64,000 bases of DNA from Hyphochytrium catenoides (GCA_900088475.1 FLMG01000941.1:397741-461740), one strand, 5' to 3'; positions 1 to 64,000 are shown, counted from the first letter of the stretch. A program made the numbers and translations. The notes: generated by a model from the sequence alone, not told the origin.

Positions 1-146
1 CCGCGGCGACTCAGCCCTTGCGCGGCGACTCACACTTGAAGGGCAGGGACCCACAACTTTGCGTGTCTTCTTCTGCCTCTCTTGCTTTTCTAAATAATGA
101 AGGACAGAGACTGGGAATGCTATGTAGGGGTGATACGAAGGACAGT

Positions 147-1371
147 CTACTCTTTGCGAAGCTTGCGGTGACGGAGAAACTGTCGGCTGGTTGATAGCGA
201 CAAAGCAGGATAGCGCGACCCGAAGAGTCCAATAGAGACCATCAGATAACCGCAAATCAGAAGAGACCACACCTGAAGCGCGAAGCGAGGGTTTGAGCGC
301 GTGAGCTTGTATGAGAGAAGCAAAAGGAAGGCGGCTTAGGGAGGACTAGGAAGCAAGGTGAATCACGAGAGAGAAGACCAAACCAGACGTATGCGTTAGA
401 CAAGGCTGAAGATCGATAGATTTTGCGGGCAAAGAGGATCCACAGGAGTTCACCTCGAGCACTATAGAGATCAAGTTCCTCAAGATCTGCTCTGTAGTGG
501 GCTTGCTGCTAGTGAACTGACCCACGATGCAAAGTCCTTCTTCAACACATTGTAGGTGGGCGTACTGCTGCACAGTGTCCGTAGTGTCCAGCACTATGAT
601 GGCTAGTACGCCCAAAGCGTATAGCCAGCGAATGAGGGTGTGCATGTTGGTCACTAGAGCGAGAGAGAAGATGAAGATAGACAGAATAGGACGAAGAAGA
701 GACGCGAAGATATCTCCATCGTAGAGAGTAGGAGCAGAGTTGCCGACTGATTGTCCACTCAGATCGAATAAAAGATAAACCTCCAGGATAATTAGAAGAA
801 TGGCGACGACCCGGATGAGCTTGATGTTCCTGGTAAAGCGGCATCAGACAGGTAGAAGAAAAAGCCGTCAGCAGGAAAGCAAGAAGACAACGCTACCAGG
901 CGAGAGAGAGAGAAACGAGAGAGAAAGCACGGAGAAGGAGGTAAGAGACAGAGAGCACTAAAGGCTTTCCCCCTTTAGAGTTCCCTCCATACCCTGAGTG
1001 TTATGCTCAAAGGTAAGACGGAGAAGAAGCCTTTGTTAAGCATTTCTGACCCTTTCCTCTCTAAACCATTCTGACCTCCTCTTAGCGGGAGGCCTTCGTC
1101 TTCGCTCGACTAACCTGATAATAAGGTCTAACTCTGCATCCTGATGCTGGGAACCCTTCGCAGCCATGACTCTGTGGTAGACTAGCATGATAAGAAAAAC
1201 AAGATAAAATCCTCCGATGCCCATGGCATAAGCAGTCAGGATTTGCAGCGATATGCTTAGAAAATCGGGGATGAGATCCCCGTCACCTTCCTCCACCATT
1301 GGCATTTGCCCTCGGTCCTCCTCGAGAACCTTAGACCAGATAAAAGAGAACAGAGGAGCAAAATCCGTCAA
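147..1371 (-). CDS. hypothetical multi-exon membrane protein (5' extent uncertain)
   Basis: Hydrophobic exon-like segments bounded by GT/AG can be read on the minus strand: NIKLIRVVAILLIILE; TNMHTLIRWLYALGVLAIIVLD...LISIVLE; VWSLLICGYLMVSIGLFG...RKE* (stop 147-149). TM-containing ORF 1036-1371 lies upstream. No family recognised. Confidence 0.4.
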
Positions 1372-2410
1372 AACGAGACGTTAGACTGGGCGATTAGGAC
1401 CAGCGTCCTCAAGCTCGGAGGAGGAGCTCTTCGAACCCATCATTGCTGACGGCATATGGATTTTCTTGCACGTCCGTTCGATATCAACGCAGTGAGTTAG
1501 GTTACGAATATGTCGATGGGCTATCGACCGCAGGAAGGAGGCATTGGTTAGATGCACTCCATCGCGGCATAGGCTGTCTTCGAGTCTGCCAATGCTTATG
1601 GAGTCAATGTTCTGGAGCTTCGACTCTGGTTCCTGGAGCTTCAACTCTGGAGCCTGGAATCTTGAGTTCGGGATGGAGTCTGGCGCCGGTTTGGCGATGA
1701 CGAAGATGGCCTTTCGAACCATCAAATTCGGAGATTTTCTTTATCCTCGGGTCATAGGGATAAAACATAGGATCCCCTAGGAGGGTAAATGCTAACTCTG
1801 GGCTCGAGGTCAACCACTATTTTCCGTCATAACCGGGCCTGCCATTCGGGTTATAATCTCTTAGCGCGTCACTTACTACGGCTGTTTACTCGAGTAAATA
1901 GTCCCGGGTCTTCGAGTGTTGATGGTGGAGAAAAGTGCTAAGGTGAGAGAGCTCAGGCCATGAAGAGACAGAGAGAACACGAATCTTTGTCGGTGGGAGA
2001 GGAGACAGAAATAGACTATAATCACAATTAGACTTACTGTGAAACAGAGTAGTAAGTAATGAAGACAGAGTCCAGTGAGATAAAGATAGCGGGAGACAGA
2101 GTAGAAGAATCAGGGTGGTGTCAGAAAGCACCTGACGGCCCAGGAGTGACAAGCTCAAGAATTCTTGCTCTTTGAAGCTCTGCAAAAATCTCTGTCTGGT
2201 GGTCTCCTTTCTCTTCCGTCCGTGAGAGCTTGGAAGAGAGAAAGAAGTGCGACACGAGAGACAGGGTGCCGGAAGGGAGAAGAATAGAGCATCAGCAGAA
2301 GCATGATGTTAGAAGGACAACAACGGACAATGATGGGCTCTGCTAGTCCCTCTTCTCTCCACAGGGAACTGCAGATTGCAGCGATGACGAAGACGCGAGA
2401 CACTCACCTC

Positions 2411-3382
2411 ATGTCTCGCTTATCATCATCCACTCCCTTCTCCTCTTCTGCTGCCATTGTGGCCTGTAGCCCGCGTTCTGCTGCTCCAAATTCTGAGTCC
2501 CCCGTGGCGAAAATTGTCATCGGAGGTGGGCTGACACTGGTCTTTGAATTCTTCATTGGACATCCACTAGAGTTTACAAAGATCGGCAAACAGACGACCA
2601 ACCTGCCTTATCCTCGAGTCATCAGCAACATTATCAGCAAGAAGGGCTTTGTCGGCATCTGGGATGGCTTCTTCCCCTGGGGTGCAGTGCAATCTCTAGC
2701 TAAGGGGGCCGTCTTTGGGGGTGCTCACGCCTTCACCAGGAAAGCTCTGGCACCTTATGTTCAAAAGGGCTACATCTCTGATGGCACCTCGCAGGTTATT
2801 TCAGGAGGAATAGGAGGCGGCTTTCAGGGCTTTGTTCTTAGCCCTACACTGCTGTTGAAGACTCGTGTCATGACGGATCCGGTCTTCCGTAAGGACATGA
2901 CAATGCTCCAGACTTCAGTCAAGGCAACGACGGTGGGAATGAGAGTCATCAAAGAGGAAGGCGTGAGAGCGCTCATGAAGGGAAGTGGCATGTTTGCTTT
3001 CAAGAGAGTGCTTGACTGGTCTTCTCGCTTCTACTTCTCCGTCTGGACGGAGAATATCCTTTATAAACGACATGACAAGCATAGGAAGCTCACTGTCGGA
3101 CAACAGACGACCGCCTCTCTTATCGGAGGTACCTTCAGCGCTGTGTTGACCATTCCTTTCGACGTTATGGTCTCTCAGATTCAGCAGACAGCCAAAGCGG
3201 GGCAGAAAGTCAGCGTTATTGGGCTACTGAAGGAGCAGACCGGGAGCGCAGGTGGCATGAAGAGCACGCTTGAGTTTGTAACACGGGGTTTCGTTCCTAG
3301 ATTGGCGCATGTGGCACTCACAACGGCGCTACTAAAGACTGCGTCCAGCGCTGTCTATGATATGTATCAAGACTCACAGTAA
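2411..3382 (+). CDS. mitochondrial carrier protein, YHM2/Coc1-like citrate-oxoglutarate carrier (intronless; upstream in-frame ATG at 2303)
   Basis: Three degenerate Px[DE]xxK repeats (GHPLEFTK, SPTLLLKTR, IPFDVMVSQ). GIWDGFFPWGAVQSLAKGAV and RVLDWSSRF resemble yeast Yhm2 [20 protein letters not shown] and RQMTNWGSRF as recalled. Confidence 0.85.
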   Translation: MSRLSSSTPFSSSAAIVACSPRSAAPNSESPVAKIVIGGGLTLVFEFFIGHPLEFTKIGKQTTNLPYPRVISNIISKKGFVGIWDGFFPWGAVQSLAKGAVFGGAHAFTRKALAPYVQKGYISDGTSQVISGGIGGGFQGFVLSPTLLLKTRVMTDPVFRKDMTMLQTSVKATTVGMRVIKEEGVRALMKGSGMFAFKRVLDWSSRFYFSVWTENILYKRHDKHRKLTVGQQTTASLIGGTFSAVLTIPFDVMVSQIQQTAKAGQKVSVIGLLKEQTGSAGGMKSTLEFVTRGFVPRLAHVALTTALLKTASSAVYDMYQDSQ

Positions 3383-3435
3383 AGCATAAAATAAAGTACG
3401 AATAGCTTGCTGCTTGTGCGTCTCTCTTTCTTTGT

Positions 3436-3540
3436 CTCTCTGTCTATTTGTTTCTCTACTCCTAGCGCTGTGCTGGCCTTGTGCTGTCTCTTTCATAGTC
3501 TCTCTGTCTATTTGTTTCTCTACTCCTAGCGCTGTGCTGT
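3436..3540. repeat. ~40-bp direct repeat between the convergent 3' ends of the carrier and eIF3j genes
   Basis: tctctctgtctatttgtttctctactcctagcgctgtgctg occurs twice (~3436 and ~3499). Confidence 0.8.
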
Positions 3541-3827
3541 CTGGCCCATCCTATCCTTTTATAGGGTAAGGTATTTTGCAATCTCTCTGCTTCAATGGAT
3601 TTGACCGCTTTTTTTAGTGGTTCGACCTGTACTCGTCTTCTCTCCTACTTCTGCTGGTGATGCTGTCATGGCCACGCAGTCGTCAATGTTCCCTATCTAT
3701 CAGTCAACAGCCAGTCTCCGTCATTCCTCTTGTCAGGGGGAAGAGGAAGTAGAGGCCCATGGCTTTCCTTTTCCATTCCCGCCTCTCCTCTCGTTAGGTC
3801 TCTCTGCTGCCTGTAGAGCTAGGGACC

Positions 3828-6105
3828 TCACATAAAGTCATCATATTCGTCGTATTCGAAGGCCCCCGTCTCTGCAGCGTTAAAGGCATCGCCTCTCTCA
3901 ATCTTGGTGAACCCGCCCTTCCCGGCTGGGCCCTTCTTCTTCTTGCCCTTGGGCTTCGCCTTGGCCATCTTGTCGTTCTGGATTACCTGATATAACAGAA
4001 AAGGCAATTTGCTTAGGATCCTTAAACCACGCCAAGAGTTGAGAAGCGGGGTAGGTACAGATCCTCGGCACCACCAAGAAGTGAAGCATCAGTGGAGGAC
4101 ATCAGTAATAGTGAGGAGAGGAAGGGACTAAACGTCCGCGGGCCAAAGCTAACACATACAACTTGTTCCTTACATTCAGAACTGTCACTACGTCTTTAAT
4201 GTCATCCACCGTAAGGCTTCCTTCCACCTACATGCCACGCCATGAGAAGCTTCGTGAGAAGAAAGGAGGTCTCCCAGAGGCAACTGTCTCAAACGTCCAA
4301 TAAGATAAGCTTAGGACGAGGAAGGGAGTGGAAGGAACCCATACGGGAGGAAAGCACTCGCAGCAAGGAATACGAGTCTACCTTTCGGATGAGCTCCTTC
4401 AGAAAATCCATAATAAATCGCTGGTTCTGCAGATAAAAGAGAGACTCTGTAAGTCCGCTGAAGGGTGGATGGTGCATGCAAGAAGGGCAGCTCACGGCAC
4501 AGCGATGGCGCAAGGTGAAGGCAAAACAGAGCTTAAGCAGTATCTAACGACATAGAGAAAGAGGAGATGATAGCGAAAAAAGCCCGAGATCATAGCTAAA
4601 TTATCCAGTTGTTTGACTAGCAGTGTTCGATCTGACACGAGCAGAAGACTTGAACACCCATGGAAGAGTAAAGAAGAGAATTGAGCAAGAGAGACAACGA
4701 CGCAACCAGAACTTCGACGCCCAGTACTCACCCCCTTAGTCAGCTTAGATGCCAGCAGCTCTGCAACCTTCTCATAGTCCGCAAGCGACACCATACGAAG
4801 CTTTGTGATGGCCACCTCCAGCTCCTCTCCCGGAACATTTTCTTCCTCTGAAGGCATAGAAAGAGACATAAGGATGTCAACAAATTTGCCAAGCGTAGAT
4901 CTAAAACAAGGCAGACGTCCCGCCACCGGTGGCTTGCACGAGCAGTGAAAATTGATAATAGAGCAAACTACTGAGACAAACCGTTCCAACCGTTCACTGT
5001 CCTCCGTGCTCACCTTTCGTAGGCTTGGCTGCAAAGAGATCTTGAGCGCTGTCTAAGTCTGCTTCCTCTGCTAGCCGTTTCTCTCTTGCGCGTCTATCTT
5101 CCACACTCTCTTCCGCCTTTTGCTCCTTTGAATGTAAAACAGACGGTACTATGAGGGTCACGAGCGAACTTGATGGAAGAAACGACGACGGGATGGGAGA
5201 GCTGCTCACCTCCAGTCTCCGCTTTGCGATGGCTTCTTCCTGTTTACGCTTCAACTCCGCCTCCTTCTGTTTCATCTTCTTGATCTATGGATTAAGAGCA
5301 AGTAAATCAGATACAGCCAGCGCTAAGCGGGTGAAGAGGATGAGGTCAAAAGGAAGAAGCCCAAAGCCCTGAGACACGATACGCCTGATAGAGAAGAGAG
5401 AGAGAGATGTAGTGCGCTAAGAACACAGCAAAGAAGAAGAGGCAAGGACGAAGCTTAGAGAACAGGACTGAGGAGGAGGCTGAGGAGGAAGCAGATCCCA
5501 CCTGCTTGGGCTTTAGGGGACCTGCAGAAGCTTTGGGAGCCTCCTGGACCTCTTCCTCCTCTTCCTCATCCTCCCAAGAGGCAGGAACCTTCACTTCCTC
5601 CTTTGTAAGACTGGGGGTTGGTAAAGAACAATGTCAGTTCCTCTCTCAAGCATAGTTTAACCTTTCGATGCCTTTCTTTATCGCAAAGAAACGCTGGCCT
5701 GGCGTCTCTCAACAGACAGGACTCCTCCTCTCTGTCTCTTCCCTCTCTCCTCACTTCAAAGTCTTTTAGCTTTCCTCTCCCAGCAGGCTCGGTCTCTTCT
5801 TATCCCTCGCTCCCTCTCATGATTCAAGGGTCTCGTCCCCATTCTATCTAGGGAACGTACACTGGCACCTCGAAGCCATCGTCGTCTGCAGTGCAAAAGC
5901 GATGGAGGAAGGAAAACATCGTGTTAGCCCGAGAAAGATTGACAACAAATCGAAGAAAGAGAGACACCGACTGATCGCCAACTGGACGAGTCACGAATAG
6001 GAGAGAGACAGAGAAAAGAATAAGATAAAAAGAAACAAAAGGCATAGAGCGGAGCTGGGGCACTTTCTTCATAGGAAGAAGGCAAGACTAACCCCAAGAA
6101 TCCAT
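3828..6105 (-). CDS. EIF3J: eukaryotic translation initiation factor 3 subunit J (about 9 exons)
   Basis: Spliced reading MDSW|DDDGFEVPV|LTKEEVKVPASWEDEEEE...|...KRLAEEADLDSAQDLF...|...LTVDDIKDVVTVLN|VIQNDKMAKAKPKGKKKK...YDEYDDFM*. The acidic-Trp N-terminus, EEADL..AxDLF and the YDDFM C-terminus are typical of eIF3j. Confidence 0.9.
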
Positions 6106-6589
6106 CTTTGCAAAGGCTTTGTCCGCTCTCTCCTTCTCGACTCTTAAGTCTCCCTTCTTTTGTCACTGCTCTGATAAGGGTTATTCAGCTACTGCTGATG
6201 CCTGAATCTTCCAATAACTCTTGACCGAGCAACGGAGGAGAAGCTCAATTGAGATTGCTACCGCTTGTCGTCGATGCTCCCTAGCCACGGCGTTTGCTTT
6301 TGCACTCCGCTTTGTTTGAGAGCCAACCAATGCCAAGGCGCGGGCAAGGAAGCTGATGGGCAAGACAGGCTGAAGCGAGACAGAGCGGGCGGCAAGTCTT
6401 CAGAAGGCAACAGACGGCTGCGATGTGGGCAGACGGCACTTGTTAGAGTCTGACGGGCACCAATGTAGAGACCGCAAGGGCGATGAGCTCCAAGAGGATG
6501 ATGAGAAAGCCACAGAGAGGAAGAGGATGGAGCATGCGAGACATAGACAACAGAGGCATGAAAGCCGCTTGTAAAAAGCTGGAGGACAG

Positions 6590-6591
6590 GA

Positions 6592-6633
<42 letters not shown>

Positions 6634-6691
6634 CACGAGAAAGAGTGAGTGTGTGTCAGAGAGAGAAAGAGAGAAAGAGAGAGAGAGAGAG

Positions 6692-6739
<48 letters not shown>

Positions 6740-6765
6740 AAGAGAGAGACAAAGAGAGAGAGAGG
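6590..6765. repeat. (GA)n microsatellite
   Basis: Long GA dinucleotide run seen directly. Confidence 0.95.
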
Positions 6766-8205
6766 AGTCAGAAGCTGATCACTCCCTCAGCCCTCAGTTT
6801 TGGCCTGACCACTCGCTCTCACACTCTTCACTCTTTACCGGCATAATAATCCAGAATATCTTGCTCAGGTTCTAAATGAAAGCATTACATTGAGAATAGT
6901 ATAGTACTCCGGAGTAATATTGTTGTGCGACGTTGCGCGCTGTACAGCGTGTATGCGTTACCGTTAACAGTAGCGGTGGTCCCATTGCAAGGACTCAATT
7001 CGGCTCGGCAGAAACCATAGATCTATTCAGGGCCACCTTGTCTTCAAACCCCTAGTCTTTGAAATTCTCTATGTCTCAAGGAAAGGAAAGTGGTTCCTTA
7101 GACAGGTTGAATATATAATCTATGGATAAGACAGGTGGGACTCTGGTGTGGAAGGTCCATCATCATTCTCGGCTGTGCAGGTGCAAAAGCTCAAAGCTCT
7201 TTCGATAAGATCTTCATCATCCCTCATCAGAGATTTATTTATAAAGAGTGGCGCCAGGAGGTCAGCGGCCGCTCCGCTCATCAACAGCAGAGCTGAGAGG
7301 AAGAGACGGAAGGGGACCCTGCCTCGCTTCTCCCAGGAGCAGCTGGCAGCAGCAGCTGCTGAGAGGAAAGAGGAAAACCAAGCGTGAGAGAGAGGGAGAG
7401 ACTTCGTCGAGGAGGAACAGACAAGGTCCAGTCCTTCCTATTACCTAGTTCCTAGCGACTGCCTTTCTGGTTAAACCTTAGACCGATCGTACGGCTTCTT
7501 CTTCCTTCGCGGGCCCCCCCCCCACCCGCCCACCCGGCCAACCCTAACCTTCTCGTGCTGCCTGCTGCGGGCGCCGAACGAGGAGTCTGATCTTGCAGGT
7601 GGTGGGAGATCTCCTCACTAAATCCATGTGCTCCCTACCTGCTTGCCTATCTGATGCCCCCTTCTTCTTTACCCTCTTACGCGGCATCCCTAGCCTTTTC
7701 CCTTACACTACTACTGCTGCCCTCTGCGGACTCAGGATCGGACGCTGTAGCAGTCCTCCCTGCTGCTGCTGCTGTCTGGGAAATAAGTAACCCTTGCAGC
7801 CAGAGAGCATCTTTTCCGCGGCGTGTGGAGCAACCCGGCCGCCAGTCAACAACTGGATAATAGTTTCCGCTGACATAAAGCAAAGATTCTACTTTGAAGC
7901 TCGTTTTTGGGCCAAGGCTGTGGCGCCAGCATCACAGCTCAAGGCGGATCCAAAGGTTATGATTAGTCCTTGTTCCTTTTGTGATTTTCCTTAGTAGGGG
8001 AGAATTGCCAGCCTCGTGCCGTTCAACCGGTCTTTGCTCTCCATCCAAGCTCTCCGCAAGCAGCAACGCGCTCTCTTTGTTGCCGGTTGCGCAGTGTTTT
8101 CTATTCGGGTCTCATCGTTGCTTTGTCATCTCTCCTGCTGCCTGTTCGACCACCCTTCCCATCGCTCTGCTTCTCCCTTCGTGGCTGTTCTTGTCAGCAG
8201 GTATC

Positions 8206-9558
8206 ATGAACGACAAAGATAGCAACCGCGGATACGTTTACGATGTCGTCATCGTGGGTGGAAGCTTCGCTGGACTAAGCGCCGCACTCATACTGGCGCG
8301 GTGCAACCGGCACGTCCTGGTTGTCGACGAGTCCGGCTCCTCTGGCGAGACGTCCAGGAACTATGCGGCCAAGATAGTCCACGGCTTTCTCACGCACGTG
8401 GATCCCACATCTCCCAAAGACCTGCTGGCCCGGGGAAAGAGGCAAATCTCTGCCTATCCGAATGTCCAGTTCATGACAGGGTTGGCCGTGAAAGTCTGCA
8501 AGGCTCAGATGGAGATAGAGAGAGTCGATGCTACGGAGGAGCTGGAGAGGAGACTGTCTTCTGAAGGAAGGCCAGAGGCGAGAACAACTTCCGCGGGAGA
8601 GGAAATGCGTCTGCGTAAGCCATTCTTTATGTGCAAGATGAGAGATCTTCTAACTCAGCCAGGCGAGAACGACGCGTGGAATGGCCCGAGGGATGATAAA
8701 ACAAAGGACGAGAAGAGCAAAGTAGCGTCAGGAGAGGGAGAAGAGAAAGTTATTATTCACAATGGCTTCGAGGTGAACGTTGTAGCTGGGGAAAGATCTG
8801 GCGCCCAGACAAAGGCAGAGGACAGCGGCGACAAGGAAGCAAAGGAGGAGCGCTACGAAGTGTACACGCGCAAAGTCATCTTCGCTACGGGCGTCAAGGA
8901 TGTTCTCCCTACTGAGATTCCAAAGTTTGACCAGTTTTACGGCAATGGCGTGTGGCATTGCCCTGTATGTGACGCTTTTGGTTATATTAACGAGCCAGTG
9001 GGCGTTTATGGGACGGACGACGCGGCGGAGGAAGCAGCGCAGATGGCCTATGAGATCCTTATTTGGACCAATAACGTGACTCTCTTCACGAATGGGATGA
9101 CAGAGCTGTCGGAGAAGGTCCAAAATATGTTGAGACGCCGTCCAGAGATTCGAGTGATATATTCCAAGATTATAGACTTGATCGGCGACGAGGAAGAGGG
9201 CGAAGTGAAACAGGATGGAAAGGAGAGTCAACTCAAAAAGGTCGTCGTAGAAGACAGACTGGACGACGGCTCAACTACCTGGGAGGCCATTCCTTGTCAC
9301 GCTCTCTTCTTCAGCACAGGGAGAGTCCAGGCACCTACGATAGACTATGAGAAGCTGGGCTGCAAGCTGGACAAGAAGGGCGACATCGAGTGCCTTGAAA
9401 CAGGGACTTGCAAGGGCGTGGAGGGACTTTATTTCGCTGGGAACGCTACTACGCGAAGGCTAATGATGGTGGCTAGTGCGGTGGGAAATGGGGCGACGGT
9501 AGGCTTTCAGGCCAACACTGACCTCATGCATGAGGACATTGAAGAAGAGATGAAGTGA
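8206..9558 (+). CDS. NAD(P)/FAD-dependent oxidoreductase, thioredoxin-reductase-like (TrxB/GliT-type), intronless
   Basis: YDVVIVGGSFAGLSAALILAR FAD-binding motif, RN...HGFLT, VIFATGVKDVLP, redox CxxC in WHCPVCD and C-terminal GLYFAGN. ATG at 8206; the longer ORF start is low-complexity upstream sequence. Confidence 0.85.
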   Translation: MNDKDSNRGYVYDVVIVGGSFAGLSAALILARCNRHVLVVDESGSSGETSRNYAAKIVHGFLTHVDPTSPKDLLARGKRQISAYPNVQFMTGLAVKVCKAQMEIERVDATEELERRLSSEGRPEARTTSAGEEMRLRKPFFMCKMRDLLTQPGENDAWNGPRDDKTKDEKSKVASGEGEEKVIIHNGFEVNVVAGERSGAQTKAEDSGDKEAKEERYEVYTRKVIFATGVKDVLPTEIPKFDQFYGNGVWHCPVCDAFGYINEPVGVYGTDDAAEEAAQMAYEILIWTNNVTLFTNGMTELSEKVQNMLRRRPEIRVIYSKIIDLIGDEEEGEVKQDGKESQLKKVVVEDRLDDGSTTWEAIPCHALFFSTGRVQAPTIDYEKLGCKLDKKGDIECLETGTCKGVEGLYFAGNATTRRLMMVASAVGNGATVGFQANTDLMHEDIEEEMK

Positions 9559-10579
9559 CGGTGGTCTTTCTCTCCGTTCTCTCCCCCGGGCGAGTCACCT
9601 CTCACTCGTTTCTCCGTCTTCAATGGCTCATATCCACTATGGCACACCTTACTGTTCTGATTATCTTGTCCCTACCAAACCCTCCTACGCCTATGGTTCT
9701 TCCTTTCTCTGTCTCATCCTCTTCTCCTCGATCCCTCACTTCCTGCGTCTACTTTCCTGGTGTGACGCTCTGAATGTCATCCTCCTTAATCCTCTTTACC
9801 CTCTTTCTCGCTCTCTTTCTCTTCGTTTGGAGGATGACACACGATTAGCCTCCGGCTCCTGCGCTTCTTTCTCGTGGAGTCAGTAGGAGGATAGAGAGAT
9901 AGCCTGTACCACTTTACAACGTCTTTGATAATGGGAATAGGCTTTCCTTCCTCTCAACTAATGACCTCCCTTCACCAAGCTGTGCACCAGGATACGGCAC
10001 TACCCGCACCTCGACAAGTACTCCGGAGTAAGCGCCGGTCTCGGCCAAGGAATATAAGACTATCAGAGCCGGGGAAAAGAATCTAAATGCCCTTGCAACC
10101 TATTCAAAGAAGAGAACGTCTTTCTCAGTCATGGTCCTTTCATTGGGTCCAGCATCTTTCTTTAAACGTTGTCAGACCTCTGTCCACTAGCATCTCACTC
10201 AGCTCGATTCCACCACTGCTCTCTCTATCAGCAGCCCTTGCCTATAGTTCTATCGACCCTGTCCCTTCCTCTTCTTCCCTACCTAGTCAGCTTCATTCAC
10301 CACATACAGCAGATCTACTCTTCCTCTCTCTCTCTTCTCCCAGTCAATGCTCAGGACTCTCTTCTCTCTCTCTCTTGGTCCATCTGTTTCCCCGGGGGTC
10401 GATGTTCCTGGAGCCCAAGTCATAACAAAGCTAAGCAAAGCAAGCAGCTCCCAATTACGGTCCGTTACCGAATGAAAGATTCAGTAATGAAAAACACAGC
10501 TTTCTTTTCAGGGCCATTAAATACTAAGAGTGGGAGCAGCATGAAATGTTTCACTACGTCGTCCTGCAAAAAAAAGGTC

Positions 10580-10850
10580 TTTCCCTTCCCCTTCTGTTTC
10601 TCTCTGTCTCTTTTTCGCTCTCTCTCTCTCTCACACACACTCTTTCTCTCTCTTTTTCTCTCTTTCTCTTTCTCTCTCTCTCTCACACTCTTACTCTCTC
10701 TCTCACACTCTCTCTGCCCCTCCCTCCCTCCCCCTCTCTTCCATTTTTTGTCTCTCCAGTCTCTGTCTTCCGTGCCTTTCACCTCTCTCTCGCTCTCTCT
10801 TCACGCCAATAGCGCGCTGCTCCTCTTCTTCCTTCCTCTTCTCTTCGGTC
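10580..10850. repeat. (CT)n-rich low-complexity microsatellite
   Basis: CT dinucleotide/pyrimidine run seen directly. Confidence 0.9.
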
Positions 10851-11475
10851 ACTCTTACATTGCCTGACGCTTCTTCATCGAAGAGAGGAGCGGCGTTCCT
10901 TCTTCTTCTTGGCCTCTACCCTGCCTCTTCACATTCTCTTCTTGTCTTCTGTGCTACTTTCGTCATGGACATCTGAACTCTCAACCTCCTCTCGCTTCTT
11001 CTTCTGATGGGCTGAAACCCCCACGACGTCTGACAGGGCTTGGAGGCCTGCCAGTCAGCCGGACGGTGGTACTTTCCCATCTCGACCCTGGCCGGTCGAT
11101 GGAGTGGCTGTTAGGAAGCCATTGGCTTGCCAGCAATCTGTCTCAACTGAGAGATTCTGCCACTGCTTTCTCATATCTATTATCTATCGAGTACATCTCT
11201 CACCAACTCTTTCTCTTCACAATATAGCTTTAGCCCCCCTCTCTCTCTCTCTACCTGCATAGTACTCACGTCCCCTCGTCGGTCTCGTCCACCTCTGAGG
11301 ATTCAACCTCTTAGCATCTCGTTGCCACTTTCTCTGAACTGTGCGTAGGGGCGGAGACCGTATGGGACGTCGATAGGAAGAAGGGCTGATCATCTCTATC
11401 AACTCTCCTCGCCTCCTCTTCTTCACTCTTTCTCTCTCTCTCTCTCTCTCTCATTCTGAACCCTTAGTGATCACA

Positions 11476-12852
11476 ATGGCTTCGTCCCCGATATCTGAGC
11501 GGCTTAAGAAGTATCGCATGCATGACCTTAAGCATAGAGAAGAGCAGATCGGTTGGCCGCCTGGAGAGAAAGAAGGCGAGACGCCGGCAGAGCGCCCGCA
11601 GTCCCCGGCGAGAAGACTGCCCAAGCCCTCCTCCGATGCACCTCCCTCCTTCCCCCGACTTACTGAGTCCTGCTTGGGAACGATCTCATCTAACCTTGGC
11701 GTCTATGAGCGACCTCTGCAAGAGACCGTCGGGCCCGAACTGTGGACTCGATTGTCCCCCAAAGTTCCTCTAGATCTTAGCATTGCGCTGGCAATACCTC
11801 GAATAAGTGATGAAGAATACTGGAGGAGAAGAGTGAAGCGCTTCTCCCCTTCCGCTGATTATCCAAATGAAGGAGCAGGAGACACCTGGAAGCAAAAGTG
11901 CATAGAATATAACTTACGGACAGCCGTCGAAGCAATCCAGTCCAAGGCCTCCGAGGAAGATATTGAGGCTGTCCTCTCTCTGGCCAGAGTAGCAAGTCCC
12001 TACGTCACAACTCTAACGGTCAGACAGGCAGGACACAATCTTGACGTCGGTAAGCTGTGCTTGTTGCTCCAGAATCTCGAGATCCTTAGACTTACGTACG
12101 GGCCTGGAAAGCTTGGTATGGGCTTCGATAAATCACTCTTTGGGATCAAAAGCACGGAAGTTGAGTCTCTATCTTCCTTTGTCTCTCAAAGCCACACCTT
12201 GAAAGTGCTGGATCTTAGCTCCAACCTCCTTGACGACCAGATGGTAGAGACACTAGTGTTGGGGTTGGAGACAGCCGGTCAGCTGATGGAGCTTAACCTT
12301 TCCCACAATAGAATAGGAGATGCGGGCGCCACTTCTCTTTCTCGACTCCTTTCTCGCTCCTCTTCGTTGGAAGCCCTCTCCCTCGCAGATAATTTGGTCA
12401 AAGAAGATGGGGCTTGTTCTATAAGTGAAGCTCTGGCCTCCAACCAGAGTCTCCGTCTCTTAGATCTGCGCCTTAATCGGTTGGGAGATAGTGGAGGAGC
12501 CACGCTCCTCCTATCTCTGCGCGTCAACAGGACACTTCGGGTACTGAACCTTAGCTGCAACAGTCTGGGGAGTGAAGCCACTGACGCCATGGTAGAGCTA
12601 ATGAGGTGCAAGGCTGGGGAAGGAGAGAGCGGACAGGAGCCCTCTAATTATGGCGGTCTAGCCATAGAACAACTTGATCTTTCTGGAAATCTCTTTGACG
12701 AAGAGGAGCTGCCTGTTCTCTTGGAGTTCATCACCTTCTGTCCCGAACTGAAGGCCTGCGACTTGAGACAAAACTCCTTTCCGGCAGAGGCCGAGGGTGC
12801 CGCTGCGATTGTTTGCCTACTGGAGGAAAGGTCATCGCCAAACTGGCGGTAG
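11476..12852 (+). CDS. DRC5: dynein regulatory complex subunit 5 / TCTE1-like leucine-rich-repeat protein
   Basis: ISDEEYWRRR...WKQKCIE N-domain and LTYGPGKLGMGFDKSLFG segment (compare TCTE1 YG..CGMNFEWNLF), followed by RI-like LRRs (LDLSSNLL, LNLSHNRIGDAG, LDLRLNRLGDSG). Confidence 0.85.
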   Translation: MASSPISERLKKYRMHDLKHREEQIGWPPGEKEGETPAERPQSPARRLPKPSSDAPPSFPRLTESCLGTISSNLGVYERPLQETVGPELWTRLSPKVPLDLSIALAIPRISDEEYWRRRVKRFSPSADYPNEGAGDTWKQKCIEYNLRTAVEAIQSKASEEDIEAVLSLARVASPYVTTLTVRQAGHNLDVGKLCLLLQNLEILRLTYGPGKLGMGFDKSLFGIKSTEVESLSSFVSQSHTLKVLDLSSNLLDDQMVETLVLGLETAGQLMELNLSHNRIGDAGATSLSRLLSRSSSLEALSLADNLVKEDGACSISEALASNQSLRLLDLRLNRLGDSGGATLLLSLRVNRTLRVLNLSCNSLGSEATDAMVELMRCKAGEGESGQEPSNYGGLAIEQLDLSGNLFDEEELPVLLEFITFCPELKACDLRQNSFPAEAEGAAAIVCLLEERSSPNWR

Positions 12853-13169
12853 AGGGGACAGGCTGAGGGGAATAGACAACGGAGAATGTGCCTATCTCTA
12901 ACAGTATAAGTGGATGGAAGCTGTCACTGATGATGCTTCTCTCCTCGTTGGCAGCAACATATTGTACTGCAGGCGGCGCCGCTGCTGGCTCCTCTATTCT
13001 ATTTGCCTCTTCTTTGTCTCCCTTGTCTCTGGTGGGGTTCTTCTTGGCTAACCGCAAGCTCAGGGAAGCTCCATAAGTTAGACCAAGTAGGATAGGAGAC
13101 CAGGTAATAAAGCACAGGCCGCGCAGAGAAGCTGAGCAGCAAAGATGTTAAGACTTTAAACGGGTCATC

Positions 13170-14110
13170 TCAATGTGAGCTTGAAGCTGCAATAAAGCGC
13201 AGTCCGATGTAGTTGATAGACACTTCTTCCGGGCCCTTCGCCTCTTGTCCAGCGGTACCGCTATGAGGGAATGTGGAGGTCTCACGCTCATCTCTTGGGA
13301 GAGAAGGGGAAGGGGAGCGAGAGACAATGGCCAGGCATCTCTTTTTCTTTACGATTTGGCTGACACGACAGGCTCCCATAAGCTCCAGCATATCCACTTC
13401 GTCCGAGGCTCTCACCACTGAGAGGACCGCCTCAGCGTGGCAAACTAGGGGATCCTCTGAACAAAAGGCACATATAGGGCAAAGGTCAGGAGGCGGGAAG
13501 AAAGTTGCACCCGGAAAGAGGCAGGAATCACTCTTAACGAAACCCCAAGGAATATATGACATTCGTTGAGCCCAGATAATAAATAGGATAAACATAGGGA
13601 ACGAAAAAGGCAAGAAGGCCAAGAGTTTGCAAAATAATCGGCCAGAGAAGAGCAGTCATCACGGATCTCTTTCTTACGTCGATAGACGAGGAAGTCCCCA
13701 CCAAACTTAGTGGCAGGAGTAATAAAAAAGCCTCTCCTTTGAAGGTCTGTCCATACGAGAGCACAGTCCCTCTCGTGCTCATCCATCTCTAGGAGACTGG
13801 GAGAAGGCACTGTGCAGGTCTTGATACGGCACATACTCGCTGTGCCAGCAGCATCCACGTTCTGGGCCTTGGCAAGCTCCTGGGCCTTTGCAGACGCCGT
13901 TACATTGTCAGCCAAAGGCATAGCATGAACCCGTTAATGTCCTGGTGTCCGTACCTCCTCGGTGGTAAGAAGTGCTGGGAGATATTTACGATTCTCCTTA
14001 CTCCTATTGCCAGACGGCACGGCGCCAACCAGATGGGGGACGATCTTAAACTCATTTCTCAGTTTCAAAGCATCCTCAGAGGAGGTAACAAAGGCATATC
14101 CCGGCTCCAT
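13170..14110 (-). CDS. TSEN34: tRNA-splicing endonuclease catalytic subunit Sen34 (3 exons)
   Basis: DALKLRNEFKIVPHLVGAVP...LPALLTTEE; VWTDLQRRGFFITPATKFGGDFLVY; DPLVCHAE...GACRVSQIVKKK, containing the Tyr/His/Lys catalytic triad motifs. Confidence 0.85.
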
Positions 14111-16017
14111 CGTTAGCACGGCTAAGCAACCCAGGCTTGCGTTAGCAGTCCATTGGCACTCACTTGTACATGTAGATGAGCCCTATCTATCAATCTCTAA
14201 AAAAGCTGCAGCTTCTTCATGGCATGTGGCATTTGCGAGGACTCAGGATGGAGCTTCAAAGCTTCAGAAAGAAAAATCTTCAGATGCATCTTTCACATCG
14301 TGCAGCTCAACCTATTGTATTCGCTATATAGTAATGGTGAACAGTAAGCCACAATCGCGCCTATAATATTATCATATTATCATCGAATGAGAAAAATACT
14401 GTAACAAGATGTGACAGCTCTATCTAATGCCTAGAAACTGTAGATAAGAGGGTTAGCTGTAAGTCTCCTTCCAAGGATTGACGCATTCGGGTTGTTATAA
14501 ATGTATAATGTTTCTGTAGCTGTACTTGGTCAAGGACTCACAGCTCACAGCCATTCTGAAGACTTGGTAGTCGCTCTTGTGCTGTAGCACTAAGTGGTTC
14601 CAAGTAACTTACAAAGGAAGCCTTTCAAGTACCTGTACAAGTAACTGTACCACTTCGGCTAAGTAACTACTTGCTCTCAAGACACTCATACTTATAAGAG
14701 TTACAAGAACTGCACAATGCTTTTCAAAAAGGTCTGTCAAAGTGATGCTGGCTTGACTACTGTGTAACGCTTCATCCTTGGACAGTTGTACAAGTACATC
14801 GTGATCAATCTTGAGGCTAAAGTAGTTCGTACTCGTAGCAGAAAAAGCAATTTCCTGGGGCTTAGTTTCTAGAGGTTTCTCCAACTAGTAGAGTAGGTTC
14901 TAAGTAAATAAAAGTACGAGTAGAAACAATTTCTTCCCATCGTGGCAGTCGCAACCTTTGGCTGTGCCTGCTCCTACACATCCTCTTATAAAATTGCTGC
15001 TGCAGAGTCGCAGCCTTTGGTTGGACACTACTTTTGACTCGAATGGCGATTCTCTCAGTCTCTTCCCTGTTGTGACTCTTCACAATCATTCTTATGAGTT
15101 CCCCACCTCTCAGTTCTTAACCACCCCGTATCTCTTGAACCTTCTGTCTCTTCTGATTGTTAGAGGTTCTGATCATCCGTATCTTTTTTCGATGCGCTCT
15201 GTCTGGCGTGTTCCAGCCTCACCACAACCTTCAACCTTGACCTTCAACCCAGGATGGGTGGGAGGGCTAGGTGATAATTACAGTTAGCAGTGTTTACCAG
15301 GATGGGTGGAGGGGGCGAGCCACACAAAACTGTACCTTTACAAGAAGCTTTCAATAGAATTCAAAGAGCCCTAATCACAGGTTGAACTAGTAGTATTTCT
15401 ATATTTTTCATGAAGGAAATAAAAAGGAGTTTTTGGCCTCAGGAAAGGGGGAGACAAGGCGATCCGTCACTTTCGGTTGTGACGAGGTGGTGAGCCATAC
15501 TGTTCCCCTGTGTTATCTTTCTTCGTAGCAACAGTTGGTCGGTCGTCGGTCCGTGCCAGTGTTGAATTACGGTCTTTCTCAGTTCCTCACCCTGCTGATG
15601 CCGCACCCAAACAAACGTCAAGTCTTGGGGCCGAGGGCCCTCCCCCAGCTTAGCAGTAGCTTTATGACAGTAGAGTCCTCGGCCTTCCGGGGTGAGGGTC
15701 TCGCTGGCTGTCTGACCAAAGGTAACACGTGATGCACGGCTTGGGAGGTGCACGAGAGGTAGAGAGGTGATGTGATGTGAAGCGACATTTGCGGTGGCAA
15801 AAGACCGTTCTTCCCTCCACCTTTGGCCCTCATGCTAAGATGATACTGATTTCTCTGTCCTCTCTGTTCCCTTTATAGCCTCACAATTTCTCCATTCAGT
15901 CAGTCCCACACAACCTTGCCCTTCTTTGCTTCCTGTCTCGCGAAAGGGCAGAAGCACGCGGAACCGAGTGGGAAAAAAAGTCAACTTTCCGAACCCCTTC
16001 TTTTCCCCTCTCACTTT

Positions 16018-16057
<40 letters not shown>

Positions 16058-16850
16058 GTCTGCTTCCCTTTCACAAGAAGGTCTATCTCTGTGATTGTGT
16101 GGACAATGGACAACCACTGGGGGCTTTCCCCACACCAGCTCAGCGACGTCTTCCCAAATAAAAATGAAAGCCTTTAGTTGGTGAGTAGCGTCTCTGTCTG
16201 ATGGTGCTGGAGTCTGGCCCTCGTCAAAGGGTATAACTCTTCGTGCCTCACGAACCGCTGCGCCGACGGGAAAAAAGTGTATTACTACAGTCATTAACAG
16301 GCTCCAAATACCTCGGAATTGCTGGCGTATTACTATCCGAGAAATGAAGCGACATAATTACGAGGAGAACACTTGTTCACTATTATTATGGCTACGAAAG
16401 CTTTTAGCATAGAACATCCCTGCCTAGTAATCTGACATATCGTATTATTACGCCGCGGGCGCGGACTTTGCCGATAAGAATTGACCAGAATTCTGAGTGC
16501 CCCATCCGTCCCCGTATAAACCTACCGCATTGCGGGCAAGGGTGGGTGGGGTCTCAATCCTTGCGCTCAAGAATCGTCACTGCTTTCAGATTTTTATCCC
16601 CATAGAAAGTGCGTTCACTTCTGATCAGTGCCGCCAGAATCAGAGATTTGGAGTCTCGGTCATTGCGTCTTCACGACGGTTCGCATCCACCAAGCTATTG
16701 GGATTCACTTTGGGTCTATCTCTACAACGCTATTCCAAGGCCACCCGCCACTCGTAGCTTGTTCGGGGCCATCTATACAAATCAAGGCTAGCAAGCTTCC
16801 GGAGGTCAAGAAGCGGTCCATTTCTCAGTGTCTCACATCGGCTCCTCAAG

Positions 16851-17939
16851 ATGCCCGTGCTCCTCCCCCTTCAAACTAAAATTGAGGCCAGTCCAATGAC
16901 CCTCTCTGGCGTAAACCGCCGTCTTTATGGCGAAGAGGATCATACCTTCACAATTTCAAGAAGCGCTGCCGTCCATCGTAGCAGCGGCGTTGATGCTGTA
17001 GCTGCTGCGGCAGCAGTAGTGTCCACCGCCACCGTTGAGAATGGAACTTTAGATGTCTTAGAGGCCAGCTCATTGCTGCTCTCAATGTCCAAGCAAGCAC
17101 GAGTTGGACCTAAGAAGGAGAAGAAACAGTCAGTATCTCATCCAAAGCCTAGCCCAGTATCTGCTAAGAAAGGCAAGAAGAAGGCTCCACCCCGGCCTCC
17201 AGTTGACGATGAGCTGACTGACGATGAGGACATGGGTTTGGAAGAGCTCCAGCGAGCTTCACGCTTCCCTAATCTTGAGGTAGACACCAGCGAGTACGAA
17301 GATGACAAGGTGCGCCAGCGTACAACTATTTCTCCGCGCTTCGAAAAGACGACAGCTCGCCGGCCGCTGCAGAAACCCATCACTCTTGAAGAACTGAAGT
17401 TGCACTTTAACAAGCCAATAGTAGATGTTGCAAAAGAGTTCGGCGTGTGCATCACGCTTATGAAGAAAATTTGCAGAAAGAATGGTATCAAGCGGTGGCC
17501 TCATCGGCTGATCCGCAGTCTAGACAAGAGGATTCAGAACGCGGAGATCAGTCTGCAGACTGCCACGGGCTCAGAGCATCAACGCTGTCAGGAGCAATTG
17601 ATAATGTTGAAGAGGAAGCTCGAGGCGGTCTTTGAGAACCCGAACATCAAGATGAAGGAGACTGAATTAGACGCGCTAGAGTACCATCCCCTACCTTCTC
17701 CCAAAGGAGCACCTGCTAGGTTGCCTTCGACGCCAAGTGCCTCTACACCTAGTCCGTCTCCTACTCCAGCCGCCATGCCACCAGCGCCTCAACTCTCGCA
17801 AAGTGCATTGGCTGTCTCTCCAGGGACCACTGCGGCGGCGAACGTCCCGCTAGGAGCTGCTCAAGGTGGCCATTCAGTGTCTATATCATCCATTCTGTCT
17901 CCTGCTCCTATTTCCCCAGTGGTGAAGATAGACAACTAG
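16851..17939 (+). CDS. RWP-RK domain transcription factor
   Basis: ITLEELKLHFNKPIVDVAKEFGVCITLMKKICRKNGIKRWPHRLIRSL followed by a short coiled coil. Confidence 0.92.
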   Translation: MPVLLPLQTKIEASPMTLSGVNRRLYGEEDHTFTISRSAAVHRSSGVDAVAAAAAVVSTATVENGTLDVLEASSLLLSMSKQARVGPKKEKKQSVSHPKPSPVSAKKGKKKAPPRPPVDDELTDDEDMGLEELQRASRFPNLEVDTSEYEDDKVRQRTTISPRFEKTTARRPLQKPITLEELKLHFNKPIVDVAKEFGVCITLMKKICRKNGIKRWPHRLIRSLDKRIQNAEISLQTATGSEHQRCQEQLIMLKRKLEAVFENPNIKMKETELDALEYHPLPSPKGAPARLPSTPSASTPSPSPTPAAMPPAPQLSQSALAVSPGTTAAANVPLGAAQGGHSVSISSILSPAPISPVVKIDN

Positions 17940-18549
17940 ACCATGTTAGGCTTAGGAGGACTTACAGCTTGCGGAGGGTTCTTAGTTGACCTCCATAAGC
18001 GTAAGTTCGCAAGAATAAAGTATTTAGTTGGCGGCGGCGCGCGGGGGCGCGCGCGAGAGAGAGAGAGAAGAGAGACGAAGTACCTCTCGAAAGAATAGGC
18101 TATCACTATATATATCGGGAGCTTTCTCTTCCCATCATCAGGCCTTCTTTATTCCATACAAATATACAGATGACAACCCCTTTCACATATATTCCCTGAA
18201 AGCAAGCTCTCGCTTGGCTCTCTGGAGGTCGCTATTGTTCTGCTTTTGGACGTGGTTCCTGCACTCCATCATCCCTCACGATTTGGCTGCTCTGCTGACT
18301 CCAGCGTCCGCCTTAGATATGCCCCTTCTTTCTCGCTTGATCTCAGACTGACTCTCACCCTTATAATACTCTAGCATTGTTCCTTCATCAAGTCTGGCTT
18401 TCGTTTGGAGCGCAGCGATGGCATGCCCAAACAAAGTTAGCCAAACCGATGTCAGAAGGGGACCAGCTTTCTCTCCTTTGTCACTTCTTTTCTCGTCTGT
18501 TTCTCCTCCCTCCGATCCTTAGCTTTATCTCCTAGCCGTTGCTTATGCC

Positions 18550-21500
18550 TCACGCCACGGGACCGACGGTTGAGGAGAGGGTCATCTCGCAAGAGTTGAC
18601 CTTCTTGGCAAATCTCAGCGAGCAGAGAGACTCTGTGTAGATCGGCAGGATTGAAGTCAATAGACGTTAAGGGCAGCCCAAGGCAGAGAGGCACCCTAAC
18701 CCCCAGTTCACTGCCATGTATAACTTCCTTGTTCCTGCGACTGTCGACATACGTCACTTCCTTCTCCAAAGCCCACGTCTTCGGATTCCCAATGCTCCCT
18801 AGTCGCCGGAGGCGCGCCCTCCTTCTTGCGGCTTGCCGAGCTGCCTTCTCTCTGTGTGTCTCTCTCTTTCTCTCTCTGTCTTTCCAAGGATCTGCCTCTC
18901 CCTCTCTTTTCCTTCTTTTTCTCTTTCCCTTACTCTGGCTCTCATTTCGGCCGCCGCTTCATCGCGCGCTCTACTCTGTTTCGCTTACCATGACGATTGT
19001 CAATCACAGGCGACAGGTTGCATATCATCAACGTCTTGCAATCACCTCCAAGTGCCGGTTGCAGCAGGTAGGTCAGCTTGGAGTCACGGAACGGCACATG
19101 CTTTTCCTGAACGGAACGACAATATTCGACGGGGTGAGCCATGTTGACGAAGAACAAAGAGACAGAGAATATTGAGAAATGCCGAGAAGATCAAGGAATG
19201 GACTGGAGAGAGTCCAGGAAGAGTGAAAGTTTGCTTTGGCAAGGGTCATATAAATCTCTCCAAGATCCACCTTATTGGCGATAGCCTGTATCACTGTTCC
19301 TAGCGTGGACAGGCTCTTGTTGATGCTCTGCGCCTCCTTGAGCATTACGGCGTCCGATGAGCTGCCTGAGACAGACAGGCGCTCCGAACCCTGCACGTTA
19401 TGATGGAGGTAAGCAGGAGGACCAAGGCGAGTACAGAGAAAGCTTGGTCAAAGACGCTTTCACAACGCAGGGCAGTGGAAGAAAGAGGAGTGACAGCTTC
19501 GTACCGCCAGATCCACCAGGTGAACGAGTCCACTTCTTTGTACTGATGTGTGGCTGTTGGTCATCTCAATCCTACAGGCCATCATGTGAAGAGTTCAAGG
19601 GTAAGACGCGATCGGGAGCGAAGCCGGATATGCTAGATTTTTGAAAAGGTTAACGCTAGATGACGATGAGCCATGAGCCAGATACTAGCTCGACACTGAA
19701 AATGAGGCAGCACGGAAGTCCGTGCCGCTGAAGCCCTTCTATTCGTTGACCCGCTAGAGGAACAGCGATACGAGACAAGAAGAGAGATCGTTTTTACCTC
19801 AGGGTGAAGACAAGGTGACTTCTGGAGGATTTATCGTTGACCTTTGTCTTCTTGGTTGCTCTTCTAAGGTTGGCTATGGACAGAAGAGCGAACACATCCT
19901 GCTCTGTGCTGACTGGTCTTCTCTCGACGCCAACGACTGTAGGATCTCCTTTGTAGTCCAACTTGATCTCAGGTCTGGGCTTAGGACTCTGGATAAAGAT
20001 TGACAGGGCATGCGAATGGCGGGAGGAAAACAGCAGTCAATATTGGAGAAAGGACTAGATTGGATAACTCCCAGGCACGTGGGACTTAGCAAAGTCAAGG
20101 ACTCAGCCAAATTTTGCTAATGTTCCGGTCAACCGGATAGAGACTGAAGGGGAGAGCAAGTCTAGAGGCTGACCTCCGCGAGAAGATCGTTAATCTGTTC
20201 GTTGTAGATTTCCAAGATCTCCACGGTGACCACAGTGCTCCAGCCGTTCTCCGCTTCTGCAGCCATGGAGGCAAATATGTGCTGCACGGAGCGACCTAAC
20301 AGATGGGCAGTGGCAAAAAGAAAGAGGTGCAAGAAGACGGAACAAACGGCAGGTTAATAAACTTGAAGGTGGACGAGGAGGAGTATCGCTGCTACATAAA
20401 GCGCAAGCGCATAGGCAGTAAGCGAAAGTGACGCTGTAATCTGCTGGGCAGCATGAGGACTGAAGAGGGAGGAAGAGAGATAGCTTTCTAGGACGAAAGG
20501 AAAAGGAGAGAAGGATAGAAAGAGTCTAAAAGTAATTGGATCTGGAGAGGTTTAACCCGGAGAGAGCTGTTATAGCAAGCGTTAGTTCCTACCAATGACT
20601 CCCAGTGAGGGATTGTTCAGTGTCCCAGCAGCGATATCTCCTTGCATTGTGTACGTCTTTCCCGAACCTGAAGCCCACCAGAAGCAAGAGTACTAAGCAA
20701 TGGGTGCCAAAGAGCAAGAGAGGCTGCTAAAGCAGGAGGATAACTTCATGGAATGTCCCACAATTGCTGTGCGCCATAGAAGCCATAGAGATCGAGGAGG
20801 GAGTAATGCAGGGAAAGACGGAGACAAGCACAGGGTCCAGACGGGCGGAGAAGAAAAAGGCGGCGCTTCGTAGTGTCATAACACGAGAGAAGGAACAGAG
20901 AAAGAGACGGATGACGCAGTTGAAAGGTCTTCTTCCTTCGTTTTTCGACCCAGCGTGGGCTCACCTGTCTGTCCATAGGCGAAGATGCAAACTCGATAGC
21001 CATCAATAGCCGATTGAACCAGGGCCGATACCTCAGTGAAGAGCTCCTCCTGGCTGGCAGACGGACCAAACACCCGATCGAAGGCGAAAGCCCATTTTCT
21101 GCTTCTTTCTAGGCGTCTACTGACATGCTCAGTGGGGATGTCGAAGAGCTCAATCTCTCGTGCCTCATAGTGCTTGTCAGGAAACGAGAATAGCTAATGA
21201 AGGGAGAGAAGAGAGAGGTAAGTGAACAGTGTCGGACAGGGGTGTCCCCAAGGACAAAGAGAGGCAGAGAGTAGCGATAGGCGATAGACTATACCGCATA
21301 TTCCTTGGTGTTGGCGTCGTAGGAGAGTTTCTCGCCGTTCGATTCATGGGGCAACGTGGGTCGGAGCCGAACGAAGACTCTGATGTTACCTTTCAGCTCC
21401 ATCACCTGGCAGAGAATGTCAGAATCATAAGGACACCATTGGGTCAAGGAAGAAGTCCATAAAAAAGATACAAAGTGAAGGCCAAGAAAGACGGATCCGG

Positions 21501-24500
21501 GAAGGCTTCAAGCGCAGCAACTTCTTCAACGTTTGCTTGAGGGGAGGTATCGAGAGAGGCCAATAGCGAAAGATCGCAGAAAAGAAAGAGAGCGAGTGGC
21601 AGGCTCTTAACCTTATTATGGAGTTTCCTTCTGACTGTCTCAAGCCTGAGTATCTTCGCCTGTAGATCAGCGATGACTAGCTCTTTGTCCAATAAAGCTG
21701 TGGCTGCATTGGCCTTCTCTTCCTGCAATTGGGCCTAAGAAAAGACTTGTCAGGGACAAAACTTTCGTGCAGAAAGGAGGAGGCGATGTCCGAGGAGGGA
21801 GGCTGCACATAAAGGGCATGAGAAAGGGATCCAATAGAAGAATGTCCCCCATCTCCATGACTGAGTAAGAAAGTACATATGTCCCTAGCTGCGCACGACA
21901 GCACAGCCCTCACGAGCCTCTCATCCTTCTCCGCCCACCAATTTTTCTCCTCGACTCTAATCTGCCCTCTGCGGCCCTATCCAGCATATCCATCTCATCT
22001 CCGTAACGCTCTTCTGTGTGTGTCTCTCTCTCTTACTCTGTCCCACTTACTCGCTCCCTGTACATTTCTCTATTCTAGTCTCACCTTGACCAGCGCCAGC
22101 TCCGCCACTCTGGCCTCTAAACCTGCACTTCTCTGTCCCATTTCTTCCTGAAGCTGCTGCACCATGAGCTGATGTCTCTCTCTGGCAGCTTGCAGCTCTT
22201 TCTCTAATCGCTCCACCTACGAAAGAGGGAGAGAGGGGACACAAGACAGAGGAAGGTGAGCAACAGCGACGCATGGATAAGAAGGCGGCGGGGCTATTCG
22301 AACGAAAGGAAGAGGTACAGGAGTAAAGCGCAGGTACTGCGAAAGAGAGGTAGTGAAGAGGAAAGTGAGAGAACCCGTTACCTTGACATTACTCTCTTTG
22401 GATCTCTCCAGGGCAGCGCTGACTTCTTCTCTATTTGAACTGAGGGATAGCTCTAGACGGCGGCTAAGGGTCAGCAGCTGCTGCTCTCTCGCTCTCGTCT
22501 CCGACAGCTCGGAGTTTAGCTCTGATACAGCCTTCAGGTGGCTGTCCTTTTCTCTCTGTTGCCGAAGAGTAAGGGAACAACGGAGCGAGGTGGGGCAGAG
22601 GTAGAAGTGTAGCAAAGCAAGGGTGAGAGACAGCACGTAAGGTCTAAGCTGAGGAACGGAACCCTTCCAATCGGCTGAGATAGGAGGGGAGACAGAGCCA
22701 GAGAGGCAAGAGACAAATTGGTGCTTTGATGTTTCCGACAGATAGATCAGAAAAAGGTGATTCCTGAAGGACGAGGAGGGAGGAAGGACCAGTTCTCTGG
22801 CTTACCATGAGGTCCTGTATGAGTCCTGCTTGTTTGATCAGCTCGGCATTCAGTTCTTTATGCTCCTTTCTCCGGCTGTCATCCTCCATCCTCCTTCTCG
22901 CCTCCTCAGCTTCCTTCTCTTGTTTTCTCCGGTCTTCCTCCCTCTCTTTCCTCTCCAGAGTTTCTCTCAGCTGAAGAACATCTCTGGCTGCCTCATTTCC
23001 TGCCCTAGCCTGTGCTTCAGTGAGGGTCAGTTTCTCCGTGAGAACACCAACTTCTCTTTCTGAAGCGCAGAGTCGAGAGGTCAAGTCCTTGATCATGGCG
23101 TGGCCCTCTTGCAATTCGGCTTCCTTCCTCTTTAGAACACTCTCTTTCTCTCTTTCGGCGCGTTCTCTCTCCCTCTCCGCGACCTGGGAAGTCCGGACAG
23201 CTTCCTTCAGAGAGTCTCTCTCTTGAGTGAGGGCTTCGATCTGTTGTCGCAGCTGTACAACGACGTCCTGCTGTAGCTCTCTTTTCTTTTGAACCATCTG
23301 CTCACTAATTTCTCTTTCGTTTTCTCTCCTGCTTTTCTCTTCATAAAGCTCCTGGAGTACGGCAGCGGTCTTGGCAGAGGACTCCTGCATGGCTCTGTCT
23401 AGGTTTAGGATATGGGCTTCTCGCTCTTTCACTTGAAGAGAGAGATACCGAACCTTTTCTTCCGCAAGCGTGACCATTCTGGCAGCGTCCTTTTGGCGCT
23501 TGTCTGCCTCCAAGAGTTCCTTCTCTATGGCAAACTGAGCACGGAGCACATCCTCTTCTGCCCTCATTTTCAAGCTTTCAATCATCTCTCTTTCCTCTTC
23601 TCTTTCCTTCAGCCTGAGGCCGTCTCTCTCTTCTCTTTCTCTCTGGAGCTCAAGCACCGTGTGGAGAAGGTCATCAACCTTGTCGTTACTCTCTTTCAAT
23701 TGCAGATTGAGGAGTGACACCTCCTCTCTGCTCTCACTTAAACACGTGGCCAGGCTCTCTGCATTCTCTTCTGCTTCTATGAGCTGACCCAGGGCTTTTG
23801 CTAATTCCTGACCAAATGAGAGAGTCAGTAAATAGCTGACAAAAGAACCAGGGCCGAGAATGGTATTACGGACAAGGGAAGATGACAGCAACAGCAAGAA
23901 ACGGAAAGAGAGAGGAAAGAAAGGAAAGAAAGAGATAGACACAGAGTGGGAGAGAGAGAGGGGGGTATGGAAGAGAAATAAGACACGAAAAGAGAAGCGT
24001 GAGAAGAAGAGAAGGAGAGTATGTCTCACTTCCTTCGTCTTCTGAAGAGGATCGTCGTGGCTCTCCGTCGCATGAGTCTCTCCAAGCTGCTGTGGACCTC
24101 CAGCTACAAGAGGAGGGGAAGACGGAAGAGACGCAGAGGAGAGAGGAGTGGGGAGGAGAGGAGGAGAGTGGGGGCTAGAAGAGGAGATGGAAGGGGTTGA
24201 CGGCAAGTCTAAGACAATCGGTTGACTAGTTCCGTTGGACCATTTGCTTCGGACGCGCTGAGGTCCAGCGCCGAGGCCGTCTCTGTCTTCAAGTGCCACC
24301 TGGCGCGACTCTTGGTGCCTTCTCTCCTCCTCCTCCTCTTCCCGCTGGTTTTCTCCCGGATGTTCCTCTTCCTAGAAATGACGAGAGACTCATTGCCTAC
24401 CACGCTCATCTGTTAGGGAAGAATGGAACAGCACTTACCGGTCCAGGCTCCTTTGAGTCCCTTCTCTCCCCATTCCCTCTCTCCTTGCCATTACGACGAG

Positions 24501-25335
24501 GAGGAGAAAAGCTCAAGCTGAACATCTTCTTTGGAGGGCCCTGAGCTACGGCCTCCTCCTTCTGCCTGCGCGGTGGCGAGAACTGCATGATGAACATTTT
24601 CTTGTCTGCTTCTTTATCGCCTTCTCTGTCTTTAGCAGCTTCTTGCTGGGCCTTGAAGGCTTCGGATGGCCTGAAGTTTACTCTCGCTCTCACTTCTGAA
24701 GGCGCATCCGTCCCCGGGCGCTGTTTTTGACAGGCAGAAGTGACAGATGGAGCTCTAGAGACGCGAGAGGCAGGAGGAACAGCCCGAGAAGTAGATCCGA
24801 GACTGCCCTTCGGAACTCTTCCTGCAGCTTTTTTGGCCTTGAACGCCTGCAGCTTTGCCTCTCTGCTAGCTTGATCTGCTGCTTCTCGTCCTGATCCGAC
24901 CGCTACAGCTGAAGTTTGCATGGCCTGAGATGGAACAGAGAAACTCTTCTTGATCTCTCCCTGTCTTGGAGCATGGCCAGGACCAGGTCTGCTCACGGTA
25001 AAGGAGTTTTCTGATTCTTTTGGGACATTCTCTTTCTCCTTTATGGAGTCCAGGACTCGCTTGCTGCCGTTGCTCGTAAGAGAGTGACGGCTTTCCATGC
25101 TCTGCAGCATTCCTTCAGCTTTCTGCACAAAGCTTTGTACGGATTGCGGAGCTTCAAAGTTTGGACCGTCCTCCATTCTAGGAGGCTTCTCGGGGCCTAT
25201 CGCAGCCTGCTGCTCGCTCTCCTGCTGGTTACCGAACCAGCTGCTGAAGAGCCCCAAGACATTACCTTTGCCTGGGGCATAGAATGAAGGCCGCACTGGC
25301 TGGCCAGTACCGTGGCTGTCAAGACTCTCGCTCAT
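18550..25335 (-). CDS. kinesin-14 (C-terminal motor, Kar3/Ncd/KIFC1-like), multi-exon
   Basis: Basic N-terminal tail and long coiled coil, then neck [16 protein letters not shown] and motor motifs [19 protein letters not shown]|[27 protein letters not shown]|[48 protein letters not shown]. Stop at 18550-18552. Confidence 0.93.
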
Positions 25336-25794
25336 TTTCTTCGGGTTAGGGACTGGAAAGGATGCAGACCAGGAGAGATCGCACGTTGATCATACCCTGG
25401 ACGGAGACGACAGAGAGAAGGAATCCTTGGGCTATTCGGCAAGGGATGATAATGGCCAGCTCTCAGACGTCACAATCTGGAGCTGCTAATCTCAAGATTC
25501 ACCTACGCTGAGCCCTTTCATCTGAGCAGCCAGCCTTCCTTGCCTGGTGCTCTCTTTCTCCCTTCTACTCTACCCTCCCTATGGTGTGTGCCTTGCCCCA
25601 CTCCTGCCCTCTCACTCAGTGTCCTCTCGTTCTTCTCCTCCCGATTGAGCCTGTCTTCTCTTCATCATACAAGAAGTCTCTTCATCGCCAAGCGGCCGGG
25701 TCTGCAGCTCTAGGAAATGAATGAGCGTTCGTCTTTCGTTGCTTTGGCCCAGCGCTGACCAAAGTGAGAGGAAACACTTTATAACTCAAGAGAG

Positions 25795-26040
25795 AGGTGA
25801 GAGTGCGAGAAAGAGAGTTGTAGGAGATATAAGAGAGAGAAAGAGAGTGAAGAAAGAGAGGAAGAGAGTAGGAGACACAGAGAGAGAAAGAGAGAGAGAC
25901 AAAGAGACAGAGAGAGAGAGAGAGACAAAGAGACAGAGAGAGAGAGAGAGNNNNNNNNNNNNNNNNNNNNNNNNNNNNNNNNNNNNNNNNNNNNNNNNNN
26001 NNGAGAGAGAGAGAGAGACAGAGAGAGGGAGGAGAGAGGG
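25795..26040. repeat. (GA)n microsatellite containing an assembly gap (N run ~25951-26001)
   Basis: GA repeat flanking Ns. Confidence 0.95.
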
Positions 26041-26959
26041 CCTTTACCAGACCATCCCAAAGAATTTGAAAAGATTTAGAGCCGTTAACGCACCTTCTTG
26101 TGTTCTGTTTCCGTTAGCGTCAATCGTTACACCTCCAGCAGTGACCATGAACGAACTACATCCAAAGCCTTAAATAAAGAGATTGTACCCTTTGAAGAGA
26201 CCGGGGGTAACAGGTACAACGCACCCATAAATCGTTCCTACACTCTGTACCCTTCTCTTGTTGAAGCTCCATCATGCATCCGTTTCCCGTCTGCACTTCA
26301 CCCACACAACCCTGCATAATACCAGGACCATTAGTTCTATACGCTCTTTCCAAGATCAGCGGCCACAGACGAGCGGAAGGCTACTCTTGGCCTGGCGGTC
26401 AACGGTGCCAATAATGCAAGGTATCATACGTGTGAGGCAGGCTTTTTCTGCTGGGACTTATGACTCGTGTGCTCCATTATTGTGCTTTGATGGTAGAGGC
26501 TTACCATGAAGCAGCCCAAATATTCCATTTATGCGGGGTTGGTGAGCATGCTAAGATTGTCTCGAAGTTTGCAAAAAGCCTCAAGGAAAGGTAGATGGAC
26601 TGGGTGCAAAGGAGACGATATGGGTCAAGAGAATATAGACTAGAAGCTCTAGTGAGAAAGCAAGATTTGATGAAACAAGGGAGGCATGCCCGCTGAAGCA
26701 TGATAATGAATGCTGCAGAGTTGTGAACCAAAGAGATGCCACACGAGCGAGCGAGCCCAGCTAGGGTCTCGATATAAAGAAGAGCACTTCTTCCTTTATT
26801 ACAGCAGGAGAAGGAACCCCAGACTGCCCAACCTGACGCCATCGCTATCATCGAAACGTATAAAGAACCCTAAACACGGATAGGGCCAAAGTGTTTGCCA
26901 CACCTCTACGATTCACGTAGCAGTTGCTATCAGTACTCTAACGTTTGAAGGGCTCATCA

Positions 26960-27008
26960 TTTCGAGCCTACGTATCGCTTCGAGCCTACGTATCGCTTCG
27001 AGCCTACC
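26960..27008. repeat. 18-bp tandem repeat (ttcgagcctacgtatcgc, about 2.6 copies)
   Basis: Seen directly just downstream of the YciI stop codon. Confidence 0.8.
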
Positions 27009-27066
27009 TTCCGCAGGTCCTCTATAATCAAGCAAGCTCTCAGTCTCGCTCCGTGAAGTCCCAGCG

Positions 27067-27833
27067 CTACGAAGATCCTCCAATTACGACGGCCCACTCC
27101 CTAACCCTCCAATCGCGCACCAATCCATTCTTCACATATGGGTCGGCCTGATCGGCATCACCAAGTCGTCCCACAATCAAGAAGTAGGATAGTTCGCATT
27201 AGGACACTAATATGAAAGAAGGCAAGATGAAGAACAGTGGGGAACGGGAGACTCATGGGTTGTACAAAACTAGGAGCGTGCGAAGCAAAGTAGCTGAGGT
27301 CAGGGAGCCATACATCAGTAGGGATATTGGAATAACAGCGATGTACACACAGTTGTCGATTGAAGTAGCGCTCGGATTCCTGCCTACCTTTGCAAAGGCC
27401 TCCACTGACTCTTTATCTGCAGTTCTAAATATTAGGAGTGCGGCGTCTGTTGGATCCATAAAGGCACCACCCAGTAGGAGGTCTCCTCGTTTTAGGTAGT
27501 CATTAGCATGAGAAAGATGAGCGGGCCTGAATGGCCCTCGCTTGTCCAGAATCCCCTCTACATAGTCATACTGAGAAGCAAAGAGAGCAGATGGTTAGGA
27601 TAGAAAGACTGAAGGCGTTGACTAAAAGCTCCTGAGAGCGGGATAACCTGAAGAGCCCAGTACTTCCGTTTGTGGCCATCATCCGCTGTACTACCAAGTC
27701 GCCTTGTTTGCGTGAAGTGACTAAGTCCTTGCCTCACAGTCCGAGAAAGATCCTGAGTCGAAGCGTCTATTGGTGGTGCTGTCCGGCACAAAGTTCTACC
27801 AAGTGCCGATGTCCGATTAGCTAGTGATGCCAT
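27067..27833 (-). CDS. YciI-family protein with putative mitochondrial presequence (3 exons; not resolved in ORF track)
   Basis: Spliced: MASLANRTSALGRTLCR...KRKYWALQ|YDYVEGILDKRGPFRPAHLSHANDYLKRGDLLLGGAFMDPTDAALLIFRTADKESVEAFAK|ADPYVKNGLVRDWRVREWAVVIGGSS*. RxxxRxxHL and DPY motifs of YciI are present. Confidence 0.88.
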
Positions 27834-28538
27834 CTCATCCAGTACGTCCGGTCCGATCACATCTAATGTCTCTTCATGTGCTAGGTCCTTTATGTTTTGA
27901 CGTTGAGACGGCTACATTCGACTGCTCGAAGAGGCTAAGACAACATGGACCGTTCTGCACTCAGCTTGCTTGGGTTGTGCTGCTTCTGAAGATCAGAAAC
28001 ACAAGCTGGTTGCAACATGATTTTCGAGTCATAACCGAGTAAATGTATCTGTGGACGATGGTTTCAACTGCCGTATGGACCCACATTTACCCGGGCTCTG
28101 ACTCGGGTTAATGACCTCCAAGTAAAGATTGGCAAAAGATCTCACACATACAGCCTCTTGATGGAAGAGACAGGTGGCAGCTCGCTTGAGGATAGCGGTG
28201 TGCCCTTCTGACTATTCCTAGTAGGACCTGTGGTACTATTCCACTGCCTGCCTCTCATGCTCACAAGCGGAATTCCAGAGTAAGCTTTCTTTTGTTGCTA
28301 GGTAGCAGAAGTGTAGACTGGGTTGATTAGTTCTATAGGTTTACCTATGGCTTGGAAGATAACGATTGTCTGCCTTCGAAAGAGTCAAAGGGAAAACCTA
28401 GGAACTAAAAGGAGTGTAGCTTAACTTTCCTATGAGTTCGACAAGTTTATCACACAGGCGCAGGCGGGAGGGTCACACATCAGAGTGTTTGATAGATAAT
28501 AGTGATTAACCTTCTATTGTAGGATTTTGTACAAAAAT

Positions 28539-29138
<600 letters not shown>

Positions 29139-30021
29139 TCACACCACGATGGGTTGGCCTTCATTTACTGATAGAATAGACTGGCGCATCATATGTCAAC
29201 CGTCTAAAGGTCTGAAACGCGGCATATGAAATTGTGAGGGATACCTCCGTTCGAGGTGTGTGACACGTCCAACGCGTTCTAATTTAATGTTAGGTGATCT
29301 GCTAATACAACCCTAGGGAAAGCACACCTTTTGATGGTCGATGAGGCTCGGGTAGCATTTGAATTAGCAAGATAGCCGTTAGCGGCTGGATGCGGGAGGT
29401 TCAAGCGGTAGGGGCCGTTACATGCGACACTTGGCTGGGAATTGGACTCGTGCTGCTTCTGCAGACGGGAAGGGCTTAGAGACAGAGGGAACAGAGCATC
29501 ATAGTGCAGAGATAAACAGGACCGAAGGCAGTGCGAACAGAGAGAGAGAGAGACAAAGGGCAAGGATAGAGAGAGAGAGGCAGCAGCGAACAGATGAGAG
29601 GGCACACTCTCTCTGCAGACGTCTTCATACTCCCTAGAACTATTACAGGTACGGAGCCACATAGAAAAGTCTGGAAGCTCGCATACGAGAGTAATAATAG
29701 ATCGGACGAGGAGAGGGAACTAAAGGCCCATTTCAGTCTAGGAGTCATTAGCCGAGGCACCGGCTCTCTTTTTAGCGGTTCAACAAGAGTATCGCCTTGA
29801 AGACTCACCTTCCTTACATTTCTTGCTCTCCTCGCTTGCCCATCACACTCCTCCTCCACCGATAGATCGATTGACGCCAGAACAGATCGAACCTTCTATG
29901 CATATTGGTAAACGATTGAGATCCCTGGTGCACCACTTACATATGACCTAAGATTAGCGGTCCATGAAGGGCCGGCGAAAATAAAGAGCCGATATATAAG
30001 ATGTGTGCCTTGAATAGACTA

Positions 30022-33000
30022 TTATACGCATGCCTGAGGCCCTAAGACCTCTTGCAAATCTTTTCTCTTGGCTACGGCGGCCACCACGGGCTCGTACTCC
30101 TGCCATAATTCTGAGTATAAATCTGCCAGCTTCACCTTCACTGCGTCCTTCGATAGCCCCTCAAACTCCTCCTTAGACCTTTTGAGCAGGCGCCGTTTGA
30201 CCTTTGACTGAAAGTTAGGGTCCAACAGAAGTAAAAGTTAAGTAGAGAGAGAACGAGAAGTGAGGGACAGAGAAAGCTAGACATCGAGTGGAGAACTCCA
30301 GAGGTAAAAGAGAAAAGCCAACAGGGAAAAGGTATAGTCGCTGCTTGAGGAGGGCCCAAATTCTACAACCAGCCTCTACCCGCCGCTAACCTTTAGTCTA
30401 AAGTCCGTCTGCATCTTTTCTTGGCCCTTGAAGACCACAGCGAGGGCCCTCATTAGCTCCAGAGTCCTTTGTCCTTGTGATTTTGTTATCTTCAATCTCT
30501 GCGTCCAGTTGTTAAGAAGATAAAGCAAAGAGAATTAGTGAGATGTAATAGGAAGGAGATCGTCCGCAACGCTCAAAGTCATCTTACTTTGTGCAGTTCC
30601 TCCGCCCTTTCTGAGGACAGGTCGAACTCCTCGTGTCCTAGCTGGTGCAAAAAGCTAAGGTCTTGAAGGGCCATTGCCCGCTGGAGGTCTGTTAAGTCTC
30701 GGAGCTGAAGGGCCATTTAGCAGAAGGTGGGATGGCGGGGAGTGAGAGTCCAGTAGGGAAAAAAGACGAAAAGAGAGACAAAAGCCCAGGTGGAATAGGC
30801 GGAGAGGAAGTTATTTTTCCAAAGCTATATCTCCGAGCCTACCCTCACGAAGCCTGGGCACGGGTCCTCAACCGTCACCTCGTACACCAGCTGCCGCTTG
30901 AGAGCATCTTCATACACTGCTTGTAAGAGCTCTCCGCCGTGCCCTGTTCGTACGCAGAGAGAGTGACGGCGGTAAGAGGATGGAAGGACAAAAGGGGAGC
31001 GTTGGAAGAAATGGAAACCACCAGTGAGAAGTGTCACTTGTTAGCGAGGCCCAAAGCAAGTCTATCAACAGACTCAGAACAAGCTTTAGACCTTTGGAAC
31101 AAATTGGAGACAGTGCAAGCGGATGATAGGAGGAAGTAAATGCAAGAGCTGTGTGGGAGTGAGAAGTAATAAGTGATCTACGCAGTCAGGCCTTCTCTCC
31201 TTGGTAATCAGCTCAACCTCGTTCTCCTCTTGCTCGATGCCTTCCTTACCTTGTCTCTGGAACGGGGGAAGCACCAGCGCCTGACAGATCCTCATGCTCT
31301 CTGATTGTACGGCAGGCTGGCCGTTCCTATAGGGAGTAGAGAAGGTAAAGACCGTCACATAGCCTGCGATACAGAAGGAAGGAGGCTCCCCTTCCTTGTA
31401 TCTATCTGTCTCAGCAGAGCTTCTCTCGAGCTCGTCCTTGCAACCACTTCTCTTTCCATCCTTTGCGTCCTTGCAGGCCCCTGGTTCAGCGGTGGGTTCG
31501 GACTGGAGGAGAGTGGGGCCACAAGCGTATAAATAGTAGACCTCCCATCTCGGATCTTGCAGATCGATGGGATCGGCGCCTTGCCAAGGAATAGAGCAAC
31601 TAGGGTTAAGGAAAGCGATTCGCCTAGATTAGAGGAGGCAACCAGCCAGATATCTGACAAGAGAACTTCAGCGATAGAGTGTCAAGAATGACTACTTAAC
31701 AGGCGAAAGTGACAGCGAATGCAAAGAAGAAAGGTTGCAAGCTCATGCTACTGAGAAAATGGCAAGATTGAAGCAAGAGAAAGACATAGTAGAGCTGAAC
31801 GTCGAAAAAGACAGACATGTAGGTGAAACGTGACTCAGTAATAGAAGAGTCACTTTGCTATCTACCTTCAATAAACCAGTAAGAGAGAGTTTGCAGTCGC
31901 TCATGGATGGGCAGTGTAGAAGAATCAGAGACCTTGCTTCGATATATCTGGAAGGAGAGAGAAGAGGATGGCGAAGGAAGGAAGCTGGTCGGAGATCCGG
32001 ACCTCTGGCTGCCGGGAGCCTCCCTGCAGTACGACTTAACTAGAGTTCCCACCGGGCGCCGGATATGAATTGACTCGTTCACTTCTTCCTCACTTTCTTT
32101 CGTTTCTAATGGCTCTAATCGAGGCTCCGAACCCTTTATGAACTTGGCGTCAGAAGGCAGAGCACTTTTAAGCGCTTCTTCTAGATCGGGAGGAGAACGC
32201 CTAGACAGGTGACAGGCCAGAGAACACAAAAATAAGACTTTAAGTTGCCTCACTCTGCAGTTGCAAGAAAGACCAGTAAGGGGGCTATAGACAAGCGATT
32301 CATAACCACAAAAGGCGTTACAGAAGAGAGAACTCGGAACGAAGCAACCGACAGAACATCGAGCCAAAGCAGGAAAGAGGCAATGCTGCTATTCATTCAC
32401 AGGCCTCGTCCACTCACTCAGCCGCTGCCTCTTTACTGCCGCTATAGCTGATGGAATAGGCGCAAGAGCCGTCCAGCCCGTCCACGAACAAGTTGATTTT
32501 CGGGTTGATGTAGCCACGTATCTGCTGCTCAGTACCGAAAAATTGGTAGGAGAGGTCAGGGTGGAAGGAGAAACGGGTCCATCGGCCTCCAGGATGAGGA
32601 GCGCCGCCCACGTCTTTTCATTCAATTCATTGTCGCCCAAAAGGGTTAATAACGGACCATTAGCGAGCAGCACGGAGAGAAGTGAGCGATAGCTTCTGAG
32701 AACGAGAAGCAGGAAGACCTTAAGAAGCTGGGTGGCAACTCAGACAGAGAGGCATAGGGGGGACAACTGCCAGACTCGGGCAAGACCGACGGAAACAAGA
32801 CACTGGGATGTCTGACAATGCTGTTTACGTGCAAGGACAGATATGAGCTAAACCTTTAGCTAGCGAGAAACTCAAAGATATTGACTTTGGGGTTGCAGAC
32901 GGAGTATCTTAGCAACTTTTAGACCTGACCAGATATATAGACAAGACAGTAGAGTCTATCGATCATAGCTGGACTTACTCAAATGAATAGTGATGGCATC

Positions 33001-33126
33001 ATTGGAGCTGGTCACCCATTCGTCTTCTTCCTCAGTTACTCCTTCAGTCTTTTGTGGGTAAGCTGTCAATAGGGTGTCATTCCCCTGTCCAGGGTCTAAC
33101 TTCGCTCTCTTCCAGTCCTGTTGCAT
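30022..33126 (-). CDS. HAT1: histone acetyltransferase type B catalytic subunit, multi-exon (3' end approximate)
   Basis: EWVTSSNDAITIHL; FHPDLSYQFFGTEQQIRGYINPKINL; HERLQTLSYWFIE|GADPID..DPRWEVY; RICQALVLPPFQRQG|HGGELLQAVY; EVTVEDPCPGFVR. Confidence 0.9.
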
Positions 33127-33920
33127 ACTTCCTCAGACTCGACAGCACTAGCTGGGGGATCGGCTATGGTTCCTCTTTCACTCTTCGGAGCTTTATCTCC
33201 TCACGCCTTGAGACTTAGTCTCCCTCTGCAAGGTGGGGTGGCCTTTCACATCCCTCTATAGGCTGCCCCGCAGGCGAAGCAGGTGAAGCAGCAGGTCTCT
33301 AAGACCAAGAGCGAGCACCAGCTAAACAACAACTATCTAGGAAAGGAGAGAGTGATCGCCGTGTGCTCGCCGCTGTTTGCACTAACTTTCTGAGCTTCGG
33401 AATGCATGCTTCCCGCGAGATTTGCCCGTCATCCTTAATCTATCCATATCTTGTCGAGGATAGAGTTTACTCTAAGCGTTAATATCCGTAATCACGACAA
33501 GCATAGTTAGTTTTTGTCAAGCAAGACAGAGTATCTAAGAGATGAGGGTGGAAGGAAGAGATCCTTACAATAGCTTAAGCTTGCTAGGGTAATAGAACAA
33601 GACAGAGTGGCCAGGGCTGAAACAGAGCGGAGATAGAAATGGAGGTGGAAGAGAAGCTTCTTCTCAGCTTCTGTGCAACACAAACTGCCCTGCTCTTCTT
33701 GGTCTTCAGAAGTCTCCGTCAACAGATAATGTGTATGAAGCTACAGCTTCTTGCGCCACCGGCTCTCAAGATCATTAGGACCTGGTGCCGTTGATGCTCA
33801 ACCTTGTTAGGCGCATTAGTCTATCTGCTGTCTGCGTGTGGCGGCTGGGGCTTATCTGAGTTTAGAGGATAGAGCAGCGGGAAGTGGCAGAAGGCCTAGA
33901 GATAGGGGAAGAGAGCAGGG

Positions 33921-35826
33921 ATGTCCACTCCGGAGGTGATCTTGTGCGATGACAGTCTGCACCCAGCGGCACTGGGCTCCCTTGTTTCTCTTGGAACCTT
34001 TGATGAATTAGCGCATCATCCTGCAGCTATCGATGTCGACCCCGAAAGACAGCTTCAGGAGGCGCTAGAATCCAAGACCCAAGGAAATAGGTATGATTGG
34101 CTTCATCACTTGCAAAGCCTCCTGTGTCTTTTATTCAAAGTATAGGCTCTGTCGGTTGGCGTGCCTGGTCTTTCTTCCTTCCCCTCGCCAGCTGAGCATT
34201 TGGCCTCTTGACAGTCTATTCGCGAAAGGAGAGTACCGAGAAGCGTTCGGAATGTACTCTTTGGCGCTGAAGGTGTGCCCAGCAGACTCGAAGTATGCCA
34301 ATGACAGAGTACGTGGCTCCTTCATCTGCGTATCTATCTTTGCTCTCCTGTGGACTTCTATATCACTATAGTTCCTGACTATCAGCCTTCGCCCTTGCTC
34401 TCCCCGCTCTCTCGTTCTCTGTCTTCTCTCGCATTATGACTCTATTGCTGCCCTTTCCCTCTATCTGTTCCTGTTATGTGATGCTTTCAACTCTCAGGAA
34501 TCTTGTCTAACCTTTGAGCTTTCTCTTCTTTCCATGGGGCCTATGGAAGGCTGTATTTCACTGCAATCGAGCGGCATGCTCGCTGCATCTGGTAAGGCGG
34601 AAGTTGGAAACCTCGCTGTGTACTGCTCCTAATTTCTTCATGGCCCTCATCAGATCGATGTCTCTCTTTCCAGCGTAGATCCTGCTGCTTGTCGGGGCAA
34701 CGTGTCTTGCTATCGCTCCAACCCCCTCTTTCTTGTCCTTCCTCGTCCTGTGTTTGCCACAGTTCTTCCGCTATTGATCCTCCTCGTAGTACGTTGACTC
34801 TCCTCCCCATGCTATATAAACTGTCCTAACCTAAAGGGTGAACCAGGGCGACCTTGAGGACGCAAGGGACGATTGTGATGCTGCTATTGAGCTGAACCCT
34901 AAATACCTAAAGGTAATGATGCTTTTTGCGCTTCTGTGCCTCGTCCCATCCGCTTCCGATACCTCAAAAGGAGATGAGTTCAAGGAGACCAGGGAGTTTA
35001 GTTATGTCATCTTATGCTGGATAATTGTTTGGTCGTGGTCTCTGAACTTGGCTTTGAGTTCTGTGTTCCGCTGTCTCGTAGGCACTCCGGTCCCTATCTT
35101 CAAGATTTGCTCTTCTCGTTTTCTCTTCATGTCGTCTTTGTGGCTTAGCTTTGGAGCTTCCCTCGACTTAAGTTTCTTCCTCGACATTGCCCAGGCACTT
35201 CTTCGGAGAGCGCAGCTTAATGAGAAATTAGATAACCTGGACGATGCGCTTAGAGATTTGAATTCTTCGTTGGAGATCGATCCTTCGCTACACAGCGCCA
35301 GAAGAGATGCGCATAGACTGGATAGCATTATTAAAGAGAGGAATGAGAAGCTGAAGGCCGAGATGTTAGGTAAGAAGCGTCAAGCGGCGGACTATGCACA
35401 TTTTTTTCTATCCTGGAGTCCACGGTGACTCTCACCGTCCCTCCAAAAATTACGGTGCCCACATCGTCAGCTGTGAACTCCAAAGCAGCAAAGTTATGGC
35501 AGCCCTGTCAAGCTCGCTGAGTCTTCACAAGCTTTCTGACTTTTTCTGATCGCTTTCCCTACCACGAAGCGCGCCTATATCTCCCTTTCCTTGGGCGCTT
35601 TTAGTCACCTACTTCTTGGTCTTGTCTTCTTGTTCCTCGCCAACAGTCTAAGTATGTCTCTGTCAATTGGGTTGTCTTGGTGGTTCATGTTGCAGGAAAA
35701 CTCAAAGATTTAGGGAACACAATCTTAGGAAAGTTTGGCATGAGCACTGACAACTTCAAGATGGTGCAGGACCCTGGGTCAGGGTCATATAACATTCAGT
35801 TTGTACAGAACCCGAAGGGCGCGTAA
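33921..35826 (+). CDS. TTC1: tetratricopeptide repeat protein 1-like, multi-exon
   Basis: KTQGN|LFAKGEYREA...; AVFHCNRAAC; DCDAAIELNPKYLK|ALLRRA; C-terminal EKLKAEMLG|KLKDLGNTILGKFGMSTDNFKMVQDPGSGSYNIQF typical of TTC1. Confidence 0.9.
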
Positions 35827-36182
35827 AGAAGATTGTAATAAAGAGAAAGAAATTGAGATGAGAAGGAGAGCTTGCGAAAGGGCCAATGGGCGGGAAAGAA
35901 TATAGAAGCGGATGCAAGGATTGCGTGATAGCGAACGAGGATAAGAGAGGCGGAGCTGTTCCGCCAGAGGAGGAGATTGAGTATAAGGATGAGGGCTCCG
36001 AACGAAACGTTAACTAGCAGCTCAACGGGAACAGTCCAACTTGTGTTAGGATATGGTACAGCGAGAAGGTGATCCAAGTAAGAAGGAACTATGACAATGT
36101 ACTCTCTCGGTCTAGTGAACGGCTAGAGGACAAAAGAAAGGTGGAGAGAAGCACCAAAAATGCGAGGTAGAGTGGTTACACC

Positions 36183-39100
36183 CTAGGAGTGGCTTGAGCC
36201 TGCGTTTGGCCGCCGAACAGTCCAAAGATGCTCTGAGTCTTTTGAATGGACCTCAGCTTTAGCCACTGGTGCGGTACCTCTTCCTCCCCTGCCTCCTCTT
36301 CCACTGCGAGCTGAAGGTTGATCATAACTCCCAGGTCCGTAGTCCCTTCCTCCCCGGCCCCGTGCGGGCTTCCATTGGTGTCCCCTACCTCTCCTTTCTC
36401 CCATTCTCTGCTGGTGATAGTCAGGTTGCGACTGGACGTATGAGCTCTGTCCATGCGATGCATAAGCTTGTAGGCCGCCCGCCTCTGGGCCTTGGAAGTG
36501 GGCTTGAGCCAGTCCTGTCCCTCGACTCCCATGGTATTCCGTACCGGACTTGGGAAACCCGCTGCCGCCGGTGCGTTCCGCCCATCTTCCGTCACGCTCC
36601 ACCTGCCACTTCCGCGTTCCTTCATATCCGGCCCGAGACTGCAATGCGCCCCCTCGGCGGCCTCTGCCTCTCCCTCTTCCTCGGAAGCCACCACCATAGT
36701 GCTGGCTAGAATGCTTTTCATGCCCTCCATAGCTTACTTGGGGACGATGCTCGCCAGGGGGAGCGCTTTGCCCCATGGGCGTATTTCTTTGGTCTATTCT
36801 CTTCTCGGTTCCCTCTTGCAAATGGTGGTGCTTGTTTCCCAGCTCTAACTTTCCTCTTCCTCCTTTCCTTTCCCTTGGCTCTCCCCAGCCCCCTCCTGGA
36901 CCTAAGGCGTCCTTTTGCTTGCTAGGTTGGATCTCTATTGTGCAGAGGAGTAAGCGAAAGAAGTCAAAAGACCAGCAGTAAAGAATGCAGTGGCTGTGAA
37001 GATGAAGAAAGAGTAGATAACAACCAAGATGCATTGGTTCAGCATGCTTCTCGGGCTGCCAGGCAGTCTGAGGGACAGGACATTAAGGAGAGTAGCCACT
37101 ACTATGACCGAGTAGTACAATATCACTGAAGGAAGATAGCTTGAAGGGGAGGGAAGCTAAACGGCCCTTGAGGAGCTTTGATGGATGTGTTGCACTTGCC
37201 TTCCCCCCACCCGGGGCGTTCCTTCTCCACTCCGACCTGCTCCGACGGCAGAGCGGACCGCGAGCCATGTCCAGCCATAGCTACTAACAGAATGGCCGTA
37301 AGAAGGGCAAACCAAACGAGGGAGAAGGACAGAGTGAGGAGAACAAGGAACCTCGGCTTGATTGAAACAGCGACGATAAGGAAGTGTGCAAACAGTCGCA
37401 GGGCTGTTCCATGGCAGGGCAGAGACGAGGGTGATAGCGGGGCAAGTCATGTGAGAGAATCCTGCTAAGTGTCTCTTACCCGGCTGCTCTGGTGTTGCTC
37501 TTTTTCCGCCCCTTCCTCCGCCTCTTCGACCATCTATCACACAGAGCGTCAGAGTCCGATGTGGAGCCAATGTCTTGTTTGTTGTGTCGTCTCTTACCAT
37601 TCGGCGTCCCTTGATTAAATTTCTCCTTCTTTTTCTTCATCTTTTCTTGTTTCTTCGCTTTCTTCTTCTCAGCAGGGTCCTCGTACTCCTCCAACAGCTC
37701 GTCTAAGCTGCTGCTTCGGCTCAGCACTTCGTAAGCTCTCATAAACTCCTCGGTAAGGCGCTGTGAAATAAATCCTAGTGAGCTAGAAGCGATAGATGAC
37801 CGAGCTTTTAAGGTCTACCCATATCGTTCTGTCGTCTTCACAAGCGAGGCTCCTTTTGACCACTTTTCCCTAATCCATGTCCGTGCGTTCTCTCACCTCC
37901 TGCCCCTTATCAGTCAAAGAGGCCCCTAAGTCATGGCTCGTCTCCATAGGATCTTGAATACTTAGTCGCCACAGCTTTGGCTTTTCCCAAGCCTCAGTCT
38001 TTTTGAGCAGCGCCGTGCTGTTGGTGTTTACGACGTAGTCGAACATATTGAAGACGTGACAGAAGTAATGGAAAAAGCCTAAGAGCAAGTCGGCGCTACA
38101 TCTTTTGTCAGGAAGACTCTGCGCCTGTGATGAGACGTAGTGAGAGAGATACTGGCGGGCTCGAGATACGTCGGAGCAGAACGTGACATCATGCCCACTT
38201 GAATCCTGAAGAGAGAGAGAGAATAACGAGCACCGTGCTGAGCCTTAGTTGTCAGGTGGCATGGGCAGGTCATAAAGGCTTGAGCGCATAGAACAGTTAG
38301 AATCATGTGAGTGGAGTGTCCGAACCGCATTCTACAAAGAGAGAGTGGGAAGACATTGAACAGTTTTAACTCGACATTCCTCTTGCACTTTGCCCACGTG
38401 TGTCCTTACGCCATCTTCAACAAGTATTGGGTCTTGGAGGCACGGAACTACGGGTGGACTGGCTCTTTGGAGGTAGTGAACGACGAGCAGGATGTAGGCA
38501 TAGCTGCTCAGCGTTCCATTGGTAGGATCGTTAATTCTCCTCGCTTTCGCCCAAAGCTTCACCCCCACTCCCACGTCCTGCACTCTTGGGTCCAGCTGAG
38601 AAGACGCGCAGAAATCCAGAGGTCAGGCCAATGATACGAATCGTAAATGTTGGTAGAGCGAGAAGTAGAGAGGTCGTGAAACAAAGGCTGCGGCCCGAGC
38701 AGACGTTTATGCAGTTAGATAGAGCACCGACAACGGTGGGCAAGAGAACGAGGAAGGCACTCTCCCGACCTGCGCATAAGTTCTCAGCAGAGCGGTATTA
38801 TGAAGTCCAAGCGTCCGATTTACGGAGAGATCACAATCCAGCGTCTCAGAGGGGTCGTGGAACTTGACAATCGGTACACGGGCAAAGGGAATTGGGATTA
38901 TCTGTGTCATCCCTAGGCTCTGGAGAGCAAAGGCGGAGCATGTTCCCGAGAAACAAAGGATGAGAAACAAAGACATCAAACCAGGTATGAGATAAGAGAA
39001 GCGAGTCGAGACCTCAATGCAGACGGACAAACGCCAAGAAAAGCAGTGAGAGCTGCTGGAGCTACTTCCGCAACAGGGCAAAAACCGCAGTCCGACAGAG

Positions 39101-41691
39101 GAAAACTGAAGGCCCCAGCAACACACCTGAAGCATGTCTCCCAGCCTGTAGAAGAGCTTCTTCATCCTCTTGACTTCATAATGAGTCCTTTTAAATCGGT
39201 AGAAGGAGCTCTCAAGTCGGAGGAGAGAAGGCTTCAGCTCCGCTGAGGGAGAGAGAGGTCTAGAAGAAGCGGAGACCGCTGACGATTTCAGAAGGCCCTT
39301 TAGCAACTCTTCTCCAGTGGTTGATTGGGGTTTGACATGACGTAGTCTTTTTATCTTCGACTCTATCTCGTGCGTCATCAAACCCTTTAGAGCCTAAAGC
39401 GAGAAAGTTGATGGAGGAAGAAAATGAAGCCAATCATCAGAGGGTAATGGAGGCGCCACGAGGAGACAGTCACCAACTCGATGCGTTATCGCCCAGACAC
39501 TGAGATGTAAATGGTGATGGAGAGAGCTAAGGATATGAGAAGAAAACATGGACAAATTTCATACAAAGACCGCGAAGTAGAGGCCACTCTAAGAAAAGTA
39601 TAAGCGAGATGAAGTAAGGGTCTGGCTGGTATTCAAGAAGAGGAAGTACCTCAGCTAGATCCTCGAACGAGGGTGCCGTCTCCTGCAGATATTTGTCCTT
39701 CACGAGGTTGTCCGCTAATAAAGGGGGCAGCGGATATACCGTGTCTCCTCCTTCGGCCAGAACAGCCACAGTATCATGCAGGGCTCCTAGACTGAGGGAC
39801 GGAGGAGCCAGGGGTGAGTCGGGGAGGGCAATGAGAAGGATGGCAGCCTTGATATACTAAAAAGACAAGGCCAGCCCAACGGGAAAAGCAGGTTGCAGAG
39901 GATAAGAGTTGTAAAGGTAGAAGAACCAGAGTAAAGCTAGAAAAGATACAAGCGACACCAAGAAGGGACCCAAAGGAGAAAGCCGGGGAGACGGGAGGTA
40001 AAGGGCAAGAGTAAGAGGATAAGAAGGAAACGAAGAGATCGACGATGACAAGAGACTACGAAGGGAGAAGATAGAGCTCGTATTGGCTTCCGTTGAAAGT
40101 CTCTTACAGCTCGGTAGTGACCTCTTCAAACTCTTTCTCACACTTCTGGTCTTCGCTTCTCCTGCTGTTCCAGATAAGGACGTAGTCCACATCGCTTGCC
40201 TTTGAGCCGAAGAGAGAAATCGAGCTGCCGAACATCTCCACACTGCAGGAGTCATCTAGACGTCGTCTGAACGTATCTTCCAGCTTTCTCTTCACCCGCA
40301 GCCGCCTCGCCAGATCCTGAAATAGAGAGATGAGGAGAATTCGACGATGCAAGAGGCCTCTTAGAAAGAGCTTCAACAGGGCATATTCCAGAGAATCTTT
40401 CGGTCAATCTAGACAGAAGAGAGTAAAGAGGTCATTTTGATAGCAAAGTTAACAGACGACGGCAAAGAAAGGGAGAAAGTTGGAATGAAGAGAAGGAATG
40501 GGCTGGTGACTGAGCGCACCTCCGGGCCACAGAGGTAGTCCTCCGCCCTTTCACGCAAGCAACCGTCCAAATGCTGTCTCAAAGCGGGTGAGAGGATGTT
40601 GCAGGCACTCTGACCCTCTACCGTCCGGAGGCGCAGAAAGTCAGCCTCAAACTGCCGGTGTGCGCTTCCCAAGCTTTTCACACAGTTATGCAACACGAGC
40701 CCAGAGACAAAGGGTGGAGAAGGAACGAGAAAGAGAATGAAAGAGTCAGCGCCAGGAGATGCATAGCCGGGATAACAGCAAGTGCTGGAGCTTAAGGATC
40801 GATTGCAGCGGAGAGCCAGACAGAGACTAGACGTAAAGAGTATTTTGAGGTGATCGAGCGCCCAGAGAGGCAGTAGAACAAGAACGAGAGCGAGGAGACT
40901 GGAATCTAGAAGAGTAGAAGCTGGCTTCAAGCATAGAGTGAAGTCTCGACGGAGTCAAGAGAGATCTGTTGGACCTCAGTATAGCTGATGCTTGCTTCTT
41001 AGTGAATTTCTTGCATCCTGCGAGTTTATCAAGGATCCGCTGGAGTTGCTCAAACTCTCTGGAGCGGTCCTGTGAGCAATCTTCCCTCAGCAAGAAGTAC
41101 ACGGCCTTCACAGCCTCCAGGCAGGCGGCAGGAACGCCATTCGTCTGCAGCTTGGTGTCTATCAACTCATCCGTGGCTGCTTCAAGACGCTCTAAGGCTC
41201 TCTCAAGGCTAGACATCGCGGACAGCTAAAGTTAGTGGGACGAAAAAGATACACCGTGTATCCATAGAAAGAAGACAGAGTAGAAGGACGGCCATCATCT
41301 TGGAAGAGGAGGGGACTGAGGAGACGCAGCGCGGATTGACGCCCTTGTCCCAACGTCTGCCTGTCAGGTCTTTCATCCCGCCAACTCATCCCAATCTTCC
41401 GTTGCCCTCTCTACCTGAAGTCTTCTCAGATTCGTTAGTCTCCTTCTCCGCTTGTCTCTTCTCCATCTCTCACCTTAGACCCTCGGCTTGGGCCTTCTTC
41501 TTGCGCAGAGCTCTGCTAATACCTCTAAAGGCTGCCTCAAGCAGTCCTGTCGGACTGTCCGTCAGAAACTGGTCCTCCTCCTCTTCTTCTTTCTTTCTGT
41601 CTTCCTCCGTCTCCAGTTGTGAGAGCGCACTCTCCAGGTCTATCATTGACGGGATCCTTTCCTCTTCGTCTTCGCCTCCTCCTGCTGCCAT
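36183..41691 (-). CDS. Cid1/GLD-2-like non-canonical poly(A)/poly(U) RNA nucleotidyltransferase with RGG-rich C-terminus (ends approximate)
   Basis: VEMFGSSISLFGSKASDVDYVL (GS...DxD), ARVPIVKFHD...[60 protein letters not shown] and LSIQDPMETSHDLG (PAP-associated domain). Confidence 0.88.
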
Positions 41692-42640
41692 ATCTTCTCT
41701 AGCCAGAAAATCATTTCCCTCTTCCCAGGGTAATTCCGGCTCCTACGTGACGCTTGTCAGCTGCTTCCTCTATTTTCTAGGGTGGAGCACGATACCTGTC
41801 CCAGCACCTCCGCCGCCATCTGACCGGAGACCTGATTCCTTGCTCTCTCCTTCCTTACTTGTCAGCCGTTAAAGAAGCTGTTTGTCTGAGGGCGGGAGGC
41901 TTCTACTCTTGCCTCTCATCCACCTTGCTTACTCTTATGAGCCAGCTCTCAGGGCCTGCGCTGCTGGGAGGACACCTGCACCCAGATCTCTGACGCTTCA
42001 GACAGAGGCCGATGCCGCATCTGCAGATTTCTCTTCAGACTGAGATTCGCCTGAATCGTCATTGCCCACGGCGTTCGTAGTTGTTGTTCAGCAGTCAGTT
42101 CTGGCCCCTCACCACAGTAGTTCTACGACATACATGCACACAACTGTACAGCTGGGAACTTTCATCCCGAAGAGAAGCGCCGCTGCGAAGGTGTGAGACG
42201 CGCCGCCAGCAACGAAAGCGGACATGCTCCATGCTTTCTGGGCAGGCGTAGCGTCCACTGAGGAGGAAAGGAAAGAGCGACGACGGTTGATTGCAGAGGA
42301 AGTCTTCCGGACCCTCGCCACAGATTGGTCCCGCATCGTGTACGGATGAGTCATCTTCTCGCTCTGTCCAGGGAGAGTTCCTGCACGCATCCTATTTCAG
42401 CTGGCGCAGTCAAGAGATAGTTAGGCACCCCAGGAAAGAAAGTGCCAGTAAAGAGGAGGAAGATGCGGCAAAGGGATGGTGCTGCACCGCCGCTGTTGCC
42501 CGCGGCAGACCTAGGCGACAAGAGCTGGTACTTCTCATGCCGAAGGGTAAGGTCGCAACTATAAGAGCTTAGGAACCGCTCTATTTAGCTCCAGCGGGCT
42601 GATGGGCTCCGCCTCCACTAACCGTTCTGTGGTGCTGACA

Positions 42641-44656
42641 GTCCCATCATCCATTTTCTCTGTCGCTCGCTCTGCTCCTTGGGTGTCCTGCAACTCACAG
42701 CCACGCCTCAGCTAACTCGAAGAATTCAGTCACGCCTCAGAGCTCTGGTGGCTTCCTCGCCTCCGTCTCTCACGCTTCTGCTTAAGCTCTGGCTGACCGC
42801 TGGAAGTCTCTTCGGCGTGCTGGCGATGGTCCTGAGTTTCTTCTTCCTTGCAATAAATGTACTTCAAGTCCTGATGCCGGAGGCTGCTAAGGAGGCGCAT
42901 CTTTCTCCCCTTGCTTCCTCAATCTCCTTGATACTTCCCGGGGTAACCTCTCCCCTATCTCAAATTCCGTCGCTCTGGCTTGCCGTTGGACTGTCGGTCT
43001 TTGTGGTGAGTCTCTTCTCTTTGAGCTGCTTCACCTAGATTCCCTTTCGTACTTTCACCGTGCCTCACGGCTTTGCTTAAGTAGCATGAGGCTGGCCATG
43101 CCTTGGCCGCGGCTCTGAATGGTGTGAAGATCCAATCTTTTGGCATCTTTCTGGCACTGTTAGTTCCTGGAGCCTTTGTCCAGCTTGCTCAGCCCGAGAC
43201 TTCTGTGAGCAGAGCGAAACGTCTGAGTATCTACATGGCAGGTGTCTGGCACAATGCGGTATGTTATTGGGGAGAAAGGTGACAGACCGAGCTTGCATAT
43301 CACGGAATGGTTAGTCGCTAGTGAATCTAAGGCAAGGAAATTGTGGCCAATAAGCAGGACAGTCAAATAGTGGATGACATCATCAGATATGTCCTAGGAG
43401 ACCAGAGCAATGAAGAAGAGGCTGGGGGATCGAGGGACCACAGCGCTAATATGCTGATCTGCTGTCTGGCTTCTCCTCTCTCGGTGATCCTTGGACATCC
43501 ACAAAGGTTCTGTGCGGCCTTTGTCTCCTATCCTTACGCCTGCTGCCCTGGCTCTTGCTGCCTCTTTACCTTTCTGGCGGTCCACCAGTAGTGGTCTCAG
43601 TTCACTCCCGCAGCGCGCTGGCGGAGGTAATTTCTGCAGGTGATGCAATACTGCCTCTCAGACTTTCTCTTTCTGGCAGACTGTCATTCAGGACGCTAGC
43701 TTCTTACTGGTTCCTCTCTATCTTGCGCTATCAAAGCTTCGTGTGACCATTTGTGAGCTTCTTCCATCCTTCCCTATTATAAATCTCCCGCCCTTAGTCT
43801 CCCGCATCGCTCCAGGATCTATCTCTGACAGTATCTACAGCCATCCAGAGGAAAACGGACTAGATTGCTGTTTGTCGTCATACCCACGCATCCTCACCTC
43901 TGACTAAAAACTCTTATCCTGTCTCATTAAGGTTCGCAGCTGACCGGCCTTGGTGACTTAACCATTGAAAACTGGGCAGATCTGCAACGCGGAGGGATGG
44001 AGAGAGATGCCAGCTTCTGTCTGCCGAACTCAGTGCGCGGGACTTACAGAACAGATCCAGAGGCCGAGAACGCTATTTGCTACCACTACGATGGTTCGGT
44101 CGGTAGCGGGCGTATGGAGACCATTAGAGACTGCCTCAATCTAAAAGCTCTTCAGCACACCTGGTACTCCTCTTGCAGCTCCAACAGGGACTGCACCAGT
44201 GAAGCGAGCTGGCAAGAAGATGAGGAAGTTTGCTGCACTCTTGATAATGTCCATCCTGTGGAAGAGCAATATCTGCGGCTTCGGGTGCGGGCGAAATCTG
44301 AGGAGCAGATATTGCTTTACCAGGGAAAACGAGAGGATATCCTCCAGGCCTTGAAGCTGAGCCCATTCAGTCCGCGGTCTATTCTCCTCTTCCTAAGTAG
44401 CAAGCTTGGCCGTCAAGGGGAGAGCCTTTGTATGCTGCTTCCATCTTATCTCGCTTTTTTCTTGCGGCAACTCTTTTCTCTCTCAGCATCTCTTGCCTTC
44501 ATCAATGCGGCGCCGGTGCATTATCTAGACGGAGAGCGAAGTTTGAAGGCTCTGTTTCCCCATAATAAGGGCCTACAGAGGTTTATCCTCTTCTCCGGCG
44601 ACTTACTCCTTGCTCTCACTCTCGTCAAGTCTTCCAGACAACTATTCCAGGCCTAG
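42641..44656 (+). CDS. MBTPS2: site-2 protease (peptidase M50A, MBTPS2-like); start exon uncertain
   Basis: LILPGV..P; V|HEAGHALAA zinc motif formed across an intron; GAFV; IYMAGVWHN; Cys-rich insert; NAAPVHYLDG (NxxPxxxLDG). Confidence 0.88.
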
Positions 44657-45012
44657 GCTTTCTGTTGGAAGGACTGTTTAGAGCGCTGCATTTCTTCACA
44701 CGGATTCACTATTTATCGCTTGCTAGCTGCACTGGACCCACTATTTATGGCTTTCTAGCTGATCTGCCTGTTTTTTTACCTTCCTCACCCCTTTTGCTCG
44801 AGCCAAAAAGATCTACTTTGTGATGAAGCCCCTTCATTACAATCGCACATCGCTTAAAAACCCTAATTTTTGCCGCTGACAATGACACGCGGGGTCCAGG
44901 CTGCGGACCCGCCCTTGCCGCCCTGGGAGGTGGCGTCATCGCCCATTCCTTGCTTTCATGCAGTAGAGAGCATACTCTTCCCTGGCCAATAGTCGCACTT
45001 AACGTGAAAGCT

Positions 45013-47252
45013 TTACATCTTCATGTACACCTCGTCCCCGCTGTCATCTCCGTCCTCTGGGCTCAGTTGCCGTGCTAGCTTCTTGAACTCCTCACTTGTA
45101 GCTCTCCTTCTCTCTCTTGCCCTTTTCCGTCGTTCTCTCCAGTCGTCAAGGAAGCGGTAGCAGACGAGTCCAGCTAGAATCACCGCCAACCCCGCCACGT
45201 CTGTCCAGTGAAGCGGCTGGTGGTCCGGAACGAAAGGAAGAGTGAAGACCACATTCCCCATGGGGACCATCACCGTCATGGCCTGACGTAAAGTGGATGA
45301 TAGGCAGCGAGGGACGGTGCGACCGTTAGGATAGACAGCGAGGGAAGGACGTGAAGCTATGGGTGAGGTATTCCGCCTTTGACAGTGAATAAAGGAGGAG
45401 AGGGCAGGCAGGAAGATACTAGAACAATAAACTTAGAGATACCAGGACAGCAAACACTAGAAAGGAGGGACAGTAGGAAGCTGTGGCACTTACCAGGAAG
45501 AGAACGTTGGCACTGGAATACTTGAGGATAAGGATGATCAGCAGATTGTAGAACACGTTGAAGGCCAGGTAGACATTGACATACACCGGAGCCAGCGCGC
45601 AGTTGTCCGGGTGTCGCCCACTATGGACAGAATCTTGACCTAGATAGCAGAGCATCCCCTGGCGCAGATGGTTCCACAATTGGCCGGGTAGGACCTGTGG
45701 GGTTGAAGCCTGAAAGTAGGAGACGTTAGTTTCGGCATCTTAACTTCTTATAGCGGTTCCTAGCTCCTCAGACGTACCAGCCCGGACGGGATCATGAGAG
45801 GCAGAGAGAGAAGAAGCTGAAAGATGGCAATCCAGCCGTTGAGGTACATCGGGTCCATCTCTGTCTCAGCCAGTGCGATCTCCTTGTAAACAGACGAAAG
45901 ACACATCGGTACGCAGCTTAAAATCATCACTGTGGCCCAGAGAATCACCGCCTCCCCTTCCCCACCGCCGTGCAACGAGGGGGAGAGGACAATAAGCAAG
46001 CCCACAGCGACCACAGAGGCGCCGACGTACTGCGTAACAGAGTATTTTACATTGAGCAGCATCTTTGAGATGAGCATCGAGACGGGAATGGCTGATTGTG
46101 AGAGTAGGATAAGCAGTGCGCCCGGTAGATAGGTTGCCGCAAACACCTGCATTATGCCTTTATGGCGCACAATGTGAGAGTAGGTTGATACAGAGAGAGA
46201 AAGAGACATGGATTCGACCACCCAGCAAGGCGGCAGTTATTGCAGGCGGGAAATAAGATCAAACACGGCTAAGAAGATAAAAATTGAGGTAAAGGGCACA
46301 CAGAAGCAAAAAATAGGAGGACACAGCGGAGCAGTAGGTCACTCAATCTACTCTGATAAGGAGACAGAAGAGACCGCAACCTGACATCGCGTCCAACGTG
46401 CCCATCACCGCAAATGTCCTCTTGGGTACAGCGCGTTGCTCCGCCGTAATTTGAGAGCCCCATCGTATCATTGGCAGTATATAGGCAAAGCTGATGGGGA
46501 TCTGAGAACAGAGCCAAAGAGATTCGTTTCAGAGAAACCCGGGAGAGGAGGTAGCAAGGCAAAAGATTATTCCAGAAAAGGGTAGGAGAAATTTGCAGAG
46601 ACGACAGGAGAAGGAGAAGACAGACAGAGGAAGAGGTCAAAAAAGATATGATAGCTGCCTCCTCAAAGATATCCTTACATAGACGCAGGTGCTGACAGAC
46701 AGATGAAGATGTCAAAGAGAAGATAAAATAGCTGCCTTCTCAAGGATATCCTTACATAAACGCAGGTGGTGAGGAGGTTTAGAAAAATGGGATAGTTGTA
46801 CATCGGGATCGTCTGGAGCCTGCGAGGAGCGCGGAGGCGGCGGTCAGTGGCGACGGCAAATGCACCGAGAAGGGCAAACGTGAGGGTACAATAAGATGCG
46901 TCCACTTACTTCTGGAAGACTGTAATTCGTGAGAGTCGAGAGGGATGCGCAGGCGAAGAAACGGGGAAACAACTTGGTGAGATGCAGGGGTCAGAAGGGG
47001 CAATCATTCTCCCTGACCTTTGTTTCCTAACCCGATGAGGACCATCAGCAAAAAGGAAATCAGCAAAGAGCGCGAGTTATCCTGTCCGTTGCCCTGCCCA
47101 TCCTCCTCTTCGTCTTTCTGCTCCGGCTTCGGGGCAGGGGGCGGCAGAAGAAGCTCCTCCACTTCAAGCTCCTCGGAGAGCCTCCGGGGGGTGTGCCGTT
47201 TGAGCTCCACTTCCTCTTGCGTCCGCCACTCAGGAGACTTAATGTTCTCCAT
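45013..47252 (-). CDS. chloroquine-resistance-transporter-like (CRT/CLT) DMT-superfamily transporter, multi-exon
   Basis: LMVLIGLGNK, LQTIPMYNYPIFLNLLTT, PKRTFAVMGTLDA, LPGALLILLSQSAIPVSM, CVPMCLSSVYKE, YLNGWIAIFQ, FNVFYNLLIILILKYSSAN. Confidence 0.88.
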
Positions 47253-48032
47253 CACTCTTGCTCCTTCGCCCGGCGCCTACCGCTTCCGACGAGCTGCCTC
47301 CCTTTCTGCCCGCGTCCTACTCCGCGCTAGTCCTGCTTCCCTCTCTACCGGCAAGCCCAATAGGAATCTGGATGTGCCAAAGCTGCACCAACCCGTAAAC
47401 GGCGCAGAGATTGGTGCATCCAAAACGCTCGGAAGAAGTGCCAGGAGCTGTATGGCTCAGTAGGCCGATGGCGATGGAGCAGCACAGAAGCTTCTTCTCA
47501 GTGCAGACTGGAGACTTCTGGGAAAGTGCCTTCGAGCGCGGGAGGAAGGATCCGCCTCAGGAGGTTCCGACGTTACTCCGACGGTACAGTAAGTTGAAGC
47601 CCCGCCGCCTTCCTGCTCCGGGAGGTGTACCCGACGTACTACACATAACAACAACATCCAACTGGGAGAGGGAGCTAAGTAAAGCGAGAGGGAGCTGGGA
47701 AGCTGCTGCGTCTGTACTGTCAAAGCGATTAAGAATACCGGTATACATAACTGTGATAGACATGGCCATATTATAAATCCTCACGCACCGTTCCTGTCCG
47801 TTAGCGGCCTTGCTATTGGCTTTCCTAGAGCTCTGTCCAGTGCTCCGCTGAGGCACAGATTAGAGCCTCAAGCTCGGCAACAACAGAACGAAATCTGAAG
47901 ATTTGAAGCTCAGACCCCTCCAAGTTTAGGCTCAGGCGCCTTGGATCTGGGCAGATTCTGTCTTCTTTGTATCCGCTTTACTCCTGAGAATCAGTGACAG
48001 CAGAGAGCTAGGCATACCTACGTCCTTTCAAA

Positions 48033-48845
48033 ATGGGAGGAAACGCCACCGGCGAAGACCAGAAGAAGACAAATCCCGAAGATGAGATCAGCTGCGCCGA
48101 GAGGGCTGCGGTAGTTGGGGTACGGTAGGCCTCCTGTTCGCCCATGTTGATTATAAAAGTCTAAGTCCCTAGACCTCGTGCAGGCAACTGGAGCTTTTAT
48201 GGGAACTATCTTCGGCGCTTCAAAAGCGTCTATCTTTCCTCCAGAGTATCTAAAACGGCCAGGTAGATACTCTCAAAACAGCCCTCGCCGCATTCGTCCA
48301 GAAAGGTGAAAAAGTCTCACGCTTGTCCATCTTACCAGAATTTGCACTTAGAAAGGAGTCCATGGCCTTCACCTACGCCATGGGACAGGTCGGGCGCTAT
48401 GCATTTGCCTTGGGCCTGGTCGGCGTCACTTTTGTCTCAACAGAGTGCCTCCTGGTAACCCTTGGCAACCTCTACTTCTCTCATCCGTGCATGTTTTGAT
48501 ATCATTCGCTATCCGTTCAAGGAAAATGTTCGACACAAGAAAGATTATGTGAATCCGTTCGGCGCGGGTCTGGTGACAGGTGGCGCCCTGGGATTGATCA
48601 ATCGCAGTGTTAAGAAGGCAGGAATCTTCGCAGTAGCTATGGGCGTGGCAGCAGTCGCTGGGGAGGCACTGTACGAACAAACCCCTTATATTATTTAGCT
48701 CCCTTCCCTTTTATGACTTTCTCATCGCCAACACTGATCACTTTCTTTTTACCATGTCAGGGGCGGGACCTACCACCAGCGCGGACCTGTCAAGGATAAT
48801 GGTGATTTTTGGCAGCGTCACCACTATCCCTACCGGAAGGACTGA
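48033..48845 (+). CDS. Tim17/Tim22/Tim23-family membrane protein (possibly complex I B14.7/NDUFA11-like), 5 exons
   Basis: Spliced: SCAERAAVVG|ATGAFMGTIFGASKA...VGRYAFALGLVGVTFVSTECLL|ENVRHKKDYVNPFGAGLVTGGALG..., with the family R.K.D..N...G...G motif. Confidence 0.8.
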
Positions 48846-50349
48846 GCTCCCTTATGCCTTTCCTTTCTTTTTTATTCTCCACTTTCCTTCCTGTCCTTCT
48901 TGTCTGACTTCTAGGAGATTGCAATAATATCTATCTAACCTCTTAACCTTCACTGAGATGCTTCTTGATCACATCCTGACATATGTACACAGTTCCTCCT
49001 GAGACGCCAACACTGGCTCGATTAGCTAGTCGAAGGCGACAGAGGCTACGTTTATATGCGAAGTAGAAAGTTCGTGCCACAGCCCCGCCGATTACAGGCT
49101 ACAATGAGTGCATCTCTGGGCATTGGAGATCCATGGGTGGAGTGGTTCCTCAAAGGATGCGAATTAGTCGCTGGCGCGAAGAAGAAACTGCAGGGTCCGC
49201 CCTTAGGATAGCATCCTTACAGTGACCCTGCACGAACGGAGGACCTCGAAGCTATTGCAACTTTTGATTGCCCGCTGGCTTTCACTTCCTGGCCTCTTGC
49301 TCGAGCTTCCTGACGCTCGCCTGAGGTGGAACGTCGTCCACCTATAGCACCACTTCAAGGCTAATCTTTGTCATTATCCCTCTCAGATCTTGAGTCCCTA
49401 CTTCCTCCCTCACAACCCTTGACTTATTGCCTAGTGATCCGCGGGTAAATCGCGAAGTCTAACTCCAGAAATGGAAATCTAGCTTTCGCGAGCAGGCTAA
49501 CAACATCCAACATACTAGATGGTAAGAGAGAGTAGGCCATGCGCTGGCGGTGATGATCTCAAAACTAAGATGAGAAGAAATGCGATGTGTTCGGGTTCTT
49601 TAGACTGGAAGCTCTGATCCCAGAGTGCATGCTGCCTCTCCTTAGGTGGTAAAGAGTTTAACTAGTCTGGGAGTTTATTCAGTTGCCCGCTGTCCCTTAA
49701 CATGATGGCGGCGCCGACTTAGGAGCTAACTTTGTCTCCTATCCACGGCGCTGCGAAGAGCTTGTCTCAGGCGGTACAGCGAAAGCTTTGGGTACGGGCC
49801 GCTAGTGTACCCTCCACCCGACCTGCCCAGCCGTGCGCTGCTCAAAAGCGGGCACGCAACTGCCTAGCCATTGTCTACAGATGTCTCCCCAGGGCATACC
49901 TTTCCATCTCCTTCCGTCACCTCTCTTTGCGGCCCTCTCTCCACGGCACCGTGGTAGTTGGCATAGGGGAAAGCGGGAGGAGGCCGCCCTTGACAATATC
50001 AGCCCCGCATTTCTGCTGACGGCAGCTCGTTGGCCGCGCCCTGCCTAAGGTCTAAGATAGCACGAGGACTGTTACAGGGTGGACCTTCTCCCTCATCTCA
50101 TTGTCCTTTGTCCTCTTCTCGCGTCCTGCTTGCTTCCCACTGTCAAAGGATCTATTCTAGGAACTTCTGTAACCTTCTCCTGGACTCCGTAACCCGAATC
50201 ATCTCCCTGTATCTTGTACAGTAGCTGTACCTTCGGCCGCTGGGGCAGCTAACGGCTAGCTCGGGGAGGGTAACCCCCTCTGGCATTTTCTTCACTTTGT
50301 ATCACGCCTCTTCGTGCCTTGCTTCTGTCTCTCTCGCTCCTGCTTTCGG

Positions 50350-50416
<67 letters not shown>

Positions 50417-50434
50417 CTCTCTCTCTCACACACA

Positions 50435-50468
<34 letters not shown>
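50350..50468. repeat. (CT)n/(CA)n compound microsatellite
   Basis: Seen directly. Confidence 0.95.
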
Positions 50469-50471
<3 letters not shown>

Positions 50472-50785
50472 CAGCTACCCGGTGGGCAGAGGAGAAGATC
50501 AAAGAGAGAAAGTGCAAACACCCAGAGACAAGAAGCGACAGAACCACCTGAAGGTAAGGATGAGTCAAGATGGAAAGAGACGCTTTCTATGAGGAGCGCT
50601 ACTGGGCCCGTTATATCTCTTCGCTCATCATCGTCCTTACCGGCAGGCTAAGAGGTGAAGCCCCAAATCGTTTCTCACTTCAGGCAGCACTAGAATAGCC
50701 CCTCGTCCGGAGAAATAAGCGCTCGCTCGACATCCACCTCCGGAGGCTCTCGTCTGCTTGAAAAGTCAAGAAGAGCTCTGGAGCC

Positions 50786-51951
50786 ATGTGTAAGGACGCC
50801 AGAGGCTCAACCTTCTTCAGCCTGAGGGAGTTTGAGCTTTCCCTCTCACCTTCACCCTCCTGCCCTCCTCTTATGCCTTACAGCTGGGGAGGAGCAGTTT
50901 GAGCGCCTGCTGGCCACCATCAACCAGATCTTCGTCTTCAAAATCCCTCCCCAAGTCTCAGCTACGGGCCACAGGTAAAGCTAACCGTCAATGCAATGAC
51001 CAACCAAGGATTTTTCCCAATCTCTATTTTCCACCGAGACACGCGGAGGACTTGCCCGCCAAAATCCGGTTTTGACGACTCTACCATTATCTCATCCTTT
51101 CTCTTCTCTCTTCCTTAATAGGGCTGCGGACTGGCCTCAGGAGCATAGCTGGGAGGGGATCTGTAAGATCTTCGGCCGCGGCGATGACGCGTTTATTCGT
51201 CTCGTAGACAGGAACTCCGGACAGCTCTTCGCTGAGGCCCCGATGCTGAAGGGAGGGCCGCCGGCAGTGATGAAAGGTTTGAGTTTGAATAGTAGTAGGA
51301 GGATACTCTCCATTTTACAAGGCCTTTTCTTCCCCTTTATCACGGAATACTGACATCTTGCGGGTTCCTGTGTTGATTGCAGTGACGGACAGCAGCAGGT
51401 ACTTTGTGCTCAGGATAGTTGACGGCGCCTCAGGTGATAGTCTATATCCTTCACTTCTCTGCCTTCTCTGTTGGGAGGACGTATTTCATAAGAGGAAAGA
51501 AATACTGAATAGAAGACAGATGTCTCATACCAATTCTTAGGGCGGCACGCTTTCATCGGAATTGGGTTCCAGCAGCGCAGCGATGCTTTTGACTTCAATG
51601 TGGCACTGGAGGACCATAAGGCTCAGCTGGAGAGGGAAAAGTCGGCCCAGGTGCAAGAGGCGACCAGCACGAAGGATTACTCTCTGAAAGAGGGGCAAAC
51701 CATCCACATTAAGCTCAACAGCGCGAAGAAGGTGCTATATACGCTGCTCGTACAACAGGTGAAACAGCACAGAGAAACCGACTAACAATCACTGTGAACC
51801 TGCAGAAGAAGGAGAAGGATGAATCTGGGGAGGATCACCGTCCAGCCGAAGCTCCAAACACGAGGTATTGGCGCACCAGTATCATCTCTTACTTACAAGT
51901 ACCTAATTCACAGTCTCGCCCTCTCTTAACAGTGGCTGGGTGACATTCTAG
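50786..51951 (+). CDS. NECAP: adaptin ear-binding coat-associated protein (NECAP), multi-exon
   Basis: IFVFKIPP...GHR|AADW, GQLFAEAP, VTDSSRYFVLRI, RHAFIGIGFQQRSDAFDFNVALEDH, KDYSLKEGQTIHIKL and C-terminal WVTF*. Confidence 0.93.
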
Positions 51952-53660
51952 TACTCGTAGGACAGAAGTCAGCCTAATGACCCACCGACATAGTCCGACA
52001 GCGAACCGTTAACTGGAAACGCTAATCATGTCAAGGAGCCCTTAACTTTTCCATAAGCGCTTCCTGTCATCCGTCTCTCCATGTGTGCGAAGCCGCTCTC
52101 ATCTAATGTTTCCCATTAGCAGCACTTGGGTCTATACATCATCTCAGTTGGCAGGTAGGACATCCCGTAGATGGCAACGGTCAGTGAGCCAAAGGGAGGG
52201 AGGCATCTTCTCCCGTTGCTACTACAAAGATGCAAGCTTCCACTGAGAGAGTGCCGTCTTCCTAGTACTGAAGTGCCGTGAGAACAAATTCCATGAATGA
52301 AAGCCACTCCGCTAAGCCGTTAGTGAATTGAGGAGACCTATATTCAAATGATTATAATGTTCTGAGGACGGAGAGGCAGTTCCCGAGGATGGACTCCTTT
52401 ATTCGCCACGAACAGATCCTGACTGTTAGAGACACAGCGCCTGAGTGGCCCGACATGTTTGATACCGTCGCAGGCAACAACTGGGAAGAATGGTGGGGCG
52501 GCAATACGCTTAAGCTGCCTATCCTCCTACTCCACTTGTCCAAGAGAACTAAGAGGTTCAGACAGCCACCGCTTCCGTTATAGTTGGCCCAATATAGAGT
52601 TCCCTTCTTTGCACGTCAGCCACTAAGGGCAGCAGGATTATGCACTTCAGCAAAAAGGAGCTTTTCTTGAGAAGCAATGCAAGTTCTATGTGATTGCAGT
52701 GCTTCTGGTGGCAGTCGTTTAGACACCATGATTAATGTGGCCAGAAATAAGCGGTATTGGGAGTGTACATCTATAGGACATTGTCATGATGTGAGGGTTA
52801 TCTTCCCCTATAATAGTTTCTATGTCAGTCAACCTTTCAACGCCCCAGCACGGTAAGTGATGCGGCTAGTAGGGCAGGCAGTAGGACTAAGAGAATCTCT
52901 TCACCACCAGAGCGATTGAACCCATCGCTTTACTGCAAGAGTTTTTACCAAAGCACTGGCTGCTGAAGGAGCAAAGAGTCTGAAGAATATCATGTCTCTC
53001 TGCGGTTTTAGCTTTCCTTTCTTCGACAGGACGCAAAGAAGCTACTTCTTCCGCTCTCCCTTATTTTCTCCTTATTTGGACTCCAGCTACAACTGGTGCT
53101 TTTACCCTTCTACTTTTGCCCTTCTCACTGACAGAGAGTATTTTCATGCAATCTCATGATGATGAGTACGACTAATGAATGAACTTTATTGGCAACTTAT
53201 CACGCTCAATACTCCTCCGGGTCTGCTTTATCCTCTGCTGGACTAACGACGTTTTGTAACTGGCTATCGAGAGACTTCATTTGCACTGCGGAAGAGTCCC
53301 CATATGTGGAACAGGATGAGACATGTGTCTTCTGACATTAAAATTGTGAGTCGGCCTCCCTCCAGCAGGAAGATAGATGTATTGGTAGACCATGCCTTCT
53401 TTCCCAGCTGAACTACTCACAGCCATAGTGGCAACAAAGGCCTGAAAAAGAGACAAAGGGATTACGGAAAGCCAAACGAGACCGCAAATGGCTGCTAAGT
53501 AGCGTGGATACTTCAGCAACTATTACTGGTGGTGGAGTTAGATCACTCTTCTTCTCTCTTTCGCTTCTGTTTACCCCCCTTTCTTCTCTTTCCCGCGGGT
53601 GACCGGCCACCCTTGCCCTAAGGCATGGAAGCTTGCTTATCGCTGATGGAAGGACCAGGC

Positions 53661-53800
53661 TGTTGGAGTCTGAGGGCACAGATATGTGGAGTGTAAGCTG
53701 GCGAGCTTAGCTACCCAAGTTCCAAATCCAATTTCCCAGTAGAAGCCGAGATATGAAGCAAAAGATTGTCCGTGTTTGTATCTATGGCTTATGCTCAAGG
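53661..53800 (+). mobile_element. partial LTR, family A
   Basis: Starts tgttggagtctgagggcacag, homologous to the LTRs at 56814, 57116 and 58044. Confidence 0.75.
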
Positions 53801-54322
53801 TTAGTGCTAAATGCTCGTTGTCATCATCAGTATAAACTCTGTCCACACCTAGCTCTCAGTGAGGTAGACGTTACCGAAATAAAAATTTGTTATGGGTGAA
53901 GAGAGATGAGAGGAGACTTTCATGAACTTGTGAGGAGATATGAAGTCACAAAGAAAGATGCAGTAGTAGTCACGAGAAAGTATTGAGCTTGAAAGTGACA
54001 AAGGTAACACGAGTAAGAAGACCTCGTTAAGCGCGACAACAGCCTCTCTTCGATAAGAGTGTGTTCTTCAGAGATCAGAAAAGCGAAACTAAGAATCTCC
54101 CCTCCTTATACTTAAAACATGCAGGGGGAAGAAGAACAAGTCTTTCCTAACACAAAGTTCTACCCTAAAAACGCGTCCTGTAGAGGAGACAAGCAAAAGG
54201 AGACCAAAGACGGAGCATAGAGGGACGGGGGACAGGAGAGAACCCGTCCTCTCCTGAAAGCTTCTAATGCACTATGACTGCTGACTTAATATATTTTGAA
54301 CTTTGGGTTATTATATATGGGA

Positions 54323-55330
54323 TGTTGAAGACACTGCTATTTAGGTCAGTGGACTACTAATATGGTCAGATTGAGTATGGAGAGCTTATGGGACCCTCTT
54401 TTCCTAGTTATGATCTTGTCTCATTGCTCTAGTTAGTACTGTGTCTTGTATTATCTACATGACCCAGTAATTATTTTCTCCCTTCCTATAATGACTTACT
54501 TACTGTGACAATAGCCTACTTGCTATAACAACTCTGAAACACTTTTTTGTGTGTCTTCTTCTTGCTGAAAGGTAGTGTCTCGAACTGAGAGCTTGACAGC
54601 TTCGGCTCTCAACAACCTCACCGCGGGTCCAGACTCCTCAAGTGTCCGTCTGCCTCCGCCTTGTCCTCCCCGGAAGGTAGACTTTGTATTATTGCATGCG
54701 CAACTGGATGAAACAATTCCGAGTTGGAGAGGAAGGTTCTCGGTACTGAGGTGCTGGTAACGCCTTTGTGAGAACATGTCGGCACGCAGTCATCTTCTTG
54801 GTTGTTGGACAGAGTTGCAAATCCAAGACTTTGCGATCACCTGATCCCTAACCACAGAGTGCTTGACATCAATATATTTCGATTTTGGTCTCGGCGTCTC
54901 GCAGATTGTTATTGTGCTCTTGTTATCTTGATGCGCGAGGATGGGTCTACTCAGTGGCCACTGAAGCTCCTGTAAGAAATAGGAGATGTGTTCTGCATGT
55001 TTGGCTTCGGTCCAAAGTGCGATCGATACACACTGCTTCAGTGATTAAGGAAGCCACTATGTCTTGCTTCTTGGCCTTCCAACTGAAAGCACCGGTCCCT
55101 AGAAGAAGAGTAAGAAAGCAGCCAGAGGTGGATTATCTGTCGTGAAGATCATTCGCCCAATCTGCATCTGCGAAGAAGAGTTGTAGGGTGCTGAACTCTG
55201 ATTGTTCTCTGGGGTTGATGTTCCTTCTAAACATAAGAAGTAATCGCAGTTCCTTTCAGATATCTCGGTATTCGATATATAGTTCGTCATATGCTGGCTA
55301 ATCGATTGTACCAGGCCTGTGCGTTTTCGC
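54323..55330 (-). mobile_element. decayed Ty1/copia 3' end: RT-end/RNase H fragment, PPT and LTR (family B, 54323-54614)
   Basis: Minus-strand ADADWAND, WKAKKQ..VA and ADMFSQ-like remnants. LTR bounded by TGTTG...CAACA. Inverted homologue of 58920-59580. Confidence 0.75.
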
Positions 55331-55637
55331 AGACAGAGCACCACTAGGAGCCCGTTACGCATGGGGATGGACGGAGTTGTGCTTACAAAGTGCTGACAAA
55401 TCCCTTACTACAAACGGGTAATATCGGAAGCTATTTTGGGGTCTTCTCGGCTCCCCAACACAGTGTCACCACACTTCGTTGATACTTTCAGTGAACCTCC
55501 AGGAACAGTGGTCGCGCGCTGTTTTAAATCTCTGCCCCACAACCCGCAGTCTCTTCAGTTTATCCACCCCGCGTAGGGTAAAAAAGGTCGCCCTTTCCGC
55601 AGCGACAGGAGCTCATCATCAGAGGAGACAAGTGGAA

Positions 55638-55850
55638 CTAGTTTGTTGATCTTCTTGGATCATTCTTCTTCCAGTTCTTCTTGCTCGTCTCTGTGAAATC
55701 CTTACAGCAGGTGAGCGGGTCTCTGGCCTCAGTCAGCAGTATCTGACTCTCATCCTCGATGTGGACGAGCAAATCTATCCCATCCAGGTAACTTCGTACC
55801 CGGCTTGACCAAATAGTAGGATACTGGTCCTTGCTGCGTATACAGCGATG
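55638..55850 (-). mobile_element. copia Gag N-terminal remnant
   Basis: YPTIWSSRVRSYLDGIDLLVHIE...WKKND resembles copia Gag N-termini. Confidence 0.5.
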
Positions 55851-56129
55851 TTGTTCGAATGAACTCCTCCTTCCTTTGATGCTCCCGCGCTCAGTTGAGC
55901 AGAGAAGCAGCAGTGACCTACAGCGAGTGTGGGGCCAACATAACCTGATAAATTTTAGCAGAGGTAGATAGTTGTTGATGATGTCTGAAGCTCTCTCTAG
56001 ATGAACATATAACAAAGGGACTTGATGATGGTAATTAATCTGCCAATTGACTGAATGATTTCTATTCCTTAAAAGAAAGAAGAGGTCAGGGAATTCTCCT
56101 CACATCTCTCTTCAAGGGGTCCGGGGAGG

Positions 56130-56300
56130 GTGGCAAGACGACCATTGTGTCGTCTTTCGTAGATGACCGGCTAATTTTTGCCCCTAGCACTGACCGTGCA
56201 AATCAAGTTGAAGGCCTTCTCAAGAGCAGATTTGCTGTGAAGGACTTAGGAGAAATCCAACACTCCCTCCCTGGGAGTTGAGGTTAGTCGGGATTGAAAG
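56130..56300 (+). mobile_element. copia reverse transcriptase fragment
   Basis: SFVDDRLIFA...LLKSRFAVKDLGEI. Confidence 0.75.
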
Positions 56301-56314
56301 AATCGGAAGAAGAT

Positions 56315-56800
56315 ATTGATGAATGGGGTTCGGAGACATATATATATATATGAGTTCCTGCTCGGGTTATAAGCCCGAAAGGGGTAGTCTCTAGATTATG
56401 GGACCCTCTTGGATATAGGACCCTGAATACTACTGAGATGTATTCCTAATAGAGAGTACCTGTTCTATCCTAATAAGCCATAGATAGCATTAGAGTCCAC
56501 TTCTTCCTTCCTCTCCGCTTCTACTTGGAGTTTGGGACTGTAACTTGGACAGTTGGCCTGGTACATCTTAGTCTTAATAAATTAAGACTCAGATAGTCCA
56601 TACTTCAACACCTCCCCGCAGCTCTAAGTGTCCGTAGGTAGAGAGATTGAGGGGTTCGATTCTGAGAGAGAAGATGATCATATGGTGGGTATGTTGGGCA
56701 CTATTCCTAGCTGAGGGAGTAAAGCTTGGAACAGTGGAATCGGTAGTGCCTTGGTGAGCTATCAGCGGTCATGTCCTTAAATGGACAGTAGTGATCCTTA
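56315..56800 (-). mobile_element. copia RNase H end, PPT and LTR (LTR ~56315-56610) on the minus strand
   Basis: MTAD..LTKALP remnant, then gagctgcggggagg|tgttgaag. The LTR shares motifs with family A (agtagaagc.gaga, tatctatggctta). Confidence 0.7.
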
Positions 56801-56813
56801 GGACATAGCGGTA

Positions 56814-57437
56814 TGTTTGGAGTCTGAGGGCATAGCTAAGTGGACTACAAGCTGGCAAGCTTGACTACCCAAGTTTCAGCTCCAACTCCCAATAGAAGCC
56901 GAGATATGAAGCAAACGAAATGTCCCTGTTTATATCTATGGCTTATGGTCAGTACCCTGGAATATCTTCAAGACTGACTGTTGTAGACAGGGATTTCTCT
57001 ATACCTGAATATCTTAGGGTTTATGAGACATAGTCGGCATAGTCAGAATAGCTCTAGATTATGTTGAGAGTTCAGCTTCGACCCTTCACAATAGGGAGAT
57101 CGAGCTGCGGGGAGGTGTTGGAGTCTGAGGGCACAGCTATGTGGACTACAAGCTGGCAAGCTTGACTACCCAAGTTTCAGCTCTATCTCCTAGTAGAAGC
57201 CGAGATAGGAAGCAAACGAAATGTCCCTCTTTATATCTATGGCTTATGGTCAGTACCCCGGAATACCTTCAGGACTGACTGTCTAGACAGGGATTTCTCT
57301 ATGACTGAATATCTTAGGGTTTATTAGGAATAGTTGGCATAGTCAGAATAGTTCTAGATCATGAGACCCCAGTTGGGCTTACAAGTAGAGCACTCTCATC
57401 TCAATACAGTGTCCAATCATCCCCTACAAATCCAACA
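56814..57437 (+). mobile_element. two adjacent family-A LTRs: truncated 56814-57061; extended copy 57062-57437 with an internal PPT before 57116
   Basis: Near-identical ~250-320 bp repeats with TGTTGG...TCCAACA termini. Confidence 0.85.
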
Positions 57438-57489
57438 AGATCATCATTCTGTCTGTCGACGACTTACTTTTGATAGAAGAGTCGACAGA

Positions 57490-58043
57490 TCGTGACAGGA
57501 CAGCAAAGACCATAACCCTGTCATAGCCAAAGTACATCAGTAGTATTCTATTAGAGACCAACATGGGTGACTGCCATCCAATCCGTTGCCGGTGACCCCG
57601 AAGTCATACCTGCCGAAGGGACGAAACATTCCAGTTGCCCCGGAGACTCGAGAGCTTCTGAGCCAGATACCATACCGGGAGGCCGTAGGGTGGGTGTCTT
57701 ATGTACCTTATGGTCACCACCCGGCCCGACATTTGTTATGCGGTACAGTCCTTAAGCCAGCACGTCAACGCCAAGAGTCGTGCACTGGGAAGATGTAAAG
57801 CGGATTTTCAGGTACTTGAAGGGCACAGTGGACCTAGGTTTGACTCTTGGGGGAAAGAGTATGCCATGCCTGAAAGCGTTTGCGGATGCCGACTAAGCCA
57901 ATGACCCTTGGGATCGGAAGTCCATTCCAGGGTACTACTTCACGTTGGGTGAAGGCGCCTTCGTATGGAAGTCGCTGAAGCAGCACCTCACAGCTTCTTC
58001 TTCGACGGAGGCGGAATGCATCTCTCTTTGGGCGGCCACCGAG
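57490..58043 (+). mobile_element. decayed copia RT C-terminus and RNase H
   Basis: QIPYREAVG, YLMVTTRPDICYAVQSLSQH, ADAD*AND..DRKS, WKSLKQHLTASSSTEAE. Confidence 0.85.
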
Positions 58044-58384
58044 TATTGGAGTCTGAGGGCACAGCTATTATGTGGACTACAAGCTGGCAAGCTTAACTAC
58101 CCATTTCAGCTCTAAACTCCCAGTAGAAGCCGAGATATGAAGCAAACGAAATGTCCCTCTTTATATCTATGGCTTATGGTCAGTACCCCGGAATACCTTC
58201 AGGACTGACTATTCTAGACAGGGATATCTCTATAGCTCCATATCTTAGGGTTTATTTGGAATAGTTGGCATAGTCAGAATAGCTCTAGATTATGGGACCC
58301 CAGTTGGGCTTATAAGTAGAGCACTCTCATCTAATGACACTGTCCAATCATCCCATATAATCCAACAGGTTATGGTCCCACGCG
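58044..58384 (+). mobile_element. family-A 5' LTR (58044-58367) followed by a half-tRNA-iMet-type PBS (GGTTATGGTCCCA)
   Basis: ...TCCAACA|GGTTATGGTCCC resembles the Drosophila copia/Hemivirus PBS GGTTATGGGCCC. Confidence 0.8.
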
Positions 58385-58399
58385 TCTTCCAGGACTCGG

Positions 58400-58845
58400 A
58401 AACTTGTTCTGGGGCAAGATGTTTGTCGGGCCCTTTCCGATAAAACGGGTGATTTCGGCTACTGCATACCGTCTAACCGTACCGGTTACGTACAAACAGT
58501 CACACCCTGTCTTTTATGTTTCGCATTTGCAGGAACATCATTCTCCTATGGAGTCACAGGCAAAACACGATAGGCCTCCGCCAGACATAGTCGATGGACA
58601 ATGAGGACGACGTCGAGGTAGAAGCTATACTAGATACACGTTGTTCAGAGGACGTCGTCAATACCTGCTTAAGTGGAAGGGTTACCCGGATCACGATGCT
58701 TTTTGGGAACCAGAGGCTATGGCTACTCATGCGGACGATCTTCTCACAGAGTTTCGACAAAACGGAGAACAATCCCTTCCTCCTGCTGTTTCCCGCCGAT
58801 CCAGAAGAGAACGTGGGAAGCTTACTTAAAAGGGTAGAGAGGTAA
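58400..58845 (+). mobile_element. Ty3/gypsy chromovirus remnant: integrase GPY/F region, chromodomain and PPT
   Basis: FVGPFPIKRVISATAYRL..P....HPVFYVSHL; VEVEAILD..; RGRRQYLLKWKGYPDHDAFWEPE; purine tract aaaagggtagagagg. Confidence 0.85.
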
Positions 58846-58919
58846 GGAGAAACCTCCTCCTTACGCAAGCACGGTGTCCTCTAAGACTCTCATTGATGAT
58901 TAATGCTAGATTTTCTTCC

Positions 58920-59580
58920 TCGTCCATCACACTCGATTCCCTTACAGAAGCAGAGTGTATCTCACTTTGGACCGGAGCCAAACATGCAGAAAAACAAACA
59001 CATCTCTTATTTCTTACAGGAGCTTCAGTGTTGCAGACCCCTCCTCGCACATCAAGATAACATGAGCACAACAATAACAGTCTGCGAGATGCCCAGACAA
59101 AAACGAAATGTTTTATGTCAAGCACTGTGTAGTTAGGGATCAGGTCAATCGCAAAGTCTTGGAAATGCAACACTGTCCACCAAGAAGATGACTACCGACA
59201 TTCTTACGAAGGGGTTACCAGCACCTCAGTTCCGAGAACTTCTTCCTCCAGAACTCGGGATTGTCCTCTCCACTTGCTTGCGTAAGACAAGTCTACCTTC
59301 CGGGAAGGGCAAGGCGGAGGCCGATGGACACCTGACAAGTCTGGACCTGCGGGAGGTGGTGAGAGCTGAAGCTGACAAAGCTTTGAAAATAGCTCTCATT
59401 TCCAGACTCTATCTTATAAGAAGGAGAAGACACAAAACAAAGTGTTTCAGGGTTCTAGTAATAACTAGGCTTTTATCACAAGGCAAGTCATCATGGGACG
59501 TGAAGAGACAGTAACTGGGTCATGTAGATTTGACAAGACACAGTTACTGTTACAACAAGACCCAGTTACTGATTAGAACA
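58920..59580 (+). mobile_element. decayed copia RNase H, PPT and family-B LTR
   Basis: TEAECISLW, VKHCVVRDQV, MTTDILTKGLPAPQF, then cctgcgggagg|tggtgagagctgaagctgac. Confidence 0.8.
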
Positions 59581-59779
59581 ACCTAGATCTTAGATGTTAA
59601 CTTGGGGTATTTGGGAAATTGCAAAGTGAGGTCGGAATGAAGTGGGGGCCGGACCAGAGGAGGCGCCTTACTGGCATCCGAGGACTTGGATGCCTCACAG
59701 CCACTCATTTAGATGGTGGTCTATCGGCATACAGAATACTAGCAGCTAACTGTGCTAACTTGTAATGGCGATATCTCAG

Positions 59780-60615
59780 GAACTAGAAAGAGTTAGAAGC
59801 TGAGATTTGGATAGTATAATGACCGTCATCTATACTACCGGATCCTCATCCAATAGATTGAACCGGTTAACCTACAGACAGCATACAACAGAACCGTTCA
59901 AGCAGTAGGCGGAGGAGGAGCCGTCCGCCTACATCTTCACGACTCATCCAAAACCTTCATTCTCGAGAATGTCCTTCACGCACCTGGCTTTAAGAAGCAT
60001 CTTCTCTCAATTGGACAAGAACTTAAAAAGGGATATCATGTACTTTTCACAGAAGACGGTGGCGTCTACTACCTAGATCAAAAGAACGTACCACATCTAG
60101 CTACAAGCCAAGATGCAATATCTCTCGGCACACGAGTCGGTACGTTGTTCTACTCAAAGGAACAAGTCCGAAGACCTCAATAATAGGTACACACCACGTC
60201 GGGAACAAGCTGGATGAGCCACCAATACACAACCCCAACCAAAGTCAGTTACCATTTGGCATCGCCGCCTGGGGCAGCACCTCAACATTCCAGACCTCAG
60301 GAAACTAGCCAAAGTTGCTGAAGGCATTCAGATCAACCATGAGGACGCTCAGCTCCGTATGCATCTAGGCAAACTCACACGCCGTAAGTTCCCCCAAAAA
60401 AGCGACTCGCAGAGCTTCAAGAACCCTGCAGGAGCTAGTTCACTCCGATGTGGGAGTTATCAATACCCTTAGCCTAGGAGGACCCCGCTATTACGTTGTC
60501 TTGGTAGATGATCACACCCGGCGGACATTTCTCTACCTGATGAAATCCAAAGATGAAGTAATTACTCACCTGGACACGTTTGTGCGACTAGCGAACGACA
60601 AACTGGATGCACAAT
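59780..60615 (+). mobile_element. decayed copia protease / GAG-pre-integrase / integrase core
   Basis: LENVLHAPGFKKHLLSIGQ, WHRRLG.HL, ELVHSDV...SLGGPRYYVVLVDDHTRRTFLYLMKSKDEV. Confidence 0.85.
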
Positions 60616-60857
60616 GATGAATTTTACAGAGATGGGTGGCAATGCCTGAAGCTTCTGTATCAGCACAATCTAGATGGAACGATAACAAAGGGACTTGGTA
60701 TTGATGTGTGATGGAGATTCTTCTGAATGATCACTCAGTCCGGAGAGCCTGGTCTGGACTCGAGATCTTTTGCTCGGCCCAGCTTCCCTCATCATCTCTC
60801 TCTCCTCTGCTGCTCCTGTGTTCTTCTGGAAATTCTTCTCACATCCCTCTTTCCCAT

Positions 60858-61290
60858 AACACAGGTGTACCCGTAACGTCTATGTCCCTGAGAGCTAGGT
60901 GTGTATAGAGAGTGACTACTGTACTACTGACAACGAACATAGTAGCACTCAACCAATCCCCCTCATACCTAGCTTCTCTGGATCATCAGTGGTGAGGGAC
61001 CAATTAATTCATCTAATTGTCGGTCTCACTCACTCTCTCCCCCTCAGACGAAGCTAGGTGGGTAGTAGTGGCAAGAGTACTGACACTAGGAGGGAGCACT
61101 CCAAGGTGAGGACGCAGTGTCCGAAAGAGAGGAGCAGGTAAAGGCTTGGTGAGGCAATCGGCTACCAAAGCTGTAGAGGGAGTATAGACCAGCATAATTT
61201 TCCCATTGGCGACCTTCTCTTCTTGCAGGACACAGTGCTTGACATCTAGATTCTTTGACTTTGGTCGTGAAGAGGAGCAGAGGACAATTG
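60858..61290 (-). mobile_element. LTR end plus minus-strand copia RNase H fragment; duplicated at 63567-63993
   Basis: KSKNLDVKHCVLQE...YTPSTALVADCLTKPLP; a near-identical second copy lies at the window end. Confidence 0.85.
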
Positions 61291-62635
61291 GATGGGCAGC
61301 TGGTTGGAGAAGCCAAGCTCGCCAAGGAACACACTGAAGTGCTCTGCGACCTGGCTTGCGGACCAAAGAGAGACGCACTCCACTTCCGCCACGTTCACTG
61401 GGAGGCTGTCAAACGTATCTTCACCTACCTGAAGGCCACCAAGAAGACTACTCCTTGTGTCTAGGGGGAGATACCCCTATTCAACTCTCTGTCCAGGCTG
61501 ATGCTGATTGGGCTAGTGACCCAGCTGACCATAAAATTCGAAGCGATCGAGGAAGGGAATACTTCTCAGAAGCCATGAAGGAGTACTGTAAAACACACAC
61601 GTGGAATAGTACATGAACTCACAGCCTAAAGAGCGCAGTTTTGTGGAATCTGCTCGCAGGATGCTCCACGTTGCAAAACTTCCCTTATCGTTTTGGGGAG
61701 AAGCCCTTAATTCCAGCAGCTCACCTTGGAAACATGTACCCCACCACCTCAGCACTTAACAAAGACAACACACCCTATAAAATGTGGGAGGGTAAAAAAC
61801 CTGACTTGAGTCATCTGCGTGTCTTCGGTTGTCAAGCTTATGGTCTCATCCCTGACCAGGAACGGACCAGAAGGATGCTAAGGCTAAGTACTATGTCTTT
61901 GCGGGTTATGCAGTTCATTGTTTAAATTTAAAGCATATAGCTTATATGGTCCAGAGACAACAAAGAGATCATTGAAAGCGTGATGTCACCATCAACGAGA
62001 ACCAGAACAGATACATCGAAACATCACTTCCACCCGAGGATGTTGACACATTCTCTTAGGTACTAAATGAGGCCCACGACGCGACTCCAGCTCCAGTAGT
62101 AGAGATCCAAAAACCCAGCTAATAAATGAGTCCCGGCATCGAAGTAACAATTGACATATCTGATCCAGCCAACCTTGACAACACCGAGGGTGAGAGGTTT
62201 CGATGTACGGAAGACGACACTGAAGTTGAAGAAGAGATCCTACCTCCACGAAATGCGTTTCATACACTCTCGTCCACTAGCGAGAAATCTACACTGGATA
62301 CACTACCCCGGCCCTCGTAGAATTCAATCCAAGGTAGATTAGGCCGCCAAGTGTTAATCCCCGGAGGAGAACGCTCTCACTCTCCACCTATTGCCATTCA
62401 ACCTTCTCGTATCCCACTGCTACGAAACCGCCTACAACAGGAAGATTCCATCTCTCGTGCGGTAAACAACACTGAGACAACATTTGACCCGCGAACCATC
62501 ACAGACGCACTAAGTGGACTTCACACCGAAGAATGGAACACTGCTATAGCTGTTGAATGTTCACCTTCGACCTTTTATAATAGGGAGTTTGAGCTGGGGG
62601 GAGGTGTTGAAGTCTGAGGGGGAGATTAGTCAAGA

Positions 62636-62716
62636 GTACGTTTGGTGTATGGTGCATACTGGTTAGGGTGTCGGCATCAAAGACAGAGGTCCTGGGTTCG
62701 AATCCCGGAGCGTACA
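62636..62716 (+). ncRNA. tRNA-like Pol III gene inside the LTR (intact acceptor stem and T arm, aberrant anticodon arm)
   Basis: Acceptor stem GTACGTT/AGCGTAC plus discriminator A; A-box-like TGGTGTATGGT; variable loop AGGTC; T arm CTGGG-TTCGAAT-CCCGG (B box GGTTCGAATCC); TTTT at 62721-62724. Confidence 0.75.
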
Positions 62717-62792
62717 AAACTTTTCTCCGGTATATGTAGACACCCCCCAATATTAATTCAAAGTGCTCACCATCCAATGATAAAATCTAACA

Positions 62793-62811
62793 TGGTGTAC
62801 GCTCCGGGATT
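62793..62811 (+). promoter_or_regulatory. primer-binding site complementary to the 3' end (+CCA) of the adjacent tRNA-like RNA
   Basis: TGGTGTACGCTCCGGGATT is the reverse complement of AATCCCGGAGCGTACA (62701-62716) + CCA and lies immediately after ...AACA. Confidence 0.8.
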
Positions 62812-63487
62812 TAACTCGGGCAATACATATCCAACAATAGCTAGAGAGTTAGCCCTCGATGGAACACCATGATGTCGGTGAGCTTGTTGAACGACCACCA
62901 GACGCCAATGTGATCGGGTGCAAATGGGTTTTCCCCTCCAAGTATAACAGCGATGGCAGTCTCGACCGCTCTAAAGCTCGTCTGGTAGCCAAGGATACAA
63001 CCAGAAGTTTGGAGTTTATTCCAGTGAAGTTTTTTCACCTGTCGTCAGTTATGAGGCAGTGCGATGTCTTCTGTCATTGGCAGCCACATATGATCTCGGG
63101 ATCCACCACGTCGACATTAAAAAGCCTTTCTCCATGGCGATCTGGAAGAGACGATATAATATAAGCGTCAGCCTCCTGGCTTCGAGCAACCTGGAGCGAA
63201 AAAGAACATGGTCTGCAAGCTCAAGCGGAGTATTTATGGTCTCAAACAAAGTCCCAACCAATGGAATAAAGTCCTCGACGGATATTTGCATGATCATAAT
63301 TTAAACCCAGTCTCTGCGAGCCATGCGTCTATATTCGCAATTCCAACGACAATTCCAAACCAACCATCATCTCCGCCCGCCTTCGTTGATGACACCCTGA
63401 TACTTGCTCCAGACACCACCAAAGTCACTCAAGTCGAGCAGCTGCTCGCGAATTGATGAACTTTACAGAGCTGGGTGGCAATGCCTG

Positions 63488-63662
63488 TGTTGAGAGCAGA
63501 AGCTGACAAGAGCTCTAAAAGGCTCACAGTTCCAGACTCTATCTGACAAGAGGGAGAAGACACAAAACACAGGTGTACCCGTAACGTCTATGTCCCTGAG
63601 AGCTAGGTGTGTATACAGGGTGACTACTGTACTACTGACAACGAACATAGTAGCACTCAACA
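63488..63662 (+). mobile_element. short LTR related to family B
   Basis: TGTTGAGAGC...CACTCAACA termini; the 5' part is homologous to the LTRs at 59357 and 54614. Confidence 0.75.
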
Positions 63663-64000
63663 CTCCTCCTCATACCTAGCTTCTCTGGACATCAGTGGTG
63701 AGGGTCGAATTAACTCACCTAATTGTCGGTCTCCCTCACTCTCTCCCCCTCAGACGAAGCTAGGTGGGTAGTAGTGGCAAGAGTACTGACACTAGGAGGG
63801 AGCACTCCAAGGTGAGGACGCAGTGTTCGAAAGAGAGGAGCAGGTAAAGGCTTGGTGATGCAATCGGCTACCATAGCTGTAGAGGGAGTATAGACCAGCT
63901 TAATTTTCCCATTGGCGACCTTCTCTTGCAGGACACAGTACTTGACATCTAAAGTCTTTGACTTTGGTCGTGAAGAGGAGCAGAGGACAATTGCGCTTTG

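What the first reader, a model, noticed from the sequence alone, without database searches (positions are those of the whole stretch)
62605..62811. LTR retroelement that appears to encode its own primer tRNA
Seen in sequence: the inner LTR (62605-62792) contains an 81-nt tRNA-like unit (62636-62716) with a 7-bp acceptor stem, canonical T arm/B box, A-box-like sequence and a TTTT terminator 4 nt downstream. Directly after the LTR end (...TCTAACA) is TGGTGTACGCTCCGGGATT, the exact complement of this unit's last 16 nt plus a non-templated CCA; the genomic unit ends ...GTACA-AAAC, without CCA. Established: LTR elements prime minus-strand synthesis with a host tRNA annealed to an ~18-nt TGG-starting PBS, and copying of the primer stops around m1A58; the match here ends at that position. 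The anticodon arm is aberrant (mismatched stem, ~18-nt loop), while the parts needed for Pol III transcription, RNase P/Z trimming and CCA addition are intact. Inference: the element carries a dedicated primer RNA gene, freeing it from host tRNA and possibly from tRNA-fragment silencing. This differs from Tf1 fold-back self-priming and from the 5S-carrying Cassandra LTRs; I do not know of a described equivalent.
Basis: partly seen in the sequence, partly recalled or inferred. Interest (0 to 1): 0.93.

Follow-up and report, generated by a model that had tools for sequence, protein, structure and literature searches.

The report
tRNA-bearing LTR matching its primer site
A 286-base retrotransposon remnant in a stramenopile genome carries a tRNA-like gene in its repeat and, beside the repeat, a primer site matching that tRNA-like gene; the one published survey of such elements found no such match, but one copy cannot exclude ordinary priming by a host tRNA.

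Summary
An 81-nt tRNA-like unit lies at 62636-62716, with a T-run 4 nt downstream. A polypurine tract and TGTTG head come before it. After the ...AACA tail comes TGG plus the exact complement of the unit's last 16 nt, ending at A58.

Two corrections:
1. The inserted entity is 62551-62836 (286 bp). It has a 5-bp target duplication (ATAGC) and sits inside a dead Ty1/copia RT gene. It holds one LTR, with the PPT segment on its left and the PBS segment on its right, so it is not a 5' LTR-PBS-body element.
2. LTR elements with tRNA-derived LTR modules are already described (Helenus/TRIMp3, Kojima 2024). That paper looked for module-PBS complementarity and found none.

This is best filed as a Helenus-like element in a new host lineage, with a PBS that matches its own module. 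That makes it a new variant of a known kind.

Whether the module supplies the primer, or the LTR simply holds a copy of the host tRNA that primes the family, cannot be decided. The window holds one copy, the source genome is not in any searchable collection, and no host tRNA set is available. My estimate for a self-encoded primer is about 0.3.

The parts
62546..62550 (.). Left copy of the 5-bp target-site duplication (ATAGC).
   Evidence: Removing 62551-62841 restores the copia RT frame with the W..AI..EL spacing.
62551..62604 (+). 54-nt segment that starts with the LTR-head-like TGTTGAATG and ends in the polypurine tract (62591-62604). It is derived from the 3' untranslated end of a copia internal region.
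   Evidence: 62551-62620 is 86% identical to 57062-57131, the PPT segment in front of LTR copy B. The motif GGGGAGG|TGTTG occurs 3 times in the window against 0.37 expected. One of these lies downstream of a copia pol C-terminus on the minus strand.
62605..62792 (+). 188-bp LTR (TGTTG...AACA) containing the tRNA-like module.
   Evidence: The 16-nt head is shared with the 321-bp LTR family at 57117-57437 and 58044-58367. With right ends anchored, the last 60 nt align to that family's tail; 3 of 2000 shuffles score as well.
62636..62716 (+). tRNA-Pro(AGG)-like pseudo-tRNA module. A-box-like sequence at 62643-62654 and B box at 62695-62705.
   Evidence: ARAGORN. Rfam tRNA at 27.7 bits, below the gathering score of 29. 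On its own it folds with the acceptor and T arms intact, but its stability is not unusual (z = -1.5).
62717..62724 (+). 3' trailer AAAC followed by TTTT, a candidate Pol III terminator. No CCA is encoded.
   Evidence: Read directly.
62793..62811 (+). Primer-binding site: TGG plus the complement of module positions 58-73.
   Evidence: Extension beyond A58 is not significant (p=0.24).
62812..62836 (+). 25-nt segment that ends in a second LTR-tail-like motif (...ATCCAACA). This is the right end of the integrated unit.
   Evidence: With right ends anchored it resembles the tail of the 321-bp LTR family; 4 of 2000 shuffles score as well.
62837..62841 (.). Right copy of the target-site duplication (ATAGC).
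61356..63456 (+). Degenerate Ty1/copia pol fragment (integrase SH3-like region to RT) that received the insertion.
   Evidence: Pfam: SH3_retrovirus at 61641-61922; RVT_2 at 62859-63161 and 63208-63453. ORF list.

Best explanation
The locus is one copy of a short non-coding LTR retroelement of the Helenus/TRIMp3 kind, dependent on a Ty1/copia partner. It integrated into a dead copia RT gene with a 5-bp duplication.

Its 188-bp LTR carries a tRNA-Pro(AGG)-like pseudo-tRNA with Pol III boxes and a T-run. The 19 nt after the LTR are a true PBS written from a CCA-tailed tRNA whose last 16 nt equal the module's.

The most likely reason for the match is that the LTR module is a captured copy of the tRNA species that primes this family. 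That species is the tRNA most concentrated in the particle and annealed to the RNA. Minus-strand synthesis would then be primed by CCA-tailed molecules of that sequence.

The host tRNA is the default source of these primers. Transcripts of LTR copies would be a second source if they are made and processed.

Shown: the anatomy, the target duplication, the PBS match and its limits, and kinship of the termini and PPT with copia-type LTRs.
Inferred: transcription, processing, CCA addition, which molecule primes, and how a one-LTR permuted unit arose.
For: - tRNA-like module.
- Exact 16-nt complement plus TGG, ending at A58; 0.01 matches expected by chance.
- PPT and head shared with two other LTR junctions.
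- Tail homology.
- TSD and restored RT frame: with Pfam RVT_2 on the flank.
- Helenus elements have this design (tRNA-derived LTR module, PBS, PPT, 5-bp TSD, copia partners in fungi), and solo LTRs with TSDs are common: PMC10886601.
- The module keeps a fully paired acceptor stem and a perfect T arm, which fits recent descent from a real tRNA. A host tRNA with the same 3' end is therefore plausible.
Against: - Kojima found no module-PBS complementarity in any Helenus family, so a shared identity is not the rule.
- If module and primer were independent, a match would be expected in only a few per cent of cases.
- A related LTR in the window (58044-58367) is followed by GGTTATGG..., which looks like an initiator-tRNA anticodon-type PBS. 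This PBS therefore differs from that of its nearest visible relatives.
- From memory, the module's acceptor stem and A73 are unlike the usual eukaryotic tRNA-Pro. I did not test this.
- The 3' 20-mer is absent from 241 million metagenome contigs and from GTDB genomes.
- Only one copy was seen and no second LTR.
Confidence: 0.5

Rival explanations
1. Self-encoded primer. Pol III transcribes the LTR module, RNase P and RNase Z trim it, and CCA is added. This tRNA-like RNA, not a host tRNA, anneals to the PBS and primes minus-strand synthesis. Each cycle rewrites the PBS from it.
For: - The PBS equals the module's 3' end plus CCA, and the match stops at A58.
- The parts needed for transcription and end-processing are intact (A and B boxes, 7-bp acceptor stem, T arm, T-run), while the anticodon region is aberrant.
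- A T-run directly after the module suits a small-RNA gene better than a promoter that drives the whole element.
- This PBS differs from the initiator-type PBS-like sequence next to the related LTR at 58367.
- No tRNA with this 3' 20-mer exists in two very large collections.
Against: - There is no expression data.
- Only one copy is available, so covariation cannot be tested.
- The host tRNA set is unknown.
- The module scores just below the tRNA threshold and may be a young copy of a host tRNA with the same 3' end. In that case the host tRNA would prime equally well.
- More than 200 Helenus families show no such link (PMC10886601).
Confidence: 0.3
2. The PBS and PPT are fossils inside a larger LTR. 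On this reading 62551-62836 is a solo LTR, or a 54-nt PPT segment plus a 3' LTR. Its ends moved outward, or its middle was replaced by an R-U5-PBS segment from another tRNA-led element through template switching. The PBS-like site is no longer used, and the inverted repeat is a relic or an RNA stem.
For: - The target duplication flanks 62551-62836, not 62605-62792.
- The outer ends form a better inverted pair (TGTTGAATGT / ACATATCCAACA) than the inner ends do.
- The outer tail resembles the tail of the 321-bp LTR family.
- The left boundary at the start of the 54-nt segment recurs at 57062.
- Folded as one RNA, 62636-62836 pairs the module's 3' half with the PBS.
Against: - The inner tail aligns to the related LTR tail over 60 nt, at least as well as the outer tail does.
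- A fossil would be expected to have drifted, yet the 19 nt are perfect.
- This reading explains the boundaries but not why the PBS matches the module.
Confidence: 0.12
3. Tf1-like self-priming in cis. The element's own RNA folds back so that the module's 3' end pairs with the PBS. A cut after A73 then provides the primer end without any free tRNA.
For: - A 16-bp intramolecular helix is predicted when the region is folded as one RNA.
- Self-priming is established for Tf1 and its relatives.
Against: - TGG next to the match has no partner in the genomic copy, where AAA follows A73. This points to a CCA-tailed molecule.
- In Tf1 the complementary bases are the first bases of the transcript; here they are internal.
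- The host pol is Ty1/copia-type, whereas Tf1 and its relatives are Ty3/gypsy-type (from my own knowledge).
Confidence: 0.05
4. The inverted repeat arose by chance or by DNA-level inverted duplication and has no link to priming.
For: None beyond the fact that only one copy exists.
Against: - 0.01 matches are expected by chance.
- The repeat stops exactly at the discriminator base and is followed by TGG, not by the complement of the genomic trailer.
- It sits directly after an ...AACA LTR tail.
Confidence: 0.02

Closest known systems
Helenus (TRIMp3) non-autonomous LTR retrotransposons, Kojima 2024, PMC10886601
   Same: - A tRNA-derived sequence with A and B boxes lies inside a short LTR.
- A PBS and a PPT are present.
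- There is no coding capacity.
- It makes a 5-bp TSD and has copia-type partners, as in fungal Helenus.
- Solo LTRs with TSDs are common in that family.
   Different: - Here the PBS is complementary to the LTR's own tRNA-like 3' end plus CCA. That paper states this was sought and not found.
- The host is a stramenopile, a lineage not listed there.
- This copy has one LTR with the PPT and PBS on either side of it, rather than LTR-PBS...PPT-LTR.
Cassandra TRIMs (5S rRNA module in LTRs; tandem arrays), PMC7215508
   Same: - A Pol III small-RNA module lies in the LTR of a miniature LTR element.
- In its tandem arrays each LTR is flanked by a PPT on one side and a PBS on the other.
   Different: - The module here is tRNA-like, not 5S; no 5S match was found.
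- The Cassandra PBS is the ordinary initiator-tRNA type and is unrelated to its module.
Tf1/Tf2-type self-priming LTR retrotransposons
   Same: A stretch upstream in the LTR region is complementary to the PBS, so no host tRNA would be needed.
   Different: - Tf1 uses the first 11 nt of its transcript and an RNase H cut. It has no tRNA-like fold and no CCA.
- Here TGG implies a CCA-tailed molecule.
- The host pol is Ty1/copia-type (RVT_2); Tf1 belongs to Ty3/gypsy (from my own knowledge).
tRNA-derived SINEs (SINE2)
   Same: It has a pseudo-tRNA head with A and B boxes. Kojima proposes that a SINE inserted into an LTR gave rise to Helenus.
   Different: - This unit has TG...CA ends, a PPT, a PBS and a fixed 5-bp TSD, which is LTR-type integration.
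- It lacks a LINE-type tail and a variable TSD.
Retroviral tRNA-Pro primer sites (for example murine leukaemia virus)
   Same: - The PBS is TGG-initiated and about 18 nt long.
- It shares its T-stem part (CCGGGAT) with tRNA-Pro-type primer sites.
- The match ends near m1A58.
   Different: - The acceptor-stem part of this PBS differs from the usual tRNA-Pro (from memory, not tested).
- Retroviruses do not carry the tRNA.

Membership tests
Helenus / TRIMp3 | The LTR contains a tRNA-derived sequence with conserved A and B boxes. | tested here: met
   ARAGORN. Rfam tRNA at 27.7 bits, full length. B box exact.
Helenus / TRIMp3 | Two LTRs flank a short internal region that starts with a PBS and ends with a PPT. 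| tested here: not met
   The window holds only one copy of the LTR body. The PPT lies left of it and the PBS right of it, inside one 286-bp insertion. The parent may still have the standard form.
Helenus / TRIMp3 | The PBS lies directly after the LTR tail and the PPT directly before the LTR head. | tested here: met
Helenus / TRIMp3 | It makes a 5-bp target-site duplication (the fungal and plant type). | tested here: met
   ATAGC is present on both sides, and the RT frame is restored on excision.
Helenus / TRIMp3 | It is a repeated family with several copies in the genome. | not testable with these tools
   The source genome is in none of the collections.
Canonical tRNA gene | It reaches the Rfam gathering score and has a 7-nt anticodon loop. 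| tested here: not met
   27.7 bits against 29. It has an 8-nt loop with a 4-base 'anticodon' and an extra arm. Allowing an intron changes nothing.
Tf1-type self-priming element | The PBS is complementary to the first bases of the transcript, with no CCA involved. | tested here: inconclusive
   TGG has no partner in the genomic copy, which argues against this. The transcript start is unknown.
Cassandra | A 5S rRNA-derived module lies in the LTR. | tested here: not met
   No 5S match in the Rfam scans.
tRNA-derived SINE | It is mobilised by a LINE, so it has a 3' tail or LINE-like end, a TSD of variable length, and no PBS or PPT. | tested here: not met
   It has TG...CA ends, a PPT, a PBS and a 5-bp TSD.

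The most novel reading that the evidence does not exclude
A lineage of tRNA-module-bearing LTR elements (Helenus-like) in a stramenopile has switched to priming reverse transcription with the CCA-tailed transcript of its own LTR-borne pseudo-tRNA. Every LTR copy, including solo LTRs, would then be a primer gene, and the element would no longer depend on a host tRNA.
Probability: 0.3. Interest if true: 0.85.

Novelty: new variant of a known kind. Interest (0 to 1): 0.6.

Why it matters
All known LTR retroelements and retroviruses either borrow a host tRNA or tRNA fragment as primer, or fold back on themselves as Tf1 does. An element that carries the gene for its own tRNA-like primer would be a third solution.

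It would also give the tRNA modules of Helenus-type elements a function beyond a Pol III promoter. The paper that described Helenus considered that idea and set it aside for lack of complementarity.

The case is directly testable. The module has diagnostic bases, such as its odd anticodon and extra arm, which would mark CCA-tailed reads and the RNA attached to strong-stop cDNA.

Even on the ordinary reading, this extends Helenus-like elements to stramenopiles. It would also be a first case in which the LTR module and the primer share one tRNA identity, which points to capture of the primer tRNA during reverse transcription.

Tried and rejected
- **Intron-containing true tRNA.** ARAGORN with introns allowed returns the same odd model. 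The Rfam alignment needs 22 nt where 11 are expected. I rejected it as a canonical gene.
- **PBS match continuing into the T loop and T stem.** The RNA fold suggests a 24-bp helix. At the DNA level an anchored extension test gives p=0.24, so I dropped the idea.
- **A second example in the 321-bp LTR family** (TGG after ...TCTAGATTA at 58289). Copy B reads TGA there, and the homologous stretch lies inside a 3' LTR downstream of pol and PPT on the minus strand. It is not a PBS.
- **Reading the LTR as 62605-62836 by homology of the outer tail.** This is not settled. Both the inner and the outer tails resemble the related tail.
- **Looking for other copies or a matching tRNA.**
  - The plus-strand ORF over the unit found nothing.
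  - The minus-strand ORF hit only unrelated repetitive proteins.
  - The tRNA 3' 20-mer gave 0 hits in metagenomes and in GTDB genomes.
  - A 16-mer in viral contigs gave 14 chance hits with no tRNA.
  - The PBS 18-mer gave 32 hits. Most share flanking sequence as if within one conserved bacterial gene, and none overlaps a tRNA call or shows an LTR-type junction.
  - The plasmid collection gave no match.
- **Identifying the genome.** An exact look-up of one ORF failed. The calmodulin look-up returned three contigs of other organisms, 84-89% identical in the coding part only.

Full report
**The observation.**
- ARAGORN finds one tRNA-like gene in the 64 kb, at 62636-62716 on the plus strand. 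It reports tRNA-?(Pro|Pro) with a four-base 'anticodon' aggg.
- Its model has a 7-bp acceptor stem with one G-U pair and a 5-bp T stem with loop TTCGAAT. It also has a short D arm, a weak 4-bp anticodon stem with an 8-nt loop, and a long extra arm.
- Rfam's tRNA model was silent under default filters. When only 93 nt are searched it aligns end to end at 27.7 bits, just under the gathering score of 29, and needs 22 nt where the anticodon loop region normally has 11. The unit is therefore tRNA-derived but not a canonical tRNA gene.
- The B box is exact, and an A-box-like stretch lies at 62643-62654.
- AAAC and then TTTT follow the discriminator base. No CCA is encoded.
- Directly after ...TCTAACA (62792) comes TGG plus the perfect reverse complement of 62701-62716. 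With up to three mismatches this 19-mer matches only itself and the unit's antisense strand, against 0.01 expected by chance.
- By the Rfam alignment the match runs from A58 to the discriminator A73.
- The repeat stops exactly at the end of the mature tRNA body. What follows is the complement of CCA, not of the genomic trailer. That marks a sequence copied from a processed, CCA-tailed RNA, not a DNA-level inverted duplication.

**The real boundaries.** The flanks are one degenerate Ty1/copia pol gene.
- Upstream lies an integrase SH3-like region. Downstream lie two RVT_2 pieces.
- The left flank reads ...EEWNTAIA and the right flank RELALDGT....
- In a script I removed 62551-62841 to check the frame only; I searched nothing with the joined sequence. 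This restores the W..AI..EL spacing that I remember from the N-terminal side of copia-type RTs.
- The insertion is therefore 62551-62836 (286 bp). It starts TGTTGAATG, ends ATCCAACA, and is flanked by ATAGC on both sides.
- Inside it the order is: a 54-nt segment ending in the polypurine tract, the 188-bp LTR, the 19-nt PBS, and 25 nt ending in a second LTR-tail-like motif.
- The PPT and PBS thus sit on either side of a single LTR. That is the arrangement of a tandem-array LTR or a one-LTR circle, not of a 5' LTR followed by an element body.

**Kinship with other LTRs in the window.**
- The 54-nt segment plus the first 16 nt of the LTR are 86% identical to 57062-57131. There the same segment precedes LTR copy B of a 321-bp family. 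Its copies are at 56817-57061 (lacking the last 76 nt), 57117-57437 and 58044-58367, with a fragment at 53661-53797.
- GGGGAGG|TGTTG occurs three times in the window against 0.37 expected.
- One of these lies on the minus strand just downstream of what reads, by eye, as a copia pol C-terminus. It leads into a roughly 328-bp LTR related to that family. The tract is thus a working-type PPT of a copia clade.
- With right ends anchored, the last 60 nt of the 188-bp LTR align to the tail of the 321-bp family (3 of 2000 shuffles score as well). The outer 44 nt also resemble that tail, through their last 16 nt or so (4 of 2000).
- The unit therefore has two head-like starts and two tail-like ends.
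- Copy C of the related family is followed by GGTTATGGTCCC. From memory this resembles the initiator-tRNA anticodon-type PBS of Ty5 and copia, so the PBS here is not the one its visible relatives seem to use.

**How a permuted one-LTR unit with a target duplication might arise.** I cannot settle this from one copy. Four candidates remain:
- A solo LTR of an element whose LTR ends had moved outward, leaving the old PPT and PBS inside.
- Integration of a one-LTR circle or tandem-array monomer, opened at the CAACA|TGTTG junction-like palindrome that the two outer ends would form.
- An LTR of the 321-bp kind whose middle was replaced by an R-U5-PBS segment of a tRNA-led element through template switching.
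- A microhomology deletion between TGTTGAA at the 5' LTR head and the same 7-mer at the start of the 54-nt segment.

In every version, the junction of LTR tail and PBS comes from an element whose LTR carried this module and whose PBS matched it.

**Other copies and the host tRNA.**
- The body of the LTR is unique in the window.
- The source is a stramenopile. A mitochondrial carrier ORF has its best hits in oomycetes at only 55-58% identity.
- The genome itself is in none of the collections.
- Protein-level searches with ORFs across the unit found nothing real.
- The module's 3' 20-mer is absent from the metagenome contigs and the GTDB genomes.
- The PBS 18-mer gave 32 hits. None overlaps a tRNA call or shows an LTR-type junction, and most share flanking sequence as if within one conserved bacterial gene.

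**What is known.** Kojima (2024, PMC10886601) described Helenus.
- Helenus elements are miniature LTR elements whose LTRs hold a tRNA-derived sequence with conserved A and B boxes, plus a PBS and a PPT.
- They make 5-bp duplications, have copia partners in fungi, and leave many solo LTRs. They are grouped with Cassandra and Ajax as TRIMp3.
- The same paper asks whether the module could be the primer. It reports no complementarity between module and PBS in any family, and concludes that the module does not contribute to initiation.
- It lists no stramenopile.
- I found no later paper reporting such complementarity.

**Mechanism.** The shown facts fit two readings that overlap.
- *Ordinary reading (0.5).* The LTR holds a captured copy of the tRNA species that primes the family. 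The primer tRNA is the one most concentrated in particles and annealed to the RNA, so capture by template switching is biased towards it. The trailer and T-run fit a gene or a primary transcript as the source. The host tRNA primes, and LTR transcripts could add to the pool.
In its favour:
  - The parts needed for Pol III transcription and end-processing are preserved while the anticodon region is aberrant.
  - A T-run right after the module suits a small-RNA gene better than a promoter for the whole element.
  - The PBS differs from that of visible relatives.
  - From memory only, the acceptor stem and A73 are unusual for a eukaryotic tRNA-Pro.
- *Tf1-like cis priming (0.05).* It is disfavoured because TGG has no partner in the genomic copy. 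However, the region folded as one RNA does pair the module's 3' half with the PBS.
- *Extension past A58.* A suggested extension of the match beyond A58 is not significant.

**Verdict.** This is a real and well-formed feature. It is Helenus-like in design, sits in a new host lineage, and has a module-PBS match not seen in the described families. I rate it a new variant of a known kind, with interest 0.6. The self-primer claim is open and directly testable.

Noticed in passing
window 51000-64000: This stretch is a graveyard of nested, degenerate Ty1/copia fragments on both strands, plus what reads by eye as a Ty3/gypsy integrase and chromodomain fragment. G+C falls to about 0.47 from about 0.51 in the gene-rich part.
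   Followed up: partly
window 56817-57437: An LTR copy lacking its last 76 nt is joined directly to the 54-nt PPT segment and then to a complete LTR of the same 321-bp family (91% identical). No PBS lies between them and no target duplication is visible. The start of the 54-nt segment is a breakpoint here too, as at 62551.
   Followed up: partly
window 58368-58379: LTR copy C ends ...ATCCAACA and is followed by GGTTATGGTCCC. From memory this resembles the initiator-tRNA anticodon-type primer site of Ty5 and copia. A sequence that reads by eye as a gypsy integrase C-terminus begins about 20-50 nt further on.
   Followed up: no
window 60855-61290 and 63563-63993: A direct repeat of at least 436 bp (95% identical) runs to the window end. 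By eye it covers a copia pol C-terminal part on the minus strand and the sequence downstream of it. The two copies bracket the plus-strand copia fragment that holds the finding, so this is a segmental duplication or a recombination product.
   Followed up: partly
window 54438-55042 and 58944-59544: An inverted repeat of about 600 bp at 77% identity. It may be LTRs or ends of another element.
   Followed up: no
window 6597-6779, 10571-10786, 25820-25955, 50280-50499: Long GA/CT-rich low-complexity arrays. The one near 25950 runs into a stretch of N, which is an assembly gap.
   Followed up: no
window 28542-28988 (-): An intronless calmodulin gene. Exactly the same 149-aa protein is encoded on three Logan contigs of other organisms, whose coding DNA is only 84-89% identical and whose flanks do not match.
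   Followed up: yes
window 2303-3379 (+): A mitochondrial carrier ORF whose best relatives are oomycete proteins at only 55-58% identity, followed by other stramenopiles. The source is therefore a stramenopile with no close relative in the protein collection.
   Followed up: yes
window 16851-17939 (+): An ORF of 362 aa containing an RWP-RK-like motif, judged by eye. No exact product is on record in the collection.
   Followed up: partly
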